Source: Gnetum montanum
Taxonomy: Eukaryota; Plantae; Gnetophyta
Assembly: GCA_015680685.1 (NCBI GenBank)
Contig: MNCI01001687.1
Span: 160,255 to 224,254, forward strand
DNA length: 64,000 nt
Direction: 5' to 3'
The notes under the pieces were generated by a model, which saw only the letters and a program-made list of their open reading frames with translations, was not told the origin of the DNA and made no database searches. This document shows, piece after piece, positions 1 through 64,000 of this stretch. The number at the start of each line of letters is the position of its first letter. The stretch's first letter is position 1. The translations under genes and the position numbers were made by a program.

Positions 1-2244
1 GTACCATTCATTAGTGTGTGTTGTACTGACGGATGCAATTGGAAGTGCGTCGAGGGTGTTGGTTATGGGCTCGAAACAGCTGGTCACGGAGCTTGGTAAT
101 GCATGAAACATGTCAGGGGATATGTTTAAAGCTAAGGTTGCTAAGGCGTCTGCAATGGTATTTTCATTCCTAGGGATATGCTGGATGTCAACCTTTTCGA
201 ACCGTTTAAGTAGGTGCTTAGCTAAATCACAGTATGGTTGTAAGTGTTGTGCTTTACACGTATAGACATCTGTGACTTGGTTTACGACTAGTTGTGAATC
301 CCCTCTTACTACAAGCTGTGTAATGTCCGAGGCTAATGCGGCCGCGAGACCTCTAAGGAGACCCTCATACTCTGCTATGTTGTTAGTACAATGAAAACTG
401 AAGCGATAGGCGAATGGCTTAATTTCTCCAGAGGGGTATGTGATCATAGCGGCAGCACTTCCTCCTCGGGAGGTGGATGCTCCGTCGAAGTTTAGAACCG
501 CCTCGTAATCATCCGGCACCGTGTCTATTGTATTTACATTCTTGTCTAGGAATTCGGGTTCTATTCTACCTGGATCATGCGTTGGCGATGTGGTCATCTG
601 ATTCGCTATGGCTTGACCCTTTACTGATGATTGTGCTACATAGTGTAGGTCAAACTCAGCTATGATTGCCTTCCAACGGGCTATCCTGCTTGACTCATAG
701 ATGTTTCCGGTTATAGCTCTGAGCACATTATCTTTACAAATTATGTTAACTTGATTTTGGAAAAGATAATGTCGCCATTTCTTTAAAGAGAAAACTAAAG
801 CTAAGCATGACTTTTCTACATCGTTATATCTCTTTTCGTGGGCAACCATTGCATGACTCAGGTAGTATACAGGTACCTCAATTCCGTCATCTCGTTTTTG
901 GCACAACATGGATGCGATCGATGATTCTGATGTTGCCAAGTAGATGTAAAACGGCCTATCGTTTTTGGGCGGGAATACGGTGGGTAACCGAGCGAGTGCT
1001 GTTTTAACGTTGTCAAATGCTTCTTGGCACTGCGATGTCCATTCAAAGCGGGTGTTTTTGCGTAGTAGGTGGTTCATAGGTGTAAGTTTTCCCGTCAAAT
1101 TTTCTATGAACCTCCTAATGAACTGCAACCGCCCTTGTAACCCTCGGAGTTCGGTTAGATTGCTAGGTGGTTTTAGGTTCATAATGGCCTTAACCTTATC
1201 GGGGTCTACCCGTATCCCTGCCTCTGAGGCTACAAATCCAAGTAATTTGCCCGTTTTGATGCCGAAAATGCATTTTTTCGGGTTAAGCCTTAGTTCGTAT
1301 TTTAGACAACGTTTTAATACTAAGTCAAGATCTCGCACGTGTTGTTCTGGCGATTTTGATTTGACCACTATGTCGTCCACGTAATCATTGAGCGAGTGTA
1401 AGATATAACCACTGAAAATATACGTCATTGCTTTTTGATACGTGGCCCCAGCATTCTTGAGACCAAAAGGCATCATTGTATAACAAAAGGTTCCCCAAGG
1501 TGTCATGAAAGTAGTTCGGAGCTAGTGTTCTGGATTGATACGTATCTGGTTATATCCTGAGAAGCCATCCATAAAGGATAATAGGGCATGCCCAGCAGTT
1601 GAGTCAACTAGTTGATCAATGCTAGGTAAGGGGAAGTCATCCTTTATGGTTGCTACGTTAAGGTCCTGGAAGTCAATGCAAAGACGAATGCTTCCGTTCT
1701 TCTTTGGGACTATGACCATGTTCGATACCCATTCGGCGTAATCAACAGCCCTAATGAAACCAGCTTGATAGAGCTTGGTAATCTCACTACGAACTGCTAA
1801 CTCCACTTCGGGTTTGACCTTTCGTGCTTTCTGTTTTACTGGCCTTAGTTTCGGGTCAAGGATGATGTTGTGCTGGACGATACGGGGGTCTAACCCGGGC
1901 ATGTCTGTATAAGACCACGCAAATGCCTTCATATTGTCCTTAATTACGTTTTCGATGTCTCTAGCCAAACTTGGTTCTAGTAGTGTGCTTAGTTTTAGGA
2001 TTTTAGTTTCCCCGTTGGGCATGGCGATAGGTGTTTCCGTTAGAGGGTCCTTGGTAATGTTTTTAGCTTCAATGTCGAGGGACTTTGTCATTCCCTCATA
2101 TTCGTCAACCGTTTGCTGTGTTGAAGCTATCGTAAAGTCGTTCGCTGATGAGTTCGCGTAAACGAGATTCGCATCGATACTCCTTTCAATTGCGCCGTAT
2201 GGTCCATCAATGACCAACGGCTCGGTCAAGCGCTTGCAATCCAT
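1..2244 (-). CDS. pol: E1 pol: reverse transcriptase, degenerate RNase H and archaeal-type RNase H (aRH); one premature TAG at 1522-1524; runs off the window
   Basis: Manual translation: WVSNMVIVPKKNGSIRLCIDF, FMDGFSGYNQI, MPFGLKNAGATYQ, YVDD (1372-1383), RH FYIYLATS...YNDVEKSCLALVF, aRH LNFDGAS (FDGAS 475-489)...TNNIAEYEG...GDSQLV...RNENTIADALA. The frame is open from 1521 to position 1. Confidence 0.95.
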
Positions 2245-2351
2245 TAGGCAAGTTCCTGTCAATGAATGGAAAGTCTGATAAGATAGTGGAGGTCGTTTCA
2301 GGTCTTTCAGCAATCTTTAGCGTACATGTGTGAAAATGAGTTAGCATGATA

Positions 2352-2449
2352 AACGAACGGCAGTTTAATGCCTTACCGGGCAATGAACGGCAGTTTAATG
2401 CCTTACCGGGCGACAGACGGCAGTTTAATGCCTTACCGGGCAACGAACG
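2352..2449 (-). repeat. 30-bp tandem repeat x3 upstream of pol (hairpin-motif array)
   Basis: Plus-strand unit aacgaacggcagtttaatgccttaccgggc; element-sense core GCC-CGGTAA-GGC-ATTAAACTG. Confidence 0.9.
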
Positions 2450-2597
2450 CCGAAATTTGTTGTTTGTGTCGTTTTTGTGTGTAGGTTTTATATCTTTTTT
2501 GAAAAATTCAAAACGGATTCGAAAAAGCGCAAAAAACGAGGCAAAAAGCGAGAAAAACGGAAAAGTGGCGGCGGCGTCAGCGTCAGCGTGAACGCGC

Positions 2598-2635
2598 TAT
2601 AAATAGGAAGCGGGGGCGTCATTTTGTCATTTCAC
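2598..2635 (+). promoter_or_regulatory. TATA box and initiator-like site of the antisense gene
   Basis: TATAAATA at 2598-2605 with TTGTCATTTCAC about 25-30 nt downstream. The same arrangement occurs in E2 (CATAAATA near 15064...CCATTTTCAC) and E5 (minus, 53691-53698...TTGTCATTCTCAC). Confidence 0.7.
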
Positions 2636-2736
2636 TTTTGGAACGTGAGCGTGAACCGAGAGCGAAACCCCAGCGTGAACGCCGAGCCAAACCTAAGCCG
2701 TGCACGCCGAGAAGGAACCCCAGCGTATATGCCGAG

Positions 2737-5700
2737 ATGGGCAGAGGTAAAGAACTGGAAGGCCGAGGGCAGAAAGGACCTGAACTGACGTTCGCGGAGG
2801 AGAGCCAGGCGATGCTGCAAGGTCTACCCCGCCCGAGCGTCTCCGCGTGGCCCGGATCTTCTCGCAGGTAGGCCTTTGACCCTGTTTTCATTAATTTTTC
2901 ATTTTCGCAGTGTAGGATTTCGGCGTATACGCCGAGCGTGAAGGGTTGTGGCAGCATGGACGCCACGTGCGTTGTTTTCGGCGCAGGGTTTTTAGGGTTT
3001 TCCTGTTTTTCACACGCCGGGCGTATACGCCAAGCGTGACTATTTTTCGCACGCCGGGCGTATACGCCAAGCGTGGCTGTTTTTCGCACGTCAGGCGTAT
3101 ACGCCAAGCGTGACTGTTTTTAGCACACCGGGCGTATACGCCAAGCGTGGCTGTTTTTCGCACGCCGGGCGTATACGCCCAGCGTGACCTGGGAAATATT
3201 CTGTAAGCGTCTGAAAAGCTTGAAATTTTGGATATTGACTTTTGGCGTCTTTTAATGATTTGCAGAGACGTTGAGACTCCCCTTCTTGTGATCGAGCTGG
3301 TTGGGGTCCTGACATGGTTTGGTCCTTTGGAGGGTAATGACCCGACCCCGAACTTGGTCGTTGAACATAATGGGGTCTGGTTCCGAGACGGGGCCTGCGA
3401 ATTTCTGGCTTTCTTGCTAGACTATTTCGATGTTGTGGTCTGGTCTCATCTAGGCAGTGATGTGGCACGGAGCATTATTGAGGCTATGCTACCCGGCGCA
3501 GCGGAAGGCGTCAGGATCTTCATGGAGGACGTTGATGAGGGGCCACTTGTTGCCGAGGGCGTTCCCCCCGGTGGTCCGAAATCGACCCGTCCGTTAACCC
3601 GTGTGTGGGACCAGCTGCCGCGGGGCGCCAACTACCTCAACAACACACTGTTCCTAGCAAGGCGTGCGCATACTTTGTTCCAGAATCCACCTGGCACTGT
3701 ATACCGGGTGGAGAGGTAATTTCGTCCTAACCTTGATTGTTCTCTTCTTTCTCACATTCAAATATTTACTCCCATTTTGACACATGTTTTCGCTTTCCCG
3801 CAGACCGAAAATTACACTAGATGGGGCCTACGCGGGTGATGATGGGATTGGGTTGGCCCGCACGGCCGTGAAAGCATTCATGGTGGGTCCCACACTGCGC
3901 GGGACCGTTTTGGCTCATACTAGGGATGCCATGAGGAATTTCCCCAAGAAATTTTTGAAGGCATTTGCGCAATGTGCCGCATGTGGTTGGTTACATGCTG
4001 ACTGGGCTCCTAATAGACCGGTTTTTCCTCCCGCCTCTGATCTGGGCGAAACTTCGAGGTCCAACACTGTAAGTAAGTGGCCAGGTTTTCTAAATGTCGT
4101 GTTTGGTTTGATCGATTGTCAAGTATTGCGCTCATGTGAGGGTTTCGGGTTTGCCTTTATAGCTGGCACCACCTCCGGCAGGGATTCTGTCATGACTGGG
4201 AGGACCGAGGCTACTCTCTCAATGAAATTTGGTGAAACCAATGCGGCTCAGAAGTGGCTTCGATCGAAGGCTTCGCCATCCATTGTCGCCTGCTTGGAGC
4301 ATGCCGGCCTCATGGTGCTCTTTGCTGCCCCTAGCCCAAACGTTTCTATAGCGGAGATGATCGGGATTGTAGATTCATTCGATAGACCCGTCTCTTGCTA
4401 TAGCACCCGTGTCAGGGGCGTTAACGTGATTTTCGAATTGTCACCTCAATTTCTCGCAGATTTGTTTGGCGTACCTGCTAGTGGCATAAAAGTTGTTATG
4501 GACAGGATACATAAAGAAATTGAGATGGTCCGTGATTTAGAGGATTGGCTAGGGATTAGGAAGGGTACCAAAGGGTTCCCAATGCAGGGGAAAACAAAGG
4601 TTGAGGAAGTTAACGAACTCTACCCCTTATTTAGAGCGCGTTTGTTCCCAAAGACGCTATCACAAGTCAAGACTTTCGGTGTTGAAGCCGTGCGGGTTAT
4701 GCGCACTATTCTGGAGGCTGGTGTGCGTTATAACTGGGCGGATTTTTTATTAGCAGGGATGACCAAGGATATAGAGCGGATGCGTTCAAATATAGAGGCG
4801 CAATCCCATTTTACTTTTGCCTTCTTTGCTGGCTATATCCGTCGCTTGGTTGAATTCTTGGTGGTTCGTGGGGAAGGCAAGTTTGTTTTGCGTGATAGAT
4901 ATCAGTTGTCTCGCCCCTGGGTGAACCACCTATTCGACACCGCCAAGTCCTAAGACGCCCCCGAGGGGATCGATGAATCCCTTACGATTACCACGGGTGG
5001 ATCGTCTGGCCCTTCGCTCCACACACGCGACAGCCTAGGGGTGGAACCCAATGGAGTACCTCCAACTTCAAGGAAGGCGGAGCGGGTGGTAAAGGAGATA
5101 ATTGGCAAAGTGAAGTCCAAACTGGGGAAGCGCAACAGCACAACCGAGGGAACCAGCGAAATTGAGCAGCCTAGAGTAAAGCGGATCCGATTCAAGATTC
5201 CTGGTAAATTTCTTGCCTTTTATTTCACTTGTCTTACACATAATTTTAACTGTTACTGGTTGTGTGCAACTGACTTGGCTTATCTTGAATTGAGCAGTCG
5301 AGAGACATGACCTTCCGCCTATACCAGAAGACGAGGAATTGACCGATCCGGCGGGAGGCACCGAATTGCTGGAGGAGGTGACTGGAGGAACCGGGGGTAC
5401 TGAACCCCTGGACGACCAAGCGGAAACTGAAGAAATGCTTAAAAGCTTTCTTACAGGGGACCTTGATCTTGGAGACCCTCCAACCCAAGAGGAGATCAGA
5501 AGGAACGGTATGTCTTATTGCTCCGTTATTCAGCCTAATATGTTCTTGGATTACCCTATTATGACGTGTTTTCGTTTGATTCAGAGGAGGGTGAGACCGT
5601 CTCAGAGAAGGAACAAGAGATCCCTCCTGAAGTGTCTCCGAAGGCTAGCTCTTCGCGCACCGATGGTCCTTTTACTTGGATGGAGATGCCAAGTAAAAAG

Positions 5701-6773
5701 GATTTCGTGGCTGGGGTGGCCGAAGAGGTTGTCGAACGGATCGAGAGGATCAACCCCAATATAGGTATGGGTGTATCTAAAGTTTTTGTTTTAGAGTTGG
5801 ATGCTTAGTCCCATTTGTTTTAACGTTTACCTTTTTCCCACGAACAGGCGCCCAGCTAAGGTGGGACCCATCCGAGCCCGTNNNNNNNNNNNNNNNNNNN
5901 NNNNNNNNNNNNNNNNNNNNNNNNNNNNNNNNNNNNNNNNNNNNNNNNNNNNNAACAATTGTGGCTTCAAATTCAGGACAAAGAGAAAGAGAATTCTGCC
6001 TTGTCAAAAGAACGTGATGATTTGAAGGCCCGCTATGAGTTCACAACAGCTAGGTTAAACAATGATCGCTTTTGGCGGACATCCGAGGTCACCTATACAA
6101 GGTATTGGGACCTTCTTAATCGCCATGCAGGGCTGATACGGAGGCTGGGGGAGCGAAGAGCCCAAATTGACCTGCTGAACACCAAGTGTCAAGATTGGAA
6201 GGCCTTTGCCTCCAATGTTCGCAAATGGGGACAAGACGAAAAGAACCACAAGCACCAATACAAAAAGTTGCTAAAAGAAGTTTCAATTGAGAAGCGACAG
6301 TTAGAGATGTTTGTGGAAGGTCTGGGTCTGCGCTCCGCTTTTAACACCTTTGCCCAGAACACAATTGTGGAGATGGAGTCTCCGAAACGGCGGATAACAA
6401 CAGCTTCTGGGGAGGTGTCGGTAGGTGAATTCCCTCTGAAACGCCCCACCTGGTCAGCGGTCGATAAGGACAAGGCTTTGGCTGATATAGACTTGGGTCT
6501 GGATGGGACGGATTGGGCTAGTGTTCCTGAAGAGGAGATCCTGCGACGACTTGAATTTGGCCTGGGGGGACCTCCTATGGTCAGCGTTTTGTCTCTTTTT
6601 GTTTTTGGAGTTTGAAATTCCGACATTCACTTTTGCCTTTTTGTTGACTGTTTCATTTTTGGTCTTTTCAGGATGAAGGTGGGGACGAGACTGGCGAAGT
6701 TGGCTCCAGTGGAGCAGGGGTGTCTGGTGCTGGTGAGCCTGAGGAGGATGATCCACATGGCCCAAACGCTTAG
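2737..6773 (+). CDS. E1 antisense accessory gene, 8 exons, about 1040 aa: FCP1/NIF-like pseudo-phosphatase, plant-transposon-protein-like domain, acidic linker, coiled coil; one premature TAA at 4951 and an N gap
   Basis: Exons 2737-2867, 3266-3715, 3804-4072, 4163-5203, 5298-5507, 5585-5764, 5848-6579, 6672-6773. All 7 introns are GT-AG (398, 88, 90, 94, 77, 83, 92 bp) and every junction preserves the frame. Homologous exons occur in E2, E3 and E5. Confidence 0.85.
2922..3187. repeat. CpG-rich 36-37-bp tandem repeat (about 5 copies plus one outlier) in intron 1 of the antisense gene
   Basis: Unit cacgccgggcgtatacgccaagcgtg(a/g)ct(a/g)tttttcg containing the palindrome GGCGTATACGCC. Confidence 0.9.
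3266..3715 (+). CDS. Exon 2: FCP1/SCP (NLI-interacting-factor, HAD-fold) phosphatase-like domain lacking catalytic Asp residues
   Basis: LLVIELVGVL ~ LLVLDLNGxL (motif I); VWFRDGACEFLAFLLDYFDVVVWS ~ KRPxxxEFLxFCFxxFxVxVWS; RPLTRVWDQ ~ KDLxKVW; NNTLFLARR...FQNPPGT ~ NTLLIDDSP...NPPxT. Motif recognition, not an HMM hit. Confidence 0.75.
4163..4950 (+). CDS. Exon 4 (5' part): domain resembling the putative plant transposon protein (Transposase_32-like accessory ORF family)
   Basis: VRGVNVIFELSPQFLADLFGVP and RYNWADFLLAGM...FFAGYIRRLVEF. Homologous segments in E2 (VHEVQVVIDINDQLFMDLFGVP) and E3 (MHNVRVSFDINDQMLTKIFGIS). Confidence 0.55.
5882..5953. other. Assembly gap (72 N) inside exon 7
   Basis: N run. 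The homologous segment in E2/E3 is about 40 codons, so the true gap is probably longer than 72 bp. Confidence 0.95.
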
Positions 6774-7019
6774 CATTTTAGCATTTTTCTGGTTTTTCAA
6801 TTCAAGCTTGTACTGGAACTGTGATGGCATTAACAGGGATTGTTGACTGTATGTAACAACATGCATATATATCTATATATGGTTTTTTTCCCTTCTTCTT
6901 TTTTTTTTTTTTTTTTTGATTTTGGGTTTAACATACCATAGAAATATAAAATATTTTGATTTGTTTTTGTTTTAAGTGCGATGCAGGAAGCGATTAAAAG
7001 GAGGATGAAAAGCTGATAC

Positions 7020-7106
7020 TAGTTTATGGCCATTTCGGGCCCCATGCGTAGTTTATGGCCATTTCGGGCCCCATGCGTAGTTTATGGCCATTTCGGGCCC
7101 CATGCG
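7020..7106 (-). repeat. 29-bp tandem repeat x3 (hairpin-motif array)
   Basis: Plus-strand unit tagtttatggccatttcgggccccatgcg; element-sense GGCC-CGAAAT-GGCC-ATAAACTA. Confidence 0.92.
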
Positions 7107-7253
7107 TAACTAAAGAATGTTTTGGAGAATGCGGGTAGATTTCTCGGATAACCGATCATTGCTGATCGTGGCTAGTTTTATGTCATTGCGGACATGATAG
7201 TTTAGTGTCATTTCGGACCGGGAGTGACTCTTGATTGTTTTTTTTTTTTATCA

Positions 7254-7464
7254 TAGTTTAATGTCATTTCGGACTTTTTATAGTTTAACGTCATTTCGGA
7301 CTTTTTATAGTTTAACGTCATTTCGGACTTTTTATAGTTTAACATCATTTCGGACTATTTATAGTTTAACGTCATTTCGGACTTTTTATAGTTTAACGTC
7401 ATTTCGGACTTTTTATAGTTTAACATCATTTCGGACTTTTTATAGTTTAACGTCATTTTGGACT
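7254..7464 (-). repeat. 27-bp tandem repeat x8 immediately after the gag-pro stop (hairpin-motif array)
   Basis: Plus-strand unit tagtttaacgtcatttcggacttttta; element-sense GTC-CGAAAT-GAC-GTTAAACTA. Confidence 0.95.
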
Positions 7465-7477
7465 AAGGATTAGCTTT

Positions 7478-10400
7478 CTATTTTAATTGTTTCTTGATAT
7501 TCTTTATTTTTAAATCAGTGGATGTACTGATAGGCACTATTTTATATTCAGCATCTCCCTCGCTGATTACGTTGAATGGAAATTCAGCCCAGGGGACGTT
7601 TGTTGGAATATTTTCGGTGTTTGTATTTTCGAGGGTTTCAGTATTGGTTGTTATTTCCGCGTTGTCTCCTTCATGGGGCTGCAGGTATAGTATGTCAGAT
7701 GGAGGCGTTTTGGTGTTAGGAGACTTTTAATCCGTGACAGAGGGCTTGCCATCTGTTGGCGATCGGGGGTTCTCGTCATTTGGACTAGGTTTTTCGATCT
7801 CTATTTGTGACCCTTGCTCTATTTCTAAGCTTGAAGAGATTATGGGAATTGTCGCTTCCCCATGTATAACGACCTCTCCGCCCTCGTAGGGCAGGTGAAT
7901 TTCCTGATGTATGGGAGATGATACGGCTCTTAACTGGGCTAACCAGGGCCTTCCTAAGATGAGATTGAACCCTGGCATCTCATCGACTACCAAGAAATCA
8001 GCGGATGTAGGGAACTGGTTTCCCGCTATAAAGTCAAGGGTTATCGTGCCCTTGACTAATACACGCGACCCGCTGAAGGATTTCAAACATGCAGTTGTCG
8101 TGGGTTTGATCGCGTCTGTAAGTCCCAATTGTTCGATGATTGGATATGGCACAACATTAGTGGCTGCCCCATCATCTACATGTACCCTATGTATCTTAAA
8201 TTGGTTTATATGTATGGTTATAAACATGGGGGTCGTCGTCGTCTCGCCGGTTGTTTTATCTGTTTTGATGCTCTCGTCACGAAAGCTTAAGGCGTTAGGG
8301 CTGACCCCGCGAGGAGAATACATCACCGCATGGATTGCTGGTTCGCTCGGAGGCAAGTCCTCACTAACCGGGATAGATGTTAACATGCGTACAAGCGCTT
8401 CGCGGTGAGTCTGGGAAGTCAACACTAAATCATATAAGCTTAGAGACGTGTTTTTTTGTTTCAGTGCCTGAGTGACTTGCATTAGGACCGTCGTGAAATC
8501 CCTGCTGTCAGGAGCATTTTGGTTGAGAGGGACTGGGTCCATCGGGCCCAGGAGTTTTATCTCGCGTTTTTGTGATTTGTCGTTCTTGCGGATGTTAGCA
8601 GTGTCGCGTTGTTCGTGCGTCCGAGAGGTTTCGCCGCTGCTGCCTACGTCCAGTTGATTATCAGATGATGCCATAGGCATGGAGCTGAGAGGTGTTGGTT
8701 TAGGTGGCCCCACGGCTAGCCGTTGGCGTTCCTTCTCCACGCGTTCGCGTGTGAGCCTGTCTGCTAGGCGTTCTCGCGTGTTACAAGGACTTGGCCTCGG
8801 ACCCTGGGATTGTCCAGGGACCTTTACGACATATGGAGCAAGACGGGGTTGTGGGTATGACTGGGCAGGAGCTTGTGCGGGCACTCGGACGACGTATGGA
8901 GTTGGCCTTAGTGGAGATGGGACCTCCGTCATTGCAACCGCAGGTGGTACTCGGGCTACAAAGGGGGTAGGCCGAGCGTAAGATGTCGTTGTGCTCGTGG
9001 GATTAACGGGGGGAATGTGCACCACGTAGGGTTGTTGGCGCGTCGTCATGTTGGGGATGGGTGTAATCGAGGGTACTCGAACTACGTATGGCCGCTGCAG
9101 GGTACGAGATGTCTGGGGTGCGAGCATAGGCTCATGGAGAGGGATTTGAACTACAAACGGCTTGTTAGATATTTTCTTATTCTCCGGGTGTATCATATTA
9201 ATGTGGGGTGTGTCGGGCTCATCGTCACAGTAAATCGTGCTAATTGTGTATGGAGCCTCCTTAGTATTTAGGGGGTCTTAGTACACTCCCATGGTTTGAT
9301 TTTGTGGTTGGACGGGGTTAGCTCCGTCAAACGTGATGCTACCTTTGTCAATCATCCGTTGGATATCCTGCTTCAAAGTAAAATAGTAATCTGTTCCATG
9401 TCCCGGTCTTTGATGATAGTCGCAAAAGCGATCCATCCGGAACCCTTTGGGCACGGGGGGCTCATCTAGGGTTGCTAGGCTCGGATTCTGTACGAGTTGA
9501 CAGAATCGGTCGTGTCTTTGAATGGCTGCAGGGGATAATTGTTTGTGGCTCATCGACCCAGCCTTTAAGAGCTGATCGAAGAGTTGAGAAGGCTTCATTG
9601 GCAGAGGCGTATATTGAGAGGGTTCTTTCCTCTCAAAATTCCGTGTACGGTTTGTCGGATTCTACTGCGGTGATGATTCTTGTGCGGTGGTTGCGGGCTG
9701 GGGGTGATAGTAGTTAGTAGGTGGCGTCGGCGGCTTTTGTTGTTGCGTCCCTGCTACGGCCGCTATAGTGGTTTTAGTCTTTTCTTTGTCTTTCTTAGTA
9801 TGTTGACTCTTAAAGTCTATGTAGGCCGGATCGTGACTGTTTTGGGCAGCTTCTTCAATGTTCTTAATTTGCTCGAACGCTTGATTGAGATCTCGCGCAT
9901 TGAGGTAATACAGTTTAGATTTAAAGAAATCGTTGACTGCCCCTTTTAGGATCGTAAGTAGGTAAAATGGGGAGATCGGTTCATGAAGCTTGTTCAGAGC
10001 TGCGTTCCATCTTTGAATAAATTTTTGGATCGGTTCGAGAGGCCCCTGCTTAATCTGCATGAGGCTATCCAGCGTTGGCTCGGGTTTCAAGTTGTACTTA
10101 AACCGGGTCACAAACTGACGTATAAGATCATCCAAAGCACAGATGGAGTTCCTGGGCAAGGCGCGGTACCAATCGAGTGCCCTTCCCGTGAGGGACATGG
10201 GGAACACCCGGAGGACAGCGTGAGGCCAAGCTTGGAGCAGGGCACATTCCAATCGGAATGTTATGAGATGGGCGTTAGGATCTGTCTCGCCGTTATACTT
10301 AGTTAATGTCGGCAAGGGAACACCTTTGGGCAAGGTTAAAGGTGGGAAAGAGGAGCTGATGGGGTCATCATTATAGAAATCTACTACTTTCATCTCCCCA

Positions 10401-11557
10401 TCGGTGACGATTTTGAGGCGCTTTACCTCATCTGTCAATTCCTCCATCATCCTTTTGGCATCTGCCCAATCCTGAGCGTTTGGGAGTAAGGTGGTTTGAG
10501 CTTGGGACTGGCTGTATGGGTTAGAATGCTGAACGGTAGAATGGAAGGCTGAAAGTTGCGTTGTCGGGGGTTGCATTTGTGGGAAGTATGTGGTAGATGG
10601 CATCAGAGGCGCTACATTATAGAGAAGAGGCTGTTGCTGATGCGGTCGTGGCTGTGCCTAAGGCACATGAATTGTTGGCAACATGTGGGGCGGTATGCAG
10701 TGTTGGGAAGCCTGGTGCGACGTCGTGCCCGTCATCGGCCACTGCCCGACCATGTTGTACGAGGAGGCTCCTTGTTGGGTTACGGCAGTGAAAGGGGGCA
10801 CGTGCGTCTGGACATGCGGGATGTAGTGGGCAGGTGTGGAGATAGGTATAACGTGTGGCTTTCTTACCACTTGGGACTGGGCTTGAAACGTCACTCCTAG
10901 GTTGCTGTGAGGGGGCGGTGCTTGTGAGGATGAACCTGCGAGTGTAAAAGGGAAGGCATTCGACAAAGGATGGCCTTGGGGAGGGACTTGAGCTGACGCG
11001 GATGTTCCTTGTAACAGTGCTTGGGTATGGTCAGAGGTAATGGGTTGGAGGGGTGTGGTTTCCCCTGCGTCCGAGTTAAATACAGGGTTCACGTGGTTAT
11101 GCAGACTGAGAGTATGATAGGAATCTTCACGTTCAGATTGCGCAGCGAATTCGTCCTCTTCATCCCGTTGTGGTTCTACCGTAACCTGGTCTAACAATTG
11201 GCTCCTATGCAGAAGGAGCTGCGTAAAGAGCTCCGAGAATTGCTCCGGAATGGGGATTACGTCGTATGGGGAAGGGATGAATTCATACCCCCCTCTGTAA
11301 AAGATCTCAAATTGCCTTTTTACTTCCATCTCAGCCCGGTCTACTGCCAGGCCAGCTTGTATCTTAATGCAAATGAAGTTATATTCGTCTTGGCTTATGA
11401 TATTAGCGGCAGGGTCTCTCCCTTGCAACCTCAAAGATCGACGGGGCCCCATTGTGGATTGCCCTCCCATGTGTTGTGTGGCGGGTTGCTGGGCAGTCGT
11501 TGCGTCTGAGATGTTAACGTTCTGGGTAGTAGCAGCAGTGATGTTGATGGGTTTCAT
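7478..11557 (-). CDS. gag: E1 gag-protease polyprotein (1359 codons) in one frame, interrupted by four premature stops (10658, 9662, 9278, 7727)
   Basis: ORFs 10658-11557, 9662-10603, 9278-9598 and 7727-9196 share one frame and continue to ...IKKQLK* at 7478. Retrotrans-gag KYNGETDPNAHL...SLTGRALDWY; Tat-type knuckle FCDYHQRPGHGT; protease VHVDDGAATN...LILGRPWL. Confidence 0.92.
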
Positions 11558-11639
11558 GATTATAGACGATTTGAGTGTGTGGAACTGATATGGATAACGG
11601 TGTATGCGGTGGCGTAGACGAGTCTACAGGCTAAGTATC

Positions 11640-11910
11640 TGCGGCGTAAACGCCGGCGTAAGCGTGTAGCGTGTACGCTAAGTATGCAGCGTAGACGCTG
11701 ACGTGAGCGTGTAGCGTGTACGCTGGGGTTCGTCTGCAGCGTAAACGCTGGTGTAAGCGTGTAGCGTGTTCGCTAAGTATGTGGCGTAGACGCTGGCGTA
11801 AGCGTGCAGCGTATACGCTAGGGTTTGTGCAGCATAAACGCTGGCGTAAGCGTGCAGCGTATACGCTAGGGTTTGTGCAGCGTAAATGGAGTCGACAGCG
11901 TAGACGCTGA
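11640..11910. repeat. Degenerate CpG-rich tandem repeats in the E1 5' UTR
   Basis: Repeated gcgtaaacgctggcgtaagcgtg(t/c)agcgtatacgct units. Confidence 0.8.
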
Positions 11911-11985
11911 GTCTGATTTTAAAAAAGGCAGCGAGGACGCTAATCAGCGTGAACGCTGAGGGGCGTGAAGCCTGTTTAGCGAAGG

Positions 11986-12003
11986 GCCCTCCTTCTAGCG
12001 CCA
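11986..12003 (-). promoter_or_regulatory. E1 primer binding site complementary to the 3' end of plant tRNA-Asn(GUU)
   Basis: Minus strand TGGCGCTAGAAGGAGGGC, 5 nt from the LTR end. The plus strand reads like a tRNA 3' end, ...CCCTCCTTCTAGCG-CCA; tRNA identity is from recalled plant tRNA-Asn sequence. Confidence 0.85.
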
Positions 12004-12008
12004 AAAAC

Positions 12009-13411
12009 TATGCCGACCGAAATCGTCGGTGCAAGGCTGGAACGTGACGAACACCGAAAGAGATGCGGGCGAGCACAGTTGACCCTGCCTCCGCTTGAGG
12101 GCGAGCTGGAGTGGGCGAAGGCAGAGTGCCTTGAACGGTCTGCACGCGGATCAAACAAGGACTTCCCCGAGCGCCGCCGAAGCGTTATACGCTGGGTTAT
12201 ACGTGAACAGGGCGTAAGCAATGAATCAGGCATGCACGGCGTAAACAGCGTAAATAGAAGTGAACACAGCGTGAGCGTACGGGCGTGACAGCGTAAACTG
12301 AAATGAGCACAGCGTGAGCCTACAGGCGTGAGCGTAAACAGTGAATGGATATAGGGCGTAAGCAGGCAGACGACATGAACAGTGGGCGTATACAAACGGA
12401 GGTGGAGCGAAAATGCAAGCGGGCGTGAATGAGTACTGGGCCAAATTGACGTAAAACTGAGAAAGAGCTCACAGCGAGCGTAAACAGTGGTTGTCTTCGG
12501 ACGCGAACCGAGCACGGAGCGCGAACGCAAACCGGCGTAAACAAGGCGTGGGCCAAATCAACGTAAAACTATAAAAGAACTTGCAATAAACGTAAACAAT
12601 GGATTATAGAGTTAAAATGTTGTGCACCGGTCTAACGCAGTTGTGTAGGGACACAAGGCGGACGTAAAGCCCTGGTGGACAGAGGGATGCAGCTGGCGGA
12701 CACGGTGGACGAAGCGCGAACTGTGCTCAGCGTGCAGCGTGCAGGGCTTTCAGCGTAAGCGTGAGCGTGTGAGGGTTTCAGCAGCGTAATTGCTCTGGGC
12801 CAGCTCTGGTAAATTTTCGCGAACCCGGTAAACGTGGAAAATTGGGCTATTTATAGGGGTAGGGTTACTGGGAAAAGCGGATGGGGGGACACGTGGCGTA
12901 TAGACCGGGCGTTACAATTTAGAAACTCGGTACACGCTGGGCGTATACATTACAAGCTGGCGTGTATGCTGAGCGTACACGCTGGGCGTACACGCTGGGC
13001 GTATACGCTGAGCGTAAACACTTACAAGCTGGCGTGTACGCTGGGCGTACACGCTGGGCGTATACGCTGAGCGTAAACATTTACAAGCTGGCGTGTACGC
13101 TGGGCGTACACGCTGAGCGTAGACGCCGGGCGTACACGCTGAGCGTAGACGCCGGGCGTAGAGACCGACAGATGTCCACTTGCTTCAATCCTTGCTCTTT
13201 GGTGTAATCTTCATGTTGCCATTGGAAATCTTGTCGTCGAGCGTGTGCCCCTGCCGTACCTGGGCGTGTACACTGAGCTGGGCGTAGACACTGAGCGTGA
13301 ACGCCGGGCGTAGACGCTGGGCGTGAATGCTGGGCGTAGACGCTGGGCGTGAATGCTGGGCGTGAACGCTGGGCGTAGACGCTAGCACAACAATATTTTT
13401 GTGGTGTTTCA
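12009..13411 (-). repeat. E1 5' LTR (about 1.4 kb) with U3 arrays of GCGTA(C/T)ACGC units at about 12925-13385
   Basis: Starts TGAAACACCAC at 13411. The end aligns with other LTR ends (...GTCGGCATA; CA changed to TA) and abuts the PBS. Confidence 0.9.
12848..12897 (-). promoter_or_regulatory. LTR promoter: G-box/ABRE-like GCCACGTGTC followed by TATAAATA
   Basis: CACGTG at 12890-12895; TATAAATA (minus) at 12848-12855. The same pair occurs in the solo LTR (about 49335-49382) and the E2 5' LTR (about 51817-51868). Confidence 0.65.
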
Positions 13412-14292
13412 ACTGCTATATCATCCACGTAGTCGTTTAATGTTTCTAGGATGTAGTCATTGAAGATGTAATTCATGGCTCGTTGGTAGGTTGCTCCATC
13501 ATTCTTGAGCTCAAAGGGCATCATGATGTAGTAGAAGGTCCCCCATGAGGTCATGAAGGTTATTGAAAGCTAATGCTCTGGATTAATCTAGATTTGGTTG
13601 TATTCGGAGAAATCATCCATGAAGGATAGCAGAGCATAACCAGCTATGGTGTTGATGAGATGATCAATTCCTGGAAGTGGGAAGTTTTCCTTGATCATTT
13701 CCTTGTTCAAGTCTTGGAAATTTATACAGATTTGTATTCCTCCAATTTTCTTCGAAACGACAATGACGTTGGACACCCACTCTAAATAGTCAACCATGCA
13801 GATGAAACCTGCTTGGTATAGCTTAGTGATTTCATCCCTCATGGCTAGTGCAATTTTTGGCTTAGCTTTGCAAGCCTTCTGCTTGACTGTCTTCATGTGT
13901 GGTTCTAGGACTATGTTGTGCTAAATCAACAATAGATCTAGACCCGACATGTTGTTGTACGACCATGCGAAGACATTGATGTTATCTTGCAGAATTTTGG
14001 CTATGATTTTGTGCATTTGTGTGTCTAGGAGGGAGCTGATTCTTAACGTTTTCACCTTCCCCTTTGACGTGGTGACGGGCATCTTGATGAGAGGGTCCTC
14101 AGCTACATTCCCAGCCTCAAAGGCTAGGGCTTGGACTAGATACTCGGGCCAGCCTGGGGATGCTTCTAAGGCTGCTACAATGCTGGTTGTGATCAACCCC
14201 TAGTTGATCATGTTGGGGTTCAACTGTCTTATGAGCTTGCCGTGTGGCCCTGCTAACGTTAAGGGAATGGAGAGGTCATAATGGATTTCCAT
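13412..14292 (-). pseudogene. pol: E2 pol N-terminus/RT fragment, cut after YVDDIAV by E1
   Basis: WVSNVIVVSKKIGGIQICINF, FMDDFSEYNQI, LNDYVDDIAV; several stops. Confidence 0.92.
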
Positions 14293-15221
14293 CTCTTGCT
14301 TGTCTTGCCAACATGAGATAAAAACCTGGTTAAGAGGCATCTGTTAGTAGAGATTTTGTGTAATGAAAGTTTGCAAAACAACGACGAGATGTAACTTGCG
14401 AAGTGTAATGATGCAAAGATTGAAAGTTTGCCAGTTCAGGGTCATGGCGGACCACCAAGGCACAAGAGTGTAGAACTACTAAAGGTGTAAAACTTCTAAT
14501 GCAGAGTGCAAAGATATGAGATTGCTGATATGAAAATGCCAAACTTCTAGTTTAGTGTCATTTTCGGACTGCCAAATTGTGACATGCAAAATCTTACCAT
14601 GCAAAATTATAGTATGCAAAATGAGAGACTACAGGTATGAGAAATGCTAAATAGTCAATGTGAGGATATGCATTGCTGACATGAAAATATGAAATTGCTA
14701 GAAATTGCAACACTGCCAATGTAGAAGAAGATGTGAAAACCGCCCATGTAAGCATGTGGTGTTGTTAGTTTAACATCATCGCAGACTGCGAACATAACAG
14801 GTTGAAACTACTAGTTTAGGGTCTTTTCAGATTGCTAGAGGTGCAATTATACTAGGATTTCTAGTTTAAGGTCCTTTTAGACCCTTAATCAAAAACAAAT
14901 ATATTTTTTTTGTTTTCAAGAAGGCAAGTACTTGGCTTGAAGCATGTCAAGGATTTAATGCTAACAGTGCTACGATGTCATGGTGAGCATGCTACGTTGT
15001 ACGACACACTCTAAATTAATCAGAGAGAGAGAGAAGCAACTTTTCCCACCTTGTCATTATAGCCATAAATAGGGGTTAAACCCTGGAAATTTTTCCATTT
15101 TCACTGTAAGAGTGTAGAGCCCACATCGGAGCACAAGGCAATTTCAGAGCATGAAGCAATTGTCTTAATGACTACCAAGGTGAGTTTTTACAACAATGAG
15201 TGTAAATCTACAAGCAGGAAA

Positions 15222-18200
15222 ATGGCTCCCAAGACTCATCTAGTGCTTACAAAGGTTGAGAAGGTGAGGAGGACCTTGGGGCAATCGACACAATCGTGTG
15301 TGGTGGTGCGGAAGAGCACACCGTTGACCCAGTAGGTTACTATGTTTCCTCTACCTTCTTCGCATTCTTGTTATCATTTTGCATTTTATGCAATTTTATG
15401 ATTTTTGAATCCTATCCTTGGCTACCTGTATTTTCTATTGTCATGTCATTTTGGCCCTTACATCACCAATGTTATTGTTTAGCTCATGATAGATGCATCA
15501 TTGTTATGTCATAGTTGCATGCAAGGTTGCTTAAACTACTACCACTGCAATTGTCATAACCGTGGGGCTTGGGAAGTTTAGGCTTCTTGACCTTCAAATG
15601 GCATGATGTAGAACCCTTAAGGGGGTTAGTACATACGTGTTTCATTAGGGAATGTTGTCGATTTCTCTATTGCTATGCTAAGCTTTTTGTTTTTCATGTT
15701 TTTGCTATGATAAACTTTTGTGTTCTTGCTACGCTACGTGTAGGGAGAGGGCTATGCTACACCATATGCATGAACTATGAGGTGTTGCCATGCTATGTGT
15801 GTATCGCACTTAGGCATGATGCTAACACTCGTTGATGGGTTGCACAGGGTGGGGCTAAGGCCTAGGCTAATTATTTTGAAAATTAGAGGGGTCATGTGCC
15901 ATGTAGGCAAACCCGTGGCCAATGTTCCTCCTCCTCAAATATGTGTGGGGGAGTGGGAGGTATGGTTTAGGAAGGGGGCACAGGGCTTCTTGCAATTCCT
16001 CCTTGATCACTTCAGTGTGATTATTTGGTCCTCCTTGGAGAAGGAGGAGGCAGTCGGCATAACAGAAGCTATTTTTCCTGGGGCGCGCCGAGGCATTCTA
16101 AGGTTTCTGACTGACAGGGTGATCATAAGAAGACAAGGGAAAGGATCCAGTTAGCGGCCAACAGGGTTAAGGTGCTTGGTATGCATTTGGGAGATGCCTG
16201 ATTATAGCTACTACCACCATTTCAACACATTATTCCTTGCACGTTTTATGACAACATGCTTCTAGAACCCTCAAGGAACTATCTACTTTGCCGGCGGGTG
16301 AGTTTCGTAGCTTTGTTATGCTATGTTTGTGCGATGCTAGCCATAGTGGCCTAATGCTAATAATATGAGCTTGCTACCAGGTTCTTAATTAATGAGGATG
16401 GGATCATGACCTACCAGGTTTATTGGCTACAACACAACTAGCCCTGGAGGAGTTCTCTTCTGCTGAGAACCTTAGGGTGGGTGTGATCGGTCAATATAGG
16501 GGTGAATACCACACCTACCCAGATGTGTATTCTCCCATGTACAATTAGTGTAAGGGGTAGGGTTGGATGGATGAGGAGTGGGTGAAACCTTTCAAACTGG
16601 TCATGGTCAAGCAAGTTTGGGTTAAACTCCCACTACTCCCACTGCCATACCAACCTGGTAGGCCGAGTAGTAAGTGCCACATGTTTATGTGTCTTCACAA
16701 ATTTTGAGTTCTCTACATTTTTCACTAAACATTTTTGTGGAATTGTTGCAAGGGATAACAAAATCCTAGGAGGTGACAACGATAGCCATTGGAATACAGG
16801 GGATGAATGTCTACTTCTAGTATGGAGAAGTAGAGATGAGCTAACGTTGGCTGGACGTTGGGGCTTCGGACTCCCTAGTCTAGAACATTGAAAAGGTGGG
16901 GCTTATGGATCTATTCCCGATCTTGCATCTGAACATTCTTGTGGCTGAGATGCTTACCTTAGTTAAATGTTTTTTTGACAAGGTGAGCCACTTTTTCCTA
17001 CACGTGCATGAAGTGCAGGTGGTCATTGACATCAATGACCAACTATTCATGGACCTCTTCGGTGTCCCTGTCGAAGGCATTCCGATAGGGTCAAAATCCA
17101 AGATGGAGTTGACCCTCTAGAAGAAGGACCTTTAGGAGTGATTAGGGATCACCAATGAGCACAAGGGGCTCCCCATGGAGTGATTAGGGATCACCAACGA
17201 GGACAAGGGGCTCCCCAAGGAGTTTTACCCCATCTTCTGTGCTCAGGAATTCCCCTAGCTTCTTACCCAGGGGAATGTCCTGGGGCTTGAGCAGGCTTGG
17301 ATAATGCGTTTGATTATGGAGGAGGGGACTCATTACAACTAGGTTGAGTCTTTGTGTAAAGGCTTGTAGGATGAGATCCTGGGGCATCATATGAAAATGG
17401 AGTTCCATTCCAACATCCATTACACCTTCTATATAGGCTATCTTAAGTGCTTCATGGAGTTCTTGGTGGTCTAGGAGAAAGGAGGCTAGGTCCTGCGAAA
17501 TCGCAACCAGATTTCCAGATCATGGATTTGCCAGGTCTTTCATACCATCTAAGCCTAGGATCCCCTAAAAGTAATTGGAAAGTCATTTTCTATAACGAAG
17601 AAGGATCGGGTGGCCTGTAACGTTTGTGACCAGGACAGCGTATGCGAGACACCCCCCACTATGGATGGTAGCATGTCACAGAGTGAACATCTCATGGTGA
17701 AGATAATGGATGGCAAGGTATGATAGAAGAGGCCTCCCCCAGCTAAGGAAACCCTTCGCATGGAGGAGGAGGATGGGTGAATACTACGGCTTAAACTATA
17801 GAGCATGCAACCCCCCATTGGTAAGAGTTTTTGTTTAGTGCTTACTTTGTTATTGTTTGCTACACTATGCTACGCTAGGTGGTGTAGCGTAGTGTAGCAC
17901 CTACTTTGAGCTAACTTTCTTTGAACTAATGCAAACTTGCTTTTTTTCTTGTAGAGGAAGAAGAAGAAGAAGGCAAAGAGGTGTCGGCTCCTAATATGGG
18001 GATAATGAATAAAGACATGGGGGCCCCAGTCTTAGAGAGAAGGGTCCCAGTTGACATGTAGAGAGCTCCTGCAGTTAGAGCAGGGGCTCTCATTATTATG
18101 GAGAATCCTCCTATTGAGGAGTCTTCCTTGAATAAAAGAGATGCTGGTGTCCTCAAGGGAAAAGTGCCAGCGCATGAAGAGGAGGTCCACGGGAACCTGG

Positions 18201-18985
18201 GAGGAACTTCTGGCTAGGCTTCTGCCATCGTCTTGCATTAGTCAGAAGAGAGACCGCAACCAGGTGTTGGTGAGTTTGCAAATATGTTTACCTTGTCTTA
18301 GTTCATTTTGGTCATTGCTAATGTGTTTGGTTATGCGACAGATACTACTGCTGATGCTATGGGATCCCCTCCTGTTCATGCGGGATCCTAGGCTAAAATC
18401 CCTTACAAATTCGTGTTTATGTAGAGGATTGTTGACGACATGATTAATCACCTTCAGCAGGTGGACCCTGAAGTGGGTAAGTACTAGTGTTATTTGCTCT
18501 CGTGTTGTTATGCTAAAATTTCTTGCATTTTCTACTTATGCTATGTCAATACAACTGGTACATTCCTTGTGTTAGGGAAGCTTCTCGACTCAAATGGGAC
18601 CCGACACATCCTATGAAAGTCAGTGCTGTGTCCAAATTCCCACCAGAAGTGACTGAGGTGTCTCATCATGCATACGAAGAGGTCTACAAATTCTTGTTGC
18701 ACTTGGTGCACTCTCTATGGGAGTTCAAATGTATCAATGAGGATCTGTGGAAATGAGTCCAAAGGGCAGAGCAGAGAGAAGCTAACCTAAGGACCAAGGT
18801 GGATGATCGCAAGTTAAGGAATGAGTTCCTCATGGCCTGCATCACTAATAACAAGGACTAGTGCACACCTATGGTAGATCACATCAAGTTTTGGATAGTT
18901 GTGTGTCAGAATGTCGAGACTACCTATGAACTGATAGAATAGTTGATGCAGATGAACCTGCTAGACCAAAAGTGTCAGGATCTAA
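15222..18985 (+). pseudogene. E2 copy of the antisense multi-exon gene (3' truncated)
   Basis: MAPKTHLV... start; VWFRKGAQGFLQFLLDHFSVIIWSS; NTLFLAR...NPQGTIYFAG|gtgagt; LFGVP exon; ...RLKWDPTHP. Stops after LDQKCQDL. Confidence 0.82.
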
Positions 18986-19175
18986 CATGCCAAAGAGATG
19001 ACACGTCAATCGCTTGAAGAATGGCTGACTGGTAATTTATGCTAGTTTTAGGCTGTTTCAAGCTGTAGCATAGTTTTAGGCCATTTCGAGCCATTGCACG
19101 TTGCTAGTTTTAGGCCGTTTTGGGTCATAGCGTGGAAGCATATGAGTAGTGTGTGGGTAGGAAGTAGTGGGGTTG

Positions 19176-20301
19176 CTACGCTAGGCGAAGTTGCTTCTTG
19201 ACCCGACATGAGTTAAGTGAGATATAAGGCCAAGAAGTTTCACCAAGGCCTTCATCTATGTCATCACCTCCAACTTGGAAGGGCAACTCAGTCCATGCAT
19301 TTTTGTTTTGGGGATCAACTTGCTGAGCTGACCCCTCTGCCAGGTAGTTAGTGTAGATCGCTACAGGTGCTTCATTCTCAAAAGTTATGAATTCTAAGCC
19401 TTGTTCCACACCTACCTTATGAATTTCTTATGTTGCTACTTCGTCATCATGGATTACCATTTCTCTACCTGCATACGGCAGGTGGATCTTCTAGTGTATG
19501 GGCGAGGAAACAGCCCTAAGTTATGCTAACCATGATCTCCCCAAGATCAGGTTAAACTGGGGCATTTCCTCAACCATGATAAACATTGCATTTGTGGAGA
19601 ACTGGTCCCCTGCTACGAAGTTCATGTGAACTATTCCCTTTACCATGATCCATGCCCCATTAAACGACCTCAGGCATGAGGTCGTCATGGGTTCAATTTG
19701 GTCGAGCAAGCCCAGCCTGTCCACAATGGGGAAGGAAATGACATTTGTGGTGGCCCCATCATCCATGTGTATCCTTCGGATCCAATGTTGATTGACCTAA
19801 ATTATGATGAAAAGGGTTGCTGTAGTTACTTGACCCCTCTCGGGGCCTTCCCTAATGGCATCATTGCGGTAGGCTAGTTGAGGTTGTTTTGATCATGAAG
19901 GTGCAAAGGGAAGCATGACCGAGTAGATCACTTCTTCCTCCGCGAGCATGTCTTCGTTTACCAGAGTCACTATCAACATGCAGATCAGAGCTTCGCAATG
20001 TGGGATAGATGTCATGATAAGGTCGTACAAGCTCAACGTAGTGTTTTTTTTATTTTAGAGCTTACCTGACCTATGTAAGGGTGTCCAAGAAGTCTTGGCT
20101 ATCCCCTTGTTTAATGCTTTCTTCCTCTTCTATTCATCCTAGAAGACAAATTTCTCGAGGAGAGGTGACTTCGAATCTAGGTTCAAATCCTTGTTGGTAG
20201 AGAGATGTAAGGTTCTGTAGCCATGTTGACCTTCATCTTTGGTGGTGAAGGTACAGATGTGTTGGGCAAATATGTAGGCTTGGGGGGTACTTTTGATGGT
20301 A
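19176..20301 (-). pseudogene. E2 gag C-terminus/aspartic protease
   Basis: MDDGATTNVI...FNLILGRSWL; terminus WTELPFQ...VKKQLRLA*. Confidence 0.88.
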
Positions 20302-20306
20302 CTTCC

Positions 20307-21517
20307 TGTAACTATGAAAAATGTCCATCACTGGAAATACCAAGTGAAGTTCCATGTACACAGTTCCAACCCCAGATCCGTGGGAGGGCTGTGATGGAGA
20401 AAACGAATCCGAGGTGCCTTGAATGGCCTTGTCGATCAAACAGGGACTTACTTAATTAGTAAATTTTGTAATAACCATATTACAAGATGACGATTTTGAT
20501 GAGGGGATATGATATTGGTAATCTTGAAGGTAATAAGAACGATGTCAATGATTCGAAGCAACTGCAAAACCTATGTAGATAGGATGCAATAAATTGGATT
20601 TAGAGAATGTGTGATCCTAAGATCTGGGACTTATTTTATAAAAAAATATGTTGAGTACAATGATTGTAGGTAGACTTCAGTTTAGATGAAGCACATGCCA
20701 AGAATAGGAAAGCTATTCAGAGATGAAACAAGAAAAGGCTGATCTACCCTATTCTAGCCAATCTGGGTGTAAGGGAGTCAAACCTGAAGCAGGATGTCTA
20801 CTAACTGGAAGTTTCTAATCAAAAGCTCTTGTCAGTCGTCTTTGAATTTCTTTCGATTTACGATCCTCTCTTTTTCTCTCACTAGTCTTCGCCAAAAATT
20901 GTTACCAATTGCCAATGAAAGAAGATTTCTCACCAAGAAAATTTTCCAACCCTTTGATCATTGTCAACTAGAGCATTTATAAGGTTAGGGTCAAGAGAAA
21001 AATGCGATTTAGATGAAGCGTGTCCTAAACCTACAAAATTCCATTGACTTGGTGCATTTGTAGTTGAAGCTTGTGGTGCTATTCTACGTTACGCTCTAAA
21101 GTGTAGTGTGTCGTAATCTACCTTTGCTAGAGCTTTGATAACAAACTATCCTGTGGTTACACTATAATATGCTAGAGAGCATATCATGGCATAAGTACTG
21201 CCAATGCTTGAATTTTTCTATCTCCATTTTTGCAATTAAATCAATTATCTGCTTGCATTACACTACGTTATGCTACATTACACTCCATAGAGTAACTCGA
21301 CGTAACATAGTGAACTTGAAAAATTGAAGTGTTCTCACTACATATCCCTTGTTTCTATTCAGTCTTTCTGGAGTCTATTACACTATGCTACATAGTGTAG
21401 CATACTAGGCCTTAAGTTGAAAGACGACTATCTGAAATGTGCCACTTGTGGAAATCCTTTACCTAAACTTCGAGACTTTGCTGAATCATCGAGGTCTCAA
21501 AATTTCATGGTGTTTCA
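20307..21517 (-). repeat. E3 3' LTR
   Basis: TGAAACACCA...TTACA termini; preceded by the PPT; matches 45200-46410. Confidence 0.95.
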
Positions 21518-21530
21518 ATGGCCCCTCTTT
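21518..21530 (-). promoter_or_regulatory. E3 polypurine tract
   Basis: AAAGAGGGGCCAT directly before TGAAACACC. Confidence 0.85.
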
Positions 21531-23168
21531 ATTGATGTTTAGAGGGCTTTCCCGAAAGATTTTGACAAAGAATATGGAACACCAAAAAGGTGAAGACACC
21601 AACATGATCGTCAGTCTTTACTCAGAGGTCTCTTTGTCAAACCTAGAAGTGCGAAGGTGGGAGGCATAAGGAGTATTGGAGGGATCTTAAAGAAGTGAGA
21701 GGGGGGAGGTTTGAGGAAGACTCAAGCGTGTGAACAGGAAACTTTCACAAACATGTCATTAGGCATCTTCTCGCAGGTGCTTTCTTGAGAGGTTACACTG
21801 CTATACTACATATATGGGACTTGCATGGATGAGTTGTGTTACGCTCATGTGGCCTAGATGAGTTGTGTTACATCCATTTTACCTAGCTATGCCCATTTAT
21901 TTTTTGTTTTTTTTGAATAGGATGTTTTCCATGAGGTGAGTTGTGGTACGCCAATTCATGGTTGAGATGATGCACTCCATGAGGTGATTTGCGTTATGCC
22001 AAGTCATGGATGAGATGATTATTATGTGTGAAAAATTTCCTGTACACTCACATTCTGTACAAACAAGAAGGAAGGGTGAAAGAAATTATAGGGATAAAGG
22101 GAGGAGAAAGTGAAATAAGTTGTCCGATGGAGGGGAAAAGGAAGGGTCTACATTCCCAAGTAGTCAGGCTAATCTGAGTAGCCACATCAGAACTCCGTAA
22201 CGCTTCGCCTTCAGGTGAGTGCATTCTTGAACGATGCTATCGTAGCAAGTAACCTGCAAAACATAACAGAGAATAGAAAGCAAAAGTAATTGTCCTAATC
22301 ACTAGGGAGGTTATTGAAACAAGTAACGCCTGAAGAGAAAAGGAGAGTGCGAGCCATAGAGAAGGGACTGTAGCAAGAAGCAAGGGTCCCTTTGTTGATG
22401 CCACTGCTCAGGAATTCATCATCGACAGCTAGACTCATCTTACCGAATTGACTGGGCAAAGAACCAGTCAAATGAATCTGCTAAGCCAGAGTCTAGTAGT
22501 AGTGATGGGTTGAGGCTACCAAGGCCATGGGTGACCATAGTTTCCTTGGAGCCCCAAGTGGCAAGGTTTCCCCAAGAGTTACAACTACAGAGTGGTTATT
22601 GTAGCAGCATCTCCGAGGGATCAGTATTATGCCTTTTGGCATATCCAAGGAATTAGTAGGATGCCATTAGGGTAGCAGCGTTGTGTCTATTCCACCGTCC
22701 TATCCATTCTGTCAGGTATGGATGCCATGCAAGAATGATCACACTTGCTTGCTTCATAGATTGTCTATTGTCAGATTCCCATTTTAGGTCCTGGTGGACC
22801 ATTGTTGCTGATTTTAAGCCTCAGCAGACTTGTGGCCCTGGTTTAAAGTTTGGGAAGACTAAAGCATGCTAGTTTTACATCGTAGCGGATGGTGGAAGAG
22901 CTACTTTATGGTCCTAGAGGACCGTGCTTTGGGTGTCAGTTTTGTGTCATGACCTAGGAACAAGTTTATGCTGGTTTAGCATCTCAGCAGACAAATGCTT
23001 ACCTTGCTAGTTTCATGTCATGGCAGACGGTCGAAAACTTTGTAATTTTAGTGTCGTGGTGGATGCATGTAAGAAATTCCATTTTTACATTGTAGCAGAC
23101 ATGTACAACACTACCAATTTTACGTCATACTGAACGTTTGTTACCTTGCATTTTAGCGGAGCCGACGT

Positions 23169-24108
23169 CTAGATGTGGTACCACTTTAGGTACATATCAT
23201 TCACTAGATTTGGGAGTTCATTGTCATTGATATCTGCTAACCTGAATGCTCCATTGCCATATGCACTGGTGACAAGGAAAGGGCCTTTCCAACTTACAAA
23301 GAATTTTCTCACTGGTTCACGAACAACCTTAAGAACCAAATGTTCTTTCTTGATTGGTCGCTGATGTAGGCTACGATGATGCTTTTGTTTTTGCCAGTCT
23401 TGATATCTTTTGATGTTGTCAAGTGTTTGAATGCATTTCTCCTCTACTGAGTCTAAATCCACAATCCTGGACTCATTGTATTGAGTTTCATTTATAACCA
23501 TGGAGAGGACCATCTGCAATGAGGGAACTTGTAGTTCCACGGGCAACACCACTTCAGATCCATAGACTAGGCTATAGGGTGTCCTATCGGTAGCTATTCT
23601 GCATGTCGTACGATAGGCCCATAGCACATAGAGGATTTTTTTCATGCCATCATTTTTTGTTGCTACTGAGCATCTTATTCAGTAAATTGATGACCACCTT
23701 GGATTTTGCCTCTGCTTGACCATTTTCTTGTGGGAAATAGGGTGAGGAAAAATATTTCTTGATACCAAGGTTACTGCAGAAAGATTTGATTTTGGTACTG
23801 CTAAATTGTGGTCCATTGTTGGTCACAATAGTCATGGGAAGCCCAAACCTGGTTACTATATTGTCTAAGATAAAATGGAAAACTTGTTGAGATGTAATCA
23901 TTCGTAGGGGAATAGCCTTGACCCACTTCATGAAGTACTCAGTGGTGGTGGTAATGAAGCTATGTCTTGTGGAAGACTTAGGTGTGATGAGGCCTATGAT
24001 GTATAGTCCCCATCATTGGAATGGCCAAGTGATCTGTGTAGTGTGCAATTCAGTTGGTGACATGTGTATTACATTTGCATAACGCTGGCATGTGTCACAT
24101 GTCTTAGC
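23169..24108 (-). pseudogene. pol: E3 integrase core and C-terminus (no chromodomain)
   Basis: WPFQ, TRFGLPMTIVTNNGPQF, SSPYFPQENGQAE, LWAYRTT, WKGPF...LKWYHI*. Confidence 0.92.
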
Positions 24109-24113
24109 CTTGG

Positions 24114-25813
24114 TGTACTATCTAAAATTGTCAGTGCATGGCTGGAGTGAAATAGACATCAAGAGATCTACAGACAAGCACAGAAGACTCTACCTTCACT
24201 TGAGGACGAGCTAGAACTAACGAAGTTAGAGTACCTTGGGTGGTCCACACATGGATCAAACAAGGATTTCCCCAAACGTATACCAATGTGTAATATGCTG
24301 GGTTATGTATAAACAGGGTAATGAGCGTAAACCAGAATGTAAATGTGCAGGAATATAAACAAAGAGGCAAGCAAGAATGAATGAAAATTGTAACAAATCT
24401 TGATCAGAAATGAAGCAATTTTATTGCAAGATGAAAGTTGCATTGCAGCGGTATGAACATAGTTGTGGATCTGATACAAGATGGATGAAGAGCCTTGGTG
24501 GATGCAGAGGGATGCTGGTATGCTAGTTTGGACTGCGGGCACAATGTGAAGGCTATATTGTTAGCATGCAGGGTAGAAGTACAGTGTGCAAGGTTGGTGT
24601 TCCAAATCATCTCCAAAATGTGATTTCTTTTTCTCTCTCCCCTCCCTTGGTGGAAAATTTTGGTTTTATAGGTTTTAGGTTGTGAAACTCGGATCTGGAG
24701 TGGTATGAGTGGCCATTGGTGAGAAAATTTTAGGTTGGATGACATGTGGCTACGTTGCTCGAGTGTAAAGAATATTACAAATGTACAGTGTGTTGCATGC
24801 TAGCGTGTACAGGCTGGGCATGTGAACCCAACGTACAGACTTGACAAATACAAAAGAATTGAACTTTACAAATGAACATTACTATTACAATAGAGAATCT
24901 TGAACATGCCCTTGGATTTGAGCTCTGGTGTCATGAGGATGCTGCCTGTGGATTTTCTGCTCATTTTGACTTGATCTAACATGGTTTTGGAAGGCTTCAA
25001 GTGGCGTATGCTGTGCTACACACTGGGCGTGTACAGTATGTGTACTCAGCGTATAGGTCATGGAAGTGCATAATTTTGAGGTTGAATCTTCATTTTTGGG
25101 AGCTTGGGATGATGCTTGCCAATTACCTTACCTCTAAGAGTCAATTGTAGGTGGAGATCTTATTTTGAGGTGCCTGTTTTGAGAGATCCTTGATGCTGCA
25201 TGTTGGGCATCCATGCTGGTGTGCAGGAATGAAAACCCATCATTTGGAATTCAAAAATTGATTTCCAGGAGCCTGAGAGCTACTAGGGACCTTAGGGATG
25301 GTGATGGAGAGTCTAGACCTTCATTTCTAGCTTGTTTTGGTGAGTTTTTGGTGCTCAAAAGTTGCTGCATGCTGAGCCACATGCTGGGCGTGCACGCTGG
25401 CTTGCAGGAATGAAAAACCATTATTTCGATCCCAAAACTTGATTTTTAGAAGCCTACGAGCTATTGGGGACCTTGGTGAAGGTCTTGGGGGGTCTAGACG
25501 TGCAATTCTGACATGTTTTGGCTCATTTTTGGGGCCCAAAAGTTGGTGCACGTTGAGCTACATGCTGGGCGTGCAGGCCTATGTGCAAGAAGTATACTTA
25601 GTCAAAACTAAGTGTTTTGAGTTTGAAACTTGAAATTCTTGTTTCCAGATGTTGATGTAGTCACTAGTGGATCTCAAGGAACTTTTACTTGTTTGATTCG
25701 ACTTTGTTTGATGCTATTTGTGAAGTTCACAAGTTTCAGTCATGCTCAGAAGGATCATGACTTAGCTTGATTCTTGTCTAAAAGTGCTAGGTCTAAATTT
25801 TTGTGGTGTTTCA
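24114..25813 (-). repeat. E4 3' LTR, with an internal ~170-180-bp duplication at about 25200-25570
   Basis: TGAAACACCAC...AGTACA termini; near-copy of 31634-33299. Confidence 0.93.
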
Positions 25814-27299
25814 TTGGCCCCTCTTTTTTGAAGCTTGGAGGAATTGACCTGAGAAGCATCAACAAAGAAGTATAAAACACCGCAAGCAACTTAGTAGCAT
25901 TGCTCTTTGACACTTGACCAGATGTCCTTGCACCGTGTTCAGAAGTACCTGGGATTGGGGAATAAAGTTTTGAGATGATGCCTAGTCGAGATGTTTGCAA
26001 CTGTGGGATTGGGAATTGATCAAGGGATTGTGCTGATGTGGGAGAGGAGTGTTCATCTTGTGCAAACAAGTCATGTTGTTCCTTGTCGATGGCCAACACT
26101 TGGCAGACATCAAACCAAGGCATGAGGAATACATCCTTTGGAGGAACGAGATTCTTGTATCATGTTTGAGAGAACTCATTATCACAACCAAAGCCATGTG
26201 ATGAGGTGATGCATTCTTTGGAGAAATAGTACCCTTGTGGAGTGTCTAAGGGAACCCATTGTATGACAACCAAAACCACGCAATGAGGTGAAACATGATG
26301 GTTTGAGACATGAGTACTTCTTTTCAAGAAAACTACCTTCCTGCCTGGGGCTTGTATAGGAAGTGCCAAGGGTCTTGTGGTTAATTTTTATCTTTTCTCT
26401 TTGACCTTTTCTTTTTCTTTTACTTTTTTTCTTTTAATTTTGCAGTCATGCTCATGTGTTGTGTTGTGTGTTGCAACTACTTGAGAGTGTTGTAGCATGC
26501 AAAAGTGTGCTCAAATCTTTGGGTTGTACTGGGTGTATCTGAGTGAATGAGTTAGAGAATACTTTAGACATGAATGTAGTCGATGCAAATGGAGGCACCA
26601 TGTGAAACTTAAGGCAAACAAAATGAGTAGCAATAGTGTTGTCGGAGCCGGTGTGATGGATGATGTAGTAGGCGTTGATGAAGAAATTTCATGAATTACA
26701 GTAGAAAATGAATGTTCCGGAGATGATCTTGCCAGTTTATATTCTTAGTAGACTATCATGGGTTAGTTTCACATTGTAACCCATTGGACGTTGCTAGTTT
26801 AACGTCGTAGTGAATGGTACGATGCTACTTTATAGTCGTGGAAGACTATGAAGAGATGAGCTAGTTTATAGTCTTAGCGGACTCTGGTGAATGTGTGTGA
26901 TTGTTTAGTGTCATGTCAGACAAAGCTCTATGCTGTCAATTTATTGTCATGATCCCAGGCCATTCTATGGTATCAGTTTACCATCATGATGCCAAGATGA
27001 AGTGTGGTACTAGTTTTAAGTCATGATGCTAGGACTGTTCTGTGGTATCGGTTTTAGGTCATGATGCCAGGACCGTCGATGTGAATGCATGTGTGTGCAT
27101 CTATATGATCCTATAAACAAAAGCAACTAGAGAAAATAATGTTAAATAGAAACTACAGAAAACATAAGCTAAAATGCACAAGTAAATAGAAAATAATGTG
27201 AAAAGGTAGTAGTTTAAGGTCTTTTTGGGCCACGGTTTAGTTTAAGGCCTTTTCGGACCACATGCAAACGTGTAAGCTAGTACAATGCAAACTAAGGTG

Positions 27300-30200
27300 A
27301 TGTATGCACAACGAACAAAGGTAAAGATTGGGTAGGGATCTGATGTGTTTTTAGCTGTAGGGGAGTCTTGATTGTGTGGTTGTTTCCTAGCTAGACATGG
27401 TCTAGTAGGTGTGCTAGTTTGCTCTGGGAGGCTTTCCATATTTACCCCTCATTCAAGCATTTTAGCTCTAGGTGTTACGTTTTTTGCTGTGGGTGTTCCA
27501 TTAAGAGACTCTTCTTTCAAGACTTGTCACATGTCTATGTTGTGGATGGCTTGAAAGGGAGTGTTTTTGCCATGTATAATGACTTGTCCACCTTTGTATG
27601 GAAGGCAGATTTCTTGATGTATCGGTGAGGAAATGGCTCATTGTTGCACTAGCCACGGTTTGCCAAGAATCATGTTGAAACTAGGCATCTCTTCTATGAT
27701 AGTGAACTCCATGCTAGTGGGGAATTATTCACCTACCACAAAGGCTAGGTTAATCGTGCCCTTCACTATAACATGTGATCCATTGAAAGATTTTAAACAT
27801 GTGATTTTCATTGGCATGATCTAGTCTGCCATGCCTAGTTTGTCGATGATGAAGTATAAAGCTATGTTTGTTGTTGTACCATCATCAACGTGCACTCTAT
27901 GAATGGTACATTATCCAACACATACAGTGATCGACAATGGAGCTTTTATGACCTCCCCTCATTTAGGGTTGACTTTAACTGCATCGTCGTAGAAGGCTAA
28001 GGTGTTTGAACCCAATCCTTGTGGTGTGTGTTGCAAAATCATTGTACAGATGGATTCCATGTTAGTAGGAATGTCCTCTGTAACAGGAATGGATGCTAAT
28101 GTTTGTGCAATGGCTTCATGATAAGCCGAGGATGTCATGACCAAGTCGTACAAGCTCATGGTTGTGTTCTTTTGTTTTAGAATTTGTTTCACCTGGTCCA
28201 GTGTAGCTACAAAGTCTGTGTTGTTTGCCATTGTGTTGGTTGTCCCTGTATGGGTCAAGGGCTTGGGCCTGGTTTATTTTGGATTATAAGCAGGGCCCCC
28301 CAGCGTTTGGTTGTTGTTTGCTTAGTGTGACTTTTTTTTATGTGTGGGTGTTGTTCGTTGTTCATTTGTCCTCTTATGCTACCATTTGGTAGGCTTACCC
28401 ATGTTGTTGGTAAGGTTGACTCTTAAGGGAGAAGAGGTTGAGAAATTGCCTATGGTTGGGCTCTGGGTAGGTGAGAGGCCATCGCGTGATGGCACCTTTA
28501 TGACAAATGGTAGTTTAGGAGGATTCGTTGGTGTTTGACGAAAGGTTTCTTTGCAGTTGTGGTCGGTGCATCATGTCATTTTAATGTCTTAGCGAACAAT
28601 TGTGATGATACTTTGACCAAAAAGGGTGTCTTTGATGCTCAGGATTGCATTGAACCTTGCCATTTTAATGTCTTAGTAGACATGTGAGGTGGTGGTACTT
28701 TGACCACGAAAGGTGTCTTTGGTGCTCTAGGTGGCATCTTGATGAAAATGGGAGGTCCCTTGCTCATGGAGGCGGAGAGGATTGCTGCCTTGCTGGGAGG
28801 CACACGGATCACAAATGGTTTCCACACAAGTTTAGGCTTACTATCTATGCCAATGGAGTTCATGAAACAGGAGGCATCGTCTGTGTTGGATTGATTCAGG
28901 TTGTTGACGTTTACTTGGCCCTGTTCTATCATTGCTTGCAGATCATCCTGTAATGCACGGTAGGTGTCGATGTTGTGACCCGACATCTAGTGGTAGTGAC
29001 AAAATTTGTCTAACTTGAAATGTCATGGAAATGGGGGCTTGTTTGGCACTACTAAGGTGGGGTTCCTTAGTAGCTCACAGTACCTATCGTGTCAGGGGTG
29101 AGCATTCTTTACCACATGTTTGTATTGGATTTTCCCAGCTTTAAGGAGTTGCTCTAGTAGTTTAGAAGGTTGTGCGGGTAGCAGTGTGTACTTAGACTGA
29201 TCCTTGCATTGAAAGTTGGGTCTAGGGGTGGCCCCTGTCATTGTGGTCAGGTTGGTATTGGTGTTCATGGTTTTTGTGCTTATGACTACAGTTTCCATTA
29301 TTGTCTATTGTTTGGCAATGTGTTGGTTCTTGTAAGCCACATAGGCAGGATCATTTCTTGTTTGTGCAGCTTGTTCAATGTTCTTTATTTGCATGAAGGC
29401 TTGGCTCAATGTTTGAGCGCTTAGGTAGTACAGTTTTGACTTAACAAAGTCATTCATAGATCCCTTCATAATCATAAGCAAATATGTTTCAGGGATGGGC
29501 TCATGAAGTTCATTAAGGACTGTGCTCCATCATTGGATGAACTTTTGCACAGGCTCTAGTGGCGTTTGTTTCACCTATATTAGAGTGTCTAGTGTGGCCT
29601 CAGGCTTGAGGTTGTACTTAAACCGGGTGATGAACTGATGTAACAGATCCTCCAGAGAAGATATGGAGTTACGAGGCAAGGCTTGGTACCAGTCTAAGGC
29701 TACGCCCGTTAAGGACATAGTGAACACTTGCAAGATTGTGTGGGGCCAAGCTTGAAGCAATAGAGTTTCTAATCATAACATGACTAAATGAGCGTTCGAA
29801 TCTCCCTTCCTGTTGTAGTTGGTTAACTGGGGCAGTGTGATTCCCTTGGATAAAGCTAACGGTGGCACTGAAGAGTTAATTGGATCATCTTGGTAGAAGT
29901 CCAATACTTTGACTTGTTCAGTGTTTGTTATTTTGTGGTGCTTTACCTCCTCAGATAACACTTGCATCATTTGTTTGGCTTTTTCCCACTCTTTGGTGGT
30001 AGGTAGCTTAGTTGGTTAGGGAAATTGTTGGGTTGTCATTTGTTGTAGTGGAGAAACATTCAGAGTTGTGGTTGCAGGGTGTGGCATGTTGAAGTGAGTG
30101 GGTTTTTGAACAAGGGGTATGGTTCCTTTCCTAGACACCAACTATGAATTGACACCCTGGATGTGTGGGGCTGATGTCACAAAAGTGGCCCCATGTGTTT

Positions 30201-30680
30201 GCACTAGCTGCATGTACAAGGTGGATGTGGACGTGGGTAGTCCATGTTGGGATACTGGTGGTTGTGTGCTCGTTGACACATGATGATGAATTATTTGTCC
30301 CAAATGTGAGTAGAACAATGGGTTAACATGGGCACATGGACTGAGGGTGTAGTATGAATCCTTAGTTTCAGATTGTGCCATGAAGTCATCTACATCATGT
30401 TGGTTTTGGGGCTCCTTAGTGGGTTACCGTGAGTTTTGGCTCCTTGCTAGAAGGAGCTAAGAGATGATTAGGTGGTGAGGCTTAGAAAGGGGGATGATGT
30501 CATATAAAGAGGGGACGAATTCATGACCTCCCATGTATATGCACTCATAGTTTCAGTTTGCCTCCTGTTCTATGGTGTTAAGCGGAAGGTTGGCCTGAAT
30601 CTTCACAAAGATAAATTTGTACTATTCTTTTGTGAGGATTACGAAGCTACATGCATTAGAGTTCTGAGATGACTCCATGG
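27300..30680 (-). pseudogene. gag: E4 gag-protease, degraded
   Basis: LDFYQDDPINSS, MSLTGVALDWYQALP, SGHNIDTY, SLYDLVMTSS, VDDGTTTN. Boundaries approximate. Confidence 0.85.
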
Positions 30681-30849
30681 TGATTTGTGAGAGGGAAATG
30701 TACGAGCTGGCTAACAAGTACCGAGTGTTTTTCGGGTTAAGTGTGCAATGTGTGTAGCGTGATTGGACTGCAACGTGTGCAATGTGACAAGTCTGCAACA
30801 TGACTAACTATCCATGAAAACTATCAACATGTGAAACCTAAGTATAAAG

Positions 30850-31320
30850 TTCTCCTAAGTGTCCAGCATGTTAAGTTGGCAACGTGTGAGAACTGAAAAT
30901 TTTTCTAAGTGTCCAGTGTGTGAGCACTGAAAATTTTTCTAAGTGTCCAGCGTGTGAACACAGAAAATTTTTCTAAGTGTCCTGCGTGTGAACATAGAAA
31001 ATTTTTCTAAGTGTCCAGCATGTGAACACTGAAAATTTTTCTAAGTGTTGTTATCATATACAACGTAAATGGGAGAAAAATTTTGTAATTGTTGGAACAA
31101 CGTATACAATGTAAACAAGCAAAAATTTGACTAAGTATGAAACATGTATACTTGTTAGCGCACACCCTCAGCGTGCAGACTTGTCTACACAATGTCACCT
31201 AAGTCTGACAACATGCAGACTTGTCTACATACCGTACACCTAAGTCTGACAACATGCAGACTTTTCTACACAACGTACACCTAAGTTTGATAGTGTGTAG
31301 ACTGGATCCACAGCGTATGG
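30850..31320. repeat. E4 5' UTR tandem repeats: ~38-39-bp x5, then ~41-bp x3
   Basis: ttttctaagtgtccagcgtgtgaacactgaaaat units, then gcagacttgtctacacaacgtacacctaagtctgacaacat units. Confidence 0.85.
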
Positions 31321-31610
31321 ACTAAATCCCTGGTGTACAAGCTTCAACAATCAGTGTACAGGGTGAACAGGCAGCATACAGACAATGGAAAACATGCAGA
31401 TAGGCTAGGTAGTGTATACATGCTGAGATTGCAGCAGATCTGGCTGAACAGGGTGCAAATTTGGAAGGTTCAAAATTAGATCTATGCTAACAGAGTGTAG
31501 ATCTGAGAAAACTGACTATAGATTAGGGATCACAGCGAGTGGATCTATGAGATGGACCAACAAATCTGAAGAGATCTACGGTGGATCAGAGTAGATTTAA
31601 GCAGTGTCAG

Positions 31611-31628
31611 GTCCTCCTTCTAGTTCCA
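31611..31628 (-). promoter_or_regulatory. E4 PBS (tRNA-Asn type, degenerate)
   Basis: TGGAACTAGAAGGAGGAC, 5 nt from the LTR end. Confidence 0.75.
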
Positions 31629-31633
31629 TTTCT

Positions 31634-33299
31634 TGTATTATCTGAAATTTTTGGTGCATGGTTGGAATGAAACAGACACAAGATATCTACAGACAGGCAC
31701 AAAAGACTCTACCTTCACTTCAAGCTGAGTTGGAACTGATGAAGGTAGAGTACCTTGGGTGGTCTGCACGTGGATCAGACAAGGATTTCCCCAAACATAT
31801 ACCAATGTGTAATATGTTGTGTTATGTGTAAACAATGTAATGAGCGTAAAATAGAATGTAAATGTGTAGGAATATAAACAAAGAGGCAAGTAAGAATGAA
31901 TGAAAACTGAAAGAAATCTTGATCAGAAATGAAGCAATTTTATTACAAGATGAAAGTTACAGTGCATCGGTATGAACGCAGTTGTGGATCTGACACAAGG
32001 CAAACGAAGAGCCCCGGTGGATGCAGAGGGATGATGGTATACTGGTTAGGACTATAGGCATAGCGTAAAGGCTATATGGTCAACGTGCAAGATAGAAGTC
32101 CAGCATGCAGGGTTGGTGTTCCAAATCATCTCCAAAATGTGATTTTTTTCTCTCTCCCCTTCCTTGGTGAAAAATTGGGATTTTATAGGGTTTAGGTTGT
32201 GAAACTCAGATCTGGATTGGTATGAGTGGCCATTGGTGAGAAAAGTTTTAGTCAGATGACATGTGGCTGCATTGCCTAAGTGCAAAGAATATTACAACTA
32301 TACAGTGTGTTGCATGCCAGCGTGTACACGTTGGGCGTGTGAACCCAGCGTACAGACTTGACCAATACAAAGGAATTGAACTTTACAGACAAACATTACT
32401 GTTACAACAAAGAATCTTGAACATGCCCTTGGATTTGAGCTCTAGTGTCATGAGGATGCTGCTTGTGGGTTTTCTACTCATTCTGACTTGATCTAACATG
32501 GTTTTGGAAGGCTTCAAGTGGTGTATGCTGTGCTACACGTTGGGCATGTAGAGTATGTATGCTCAGCGTATAGGTCATGGAAGTGCATCATTTCAATGTT
32601 GAATCTTCATTTTTGGGAGCCTGGGATGATGCCTGACAATTGCCTTGCCTCTGAGAGTTAATTATAGGTGGAGATCGTGTTCTGGGATGCCTGTTTTGAG
32701 AGATCCTTGATGGTGCACGCTGGGCGTACACGTTGGCGTGTAGGAATGAAAACCCATCATTTGGAGCCCAAAACTTGATTTTTAGAAGCCTGAGAGCTAC
32801 TAGGGACCTTAGGGATGGTGATGGAGTGTCCAGACCTTCATTTCTAGCTTTTTTTAGTGATTTTTTGGCACTCAAAAGTTGTTGCATGTTGAGCCACACG
32901 CTGGGCATGCATGCTAGCATGTAGAAATGGAAATCCATTATTTGGAGCCTAAAACTTGATTTTTAGGAGCCTGATAGCTACTGGGGACCTTGGTGAAGGT
33001 TCTGGGGATTCCAGATGCTCAATTATAGCATGTTTTGGCTCATTTGTGAGGCCCAAAAATTGCTGCACAATGAGCTACATGGTCGGTGTGTAGGCCTATG
33101 TGCAAGAAGTATGCTTAGTTAAGACTAAGTGTTTTAAGTTTGAAAATTGCAATTCTTATTTCCAGATGTTGATGTAGTCACCAGTGGATCTTGAGGAACT
33201 TTTACTTATTTGATTCAACTACGTTTGATGCTATTTGTGAAGTTTGCAAGTTTTGATTCTTGTCTAAAACTGCTATGTCCAAATTTTTGTGGTGTTTCA
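31634..33299 (-). repeat. E4 5' LTR
   Basis: Matches 24114-25813; followed by TSD CTTGG. Confidence 0.93.
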
Positions 33300-33304
33300 C
33301 TTGG

Positions 33305-35828
33305 TAAGGTAGTTTCTTTCCATGTATGGCTAGTAATACCTTAAGTGTATGATTTTAGGAGCCATGGCTCACAGAGCTATGTGTGCTCCACATAGGCCCT
33401 CAAGGACTTTGCTAACTATATTTTGTGCTTGGTAACTATTAACACAGGTTAACAATATGCAATCAAAAGAGCATCTATATAGAGTACTATTTGCAAGGAT
33501 GACATATTTCCTAGCACACTTGCGGACTGCATCTTTTTGTGCAAGTTTTAACTCATGTGGTGGTTCGCCATGCCAAAAGTAGATTTTAATTCTATTGTAC
33601 CATTCTAGCATTCCCCCCATGCTTAAAGAAGAGATCTGCATCACTTGAATGATAGGGTCTGTACATTATTTTATTAAAGTAAGCTAGGTGGCAAACAAAT
33701 GTCATGGCACGTTTAAAACTAGTGTGGCTAGTGCATCAACTACAGTGTTCTCATTACACGACACGTGTTGGATATGAACTGTTGTGAATTGTCTCAGGAG
33801 ATCTTTATCCATATCGCAATAGGGCTACAGATGCACAACTTTGCAGGCGTAGACCCCTATTATTTGATTGATGACATGCATTGACTCACCTTAGATTGCT
33901 AGATGTGTAATGTTGAGTTCCTTAGCTATTAACAATCCCCTAAGAAGCCCCTCATACTCTTCCACATTGTTCATACAAGGAAATACTAGGCAGTAAGCCA
34001 ATGGGCAAACATCTTCAGGGGAGAGCATAATGATAGTGATAGCACTACCGCCTGTGGTAGTTGAAGCTCCATCAAAGTATAACATTGCTTCGAGGCCTAT
34101 CGATACAGGGCTTAAACTATGTACATGTTCATTAGGAAACTTGGGCTCTATCGCAGATTGATCATTAATAGGTGATGTTACAAGCTAGTCGACTATCGCT
34201 TGGCCTTTCATGGAGGATTGGCCAACGTAGTGCAAGTAAAATTCTGCTGTGATGGCCTTCCAGCAGGCTATCCTACTACTCTCGTATAAATTGTTTGTGA
34301 TGGCTACCAGAATGTTGTTCTTGTAGATTATATTGACCTGGCCATGAAAAAGATAGTGCCTACATTTTTTTAGTACAAACACCAATGCCAAAAAGTTATG
34401 CTCTACTTCATTGTACCATGTTTTGTACACAAATAGAGCATGACTTAGATAGTAGATAGGAATTTCTAACCCATCGTCGCTTCTTTGGCACAAAAACATA
34501 GTTATAGACACCTCTGAGATTGCTAAGAATATGTAGAAAGGTTGATCCCTTTATGGTGGGAAATTCGTTGGCAAATGTAATAGCTCTTTCTTCACATTGT
34601 CACATGCACACTGGTAGTTCTCGATCCATTTGAAGTTAACCCCTTTCTTGAGCAGATGCTGCATGGGGTGTAACTTGTCTGTTAACTTCTAGATGAACCA
34701 CCTGATAAATTGCAACCTACTTTGCAACCCATGTAGTTCTTTGAGGTTTGTAGGTGGTGCTAGATTAACGATGGCTTTAACCTTCTTGGGGTTGACTCGG
34801 ATGCCAATCTCCGATACCACAAACCCCAACATGCGCTCGATTTTGACTTTGAATATGCATTTTCTTAGGTTGAGCCATAGGTTGTGCCTGAGACATTATT
34901 TAAGGATTGACTCTAGGTCTTTTGAGTGATCTTCCAACTTCTTAGATTTGATAGCTATGTCATCTATGTAGTTGTTTAGTCTCTTTAAGAGGTAATCACT
35001 AAAGATGTACGTCATGGCACATTGATAACTTGCTCCAATGTTTTTTAACCTAAAAGGCATCATGGTGTAACAGAAAGTTCCCCAGGGGGTCATGAAAGTT
35101 GTAGTCAATTGGTGTTTTGGGTTGATACAAATTTGATTATAGCCTGAAAACCCATCCATAAAGGATAGTAATGCGTGGCCAGCTGTTGCATCGATAAGTT
35201 GGTCGATACTCGGTAATAGGAAGTTGTGTTTAATTGTGGCCTTTTTCAAATCATGAAAGTCTATACAGATGCATATTCCTCCCATTTTCTTAGAGATAAC
35301 TATGATGTTCAACACCCAATCTAAATAATTGACCACACGAATGAAACCAGCCTCATACAGCGTAGTGATTTCATCATGCATTGCTAGCGCGATTTCAGGC
35401 TTAATCTTTTGTTCTTTCTGTTTAACTGCTTTGATATGTGGATCTAAAACTATGTTGTGTTGTATTAGTCTCAGGTCTAAACCTGGCATGTTTTCATACG
35501 ACCATGAAAATACCGTAACATTATTTTGGAGCACTAGAAATATGTTGCTCTGTATCTATTGGTCAAGGAGAGAACTAACCTTCAGAGTTTTACTTTTTCC
35601 TTTTTGCATAATCGCAGGGACCTCAATGAGGGAATCCTTGATCACATCACCAGCCTCCAAGTTTAGGGTTTGGGCCAAATTTTCTAGCCATTCTAGTGAT
35701 ATTTATAATGTTGCTATGGTTGTATCACAACGGGAAAATTTAGTTCCTATCAGTGTGTGGTTGAGCTGTCTAATAGTTTTCCCGTACAAGTCTGTTAGGG
35801 ATAGGGGTGCGAGTAAAGTTGCATCCAT
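33305..35828 (-). pseudogene. pol: E3 pol: RT, RH, aRH and integrase N-terminus
   Basis: FMDGFSGYNQI, NNYIDDI, IPIYYLSH, LYFDGAST...NNVEEYEG, EGLCGAH; joins 24108 across the E4 insertion. Confidence 0.93.
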
Positions 35829-36421
35829 TTGCGAATTGACCTACAAAATGACCAAAAATCAAGGTTGTTACATTGTATTTTTCCAAGATGTTGAAATGAT
35901 AGAATTTTTCTTTGTTTTAGTGGTACGTGTTAAAGAGGCTACCAGTTTAAGGTCTTAGCGAACCATCATGATATGCATAGTTTGTAAGAAAGTAGCAAGC
36001 ATGGTTTCCTAGATGTTAGTGTAAGAATTTTGTGAACTATGATGAGAGGTGTAACATGGCACATCCATCATGTTAAAATAGCTAATTTAGAATTTTTTGT
36101 AGACCATAGTTAATGCGACTGGATTATGAGACAATAAGCTATGCGTTAGTTTAGGGTCTTTTTGGACCATAATCTATACGATATCTACAAGATTAATGTT
36201 GCGATCTTGATGCTTCATGTTGCACTGACATACCTACTTCTTGGGAAAGTTCCACATTGATCGGACATGGAAATAGTTAGTTTCAACCATTACATTTATA
36301 ATTCAATGGTTCGTCCTCAAAGCATATTGTAGACATCACGAATTTGAATTAGGCTATAGGAGAAGGAAATTTGAAGTGAGGCGTAAGTAGACGACTTTGT
36401 GAAGGTTTTTCAGTGGTAGCC

Positions 36422-39400
36422 ATGACATCAAAGAACAAAGGAAAACATGCTAAATTAGTGAATATTGATGAAATGCAGGCGAGTTTGTAGAGGGTTTCAA
36501 AGGCTAGGGTGGAAACTCGGGAGGCTACTCCACTTGCCTGGTAAGTCATCTTTTACCCTCCTGCATGGTTGATATTTTTTTTATTATGGCATCGCAACTG
36601 TACATATTTCAAACATGTGTATTATGTTGGGAATTGATACCTGCTTGCAAAGGCTAAGATATTGTAGTTTTTGATATTACCCCTATTGCCATTGTCAGAG
36701 ACAGACCTTGCGCAGTTGCAAGGGTTCAGGTGATCTTGGGAAATACTGTGTGAATGCAATGCATACCTGGAGGGGTCAGGTATTATACCCTTATGTAGTA
36801 TAAGTAGGATTCCATTATCTTGCCCATAATGGTTGCATGTTATGCTAGGAAAATATGCAATGTTACTTTTATCATCGTTGTCAACGACAGACCTTGCACC
36901 ATTGCAAAGGTTTGGGTGATTTTGGTAATGCATTTCTAGCGTAACCTGCAATTTTCTGGGAGTCAAGGTAACGGAAACTCTAGTGTTGCGTAATGGAATT
37001 TTATGTACCTTTTTTGATTTTTTTTCTCTTACATCGTTAGTATGTCTACATTCCTATTCCTAATGGTAGTGTGTTTCATTGTAAAGGATTGTGCTAAAGC
37101 CTGTCTTGATCGTCTTGGACATTGTGGGCGTTCTGTGCTATTTACATGTCCCTATGGATAATGTTCCTCCTCCTTGTGCTTGTGTAAAGGAGGAGCCAGT
37201 TTGGTTCTAAAGAGGTGCATGAGATTTTTTGTAGTTTTTTTGTGTAATTTCAACGTAATTATTTTGTCACATCTATCGGCCAAGATAGCCGTCGCCATTC
37301 TAGAGATGCTACTGGTTGGATCAACGTAGAGCATCTTGATGTTTCTATTGGATCGCTCAATCAAAACCCAATGGATGTTAGACCATGAATAGAGCACCAA
37401 GGGTTTGAGGCATTTGTCTTGGATCTGGGAGATGCCCAAGTCTAATTGTTATCACACCTACAACACTTTGTTCGTGACTCATCATCTTACAACCTACTTC
37501 CAGAATCCACTCAGCATTGTGTATTATGTAGGTGGGTAAGTGTTTCCACAGCATTATGATGTGCTAACCATTGTCTAAATTTTTGTCAAGTATAAACAAT
37601 TATCTACTTCTGTGGTGTATTTTTTTTATCAATGAGGATGGTGTCTAGGGTGATACAGACACGTTTTCTGTGGCCGAAACGGCCATAAAGGAGTTCACTT
37701 CTGTTAGCAATGTACATGTTGGTGTTATGGGATAACTAGAATTTAAAATCGCACATTACTCTACTTACTATGTCAAATTTTTTGCCAAGTGCAAAAAACG
37801 CGGATGGCTAGATAAGGAGTGGACTTTGGACCATCCTCTCACCATCGCAGATGTGCAAGAGAAAATCCCACCGTTTCCTTCACCCTTTGGATGCGGTAAA
37901 TTATGCTATGGTGGTTGATTGTACAATATTATAGGATCAAAACAATGTATAAAATATTTTTATTTTTCTATATTGTCTAAACCATTGCTTTATGTTCATA
38001 GTTAGGGAATCACGGAAGGTCACGATTATGGCTTCCGGGCGTGAAGCGAGCAGTCTTTTCTTTCATTATGGAAACATAAAAGAAGGGCAATGTTGGCTCA
38101 GTCATAGTGTGGCCATAGTTATCTTAACCAATAACCTTTGGGAAGCTAGACTAAAGGAGCTATTTTTGGCTATAACCCCCGATGTCACCATGGGGAAAAT
38201 GTTAACCCTAGTTAACTCCTTCAGTGTAGAAGCTGAGCGTCTTTACATGCACATGCATAATGTGCGTGTGAGTTTTGATATTAACGATCAAATGTTAACT
38301 AAAATTTTTGGCATTTCCTCTGATGGCCCTACTATAGAAGAAAATTCAAAGGGGAGTTCTAAGCACCAGAAGGAGATAGAGGAGTGGCTAGGGGTTAAAA
38401 AGGAAGTGAAAGGAATCCTTGCTGATAAAATCTAGCTGGAGGTAGCTCATACCATTTATCCCCTCTTCCGAGCCCATGCCTTTCCCAAGTTGCTCTCCAA
38501 GGGAAGAATCCTTACCATAGAGCAGGCTTGGATCATGTAGGAGGTTATGGAGGAGGGAACATGGTATAATTGGGTCAGCTACTTCGTTGAAGGCTTGCAG
38601 GCTAAAATGGTCAAGCTTCGCAAGAAGCTTGAGTCTCGCTTCAATGTGCATTTTTCCTTCTTTATAGCCTACTTTTGACATTTCTTTGAATTCCTGGTGG
38701 TTCATAGGGATGGACAAGATTTCCAAACCATGGATTTCCTAGGTTTTTAGTATCACCCAGTCACAAGAGCCCCTTGAAGTCATTGGGGATTCACTTTCAC
38801 TTACGACTTAGGATCTGGTGGCTCCTCGTGCATGGGGCCAGGATAGCATGGGTGGGGCACTCCCTTCTTACACGAGTACTGTATCAAGGGGGAAACTCCT
38901 AGTAGAAGAAATAGTGAGTTCATCAGTCCAGTGGAAAAGGCATTGTCCGACCATGGAGTCTCCTGGCTTGAGTGACGTAGAGTGAAAGGGGCTGGGAATT
39001 GAATTTCATAGGAATGATCCCCCAGCTGGTAAGTAGAGATATGCATAATTAGTTTATATATATGTATTATGCTACATATAGACATTGTGGTATTGCGTAG
39101 CGTTTGTAATTGTTTTGGCTAACTGTTTTTTAGTAGAAAAAGGGAAAAATGTAGAGGATTTGACCCCTTGAAACAGGCGCAATAGTCATAAGGCATGAAG
39201 AAGGGGCTCCAATTTTGGAAAAGGAGGCCCGTGTTAGTAACGTAGGCTGCACACAGGTTCCTGTGCCTGAAGAAGAGATGGAAGTAGAGGGCATTGAGGT
39301 CCTTTCAAAAACGAGAAGCAGTTTGTCACTCGTGAGTTTGACTTTTCCTCATAGGGAAACCTTACACTATTACCTTTATATCTACCATACTATGTCTAAG

Positions 39401-40798
39401 TCATTTCATTCGCTTAGTACGCACCTCCAACAATAGTAGTGTGCCTTTGTCAGTGGCACCAACTCAGCCTTGGGGTGAGACTCCTGATAAATTTGCTTTT
39501 ATGGAAGGCATCGCAAATGATATGATTGGCCGTGTAGAGCAAATCGATCCTAAGATTGGTACGTGAGTGTTATAACACAGGGATTATTGGCATTACGACA
39601 TTGTATTATTTTCGTTGTGTCTAACTATTATTTTTATGTTATAGGATCTCACCTCAGATGGGATTCCAAAGAGCTCATTGACTTAGACACCACCATTGAA
39701 CCCTCATCGGAGTTGACTGAAGTGCCATGTAGCCTTTATGATGAAATGCGTAAATGTCCATTACGCTCAGCCCACTCTTTATGGGAGTGTTAGAACGTCA
39801 ACGAAGATCTTTGGAAGAGGTTATAGAAAGCAGAAAAGGAGAATATGTTCCTAATCGGTAGGGTTAAGGGCCTAGAGTCTCCAAACAAATCTCTGCTAGC
39901 TTGGGAGACCCATGATGAGAACTGGCAGACAGTTGTAATTGACTACACCCGTTATTGGATGATTGTGAGAAACAATGTCCAAGCCAACCATGATCTCATT
40001 GAGCAATGGATGCAAATGAATCTCGTAACTCAGAAGAACTAAGACTGGAAGGATTTTAGTGCAAGGGTTCAAGCATGGGGCCAAGCACAAAAGGACCACA
40101 AGCATGTGTATAAGCAAGAAAGTGCTACCTACCACCAACAATATAGGGATTCTGCTATTGAAACGTGGTCCTTTTGGCTATTCCTCGATGTCATCGGTGC
40201 TTCTGGAGCATACAAAAAGTTTCAGGAGCAAGTGATAGTAAGCGCCTCCCCAGAGAGAGAAATGACCCTCCTTAGTGGGGAGACCACTATCCCTTCCTTT
40301 TTTCCTGAAATACCTTGATGGACTCCTGTGGAGAAGGGAAAGGTTAAGGCTAGAATTGATCTATGAGATGGTGTTTGGTCTAAGCTTACCGAGGACGAGA
40401 TTATGCAATTCCTATGGCTTGGTTTGGAATAGATTCCTTTCATGGTTGATGTAGAACCATCACAGGTAAGTTGTAGGACTATTGCATTCTTGTTATGTGT
40501 AGTTTCAGTGGCAATGCTAACATGCGTGTCATGTCAAATCGTAGGATTGCCATAAGGAGGATCTTCATGAGGAGGAGCGTAATGGAGTAGATGGTCCTCA
40601 CGAAGAGGATCTTCATGAGGAGGAGCATCTCAAGATGATCAAACTCATGGCGACAATTCTTATGAGGAAGAGCCTCGAAGAGAGAACTACCTCCACGAAG
40701 AGACACCACACAAAGAAGGTCCGTACGAGGATGATCTTCATGAGGTAGAGGTGGAGTTAGATGACACAGGTGGAAGTGGTAACAATGGGAACATGTGA
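36422..40798 (+). pseudogene. E3 copy of the antisense multi-exon gene (full length, degraded)
   Basis: Exon 1 MTSKNKGK...|gtaagt 36541; NIF exon ending NTLFV...FQNPLSIVYYVG|gtaagt near 37537; transposon-protein exon; ...IDPKI|gt; SHLRWD; last intron 40466-40544; acidic HEED-repeat tail. Confidence 0.82.
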
Positions 40799-41179
40799 GG
40801 TGGCTATATTGGCCAACCTTTTATTACAATGGAGTGGAGTAGAAGGACAATGTTTGTCAATCTAAGTGATATAATCTATGTGATATAAAGATTTTAGTTT
40901 TCAGATAATGAAATGTATCATTAGAAGGATTATACTTTTTAGGCCACTGTGGGCCGTTAATAGTTTAAGGCCATTTTGGGCCAAGCTATTGTAAGCATAA
41001 GGAGGGTAAATAATGTTTGCCAGTTTTAGGTCGTACCAGGTCAAAACTAGTTGAAGGCCATTTCGGGCCGGTTCATTGTATGAAAGAAGCATAATAAGGA
41101 AAATGTAGAAAGAGAGAGTGTAAATTGCGTAACAATAAACGATGTGGACTAATGTGACATGTCACACTAACGTGTTCAT

Positions 41180-44100
41180 TCAGTAGCTTTGCAGCTGCTT
41201 CTTAATTATTTTTAGTTTTGGAAATGTGTATGGATGAGGAGGATTATTACTCCATTCCTCTATGCCATCATCTTCCTCCTGAAAAGGTAGCTCAGCCTAG
41301 ATCAAGCTATCATCAGCCACTATTTTGGCCTGTTCAAATATTGGGATAGGAGACTGATCTCCGGGGATTTCGATTTTTAAACCCTATTCCATTTCTATGT
41401 TATTAACAACCTGAGAGATCATCTTATCACCATGGATGATCACTTCCTCTCTTGCGTAGGGAAAGTGAATCTCCTGGTGGATGGGTGATGAGACTACCCT
41501 TAGTGGAGCAACCCAGGACCTCCACAAGATTAAGTTGAAACTAGGCATCTTCTCGATGACGATAAATACTACGTCTATGGGGAATTGATCCCCCGCTACG
41601 AAGTTGATGTGTACTATTCCTTTGACCTGCACTTGTGCACCATTGAATGAATTTAAACACAATGTTGTCGTGGGACTAATCTAGTTGATCAAACCTAGTT
41701 TATCCACTATGGGGTATGGAATAACATTGGCAGCCATCCTGTCATCCATGTATACTCTCTAGATTCGGTATTGGCCAACCCAGATAGTGATGAACGTAGG
41801 TGTTGTTGTCACTTGATCATTCTTTGGATCATCCTTAATGGATTTGTCATGAAAAGTTAATAGGAAAGGCCAGGGTTGTTCAGCGTCAAGGGGAAGCATG
41901 ATGGAGTGGATCACTTCTTCATCCACTAGCAAGCTCTCGTCCATGGATATGGACATTAACATCTGAACCATGGCCTCTCGATGCTGTTGTGACATCATCA
42001 GCAAGTCATAGAGGCTCAATGTTATATTTTTTTGTTTCAGAGCCTGCTTAACTTGCGTAAAAGTGGTGAGGAGATCATGCCCATGGTCTAGTTTTTTATT
42101 ACCCTTCTCTTATTCCATTTGTCTTAGGAGATGAATCTCTTGAGGTGGAATGGTTTCTAGTTTAGGGTTGCATTTCCTTTGTTTGGGAGAAGTTGGTTGT
42201 GCTTGCATAGTGTCATCTTCTTTAGAGGGTGTGGCCAAGGGCATCGAGGTGAGGGGAATAGGCTTGGGAAACCACAACGTAATTTGGCCCTTGGCTGTAT
42301 CAATTATCATACATCCTTCTTCTTTCCTGTTAGGTTGTGATTCGGGTGTTGACTTAGAGGGTTGCCTCTACGTAGTAGGAGCAACTGATGCCTTTGGCAC
42401 CCTAATGACAAAGGGTGCCTTAGGTGTGGGTGTGGTCTACGCTGCAGCTTTAACGATATTGGGCTATAGGACAATGGTAGGAGACATGACCCGAAGGATA
42501 AAGGGTTGTCGCTGAGCTGCTCCCATTGATGTTGATGGGCTTGTCATCTAAGACAGGCAAGGAGGTACTTGTATCATGAAGGTTTGTTTTGGCTGTGCCT
42601 AGTGATCGCCTTTTGTACCCAATACATTGATAGTGTATCCTACGTTATTTGTGTTTAATGGGTCTTGGTACACATGCATGGATTGATTCTCCAGATGGAC
42701 CAAGCTACTGCTGTCTAAGACCAGTTTACCTTGATCAATCATGCATTGAATGTCATCTTTCAATGCCCAGCAGTAATCCATGTCATGACCACACAGCTAG
42801 TGATAGTCACAGAAATGGTTAAGCCTAAAGTTTTTGGGTACTGGAAATTCATTTGGTAGGGCCAAGGAGGGATTCTTGAGCAACTCACAATGCCTTCTAT
42901 GGCATTTCATATTCTCCTCAAATACCTTCTTATGTTGAATATGGCAAGTTCCTAGCAATTTCTTCAGAAGTTCTGAAGGCTTTATAGGTAGAGCCATGTA
43001 TTTTGAATGATCTTTACGCTCATCATTAGGCTTTGGCTATGGAGGTGCTTTAGGGGTAGATGGAGTTTCTTGATCAGTGCTATTTGAGCTAGTTGTAGGC
43101 TCAGAAAGCTCCATAGATACTTTCTTATTGTTATTTTTCTTCTTGGCCCCCTCAGCTACTGCTTCTATGGTTGTTTTCGTAGCTTTTCCTTTATCCTTAC
43201 TCTTGTTGTGGGAATTTTTGTAGATCATATAGGCTAGGTCCTTGCTAGCCTCTATCGCATATTGAATGCTCTTAGCCTAAGTGAAGGCTTGGTTGAGGGA
43301 GCGGGGAGTGAGGTAATATAACTTAGACTTGATAAAGTCATTAACTACCCCCTTGAAGATTGCCAATAGATGGGCCTCCGCAATGGGTTCACGGATTTCA
43401 TTCAAGGTTACGCTCCACCGTTGTATAAAATTTTGGACCACCTCGAGCAAATATTATTTAACTCCAATGAGCTGATCTAGCATGACCTCTAGATTCAGGT
43501 TGTATTTGAAATGAGTTACGAACTGAGTTAATAGCTCTTCCAAGGTTGAGATGGAAGAGCATGGGAGTGCTTGATACCAGTCTAAAGCTTGACCTGTTAG
43601 GGACATAGAAAAGACGTGGATGATGGTATGTTATCATTGTTGCAATAACAATGAATCTGATTTAAAAGTGACTAGATGGATGTTGGGATTTCCTTCCCCA
43701 TTGTATTTTGTAAAATGGGGGAGTGGCATCCTAGGAGGTAATGACAAAATAGGCACTGTCAGACTAATAGGATCATCATGGTAAAAATCCATGACCTATA
43801 TTGTGTCAAAATTGGTAGCCTTAAGGCATTTAACTTCCTCAGTAAGGGTTTGAATAAGCTGGAAGGCTTGATATAGACTCATAGATGAAGAGGTCATTTG
43901 TCGAACGGTAGGACGAGCCACATTGGGTGGCAAAATAGGGGCAGCATCTTGGCCGTTGTGTGATGCTATTGGAACTATCCCTATAGGTGGTGCCATTTGT
44001 GGCATCCACCACTCGGTAGATGGCATAGATGGGGTGAACACCATTGATTTTTCCATGGGATACACTGTTTGCATGGCCGACAACATAGACAATGACCTTG

Positions 44101-44944
44101 TAGAAGGGTTTAGTGCCTGTGGGACCTGGTGTTGATGATGAGTGAGATGGGACATTTGCATAGGATGTGCAACGAGGGACAATGTGCTTGGAACCCACTA
44201 CACTATAGTGGCGGGTCCTGTCGCGTGAGTCGAGATGAATGTAGGCACTGTATGTAATTGCAAAGTAGGTATTTCATGTACATATGGTGACATAGGCATA
44301 GCTATACGATGAGATGGATTAGCTAACTACAGCTACTGAGGAATGATTTGTGAAGGGGCACCACCCAGGAGGGTAGTTGGAGAGAAAAAATGTGGCTAGG
44401 GTGAGTGTGGTACTCGGTTAGCATTAGATAATGTCAAGGGCATGGTGACAATGGACAATGGGTTTACATGGGATGCTGTGGAGGGGGGGCCCACAACAAA
44501 TTCAGCATGACTGACTCCCTTAGAATGCGAATCGAGATCCTCTTACCCATCATGACGTGCTTCATCATGGAACAACTCCTCTCATTGCTTTGTCAATGCC
44601 CTAGCCATCAGCATTTGTTCTAAGATCCATTATTTCTGGTCTATTAGGGGTACAATGGCATTTGGTGAAGGAATAAATTCCTTCCCATTGTAGTATATGA
44701 ACTCATATTCTCATTTCTCTTCGAGTTCTTGTGAATACATGGGAAAAATTGCTGCAAGCTTGGCATAGAGGAAATTGTAATGCTCCCTATGCTAAGCATG
44801 TCCCTCAGGCTCCTTGTTTTGGAGCTTGAGGGATCGGTATGGTTGCATCAGACTAGTTGGCTGCTCGACCACAAGAGGCATAACTTGTAGAGTCCAAGGG
44901 TTCTTGATGTTAGCAGTGTCAACAACGGTGGTTGATGTAGTCAT
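41180..44944 (-). pseudogene. gag: E3 gag-protease, degraded
   Basis: FCDYH, MHVYQDPLN, SLYDLLMMSQ, NFVAGDQFP...SSPIHQEIH; terminus ELPFQ...IIKKQLQSY*. Confidence 0.9.
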
Positions 44945-45175
44945 TATCTATGAAGTTCGAGAGTAATGATGACAAGGATAAAAACCACAAGGGCAAAGGC
45001 AAGCTAAGGTGAAAATTGAGCTTTCTACCCTACAGGATTCCAAAGGAATCATCAAAGCGACCGATCTGCACCACATAATCTCATAAACAACCATGGAGGT
45101 ATTACATTTATGTCGATCAAAAGTGGGTATAGACAACTTATAGGACTACTTGTAAAATGCAGATAGGAGGTTCGG

Positions 45176-45193
45176 GCCGTCCTTCTAGCTCCT
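45176..45193 (-). promoter_or_regulatory. E3 PBS (degenerate tRNA-Asn type)
   Basis: Plus strand gccgtccttctagctcct next to the LTR end at 45200. Confidence 0.7.
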
Positions 45194-45199
45194 GAAAAC

Positions 45200-46410
45200 T
45201 ATAACGATGAAAAATGTCAGTCGTTGGAAATACTGAGCAAAGTTCTATGTACACAGTTCCAACCTTGGATCAGTGCGAGGGGCATGCTAGAGGAAATGAA
45301 TCCGAAGTGCCCTAAACAATCTTGTCGATCAAACAGGGACTTACTTAATCAGTAAATTTTGTAATAACTGGATTACAAGATGATGATTTTGATGAGGAGA
45401 TATGATATCGGTAATCTCAAAGGTAATGAGAACGATGTCAATGATTCGAAGCAACTGCAAAATCTATGTAGATAGGATGCAATAAATTGGATTTAGAGAA
45501 TATGAGATCCTGAGATCTGGGACTTAGCTTATAAACAAATATGTTGAGTACAATGATTGAAGGTAGAATTTAGTTTAGACGAAGCACATGCTAAGAACAG
45601 GAAAGCTATTCATTGATGAAATAAGCAAAGGCTGATCTACCTTGTTCTAGCGAATCTAGATGCAAGGGAGTCAGAACTGAAGCAGGATGTCTACTAATAG
45701 GAAGTTTCTAATAAAAAGCTCTTATCGATCACCTTCGACGTTCTTTCAATTTCCGATCCTCTCTTGTTCTCTCACTAGTCTTTGCAAAAAATTTTCAACA
45801 ATTGCCAATGAAAGAAGATTGCTCACTGAGAAAATTTGCCAACCTTTTGATCGTTGTCAACTAGAGTATTTATAAGGTTAGGGTCAAGAGGAGAATGTAG
45901 TTTAGATGAAGTGTGTACTGAACTTACAAAATTTCGTTGACTTGGTGCATTTATGGTTGAAGCCTGTGGCGCTATGATGTGTTATTCTCTAAAGCGTAGT
46001 GTGTCATAATCTACCTTTGTTGGAGCTTTGATAACAAACTATCCTATAGTTACGCTGTAATATGCTAGAGAGCGTATCATGGCATAATAACCGCCAATGT
46101 TTGAATTTTGCTATCTCCATTGTTATAATTAAATCAATTATCTACTTGCATTACACTACGTTATGCTACATTACACTACATAGTGTAACTTAGTGTAACA
46201 TAGCGAACCTGGAAAATTGAAGTGTTGTCACTACATATCCCTTGTTTCTGTTTAGTCTTTTTGGAGTCTATTATGCTACGTTGTGTAGTGTAGCATAATA
46301 GGCCTTAAGCTGAAAGAAGACTGTCTAAAATGTGCCACTTGTAGAAATCCTTTACATAAACTTCGAGACTTTGCTGAATTATTGAGGTCTCAAAATTTCA
46401 TGGTGTTTCA
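45200..46410 (-). repeat. E3 5' LTR
   Basis: Copy of 20307-21517; followed by TSD CTTCC. Confidence 0.95.
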
Positions 46411-46415
46411 CTTCC

Positions 46416-49400
46416 CTTGGATGTCTTGCCTATAAAGTGGACGTCTCACCTTGTGGGGTGAGAAGGCTGTTTACCTATATTTCGTGGGGTATGGGTTGTC
46501 GAGGTTATCAGCCCCCTAATGATGAATGGAGCTAGAGGTGTTAATGGATGGGACCACATGACTCCACTAATAGGTGGTGCAAGGGTGGATGCCCATGGTG
46601 GAACTTTTAGGATGAACAACTACTGTGAGCTTGGACCAACCGCTGGTGGTGCTGGTGCATTATGTTGGGGCACATAGACCACAAATGGTTGCCAGGATGG
46701 CCTAGGATCACTATCGATGCTGGTGGCATTGATTATGTAATCAGAATTGTTGGCATTTAGGGGATCTATGTATATATACATAGATTGGTTTTCAGGGTGC
46801 ATTGGGTTTCTTTCATCCAGCACTAGCTTCCCTTGGTCGATTAATGTTTGGATGTTATCCTGCAATGGCAGATGATAATCAGTGTTGTAACCACACTATT
46901 GGTGGTAGTCACAAAACCTTTCTAGCCTCAAACCCCTAGGAACTGGAGGATCATTGGGCAGGGACAAAGAGGGGTTCCTAATGAGCTCATAGTAGCATTA
47001 ATGTCTCACGTTTTCTTCTTTCGAAATCTGCTTGTGTTGGATATATCCCATTGCCAATAGTTCCTTCAGGAGTTCTGAAGGCTTGAGGGGTAGTGGGGTG
47101 TACTTTGAGCGGTCTTTGCGCTCAAAGTTGGGTTTGGTTTACATAGATGTCTCAACCGTAGGTATAGTATGCTGCGATATGTGGCCCTACTTGGATGTAG
47201 GGTTAGCTGTGGGTATGGCTGGTTTCTTGCTATTCTCGCTACCATTGCTGCTAGGTTTTGGCTTGGCTTTAGTCACCACAGCGTCCACTGTGATTGTTGG
47301 GCCCTTGCCCTTGTCCTTCTTTGTAAAGGTGTTTTTGTAAGTGATGTAGGTTGGATCTTTGCTTTCCTTGGCCACATCTTGTATGCCCTTGGTCTAAGTA
47401 AAAGCCTAAGGGAGCAAGGAGCGAGGTAGTATAGTTTGGACATGATGAAGTCATTCACTGCACCCTTAAAGATGGCTAGAAAGTTAGCCTCTACAATGGG
47501 TTTGCAGATTTCATTAAGGGTTGCACTCCAATGTTGAATGAACTTTTGGACTGGTTCTAGTGGGTCTTGCTTTATGCTTATCAACTGATCCAGCATGGTT
47601 TCTGGCTTCAAGTTGTACTTGAAGTGTGTCACAAACTGGATCAAGAGTTCTTCCAAAGTTGAAATGGATGAACATGACAACGCGTGGTACCAATCTAGGG
47701 CTTTTCTGGCTAGGGACATGGTGAAGATGTGAATGATCATGTGTAGCCATTGTTTTAATAGCAAAGATTCAGACCTGAAGGTGACAAGATGTGCATTGGG
47801 ATCTCCCTTCCCATCGTACTTAATGAAGTATGGGAGAGACATCCTTAGGGGCAATGTCAAGCAAGGAGTGCAGGGCTGATGGGGTCATCCTGGTAGAAGT
47901 CTATGACTTGTACCGTATCAAACCCAATAGCTTTGAGGCATTTGATTTTCTCAGTGAGGGTCTAGATGAGCTGGAATGCTTGGTCCAGACTTGGCGACAT
48001 TGTAGATAGTTGGGGAACTACGGAGATAGCTCCCACTTGTGGCATGGCGAGGGTGGGGGCATGACCTATCAACGGTACCACTAGGATGACCCCCGTGAGC
48101 GATGTTGTCTATGTTGTCCACCACTTGGTAGGTGGTGTTGTTAGGGTAGCAACCATAGGTTGGGCTGCTAAATGTACCACTTGTGTTGTTGGTAGCGTAG
48201 ACCATAGCCCCGTGTTGGGTTGTACCATTTGTGAGGCTTGGTGTGTTTGAGAACGAACATAATGAGACATCTGCAATGGTTGTGAAATAGGCAAAGAAGA
48301 AAATGGGGCTAACCATGTGGACAAGCTGGGGCCTGCCATAGTGGATGGAATAGACATGAATGTAGAAATGGAAACAGAAGTTGTGTACGATTGTGAAATA
48401 GGCATGGTACAAACATGTGCCAGGGTTGCCACGATTGGTGTATGATGTGCTATAGGAATGGACTACTGAACTATTTGCAAAGGGATAGTAGCTGCAAATG
48501 AAATAGGTGAAATAGGTGAAAGAGGGTGTTGAAACCCTTTGTGATTGACGTGGCTACCCATAGCAGATGTAATTGTGGGTTGCAAAAGCATAGGCGTAAT
48601 TACAAAGGGAGGGGTGATAGATAGCGGCGTGGCATAGAAGGATTGGGTAGGAGGGAGAAGAATAGGATTGGTTGGACCTCCCTCATCTAATTGGGAATCA
48701 AGTTCCTCCTGTCCATCCTGAAAGGTGTCATCTTGGTTGGACCCAGTTGTACTGTCCAAAATCGTCGGTCTCTAGCTGGAAGGAAACAGAAACTAGGAGA
48801 TCTCTGGACACACACAGAAGACCCTACCTTCACTTGAGGGCAAGCTAGAATTGATGAAGGCAGAGTACCTTGAGTGGTCTGCACGCGGATCAGGCAAGGA
48901 TTTCCCCAAACGTACACCGAAGTGCTATACACTATGTTATATGTAAACGACATAACAGGCATAAAGCAGAGTGTAAACAACGTAACTGATGCAAATGGAG
49001 CATAAAAAGAAAGGGCATAAACAGTATACATGCAGAAATTAATGCAAAATTGTAATAGATTTTAGGAAGAAAATGTAACAATGCTATTTCAAAATGAGAG
49101 ATACAATGCACCGGTCTAACGCAGTTGTGGCTCTGACACAAGGCAGACGAATAGCCCTGGTGGATGCAGGGATGACTGTGGTCTAGTTCAAACCATAAGC
49201 ACAGTGTAGAGGCTGTATGCTCAACGTAAAGGGTTGAAGTCCAGCGTATTAGGTTCTCTACTCTAGTTCTTAGCATCTCTGTTTTCTCTCTGGTTTACTC
49301 AAATTTGCCAACCCCGATCTAATGAAAAATTGGGGTTTTTATACAGGTTTCAACGTTAGACTCGGGTTGGGTGACACGTGGCATGTTGACCAGCTACAAA

Positions 49401-50402
49401 AGAATAAAATTTACAAGTGTACAACATGTTATATTTGCTGGGCATATATGCTGTATCTAGCGGGTGTAGATCCTAGGCGTATACGTTGTGGATGCCGGGC
49501 GTATATGCTGGGCGTATACGCTGATGATTGCTGGGCATATATGCTAGGCGTATACGCTGATGGATGCTAGGTGTATACACTAGGCATATACGCTGATGGT
49601 TGCTCTGTTCGTGTGAATTGCTACCTTGTAACAGGTCTTGTTCTGCAGTGCTGTTTCCATGCCGTCTTCGGGGATTGCCTGTCGGGCGTATGCATTAGTC
49701 ATACCTATTGAGCGTACATGTGAGGCATGTACGCTGGGTGTCTACGCTAGGCATATACGATGTGAATGCAATCTAGGGTGTATACGTTGTGAAAATCGGG
49801 CGTATACACTGGGCGTATATGCTAAAAATACATACTTAGTGTAAACTAAGTATTTTAAGCTCCAAAGTTGCCATGTTTCATAGCAAATGTTGTCGTGGCC
49901 GTCGACGGGTCCGAAGGAACTGCTCCTCATTGAGTTAGACTCTACTTAAAGCTATTTATGGGGTCCTAAAGCATTATTCATGCTTGATTCCTTTTGGAAA
50001 AGTACTAGGCTTAACATTTTGTGGTGTTTTAGTACTTTCTTGTTGCTCCCTAAGCCTAGCCAACTAGATTAATTGGTCTATAAGCCTTTAGTATGTCTAT
50101 GTCAAAGGTAAGGAAATGCTGGGAGTAGGAATAAAATCCTTCTCATTACAGTAAGAGAACTCAAAGCTACATTTTTCCTCGAGTTCATGTACATCCAAGG
50201 GTAGGTTTGCCTGCACCTTTGCACAGAGGAAGCTATAATGCTCGTGTTGCTAGACCAATCCCTTAGTTCCTCGGTTTTGGATTCTAAGAGATCAATGTGC
50301 CTCCAATGTCTGGTACAATGGTTGTTCGACACCAGTAGTGCCTTGAACCATGATGGGAACTTCAACATTGAAGGTGGGAGTGGTAGTGTTCGAAAAAGCC
50401 AT
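46416..50402 (-). pseudogene. gag: E2 gag, interrupted by the solo LTR at 48748-50030
   Basis: KYDGKGDPNAHLVTF...ALDWYH...FKYNLKPE; IDQGKLVLD. Removing the LTR restores ...EQQEST|GSNQDD; the N-terminal region is homologous to E1 EYNFICIKIQA. Confidence 0.87.
48748..50030 (-). mobile_element. Solo LTR related to the E1/E4 LTRs
   Basis: Terminus ...CAGTACA at 48748 and (TG)AAACACCAC near 50029; no PBS or PPT adjacent; shares tgcaccggtctaacgcagttgtg... with the E1 LTR. TSD is CCAGT on the left, only AGT retained on the right. Confidence 0.85.
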
Positions 50403-50535
50403 TGTTAAGCAAGTAGTTATGCAAAAAGCACAAAAAGTTATGCAAAAGAGTGCCAAAGAACAAGGAAATTGGAAAAGAGCAAAAAAGAAGGCTTCACATC
50501 TTGCCGAATGCCCGAGGAACCATTGAGGCAACAAG

Positions 50536-50970
50536 TCTATACCACATGTGATGGGGTACAGAATGCATGCAAGACTACCATAAGACGGGCAAGCTCACTA
50601 GCGATCAAGAAGACTTTTTGTCTTGCAGGATCTCCAAGGGACCATCGACATGACCGATCTATACCATGCAAGATAGGGTACAGAATGCATGCAAGACTAT
50701 TGTAAGACGAGCAAGCTAACTAGTGATCAAGAAGGCTTTTCATCTCATAGGATCCCCAAGGAACTATTGAAGTGATTGATCTATACCACGTGGGATGGGG
50801 TACAAAATGCATGCAAGACTACTGTAAGACAGGCAAACTAACTAGAGATCAAGAAGGCTTTGCATCTCGTAGGATCCTTGAGGGACCGTTGAAGTGATTG
50901 ATCTGTAACACATGGGATGGGGTATAGAATGCATACAAGACTACTATAAGATGAGCTAGTTAGCTAGTGA
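50536..50970. repeat. ~122-bp tandem repeat x3.5 in the E2 5' UTR
   Basis: Units starting tctataccacatg...ggggtacagaatgcatgcaagactac at about 50536, 50658, 50780 and 50902. Confidence 0.88.
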
Positions 50971-51135
50971 TCGGTGGCCTTGTGTTCTATAGGGCTCTAG
51001 AGGAATCATCAAGGTAATCGATCTGCATCGCACAAAGTGCAAACAACTGCAAAAGGGTGTCACATTTATGCTTATGCGTATTAGTGTGTAGAAGGTTCAT
51101 AGAACTACTGTGATACATGGAAAAGGTACCAAAAG

Positions 51136-51153
51136 GCCCTCCTTCTAGTGCTA
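51136..51153 (-). promoter_or_regulatory. E2 PBS (tRNA-Asn type)
   Basis: Plus strand gccctccttctagtgcta. Confidence 0.8.
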
Positions 51154-51159
51154 GAAAAT

Positions 51160-52799
51160 TGTAGTGATCGAAAACATTGGTGGCTGGAAAACACCGAGGG
51201 GTCGATGGGCGTGACAGTTTCAACCCCATATTCGTGTGAGGGTCGTGCTGGGTGTGAGTGGATATGGGGTGGCCTAAATGGTTTGGTCGATCAGACAGGA
51301 ACTTAATTGGCATCTATATAGCCTTTTTCAACATATAGTTTTAAGAACGGGAACGAAAATGCGAAGTAATGCTTAAAAGTAAATAATGTTGAAAAATAGT
51401 ATAAAATGAAATAATAAGTAGGAAACAAAGTAAAATGCAGTTAGAGAAATGCACCATTACAAAGCTACAAGTATGCTTTGTCAAGGAGGATACAATTGGT
51501 TGCACAGCATGGTAGAGTGTAGAGATCCCAAGAGTAACTAGGACATGTAGAGAAAAATAGGTTGTGTGCTTGGGTACAGACTTAGGTGTTGACAATGTGA
51601 GTATTCTACCAAGGTGGTAGAAAGGGGATGAAACAAAATGCCAGCTGAAAATGCTAACTGTTTGCAGTGTCAAATAGAAAGCTTATAATGCTTGAGTGCC
51701 AGGAAGAGAACTTGTGTGCTAGAGTGAGGAAAAGTTGAAGAATTTGGAAAATCTTCAAAACTTTCAATGCTACTTTTTTGGGAAAAATTTGATCCTTTTG
51801 AATGCTACTTATCGGGGTATTTATAGAATCAAGGGCATGCAAAAGGAGCAGTTTAGATGCCACGTGCCTTGGACCTACGTTGACTTACTTGTGCTGCACG
51901 TGCCATGCATGACCGTTGGACTTACATGACTGCTATAATGTGAACTTTTCATGCCATAACTATGAGTCTTCCATGCCATAATTGCACCGTCAATGTCTAG
52001 ATATGTGTGCTAATGATCCAATTATGTGAACTGCATTGATATCGCACAACCACCCACATGCCTTGCTGTGCTTTACATTGTAGCATGCTTGGCATAGTGT
52101 AGCACCTTGTTGTGCATTCTGCTACATGTATGTTACATTCTTGCTATGCTACGCTACGCTACGTAGCATAGCGTAGTGTAGTGATCAGCCTTAGTCACAA
52201 AAAAATTTCTGATTTGTAGCTTTGCTTCCTGTCCTACAAGACTTGCAAACTTGCGAATTATACCATTTGAACTACCTTCTGTCTCTTCTGCAGTATTGTT
52301 ACACCTCACTATGTCATGTAGCTCGATGTAGCATAGCAGCAAACATGGTCCGTCGCTTGTTGATGGAAGGGACATTGTTGAAGGACTTACAGTTAAGCGA
52401 GGGAACTGGTCATATAGTTGTTGCCATGCTACGCTACGCTACATAGCATAGCATGGCACTTCATTTTGTAATCATTTGCTAAAGCTTGCTATGCTACATA
52501 GAGGGGCATAGCGTAGTGTAGCAGACTTCATGACTTAGAAAAATTGCTAAACTATTTCATGCATCCTAAGTGCTGCTATGAACTTTGCGTACCATTTCTA
52601 AGTAGGTTGTAGACCAGAAAAACTACTTAGGTGGATAGGCGGGATGATCCGTAGAGTCTGTTTACACTTAAAGTAGAAAATTTGTTGAAATAGCTAGCCT
52701 GAATTCAGAGTGTTCTCCTCCAAAAGAACTATTTTAGTGCTACATGAATTGCAAGACCTGGTGAAGCAAGAATGACTTCAAATTTTCTGGGGTTTTTCA
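51160..52799 (-). repeat. E2 5' LTR (same family as the E5 LTR, inverted)
   Basis: Reverse-complement homology to 59210-60920 at both termini; contains (CTACG)n/(CGTAG)n motifs. Confidence 0.87.
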
Positions 52800-53700
52800 A
52801 CACATTTTCTTGCATGACACAGGACCCCTACAATTTCTAAGATAATTGGAATCGACCTTAGCCCCATCGTGCACAACACAACTAGGAAGTGTTAGCATCA
52901 TGTCTAAGTGCAATGCACATTCAAACATAGCAATACCTAGCGGTCCATGCATATAGCGGAGCATAACCCTCTTCCGGCACATAGCGTAGCAAGAAGATGA
53001 AAGTGCTAGTGCAGTGAAAATAGCCTAGCGTAGCAACAGAGAAATTAACCCTAACAGGGTGATTAACAATACGCCTCGACAAAACACGTGCCGCACCATC
53101 ACATTACACATGGCCGAACCCTCCTAAGGGTCCTATGTCATGCCATTCGAAAGCCAAGTAACTTAAACTATCCAAACCCCCACAGTTATGACAACCGCAG
53201 TGGTGGAGGTTTAAGCGACCTTGCATGCAACGATGGCATAGAGTTTATTCATTCACTGCTGCCGAAACCACAATAGCAGCAATGCAAAGGCCAAAACAAT
53301 GTGATGATAGAAAACATAATTGACTAAGGCTAGGATAAAAAATGAAAGCAGAGAATAATAGAAGGAAAAAAAATGATAACAGAATCATGAAAAGGCCAAA
53401 AGAGCATAGTAGCCTACAAGGTCAACGGCGTGTCTGCCCACGCTGTGATGCATGCTTGTGTCACGCACCCTAGGTTTTCTTCACCTCCTCAACCTTTGCA
53501 AGTGCCAAATTTGTGCATTCCTTCTTTGGAGCCATCATTATGCTTGCAGACTTTTCCTCATCGCAATACAAAAAAAAATTTCCTTACTTGCTATTAACAC
53601 GATTGCTTTGCGCTCCAAAATGGCTCTGTGCTTTGAATATGGGCTCTGCGGTCTTATGGTGAGAATGACAAGCTTACTAGGGTTTAACCCTATTTATGGT
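52800..53700 (-). pseudogene. E5 antisense gene: promoter, exon 1 and part of intron 1
   Basis: CATAAATA at 53691-53698; ATG at 53535 MAPKKECTNLALAKVEEVKK, matching E2 MAPKTHLVLTKVEKVRR. Confidence 0.75.
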
Positions 53701-54361
53701 CATAATGATGAAAGAGGAAAAACTTGTCGCTCTCTCTCTCCATTTAATGTGGAGTGCGCTATATAGCATAGCATGCTCGCCACTACATTGTAGCACTTTT
53801 GGCAGTAAAACCTTGACACACTCCAAGCTAACTGCTTGCTTTCCTGAGAAACAAAAAAATATATATTTTCAATTTTACCGATCTGAAAAGACCTAAACTA
53901 GCAACCCCAGCATAGTTTTAATGTTTGCAGTCTGAAAACACCTTAAACTAGCATTTTTAGTGTAGCGTTCCACTCTCGTTACCAGTCTGAAAAGACCTTA
54001 AACTAGCAATCGTAGTGTAGTTGTGCTTTCAACGGTCTAAAAAGACCCTTAGCAGCTTCGATCTCTTACACATTTGCAGTCTGCAATGATTCTAAACTAG
54101 CAATCTCACATTTTTGCATTGGCAATTTTACATTTTTGTTTTAGCGGTTTCACATTTTCACATTGATAGTTTTATGTTTCCTATTTTAGCAGCTCTACAT
54201 CTCCATGCTATAGTGGTCTACCATTACTTTACACCAGGAAAAATTTCAATCTTTACACTATACTTCGCTAGTTACATCTCATCATTACATTGCAAGTTTT
54301 TGTTATACATAATTACTACCAATAGGTGTCTCTTAACCAAGCTATCATCTCATTTTGATAG

Positions 54362-57300
54362 ATTAAGCAAAAACTGGAAATCCATCATGATCTCTCCATG
54401 CCCTTAGCTTTATCATGTCCACATGGCAAGCTCCCAAGACAATTGAACCCCGACCTAATCAATTCGGGGTCAGCTATATCTAGCACGATAGCATCTTTAG
54501 AAACATCCCTGGACTAGCCCAAACATCTAGTCCAAGCTCTAGATTTGAAGGTCAGGGATGTGATTGAGGATCCTCTCGTTGAGATGCCTATGATCATGTC
54601 CAAGGGGGAAGTAGAAACATTGAAACTTAGCTCCCTCCTAGATACAAATGCATGAAAATGTATCCAAGATTCTACAAGACAACATCAAAGTCTTCAGATG
54701 GTCATACAATGATATGCCAGGTTTAGATCCAAGGTTGATATAGCATAACATCATCCTAGACCTGCGCATGAAGGCATTCAAGCAAAAAGCTCACAAATTT
54801 AAACTAGAAATAGCACTAGCTGTGAGAGATGAAATCACCAAGCTATACCAAGTTGGTTTCATCCACACAGTTGATCACTCAGAATGGGTGTCCAACATTG
54901 TCATGGTTTCCAAGAAAATGGAAGGAATACAAATTTGCATAGACTTATGGGATCTGAAGAAAGCGACGATCAAGGATAATTTCCCACTTCCAAGCATCGA
55001 TAAACTCATCGACACTACGGCCAGCCATGCCCTGCTATCCTTCATGGATGGCTTCTCCAAATTTGCATCAACCTAAAGCATCGGCTAACAACAACCTCCA
55101 TGACCCCATGGGGGACCTTTTGTTACACCATGATGCCTTTTGGGCTTAAGAATGCTAGAGCAACCTATCAACAAGCCATGACTTACATCTTCAGCGATTA
55201 CATCCTAGAAACTTTAAACGACTATGTGGATAATATAGCTGTCAAGTCGAAGGAGGCAGTTGATCACCCATGCAATCTAGGAGTTGTCCTCAAGTGTTGT
55301 TAAATGCATAATATATGTCTTAATCCTAAGAAGTATGTCTTTGGGGTAAGAACCAGATGAATGTTAGGGTTTGTGGTATCGAAGGCTAGAATATGGATGG
55401 ACCCTGACAAAGTCAAGGCCATCGTCAATCTGGCACCTCCTACAAACCTTAAGGAGTTACGTGGCTTGCAAGGTAGGGTACAATTCATTGAAAGTTTTAT
55501 AGTGAAGTTGACTGACAAGTTACAACCCATGCAACATATTCTAAAGAAAGGGGTTAACTTCGAGTGGACAACCCAATGTCAACAAGCCTTCAATGACTTG
55601 AAGAGAGAGCTTTTGTACATCCCAACTGTGGATCCACCACAAAGGGACAAGCCTTTCTTCATCTACCTTTCCATCTCTGACACATCTATCACAGCACTAC
55701 TATGTCAGGAATGAGACGACAGATTTGAGATACTAGTATATTATCTAAGTCATGCATTAATAGCACACGACGCAAAATACAACGAAGTGGAGAGAAATTT
55801 CCTTACCTTAGTATTTACATTAAAAAAGTGAAGGAACTACATATTTTTTAGTATAATTAACATCATTTACAAAAGCAACATACCCCAAGATATCACTAAC
55901 AACCTGTATGAAAGTAGCAGGATAGCCTGATGGAAAGCAATAACCATGAAGTTCGACCTATGCTATGTAAGCCAGTCATCGACTAAGGGTCAAGCCATAG
56001 CAATGCAACTTATGGCCTCACCCATCGACAACCATGCAACCATAGATCCCAAATTCCTAGACGAGCATGTTGGCACTATCAACATTGTCCCATCGCACCT
56101 AGAAGCTACTTTACACTTCGACTGTGCCTCAACCACGTGAGGAGGTAGTGCGGTTGTCATCATTACCTTTTCGTCTAGGGAAATGAACTCGTTTGCTTAT
56201 TATTTTGCATTCCCCTACACCAACAATGTGGAAAAGTATGAGAGGCCACTCAAAGGCCTCTTAGTTTCCTAAACACTATGTACACAACACCTGGCAATTT
56301 GCAGGGATTCACAACTAGTTGTGAATCAAATCATTGAGGTTTATGCCTGCAAAGCTATACACCTGCAACCTTACTGCAACCTAGAAAATAGCATGCTTAA
56401 GCAATTTGCAACCATAGATGTGCAACACATGCCATGTAATGAAAACACCATGGTAGATTCCTTAGCCACCCTTGCACTAAACATTCCACCCCACTCGTTT
56501 GCAAGTCTGCCGATTTCGATTGTTGAATGTACTAAGCCTATCACTCAGGCGAGACATGTGGCCTCTATTAGTGCTTTGGACATCCAAGAGTGGTATGCTA
56601 ATATTAAAGCCTACCTACAACATGGTGAACCCCCAAGTGGACTGACATATGCTAAGAGAGATGAGATCTGTAAGCACACCTAATAATATACGCTCATGGA
56701 AAATGATGCCCTATGCCGATGCTTCTATGATATGTTATTTTTGGCATGCATGGGTGGAGAGAAGGTGCATATGGTAGTTAATGAAGTACATGAGGAACTG
56801 TGTGGTGGATACATAGCACCTAGGGCTGTGGTTGCAAAAATTAGATGCCTAGGGTACTATTGGCACCACATGGAGCGTGACTGCCTGTCGAAAGTGAAGA
56901 CGTGCAACATGTGCCAAAGATACGTAAATCTCATACACATCTTACCTACAAACCTACACCCAAGCCATCCCCCTAAGGAAGATGACATCTCAACAAATCT
57001 ACCACTTTGTCCTGGATAACATCGTGACAAGGTTTCAGCTTCCAATGACTATTGTAATCGACAATGGGCCACAATTCAATAATACAGAAACCTGAACCTT
57101 CTGCAGTAATCTAAGCATCAAGTAATCATTCTCCTTCTCATATTACCTATAGGTGAATGGACAGGCGAAGGCTACAAATAAGTCCATCATCAACTTGCTG
57201 AAGTGGATGCTTAGCAAAAGAAAGAGGCGGTGGCACGAGCAAATTCTCTACATTCTATGGGCCTAGAGAACGACATGCAGAACCACAACAAGTAAGACTC

Positions 57301-57711
57301 AATACAGTCTTGTTTATGGATCTAAAGTTATATTTCCTCTTTAGTTTGTAGGTACCATTACTCCAAATGATCCTTTCAGATGTTGTGAGCGAAGCCTAGA
57401 ACAATGAGTCATGTATCATCGATCTTGACTCAATAGAGGAGGAGCGCACGTAGATGCTAAGCTGCATAGAGCACTACCAGAGCAAGAAACAGTAATAGAA
57501 CCATGAAAACCCACATCAACGGCCATTATAGAAGGGGGACCTCATCCTCAAAGCTATCCATGAGCATGCAAGAAAATTCTCATCCAACTAGGAAGGCCCT
57601 TACATGGTAGCTAAAGCCTTTGGGAATGGAGGCTTCAAGCTTGCAGACATGGATGGAAATGAGTTCGCCAACCCAGTGAATCACTCGTATCTCAAACCAT
57701 ACTACATTTGA
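54362..57711 (+). pseudogene. pol: E5 pol (RT-RH-aRH-INT), degraded, with a deletion near 56970 removing the first integrase catalytic region
   Basis: LNDYVDNI, LHFDCAST, HEELCGGY...KTCNMC, EGPY...PYYI*. Confidence 0.93.
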
Positions 57712-57714
57712 AGC

Positions 57715-58135
57715 ATGAAGGTGGCAAGAATCATCTGCTATGATGATAAACTGGTAGCAACAAGCAATGTCTGCTATGATGTAAAACTGGCACGGCGCAT
57801 CTGCTACAACGATAAACTAGCAGCAACAAGCAACGTCTGCTACGACATAAAATTGGCATGGTGTGTCCACTATGACATTAAAATGGTGATGACAAGTAGT
57901 GTCCGCTATGATGATAAACTGGCGACAACAATTAGCATCTGCTATGACATTAAACTAGTGGCGACCATTTGCTACAACATAAAATTGGCACAACTAGTTC
58001 GCTATGACTATAAACTAGCACGGCACGTCAGCTATGACTTTAAACTAGCATGTACAGTCTGTTGGGACCTTAAACCAACATAGTAATCTTCTAGGACCCT
58101 AAACTAGCACATGGTCTATGAAGACCTTAAACTGG
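57715..58135 (+). repeat. Degenerate ~30-39-bp tandem array after integrase (hairpin-motif array)
   Basis: About 12 units of GTC-TGCTA(C/T)-GA(C/T)-nnTAAACT(A/G)GC with variable spacers. Confidence 0.88.
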
Positions 58136-59196
58136 GTTCACGTCATGTCCCTAGCATGCATCTACACCAAGTACACATTGAACGAGTGTGCATAGTGTTG
58201 ATGTGGGGGTGGGATGCTACAGCTCCAAAACATAGTTCACGATGCAGTGGGAACACGATCTGGGATGTACATGACACCACCACCCTTGGCATCATGTTGA
58301 CCCTCTAGAGATGTCGTATGACATTGCACTGGTCCTCTGAAACTATTGTCTTCATGGCCCACTACCCTGATGGTAGTTCGTTGGCTAGTGCCTGCCGCTA
58401 GAGTTCCAGTAGTATTGTGGCCCAGCCATAATATTTTCGTCCTCCAACTCCCTGCTGATGCCTAGGCTCACATGAAGTTTAGCTATGTGGTAGTTGATCT
58501 GATAGTTGAATTGAGAATGTGTGCCTTTGGTGTGGATTCTAGAGCATTTGCACTCGCAACAACTCTTGGCACCTTCAATGCCAGCCCCTCCATGCCGGTG
58601 TTGCCAAGGTCGCTGCTGGCCTTCCTACCTTGGATACCATGCACCAGCACAGATGTTGAAGAGCTTCAACAATATCTACAGTAAGTAATACCTTTGCCCT
58701 TGCTTTGCATCATGGCTGCTTCACTCTTCATCGTGCTTACAGGATGTAGCAGAGAGTACATCTTGCCACAGCAGCCAATGCTACGGTGTGGCAAAGTGAG
58801 TGTCTTGACTAGCTTTGCCACTTTAGAGTGCAAATTCCATGACATGTGTAAGACATCTTGCCACATGGGAAGCATCTATAGGTAGGTCAAAATCCCACAC
58901 GGATGTAACACAACTCATCCTAGGAAAGAAACACATGTCCTGCAAAAGGTCAAAGATCAGTGAAGGTAAAGATGAAAACACGAAAAACTCCCTCATGAGC
59001 ACTCTCATGATGGATTCTTCTAAACCTCATCTTTACCCTTTTTCTGAACCTCCTTCCTCCCTACTTCACCCTTTCACTCTCAAGCATAGCTAAGCGACAT
59101 CTTGACGATCACCGAGTGACAACTTTAGCATCGCATCTTCCGTGGTATTTTGTATTCTTTGTCAATGTCTCTTGAGCCCATCCTCCAAACATTGAT

Positions 59197-59209
59197 AAAT
59201 AGGGGCCAA
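59197..59209 (+). promoter_or_regulatory. E5 polypurine tract
   Basis: AAATAGGGGCCAA before TGAAACACC. Confidence 0.8.
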
Positions 59210-60920
59210 TGAAACACCCCAAAATTCAAAGACATGCTTGCTTCACTAGGTCTTTGCAATTCGTGCAGTGTTACGGTAGTTCTTTAGGAGATGGATGCTC
59301 TGAAGTTCAAACTGTCTAGTTCAAAAAAATTTCTACCCTAGGTTTCTACAGGCTAAATGGATTCTCTAGCCTACCCACCTGAGTAGTTCATCTAGTTGAT
59401 AGTGCACTTAGGAGTGGTGCGTTGAACTGCTGGTAGTGCTTAGAATTGCCAAAATACTTTAGCAGGTTTTCTAAGTCAAGGAGTTTTGCTACGCTACACT
59501 ATGCTATGTAGCGTAGCAAACTTTAGAAGATGGTTGTAGGAGCACAGTGCTACGCTATGCTATGCCACGTAGCGTACCATAGTGTAGAAAAATCTCAATG
59601 GTCAATCCTCTTGCCCAACTTCAAGTCCTTCAGCAATGTCTCCTTCCGTCAGAAAGTGGCAAACTTGGCAAAAATAGGTCTTGTTTGCTACTATGCTATG
59701 CTAAGCTACATGGCACAGTGAGGCGTAGCAATTTAGTGAAAGTGATAGAAGGCATCTCAAAGAGCGAAATCAGCAAGTTTGCAAGCTTCATAGTGCAAAA
59801 GGAAAATTTTGTAGATTGACGATGTTTTGCGACTAAGGATAGCTACTACGCTATGATATGCTATGTAGCGTAACATAGCATAGGAAATATGCAACTAGTA
59901 CTCACAACACTGTAAATGTTTCCAATGCATGTAGTGGGATACAATGCATATTTTTTCTTCAAACTGTTAGTTCTGGTACACTACGCTGCATAGCATAGCA
60001 CAGCATGACAAGATGTCATGCCATGCCAAACATGCTATGCTACAAAGCATAGAAAAGTGGAAAGTGGTTATGTGACATCAATGCACCTCACCTAATTGCA
60101 ACATTTCTCTAACAACACAATTACAATGCGGTAGGTTTGTAATTATAGCATGGCAGGCTCGCCCAATGGTCATGAAGGCATCTGCAGCATAGACAAGTCA
60201 GCATAATCCTAGGGCATGTGGCATCCAAATTGTATCTTTCGCATGCCCTTGGTCCTATAAATATCCTAATGAGAAAAGCTTGAAAGGTCAGCTCTTTTGG
60301 CAGAAAAAAAGGATCTTGGTTCTTTGAGAAATCTAGTTGGCTAACAATTTTATTACCGTTTAGAATGTCAAAAAGAAAGCATTGTAATCTTGAGCATTGT
60401 AAACTTTCTTTTTGACATTCTAAATAGTTAGCACTCTTAGCTAGCATTTTGTTTTTCTCTTTTCTACCATCTTGATAGCATTTCGCATTGTTAATGATTG
60501 AGCCCGTGTCCAAGCACATAGGCGTCTTGCTCTAAATTTCGTGGTTACCCTCGGGATCTCTGCACTTCCCAGCGCTGTGCAACTAATTGTATCCATCTTG
60601 ATAGAGCGAATTCATAGCTTTGAAGTGGTGCATTTTTCTAACTACATTTTACTTTGTCTCCTACTTATTATTGCATTTTACATTGTTTTCTACCTCTTTT
60701 ACATCTAAGCATTACTTCGCGCTATCAGTTTCATTTTCAAATCACACATTGCAAAAAGTTATATTAACATTGACTAAGTCCCTGTATGATTGACCAGACT
60801 GTTCAGGGCGCCCCATTTCCATTCCACTCAACACGGCCCTCCTACAGAAATGGGGTTAAGACTATCAACGGTTGACGACCTCTCAGCGTTTTCCAGCCGT
60901 CGACGTTTTTGGTCACTATA
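59210..60920 (+). repeat. E5 3' LTR
   Basis: TGAAACACCCC...GGTCACTATA; TATAAATA near 60255; homologous to 51160-52799. Confidence 0.88.
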
Positions 60921-63369
60921 GACATGTCAATCTTGATAAGGTTAAGGCCATATCCAAACTAGTAGTGCCTATGAACCTTAAGGAGCTTTGGGCATTACAA
61001 GGTAGATTATAGTTTATTCATAGGTTTATCACTAGGCTTTCAAATAAATTATAGCCCATGCAAAACTTACTTAAGGTAGGGGTTTACTATGTGTGGATGG
61101 CTCAATGCTAAGAGGCCTCTGCAATTATGAAGCAAAAGTTGGTGCAATTATCAACAATTTATCCTTAGTAGGAGAGTAAACCATTTTACATCTACCTTGC
61201 CATCTCCAACACATATATTACTTCTCTACTTTGTCAAAAATGTGATGATGGAGTAGAAATGCATGTATACTATCATAGTCATGCATTAGTTTCCCATGAG
61301 ATCTAATACATCAAAGTGAAGAAGTATTCTCTAGCACTAGTCTTCTCATTAAAGTAGTGGAGAAACTACCTCTTTAGAAGCCACGTTAATGTCATTTGTA
61401 GAGATAATGTGCTCAAATTCATAATTTCGAACATTTACAAAAGTAGTTGCATAGCTCAATGAAAAGCCATAACCATAGAGTTTGACTTTCATTACATCTT
61501 CCAATCCTGAACAAAAGTTCAAGTTATAGCTATACAAGTTATAATTTTTCATGTTGATGACCAAGTAGCCATAGACCTTGAGTTCCCTAATGAGCACATT
61601 AACATCATTAGCGAAGTTCCCAAGGGCTATGAGGCAATCATGCACTTTTACGAAGCTTCAACTACTCATGGGACCAATGCCACTATCAGCATAATGTTTC
61701 CATCTGGTGAAATCCAACCCTTCACCTATTGTTTTGAGTTCTCATGTATCAACAACATAGCAGAGTACAAGGGTTTTATCATAGGGATGAAGGTAGCTTG
61801 TGACCTGGGAATTAGACACTTAATTATAAAATAAAATTCATAACTTGTGGTCAACCAAGTGACTAAGGTCTATGTGTGTAAAACCAAACACTTATAACCA
61901 TATTGTGACCTAGGGAAACAATTTTTATAATAATTTATAGACATTAATATCCAATACATACCCAAAAACAAGAACACCATAGCTAATGCAATTGCAACAT
62001 TAGCTCTTAATGTGATGCTAGATGTATTTAGTAAGTTGTCTATCTTAACTGTCGACTATGCTACTTCCATCACATAGAACATTGAGGATACCTTTGTGGT
62101 CATTGTTCATACTGTACCTACCAAGGATTGGTATGATGATATTAAATTTTATCTTAGGCATGATGAATCCTCACAAGACCTGACTACTACTCAAAAGGAT
62201 GTTGTATGCAAGTGATCAATCTAGTATGTCATCATAGGTGATAACACATTATGTCAATGATCCTATGATGGCATAATTCTAAGTGCTTAGGTAAAACTAA
62301 AGCTAAGATAGTCCTAGACGAAGTTCACAAGGGTGTTCCTGAAGGACATATAGGACCTTGAGCCATGGCCACTAAGATTAGATGGTTAGGCTATTACTAG
62401 CTCCATATGGAAGGTGACTATTTATAAAAGGTTAAGTAATGTGACATGTGCCAGCAACATAATAACCTTATATATATATCACTGACTGAGTTGCACACTA
62501 CTTAGATCACTTTATCATTTCAATGATGGGGGTTGGATATCATTGCATATATAATGCCTAAGTCTTTGGTGGGACATGGCTTCATCATCACCACAATTGA
62601 ATACTTTCTTGAGTAGGTTGTGGAAATTCCCATAAGGAAGACTGCATCTAAGTAGGTTTGTAAATTCATCCTAGATAATATTGTAGTCCATTTTGGCATA
62701 CCCATGATCATAGTTATGGATAATGAACTATAATTTAATAGCCACAAAACAAAATATTTCTATCACAACCTAGGCATTAAGCATTCTTTCTCATCACCTT
62801 ATTACAGTTAAGCCAATGAACAAGTAGAAGCAAGCAACAAGATCATCATCAACTTGCTCAAGAAGATGCTCAATAATAGAAAGCACAAATTCCATGAGTA
62901 TCTTGTCAATGCACTATGGGCATGTAAAAAATCCTATTGCATGGTAATTTGTGTAACCTCTTATAGCCTAGTTTATGATTGTAAATTTGTTTTACCTCTT
63001 GAATTGTAGGTGTCTTTACTCTCAGTAGCCTTGACTGACATCATCAATGATGAGTAGAATGAGGAGTTGTAGACAACAACCTTGGACTCTATGAAGGAGC
63101 AACATATGCAAGTGCTCATTCACATTGAATACTATCAATAGAAGCAAAAGTGGTAGCATCACTATATTTTTACTAGCCATAAGATCAAGGAAGGTGGCCT
63201 AGTTCTGAAACACATCCATGAGCATGCACATAAATTCTCAGCCAACTACGAAGGGTTCTTCCTTGTCACTAGAGCCTATGAGAATGGGGCATTCAGGATA
63301 GTCAACATGGATTGGAATGATTTAGTGAATCTCATCAATAATTCCTATCTAAAGCTATACTACATGTAG
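60921..63369 (+). pseudogene. pol: E6 pol fragment (RT connection, RH, aRH, INT) with many stops
   Basis: PFYIYLAIS, HFYEAST...NNIAEYKG, FQ*WGLDII, YEGFF...LKLYYM*. Confidence 0.9.
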
Positions 63370-64000
63370 CCAAAAATCATCAATAAGTGATCCTAATTTC
63401 AACTACTTTCCAAGGCCTGAAACTAGTTATATGACCTACTAAGACCTTAAAATAAGCACCACAATATCCTACAATCTTAAAATAGCAACATGGCCTACCA
63501 AGGCTTTAAATTGGTATCATGACCCACCATGGCCTTAAGCTAGCAACATTTGTGACCTGGGCCTATCTCTATTATAGAATTATAACATGTTTTCTTTGCT
63601 TGGTCTTTGTACATCAGTACACTTACAATGGTGTTTTGTATTCTTTGTTAGTGCCTCTTGGGTGAATCCTTCAGACACAAACAAAGAGGAGCCATTGAAA
63701 CACCACAAAAGCTTTCATGTTATGATCATGTTTTATCATGTAGCTTTCACCCCATGAAACTTGAGGTAAAACTTCATTGTAAATGTGAACATTGTAATCC
63801 ATGAGGGGAAATCTCACATATGTCATACTTTGGGACTAAAAAATTCTACATAAGTGGTAAAAGTCTCATTCCCCAATTGCAAGAAGTCATCTAGTGTCTA
63901 TATATTAGCTTAGGAGGGTTAAAAATGTCTTTTGGAAAGCCAAAAATGGAAATTTGATGGGTTTTATGGGGGGTAGGGCGGGGGCATATAGGGGGTAAAA
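60921..64000 (+). mobile_element. E6: oldest, heavily decayed Tat element fragment (host of E5); its 3' LTR begins at 63696
   Basis: Pol resumes mid-domain right after the E5 LTR (VNLDKVKAI); PPT AAAGAGGAGCCAT at 63683-63695, then TGAAACACCAC. Confidence 0.85.

What the first reader, a model, noticed from the sequence alone, without database searches (positions are those of the whole stretch)
3266..4072. Captured FCP1/SCP (Pol II CTD phosphatase-like) domain turned into a pseudo-phosphatase
Seen: all recognisable NIF-family blocks are present in order, but motif I DxDxT/DxNG reads ELVGV and the DDS motif reads ARR (ARF in E2, THH in E3). Loss of the acidic residues is therefore shared across families rather than recent decay. 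Known: FCP1/SCP proteins bind and dephosphorylate the Pol II CTD. Inference: a dead phosphatase could act as a phospho-CTD reader or decoy, promoting transcription, elongation or splicing of the ~17 kb element or shielding it from silencing.
Basis: partly seen in the sequence, partly recalled or inferred. Interest (0 to 1): 0.85.

Follow-up and report, generated by a model that had tools for sequence, protein, structure and literature searches.

The report
Plant retrotransposon carries a dead phosphatase
A family of plant jumping genes carries an extra spliced gene on its opposite strand, and one exon of it encodes a phosphatase-shaped domain that has lost its catalytic residues but is kept by selection, so it likely serves as a binding module that would help the element, with no sign so far that it binds RNA polymerase II.

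Summary
The domain is real; the Pol II CTD story is not supported. Exon 3266-3715 encodes a NIF/HAD core (Pfam 22.3 bits, cut-off 21.8; profile match to 250 proteins; AlphaFold pLDDT 88.6, SCP1 Z 13.0). It is exon 2 of a predicted eight-exon antisense gene lying between gag-protease and RT of Tat-type Ty3/gypsy elements. Four divergent copies lie in the window. Its nearest kin are the DxNG subfamily of NIF proteins (141 of 153 domains DxN, 2 DxDxT), not FCP1/SCP. Active-site columns are selectively lost (0 of 6 kept versus 17 of 21 other conserved columns), while RNA variants are mostly synonymous (20 of 30), so it is a pseudo-phosphatase under selection. Corrections: motif I keeps an acidic first residue in 3 of 4 copies (E, K, D, E); exon 3 is not shown to be NIF; SCP1's CTD-pocket residues are not kept. 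Sister copies are transcribed at low level and two downstream introns are spliced. None of 79 other related gypsy loci has the domain. Best guess: an adaptor or decoy module of a nuclear accessory protein; its partner is unknown.

The parts
3266..3715 (+). Exon 2 of the antisense gene of element E1: NIF/HAD core of the DxNG subfamily, catalytically dead by motif (ELVGV, Ser kept, Lys to Arg, DD to AR)
2598..2605 (+). TATAAATA box upstream of the predicted start codon; candidate antisense promoter
   Evidence: sequence; a similar box at about 15064 in E2; function inferred
2737..2867 (+). Predicted exon 1 (ATG, 43 codons)
   Evidence: GT donor and phase match; no RNA junction seen
3804..4072 (+). 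Predicted exon 3: conserved between E1, E2 and E3 (C-x3-G-W motif) but not shown to be NIF
4163..5203 (+). Predicted exon 4: conserved domain of about 250 aa of unknown family, then a basic RVKR cluster; stop at 4951-4953 in this copy only
   Evidence: no Pfam, PDB, PMD or TRP28 match; 8 of 8 reads over 4951 differ from this copy
5298..5764 (+). Exons 5 and 6 (5298-5507, 5585-5764): acidic low-complexity region; intron 5508-5584 is spliced in RNA
   Evidence: 3 junction reads in run X4; 30% and 23% acidic
5848..6773 (+). Predicted exons 7 and 8 (5848-6579 with an assembly gap at 5882-5953; 6672-6773): likely coiled coil and acidic tail
   Evidence: 5 reads of X4 leave at 5766 with letters of the exon 7 start (my reading); weak coiled-coil Pfam hits below cut-off
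1..2316 (-). E1 pol: RT, RNase H, archaeal-type RNase H; 1 stop; runs off the window
   Evidence: Pfam RVT_1, RT_RNaseH_2, RVT_3
7727..11623 (-). E1 gag-protease frame, 3 stops
   Evidence: Retrotrans_gag E 1.3e-7, protease weak (E 0.12)
12011..13411 (-). E1 5' LTR (TG..CA, ends approximate) followed by a primer-binding site at about 11987-12003; inserted into the RT of E2
   Evidence: tRNA-Arg identity of the site is recalled, and reported for Ogre in PMC9289625
15848..16297 (+). Exon 2 copy in E2 (450 nt, KIRGV / ARF, stops)
37087..37535 (+). Exon 2 copy in E3 (449 nt, DIVGV / THH, frameshift and stops)
52805..52850 (-). Start of exon 2 in E4 (EIVGV), cut off by another sequence

Best explanation
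Tat-type LTR retrotransposons in this plant carry an antisense, intron-containing gene between protease and RT whose second exon encodes a NIF/HAD domain of the DxNG subfamily that is predicted to be catalytically dead and likely works as a binding module (adaptor or decoy) in a nuclear accessory protein of the element. Shown: the domain, its subfamily, the selective loss of active-site residues, conservation at protein level across four families, low-level transcription of sister copies and splicing of two downstream introns. Inferred: the gene is read from its own antisense promoter; the product is about 1040 aa (short N-terminus, pseudo-phosphatase, unknown domain, basic cluster, acidic tract, coiled coil); the old active site (Ser kept, Lys to Arg, DD replaced by neutral plus basic residues) would bind a phosphorylated or acidic partner without metal and without turnover, most likely a partner of the cellular DxNG protein; the rest of the protein would bring that partner to the element's chromatin or RNA and favour its expression.
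For: Domain and subfamily. Fold: 28, 74, 82, 83. Selective loss, 0 of 6 active-site columns versus 17 of 21 others, Fisher p 7e-4. Selection: 20 of 30 RNA variants synonymous against 0.25-0.32 expected, p about 1e-4 to 2e-6; identity by codon position 0.48/0.59/0.30 for E1 vs E2. Same place and orientation in E1-E3 and on the RT side of E4, with pol only about 52-61% identical. Exon 2 is 450, 450 and 449 nt with the same phase. RNA. Precedents: dead yeast Tim50 as a receptor (PMC8346121); nuclear antisense product of Grande with its own promoter (PMC7264820).
Against: No partner, location or activity was tested. No RNA junction links exons 1-4 (0 joints; reads cover introns 2 and 3), so the fusion of the domain to the downstream parts rests on phase compatibility. 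Only 2 of 172 reads are 99% or more alike, so this copy is not shown to be expressed. Exon 4 is unidentified. The function of the cellular DxNG family is itself not established in what I read, and it lacks the second Asp. The motif II Ser column (kept in 3 of 3) fell just under the 80% cut-off and was left out; I chose the six active-site columns. The host set was found with the element's own profile, which favours shared structural columns.
Confidence: 0.5

Rival explanations
1. The domain reads or shields the phosphorylated Pol II CTD and so promotes transcription or splicing of the long element.
For: Best structural neighbours are SCP1, CTDNEP1 and Fcp1; Ser and a basic residue of the phosphate site remain; a long element with a 5.4-5.9 kb spacer could gain from it.
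Against: Nearest sequences are DxNG proteins, 2 of 153 DxDxT; the family profile ranks UBLCP1 above SCP1; SCP1 positions 106, 155, 158 and 178 are not kept by chained alignment; no DxNG structure appeared in the PDB searches, so the SCP1 hit may only be the nearest solved fold. A conserved Leu sits one residue from the Leu155 position, so the pocket is not excluded.
Confidence: 0.12
2. The protein acts later in the cycle, on Gag, the particle or the integration complex (assembly, nuclear import, target choice), with the dead domain binding a phosphorylated element protein.
For: Coiled-coil and basic cluster; a baculovirus nucleocapsid chain is a structural neighbour (8i8b_J, Z 10.0, rmsd 2.8, 129 aligned; its identity as the 38K phosphatase is recalled); PMC7264820 proposes retroviral-accessory-like roles.
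Against: No interaction data; the viral match is tied with dozens of generic HAD chains at Z 9-11.
Confidence: 0.15
3. The old active site has no role: the domain is kept only as a folded scaffold within the accessory protein, or the antisense RNA matters more than the protein.
For: Long stem (1.2-2.1 changes per column); motif I and IV residues vary between copies; most reads are unspliced or from sister copies.
Against: Protein-level selection; the motif III Arg, motif II Ser and the Thr at the Lys146 column are identical in 3 of 3 copies, which suggests a remodelled rather than abandoned site.
Confidence: 0.15
4. The domain keeps a weak or altered hydrolase activity through the Asp/Glu at motif I and the Arg at motif III.
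For: Acidic first residue in 3 of 4 copies, Ser and basic residue kept.
Against: Both motif IV aspartates, which hold the metal in HAD enzymes (established knowledge), are absent in 3 of 3 copies and in one RNA contig (my translation), and motif I +2 is Val or Arg.
Confidence: 0.06

Closest known systems
DxNG subfamily of NIF/FCP1-homology HAD proteins (mosses, flowering plants, red algae, unnamed metagenome proteins)
   Same: End-to-end match over 144 columns, probability 99.7; shares G, WS, F, L..W, NTL and NP blocks; 26-30% identity.
   Different: Has lost Asn at motif I +2, Lys of motif III (Arg), both motif IV Asp, the conserved Cys and Lys146; C-terminal extension not shown; sits in a retrotransposon.
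SCP1-3 / FCP1 Pol II CTD phosphatases
   Same: Same fold: SCP1 Z 13.0, rmsd 2.7, 129 aligned; Fcp1 Z 10.9, rmsd 2.8, 129 aligned.
   Different: No DxDxT, no DD, CTD-groove residues not kept, 10-18% identity; a different subfamily.
Yeast Tim50 core domain
   Same: A NIF domain that lost the motif and serves as a receptor (PMC8346121, passages).
   Different: Mitochondrial membrane protein; more distant (E 1.3e-7 to the family profile).
Extra ORFs of Tat/Ogre/Retand elements (PMD-coiled coil, TRP28, Grande gene23)
   Same: Antisense accessory gene in an element with gag-PR apart from RT-RH-aRH-INT; coiled-coil C-terminus; likely own promoter.
   Different: Described ones lie 5' of gag or 3' of pol (PMC4408406, PMC6317226, PMC7264820, PMC11963269, passages); this one lies between PR and RT, has seven predicted introns and a NIF domain; PMD or TRP28 likeness not shown.
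Orchid Ogre-like elements with a captured AlkB demethylase (PMC9289625)
   Same: A Tat-family lineage that fixed a captured host enzyme domain.
   Different: That capture is recent and active; this one is old, intron-bearing, antisense and predicted dead.
Arabidopsis MAIN/MAIL1-PP7L and MAIL3 (PMD plus presumably inactive phosphatase; PMC9899485, PMC7156037)
   Same: A transposon-linked protein paired with a pseudo-phosphatase in chromatin control; an analogy only.
   Different: PPP fold, host genes that silence elements; exon 4 here was not shown to be PMD.

Membership tests
NIF / FCP-SCP clan of HAD proteins (PF03031) | Profile match at or above the curated cut-off | tested here: met
   22.3 bits vs 21.8, over profile positions 34-88 only; full-length match through the subfamily
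NIF / FCP-SCP clan of HAD proteins (PF03031) | HAD Rossmannoid core like SCP1 | tested here: met
   the better model used an alignment of the family, the single-sequence model gave the same top family at weak E-values
Active HAD phosphatase | Motif I DxD and motif IV acidic pair | tested here: not met
   E/K/D/E at position 1, V/R/V/V at +2; AR, AR, TH at motif IV
Active HAD phosphatase | Measured phosphatase activity | not testable with these tools
   needs an assay
Pol II CTD phosphatases (FCP1, SCP1-3) | DxDx(T/V) signature and nearest kinship | tested here: not met
   2 of 153 nearest domains have DxDxT; no tree with FCP1/SCP rows was built because no such sequence was held
Pol II CTD phosphatases (FCP1, SCP1-3) | CTD groove Phe106, Val118, Leu155, Tyr158, Arg178 (PMC7281111) | tested here: not met
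   chained sequence alignments: 106 = P/K/V, 155 = G/E/S, 158 = V/E/I, 178 = D/D/D; 118 not alignable; approximate, no residue-level structural superposition
Pol II CTD phosphatases (FCP1, SCP1-3) | Binding to phospho-CTD | not testable with these tools
   no CTD sequence held; needs a pull-down
DxNG NIF subfamily | Nearest relatives and shared blocks | tested here: met
   141 of 153 nearest domains DxN; hhalign 99.7
DxNG NIF subfamily | DxNG and DDS motifs themselves | tested here: not met
   derived, dead form
DxNG NIF subfamily | Nested in the land-plant clade (host capture) | tested here: inconclusive
   free tree places it outside the 20-row plant clade (98/96) on a long branch; sister position not rejected, p-AU 0.265; an earlier test with two plant rows mislabelled gave p 0.0097
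DxNG NIF subfamily | Intron positions shared with host genes | not testable with these tools
   no host genome or gene DNA held
Tat clade of Ty3/gypsy | Extra archaeal-type RNase H; order RT-RH-aRH-INT; gag-PR separate from pol | tested here: met
   integrase-like text after aRH in E4 read by eye; best pol hits 38-46% identical, named ones from flowering plants
PMD or TRP28 extra ORFs | PF10536, PF24924 or PF04195 domain in exon 4 | tested here: inconclusive
   no Pfam hit; hhalign probability 0.2 against shallow profiles of 6 and 7 rows

The most novel reading that the evidence does not exclude
A lineage of Tat retrotransposons has built an eight-exon antisense counter-silencing gene inside its protease-RT spacer, using a captured pseudo-phosphatase to trap a host phosphoprotein and drag it to the element: a transposon-side counterpart of the host's mobile-domain plus pseudo-phosphatase silencing module, and a handle on what the uncharacterised DxNG phosphatase family binds.
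Probability: 0.25. Interest if true: 0.85.

Novelty: new variant of a known kind. Interest (0 to 1): 0.6.

Why it matters
The origin and job of extra ORFs in plant Ty3/gypsy elements is an open question; reviews say most have no cellular homologue (PMC7264820). Here one has a traceable cellular source, a confident fold and a clear pseudo-enzyme signature, in a position (between PR and RT) and form (multi-exon, antisense) that ORF-based surveys would miss. The 150-residue domain is a ready bait: its partner would show how such a gene helps the element, and would also hint at the substrate of the little-studied DxNG family.

Tried and rejected
No whole genome is held for the window. Word-index protein searches with exon 2 found nothing (0 of 36 candidates; 0 of 7995); only the full HMMER scan found kin. 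phmmer and a 4-row profile against PDB gave no hit under E 0.07; the light-harvesting hits are a chance WF..GA match. Metagenome scan with exon 2: 57 pattern matches, 0 relatives. No RNA holder was listed by shared words; runs came by species label. Run X3 laid 0 reads. The Atlas gave no answer for exon 2 or exon 4. Exon 4 as PMD/TRP28: not shown. Exon 3 as NIF extension: not above shuffles. Host donor: unresolved. Rejected: an independent host pseudogene or nested insert, because the gene recurs at the same place in four divergent elements. Host species not identified; the RT-RH-aRH-INT order occurs in several plant groups (PMC13468544, passages). Earlier-findings look-ups returned nothing. 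PMC2859291 was not held. No complex prediction was run.

Full report
Setting. The window is repeat-rich plant DNA made of nested Ty3/gypsy elements. Element E1 lies on the minus strand: 5' LTR about 12011-13411 with a primer-binding site, a gag-protease frame 11623-7727, and RT, RNase H and an archaeal-type RNase H from 2316 to the window edge. In E4 integrase-like text follows the second RNase H (by eye). This is the Tat plan with gag-PR apart from pol (PMC4408406 and PMC6317226, passages). The best pol relatives are mostly 38-46% identical. No genome is held and the host was not identified.

The gene. The finding is exons 2-3 of a plus-strand gene in the PR-RT spacer. Eight GT-AG exons can be drawn from 2737 to 6773; the first six junctions keep the frame, with one stop at 4951-4953, and an assembly gap hides the frame in exon 7. 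The gene recurs in E2 and E3 with both flanks and in E4 on the RT side, in the same orientation, while pol is about 52-61% identical. Exon 2 measures 450, 450 and 449 nt with the same phase (ends read by eye). It is part of the element, not a stray insert.

RNA. Seven runs were laid (X1, X2, X4, X5; X2, X3, X6, X7). Coverage is thin: 172 reads, 2 of them 99% or more alike, so the signal comes from sister copies. Three reads of X4 splice 5508-5584; five leave at 5766 with the letters of exon 7. Over 3140-4460 all X2 depth has the first mate on the minus strand, which in a usual stranded library means plus-strand RNA. No junction was seen for introns 1-4, and reads cover introns 2 and 3. All 8 reads over 4951 differ from this copy, so the stop is private to it.

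The domain. Pfam NIF scores 22.3 bits against a cut-off of 21.8. A profile of the copies run over 1.84 billion representatives found 250 proteins at E<=0.001, best 5.6e-13, most covering the whole exon; 37 of the listed 150 were scanned and all 37 are NIF. Named ones come from Sphagnum, Asteraceae, Rhodiola and a red alga. Of 153 domains cut from 146 of the 150 proteins, 141 read DxN and 2 DxDxT at motif I, and 137 read DD at motif IV. The exon aligns to this DxNG subfamily at probability 99.7 over 144 columns. A model without alignment already hit only FCP/SCP-family chains at the top, weakly, with generic HAD chains at Z under 6; the model on 79 rows has pLDDT 88.6 and gives SCP1 Z 13.0, rmsd 2.7, 129 aligned. 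Exon 3 is conserved between copies but not shown to be NIF.

Dead, and kept. Motif II Ser is kept, motif III Lys is Arg in 3 of 3, motif IV DD is AR, AR, TH, and one RNA contig reads AA there (my translation). No difference was listed at motifs I and IV in X2 reads (depth 4 and 7; 4 rows not shown; the 7 may be one molecule). Among columns at least 80% conserved in the family, 0 of 6 active-site and 17 of 21 other columns are kept by most copies (p 7e-4; I chose the six, and the kept Ser fell just under the cut-off). Of the 30 exon 2 variants among the 40 rows shown, 20 are synonymous against 25-32% expected; these pool several copies. Second codon positions are best conserved between families, third positions least. 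This is a pseudo-enzyme under selection, not decay.

Not a CTD phosphatase by descent. The family profile ranks UBLCP1 (5e-17), CTDNEP1, SCP1-3 and TIM50, with no FCP1 at E<=0.01. SCP1's groove residues (PMC7281111, passages) map by chained alignment to P/K/V, G/E/S, V/E/I and D/D/D; the mapping is approximate and a conserved Leu lies one step from Leu155. CTD binding is therefore unlikely but untested. Trees keep the three copies together on a long branch and do not resolve the donor (155 rows; 39 rows; sister to the plant clade not rejected, p-AU 0.265).

Spread and prior knowledge. In 79 related gypsy loci from metagenomes (722 kb; at least 30 with 5 kb or more upstream of RT) neither the NIF nor the exon 4 profile hit, while the window control did; some carry PMD, DUF7745 or TRP28 frames elsewhere (13 of 18 frames scanned). 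Their PR-RT gap is 178-1883 nt in 51 measurable cases. Paper searches listed no report of a NIF domain in a retrotransposon; one search returned 0 papers. I read passages of PMC4408406, PMC6317226, PMC11963269, PMC13468544, PMC7156037, PMC9899485, PMC7281111 and PMC8346121, parts 1-2 of 3 of PMC7264820, and passages plus section 12 of PMC9289625. The five held supplement files of PMC6317226 (17,418 characters) have no NIF term, but its full eORF domain table and Supplementary Figure 1 of PMC9289625 may not be among what I saw and could bear on novelty. Most subscription papers are not searched.

Mechanism. I commit to an adaptor or decoy role in a nuclear accessory protein (0.5): own antisense promoter, dead pocket that binds without turnover, unknown domain, basic cluster, acidic tract and coiled coil. 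The identity as a dead DxNG-type NIF domain is near 0.9; the partner is open. Rivals: particle or integration role 0.15, scaffold or RNA only 0.15, CTD reader 0.12, residual enzyme 0.06.

Verdict. Observation partly confirmed, interpretation partly supported. A new variant of the Tat extra-ORF theme: new domain, new position, multi-exon. Interest 0.6.

Noticed in passing
window 2274-7727, and E2, E3: The stretch from the protease match to the RT match is 5.4-5.9 kb in E1-E3, against 178-1883 nt in 51 of 79 related loci where both were found. All four copies have a 3' splice-site-like sequence just before RT on the sense strand (by eye), so the whole antisense gene may lie inside an Ogre-like intron. 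No RNA test.
   Followed up: partly
window 4163-4950, 16788-17546, 38034-38717: Exon 4 domain is 30-35% identical between families, 43 invariant columns, and matches nothing tested; it is the best-conserved part of the gene and deserves its own search.
   Followed up: partly
window 3003-3187, 7226-7519, 2350-2445, 11644-11879, 12937-13393: Tandem arrays of 37, 27, about 30, 45-48 and 13 nt inside intron 1, the spacer, the 5' leader and the LTR; reads show copy-number differences at 2441 and 3188.
   Followed up: no
window 13411 and whole window: Nested landscape: E1 is inserted in the RT of E2; further gag, pol, integrase and LTR pieces of the same clade at about 20300-34000, 44900-50400 and 52800-63700.
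   Followed up: partly
run X7 record 4, laid on window 3983-4030: A 1662-nt contig at depth 14.7 carries a more distant version of exon 3, suggesting that another family of the gene is better expressed (the run's RNA status is a guess).
   Followed up: no
proteins P0123-P0131: Several plant DxNG proteins have two NIF domains, and in some the second has a degraded motif (DxGG; DT, DN or EN at motif IV), so dead copies of this domain also arise in host genes.
   Followed up: no
L032:3060-5303: A PMI1/PMIR-like host gene frame lies upstream of a gypsy RT in one metagenome locus.
   Followed up: no

What the first reader, a model, noticed from the sequence alone, without database searches (positions are those of the whole stretch)
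2922..13385. Family-specific CpG palindromes in LTR, UTR and antisense introns: possible VANC-like anti-silencing system
Seen: GCGTATACGC-type palindromes are arrayed in E1 U3 (12925-13385), the 5' UTR (11640-11910), intron 1 of the antisense gene (2922-3187) and the related solo LTR (about 49470-49820). E2, E3 and E5 instead carry (CTACG)n(CGTAG)n motifs both in LTRs (e.g. 52140-52180, 59485-59520, 21260-21400) and in antisense introns (about 15730, 17860-17900, 39070-39100). Known: Arabidopsis VANDAL transposons encode VANC proteins that bind family-specific tandem motifs in their own non-coding regions and remove methylation. Inference: the antisense protein and these motifs may form an analogous cognate pair in an LTR retrotransposon.
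Basis: inference. Interest (0 to 1): 0.75.

Follow-up and report, generated by a model that had tools for sequence, protein, structure and literature searches.

The report
Retrotransposon promoters with clade-specific binding-site lattices
Plant retrotransposons here carry an extra backward-facing spliced gene, and their promoter regions hold arrays of one six-base word whose spacing differs between two element lineages; the arrays are likely protein-binding sites, possibly for the element's own extra protein as a self-activating or anti-silencing switch, but no binding or methylation loss is shown.

Summary
The arrays are real and far above chance, but the two 'family-specific' motifs share one half-site (RGCGTR, mostly AGCGTA). 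What differs is the grammar. E1, the lone LTR and, weakly, E4 use head-to-head palindromes on a 13-bp lattice. E2, E3 and E5 use 5-bp direct repeats in tail-to-tail arrays (8 of 8). In E1 the sites sit only around the LTR promoter and the antisense promoter with intron 1. The elements are Ogre-like Tat Ty3/gypsy with a spliced antisense gene between protease and RT: a NIF/FCP1-like domain with a degenerate catalytic motif, an orphan middle domain and a coiled-coil-like end. It is under purifying selection, and two introns are supported by RNA reads of relatives. Grammar follows the RT, gag and antisense-gene clade, but that is one split, so it does not show co-evolution. No VANC, PMD or DUF1985 homology was detected (folds failed), and motif CpGs in old copies have mostly decayed like background. 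Best reading (0.4): a TnpA/VANC-like self-activation loop; host-factor sites are nearly as likely (0.33).

The parts
12019..13411 (-). E1 5' LTR; U3 about 12851-13411 with 13-bp lattice of head-to-head RGCGTR palindromes; TATA at 12847-12857; G-box-like hexamer about 35 bp upstream of it; R-U5 with 23 unpaired half-sites
11987..12003 (-). primer-binding site of E1 (same type in E2, E3, E4)
11638..11960 (.). 5' UTR array, 10 exact palindromes in 25/45/95-bp tandem units
7481..11623 (-). gag-protease frame, 4 internal stops
7020..7464 (.). 29-bp and 27-bp tandem repeats of a pan-family, strand-biased motif ('motif C'); no type A sites
2737..6773 (+). spliced antisense gene, 8 exons (2737-2867, 3266-3715, 3804-4072, 4163-5203, 5298-5507, 5585-5764, 5848-6579, 6672-6773), GT-AG introns, exons 1-6 in phase; broken by a stop at 4951 and an assembly gap at 5882-5953
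   Evidence: joints of 77 and 83 nt in RNA reads of relatives
3266..3715 (+). NIF/FCP1-like (HAD) domain, catalytic Asp motif degenerate
   Evidence: Pfam PF03031 22.3 bits vs cut-off 21.8, E 1.2e-4; E2 copy 20.7 bits, below cut-off; alignment
4165..4950 (+). orphan middle domain, 29-33% identical in E2 and E3; candidate DNA-binding part (inferred)
5956..6579 (+). coiled-coil-like C-terminal region
   Evidence: only sub-threshold coiled-coil Pfam hits; homologous in E2, E3
2560..2736 (+). antisense promoter: TATA at 2597-2605 with a palindrome directly before it and a 24-bp repeat array
2868..3265 (+). antisense intron 1 with 37-bp array, 6 exact GCGTATACGC
1..2316 (-). RT-RH-aRH of E1 (runs off the window; one stop)
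48748..50031 (-). lone E1-type LTR inside E2 gag, type A lattice partly decayed, no TSD match
24114..33299 (-). E4, gag-PR only (no RT, no antisense gene found), E1-clade gag, weak type A grammar in LTRs
51162..52799 (-). E2 5' LTR with type B tail-to-tail arrays (52144, 52429, 52489)
59210..60918 (+). E5 3' LTR with type B arrays (59489, 59550, 59846)
15060..19030 (+). E2 antisense gene (decayed); type B sites in intron 1 (15673-15760) and intron 4 (17860-17897)
36350..40900 (+). E3 antisense gene (decayed); at most a remnant of type B
20306..21517 (-). E3 3' LTR (partner 45199-46410), decayed type B arrays

Best explanation
The arrays sit around both promoters of an Ogre-like retrotransposon and are likely docking sites for an oligomeric DNA-binding protein, most plausibly the element's own antisense-encoded protein, which would keep its lineage's LTR and its own gene active in a TnpA/VANC-like feedback loop. 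Shown: the arrays, their confinement to the two promoter regions in E1, a shared half-site with mutually exclusive grammars in the two clades, and a spliced, selected accessory gene. Inferred: the middle domain reads RGCGTR, the coiled coil sets oligomer geometry (13-bp lattice in one clade, 5/10-bp repeats in the other), and the catalytically degenerate NIF/FCP1-like domain acts as an adaptor to the transcription machinery. Any methylation loss would be local and transient, since old copies show no lasting protection.
For: E1: 113 RGCGTR half-sites in about 2.67 kb around the two promoters, 0 in introns 2-6, the last intron and the 705-bp 3' gap. Head-to-head pairs and 13-bp spacing: E1 LTR+UTR 15 and 29, E1 antisense promoter+intron 1 7 and 11, lone LTR 10 and 11, E4 2 and 3, against 0 and 0-1 in all six B-clade sets; 5-bp direct pairs 10, 8, 5, 5, 1, 0 in the B-clade sets against 0-1 in A-clade sets; none in 2 coding controls (50 shuffles each). 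The same word sits in repeat units of 13, 24, 25/45 and 37 bp. B arrays are tail-to-tail in 8 of 8. By transversions E1(+E4) is apart from E2/E3/E5 in RT, gag and antisense exons, and E2-E3 are the closest pair in PR. The antisense exons show third > first > second codon-position change but only 30-39% amino-acid identity against 48-64% for RT/gag (one short pol-start segment 35%). Precedent: Tat extra ORFs encode PMD or Tr28 plus coiled coil (PMC4408406); VANC is structurally PMD/MAIN-like (PMC13547354); PMD paralogues associate with related motifs in different configuration (10.1101/2024.09.27.615353); TnpA binds clustered CG-containing motifs (10.64898/2026.08.24.746577).
Against: One split, three antisense genes: no independent test of co-evolution. 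The half-site is the same in both clades although the proteins are about one-third identical, as a host factor would also give. No Pfam family other than NIF above cut-off, no PMD/DUF1985/Tr28 hit at E up to 10, and no homologue found. CpG retention, motif vs other: E3 LTR pair 6/16 vs 32/66 (p 0.58), E4 pair 22/38 vs 15/46 (p 0.027, 1 of 3 tests, uncorrected), E2 vs E5 LTR 17/34 vs 39/102 (p 0.24), two pairs pooled p 0.25; B arrays only 18-41% intact in 4 of 5 hand-chosen sets, the fifth having 2 sites; no lower transition rate near arrays (p 0.25, 0.12). E2's 5' UTR has no half-site and E3's antisense loci are not enriched. VANC21 and VANC6 motifs contain no CG.
Confidence: 0.4

Rival explanations
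1. The arrays are sites for host transcription factors with a CGT[AG]-type core (NAC-like, recalled from memory); each clade amplified its own spacing by tandem duplication, and the antisense protein does something else (RNA processing, Pol II phosphorylation, particle or integration function).
For: Same hexamer in both clades; promoter confinement; E4 has sites but no antisense gene; a G-box-like word lies upstream of the LTR TATA in both clades, so host sites are used; the only recognisable domain is phosphatase-like, not DNA-binding.
Against: Does not by itself explain why spacing changes together at LTR and antisense loci and is mutually exclusive between clades in one genome. E4 could be served in trans.
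Confidence: 0.33
2. The arrays act as structure (hairpin or cruciform, nucleosome exclusion, or RNA stems), not as a protein code.
For: All 4 arrays folded give strong hairpins as single-stranded DNA (z -3.0 to -7.9); B arrays are long inverted repeats.
Against: Any palindrome array folds. A structure needs neither a fixed hexamer nor a fixed polarity (8 of 8) or 13-bp pitch; unpaired half-sites are dense in R-U5 (23).
Confidence: 0.12
3. Neutral by-product: a short repeat copied around each element by slippage and template switching, inherited with the lineage.
For: Array lengths vary among relatives (go-back joints at 3187, 3188, 2441, 13277); the intron 1 unit resembles a U3 stretch; Tat elements commonly carry family-specific tandem repeats of unknown function (PMC11963269).
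Against: Absent from about 1.2 kb of other E1 non-coding DNA that does host different repeats; a CpG-rich word is expected to erode under methylation, yet 19 of 20 motif CpGs are intact in the E1 intron array (other repeats 31 of 37, not clearly different).
Confidence: 0.15

Closest known systems
VANC anti-silencing proteins of Arabidopsis VANDAL (Mutator-like) transposons (PMC5735166, PMC10398659; passages)
   Same: Family-differentiated short motifs amplified as tandem repeats in introns and terminal non-coding DNA; fast-evolving accessory protein with a coiled coil.
   Different: DNA transposon; motifs lack CG and differ in core letters between families; DUF1985/PMD-like domain; binding and demethylation shown. 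Here an LTR element, a CG-containing shared core, and no detected homology or function.
Spm/CACTA TnpA (10.64898/2026.08.24.746577; abstract and section 4)
   Same: Clustered, family-specific, CG-containing motif near element ends; local activation and hypomethylation, the pattern best fitting promoter-confined arrays.
   Different: TnpA derives from a transposase; nothing links the antisense protein to it.
Ogre (Tat lineage IV) and Retand/Grande extra ORFs (PMC4408406, PMC6317226, PMC11963269 passages; PMC7264820 parts 1-2 of 3)
   Same: gag-PR separated from RT-RH-aRH-INT; accessory ORF with coiled coil; antisense gene with its own promoter (Grande gene23); family-specific tandem repeats.
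   Different: In the passages read, extra ORFs lie 5' of gag or 3' of pol and encode PMD or Tr28; here a multi-intron gene lies between PR and RT and starts with a NIF/FCP1-like domain.
MAIN/MAIL1/MAIL2 PMD proteins with PP7L (10.1101/2024.09.27.615353 passages and Discussion; PMC7156037 listing only)
   Same: Transposon-related domain associated with promoter motifs; paralogues use related motifs in palindromic or non-palindromic form; partnered with a phosphatase-family protein.
   Different: Host genes; different phosphatase family; PMD homology of the middle domain not shown.

Membership tests
Tat clade Ty3/gypsy, Ogre/Retand-type pol | RT-RH-aRH-INT order with a second (aRH) RNase H | tested here: met
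   RVT_1, RT_RNaseH, RVT_3 in order in E1; integrase-side sequence follows in E3, E5, E6 (read by eye); order as in PMC6317226
Tat clade Ty3/gypsy, Ogre/Retand-type pol | LTRs, PBS, 5-bp target-site duplication | tested here: met
   LTR pairs of E3 and E4 with 5-bp TSDs, shared PBS
Ogre (lineage IV) | gag-PR separated from pol by a spliced intron | tested here: inconclusive
   Separation is seen; no joint across the gap listed in 4 RNA runs at low depth
Ogre (lineage IV) | sense PMD-coiled-coil extra ORF 5' of gag | tested here: not met
   Extra gene is antisense and lies between PR and RT; the frame upstream of the gag core has no Pfam hit
Retand | antisense Tr28 ORF between pol and 3' LTR | tested here: not met
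   No PF04195 hit; no homologue of the antisense exons 3' of pol in E3, E5 or E6
VANC system | DUF1985/PMD-like domain | tested here: inconclusive
   No Pfam or PDB sequence hit; models of pLDDT 37-38 make fold searches uninformative
VANC system | [quoted passage not shown] | tested here: met
   the difference is in spacing, not the core
VANC system | encoded by a Mutator-like VANDAL element | tested here: not met
   LTR retrotransposon
VANC system | sequence-specific binding and loss of methylation in trans | not testable with these tools
   Only an indirect CpG-decay proxy, weak and mixed
FCP1/SCP (NIF) phosphatases | NIF profile match | tested here: met
   22.3 bits vs 21.8 cut-off over 54 residues in E1; 20.7 bits in E2; none for the partial E3 piece
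FCP1/SCP (NIF) phosphatases | DxDx(T/V) catalytic motif (motif recalled, not from a call) | tested here: not met
   The aligned position reads ELVGV, KIRGV and DIVGV in E1, E2, E3

The most novel reading that the evidence does not exclude
An LTR retrotransposon lineage encodes its own sequence-specific anti-silencing activator, a divergent PMD/VANC-fold DNA binder fused to a captured pseudo-phosphatase and hidden as a spliced antisense gene in the protease-RT gap, and its families separate their specificity by changing binding-site geometry around a constant half-site.
Probability: 0.25. Interest if true: 0.88.

Novelty: new variant of a known kind. Interest (0 to 1): 0.6.

Why it matters
[quoted passage not shown] This lineage supplies a candidate protein, candidate sites at both promoters and two mutually exclusive grammars, so a reciprocal binding test is well defined. 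The gene's position and its NIF/FCP1-like domain were not found in print in 9 full-text searches, which cover only open-licence papers.

Tried and rejected
No whole genome is held, so no genome-wide motif or family census was possible. Homologue searches were blank: exon 3-4 frame, middle domain against 1.84 billion representatives, NIF exon against longer proteins, 3-sequence profile, metagenome and viral contigs. An RT query gave 6 short loci at 27-55% identity, not analysed further. Two AlphaFold models had mean pLDDT 38 and 37; Foldseek gave nothing at E 0.001 or better and VIA-align only generic helical matches, Z 7.0 at best; this neither shows nor excludes a PMD/VANC fold. By eye the helix-helix-hairpin-helix start of the middle domain recalls PMD/Transposase_32 (memory, untested). 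PDB sequence searches gave no significant hit (UBLCP1 at E 0.8). The two domains are not repeats of each other. No indexed RNA holder was listed; raw reads were laid instead. No PR-to-RT splice joint was listed, uninformative at this depth. Rejected: 'different core motifs per family'; lasting or spreading CpG protection as a clear signal; a phase check across exon 7 (assembly gap). The Atlas search could not be run, two VANC papers (PMC9016345 and the VANC21 structure paper) are not held, and the PMD alignment in the PMC4408406 supplement is a picture (only legends seen); these may bear on the PMD question.
Full report
Anatomy. The window is a nest of Tat-clade Ty3/gypsy elements. E1 (minus strand, LTR about 12019-13411) runs off the window start. 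E2 spans 13412-52799 and holds E3 (20306-46410, TSD CTTCC), which holds E4 (24114-33299, TSD CTTGG; gag-PR only), and a lone E1-type LTR (48748-50031, no TSD match). E5 and E6 lie on the plus strand beyond 52800. The order is gag-PR, a gap of about 5 kb, then RT-RH-aRH and integrase. That pol order and a gag-PR split from pol are features of Ogre-type elements (PMC6317226; PMC4408406; passages).

The antisense gene. In the gap lies a plus-strand gene with its own TATA box (2597-2605) and 8 exons. All introns are GT-AG and exons 1-6 join in phase; E1's copy has a stop at 4951 and an assembly gap in exon 7. Homologous, collinear exons exist in E2 and E3; E5 shows only its promoter and first exon. 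Transversions run third > first > second codon position in all 7 comparisons, with 30-39% amino-acid identity against 48-64% for RT and gag, apart from one short pol-start segment at 35%: selected as protein, but fast. Exon 2 matches Pfam NIF just above cut-off (22.3 vs 21.8 bits; E2 20.7); the catalytic Asp motif (recalled) is degenerate in all three copies, so it is likely a pseudo-phosphatase. The middle domain has no homologue in any search and did not fold. The C-terminal part gives only weak coiled-coil hits. RNA reads of relatives (mostly 90-95% alike, low depth) skip 77 nt with GT-AG ends (3 reads in X4, 2 in X6) and 83 nt (4 and 2 reads), matching predicted introns 5 and 6; X1-X3 listed neither. 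Strand bias in X1 and X2 fits antisense RNA if the libraries are of the usual stranded kind, but it extends to gag, so read-through is possible.

The observation. GCGTNNACGC occurs 37 times, 34 in E1 (U3 16, 5' UTR 10, intron 1 6, antisense promoter 2), against at most 0.1 expected per region; the lone LTR has 2 exact and 15 decay-tolerant sites. Type B is strong in the E2 and E5 LTRs (14, 13) and E2's antisense introns (8), weak in E3's LTRs (2, 1) and absent from E3's gene by this pattern. Both types contain AGCGTA. Counting neighbouring half-sites, A-clade regions show head-to-head pairs on a 13-bp lattice (E1 LTR+UTR 15 and 29; antisense promoter+intron 1 7 and 11; lone LTR 10 and 11; E4 2 and 3) and 0-1 pairs at 5 bp. 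B-clade regions show 5-bp direct pairs (10, 8, 5, 5, 1, 0 in six sets), no head-to-head pair, and tail-to-tail arrays in 8 of 8. Two coding controls show none. In E1, 113 half-sites lie in about 2.67 kb around the two promoters and none in the six later introns or the 3' gap, and the word is embedded in repeat units of different length. This is the pattern expected of binding sites for an oligomeric protein.

Does grammar track the protein? By transversions E2 and E3 (and E5 where present) group against E1 in the RT start, gag, PR and three antisense exons, and E4 joins E1 in gag; the RH-aRH distances resolve little. Grammar follows that split, but one split inherited as a block cannot show co-evolution.

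Is there a trace of demethylation? In LTR comparisons, motif CpGs were intact in 6/16 vs 32/66 other CpGs (E3), 22/38 vs 15/46 (E4, p 0.027 uncorrected; 0.045 with stricter context) and 17/34 vs 39/102 (E2 vs E5); the two true pairs pooled give p 0.25. Transitions near arrays are not significantly fewer. B arrays are 18-41% intact in 4 of 5 hand-chosen sets. So old copies were methylated at the arrays. VANC targets are also re-methylated once VANC is gone (PMC10398659, passages), so this lowers but does not refute the idea.

Mechanism. I favour (0.4) a self-activation loop in which the antisense protein binds arrays at the LTR and at its own promoter. The reasons are the concerted, exclusive grammars at separate loci, and precedent: Tat extra ORFs are PMD or Tr28 plus coiled coil, VANC is PMD/MAIN-like in structure (PMC13547354; 10.1101/2024.09.27.615353), PMD paralogues use related motifs in different configuration, and TnpA acts locally on clustered CG-containing motifs. 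Binding, the PMD fold and demethylation are all untested. Host-factor sites (0.33) fit the shared core, the pan-clade G-box-like site and E4 equally well. Structure (0.12) and neutral copying (0.15) explain less.

Comparison and novelty. It may work like TnpA or VANC but is not a member of the VANC family (not Mutator-encoded, no detected homology, CG-containing shared core; PMC5735166 passages). It is Ogre-like in pol order but differs in the place, strand and domains of its extra gene. Nine full-text searches listed no paper describing this gene or an LTR-encoded anti-silencing pair; subscription journals are mostly not covered. Also seen: PMC11963269 (passages), PMC7264820 (parts 1-2 of 3), PMC12859917 (passages), PMC7156037 (listing only). 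An unreviewed note from the same genome (e1-10288023) reports the same gap with a backward-facing gene; a fungal case (e1-7572074) warns that motif load can persist without such a gene, as E4 shows here. These are leads, not support.

Verdict. A real, well-organised feature with a testable but unproven link to the antisense protein. New variant of a known kind; interest 0.6.

Noticed in passing
window 7020-7464, 14432-14882, 19071, 23008, 26862-27258, 35943-36167, 40961-41068, 53930-54100, 57937-58047: A pan-family, strand-biased motif of about 21 bp ('motif C', 33 fuzzy hits) flanks the antisense gene on both sides and follows integrase in E1-E5, always in one orientation to the element; a candidate RNA signal, not clade-specific.
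   Followed up: partly
window about 2230 (E1), 14275 (E2), 35820 (E3), 54390 (E5): The pol frame has a Met near its start in E1, E2 and E3 (Leu in E5), with candidate splice acceptors upstream; pol may be reached by splicing or by its own transcript.
   Followed up: partly
window about 12890, 51860, 60215: A G-box-like hexamer lies about 35 bp upstream of the LTR TATA in both clades (E1, E2, decayed in E5).
   Followed up: no
window 24114-33299: E4 is a gag-protease-only element with LTRs 85% alike and a TSD; its half-site CpGs are the one case of better retention (22/38 vs 15/46).
   Followed up: partly
window 13412-64000: Deep nesting: E1, E3 and the lone LTR lie in E2, E4 in E3; E2's 5' LTR abuts E5's antisense intron 1; E5's 3' LTR abuts E6's RT. 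CpG o/e is 0.77-0.93 in E1 coding DNA (short exon 1 included), 0.28-0.45 in E2-E5 and 0.09 in E6.
   Followed up: yes
window 50485-50972 and 25199-25578: 122-bp repeats in E2's 5' UTR and 181-bp repeats in E4's LTRs; the former hold no half-site.
   Followed up: no
window 7150-7460: Oligo-dT runs X4 and X6 hold 40-90 reads of one related transcript matching only the motif C repeats; probably a host or relative transcript carrying this repeat.
   Followed up: no
window 9349-10461: In run X1, gag-region reads have the same strand bias as those on the antisense gene, so read-through from copies inside host transcripts may account for part of the antisense signal.
   Followed up: no
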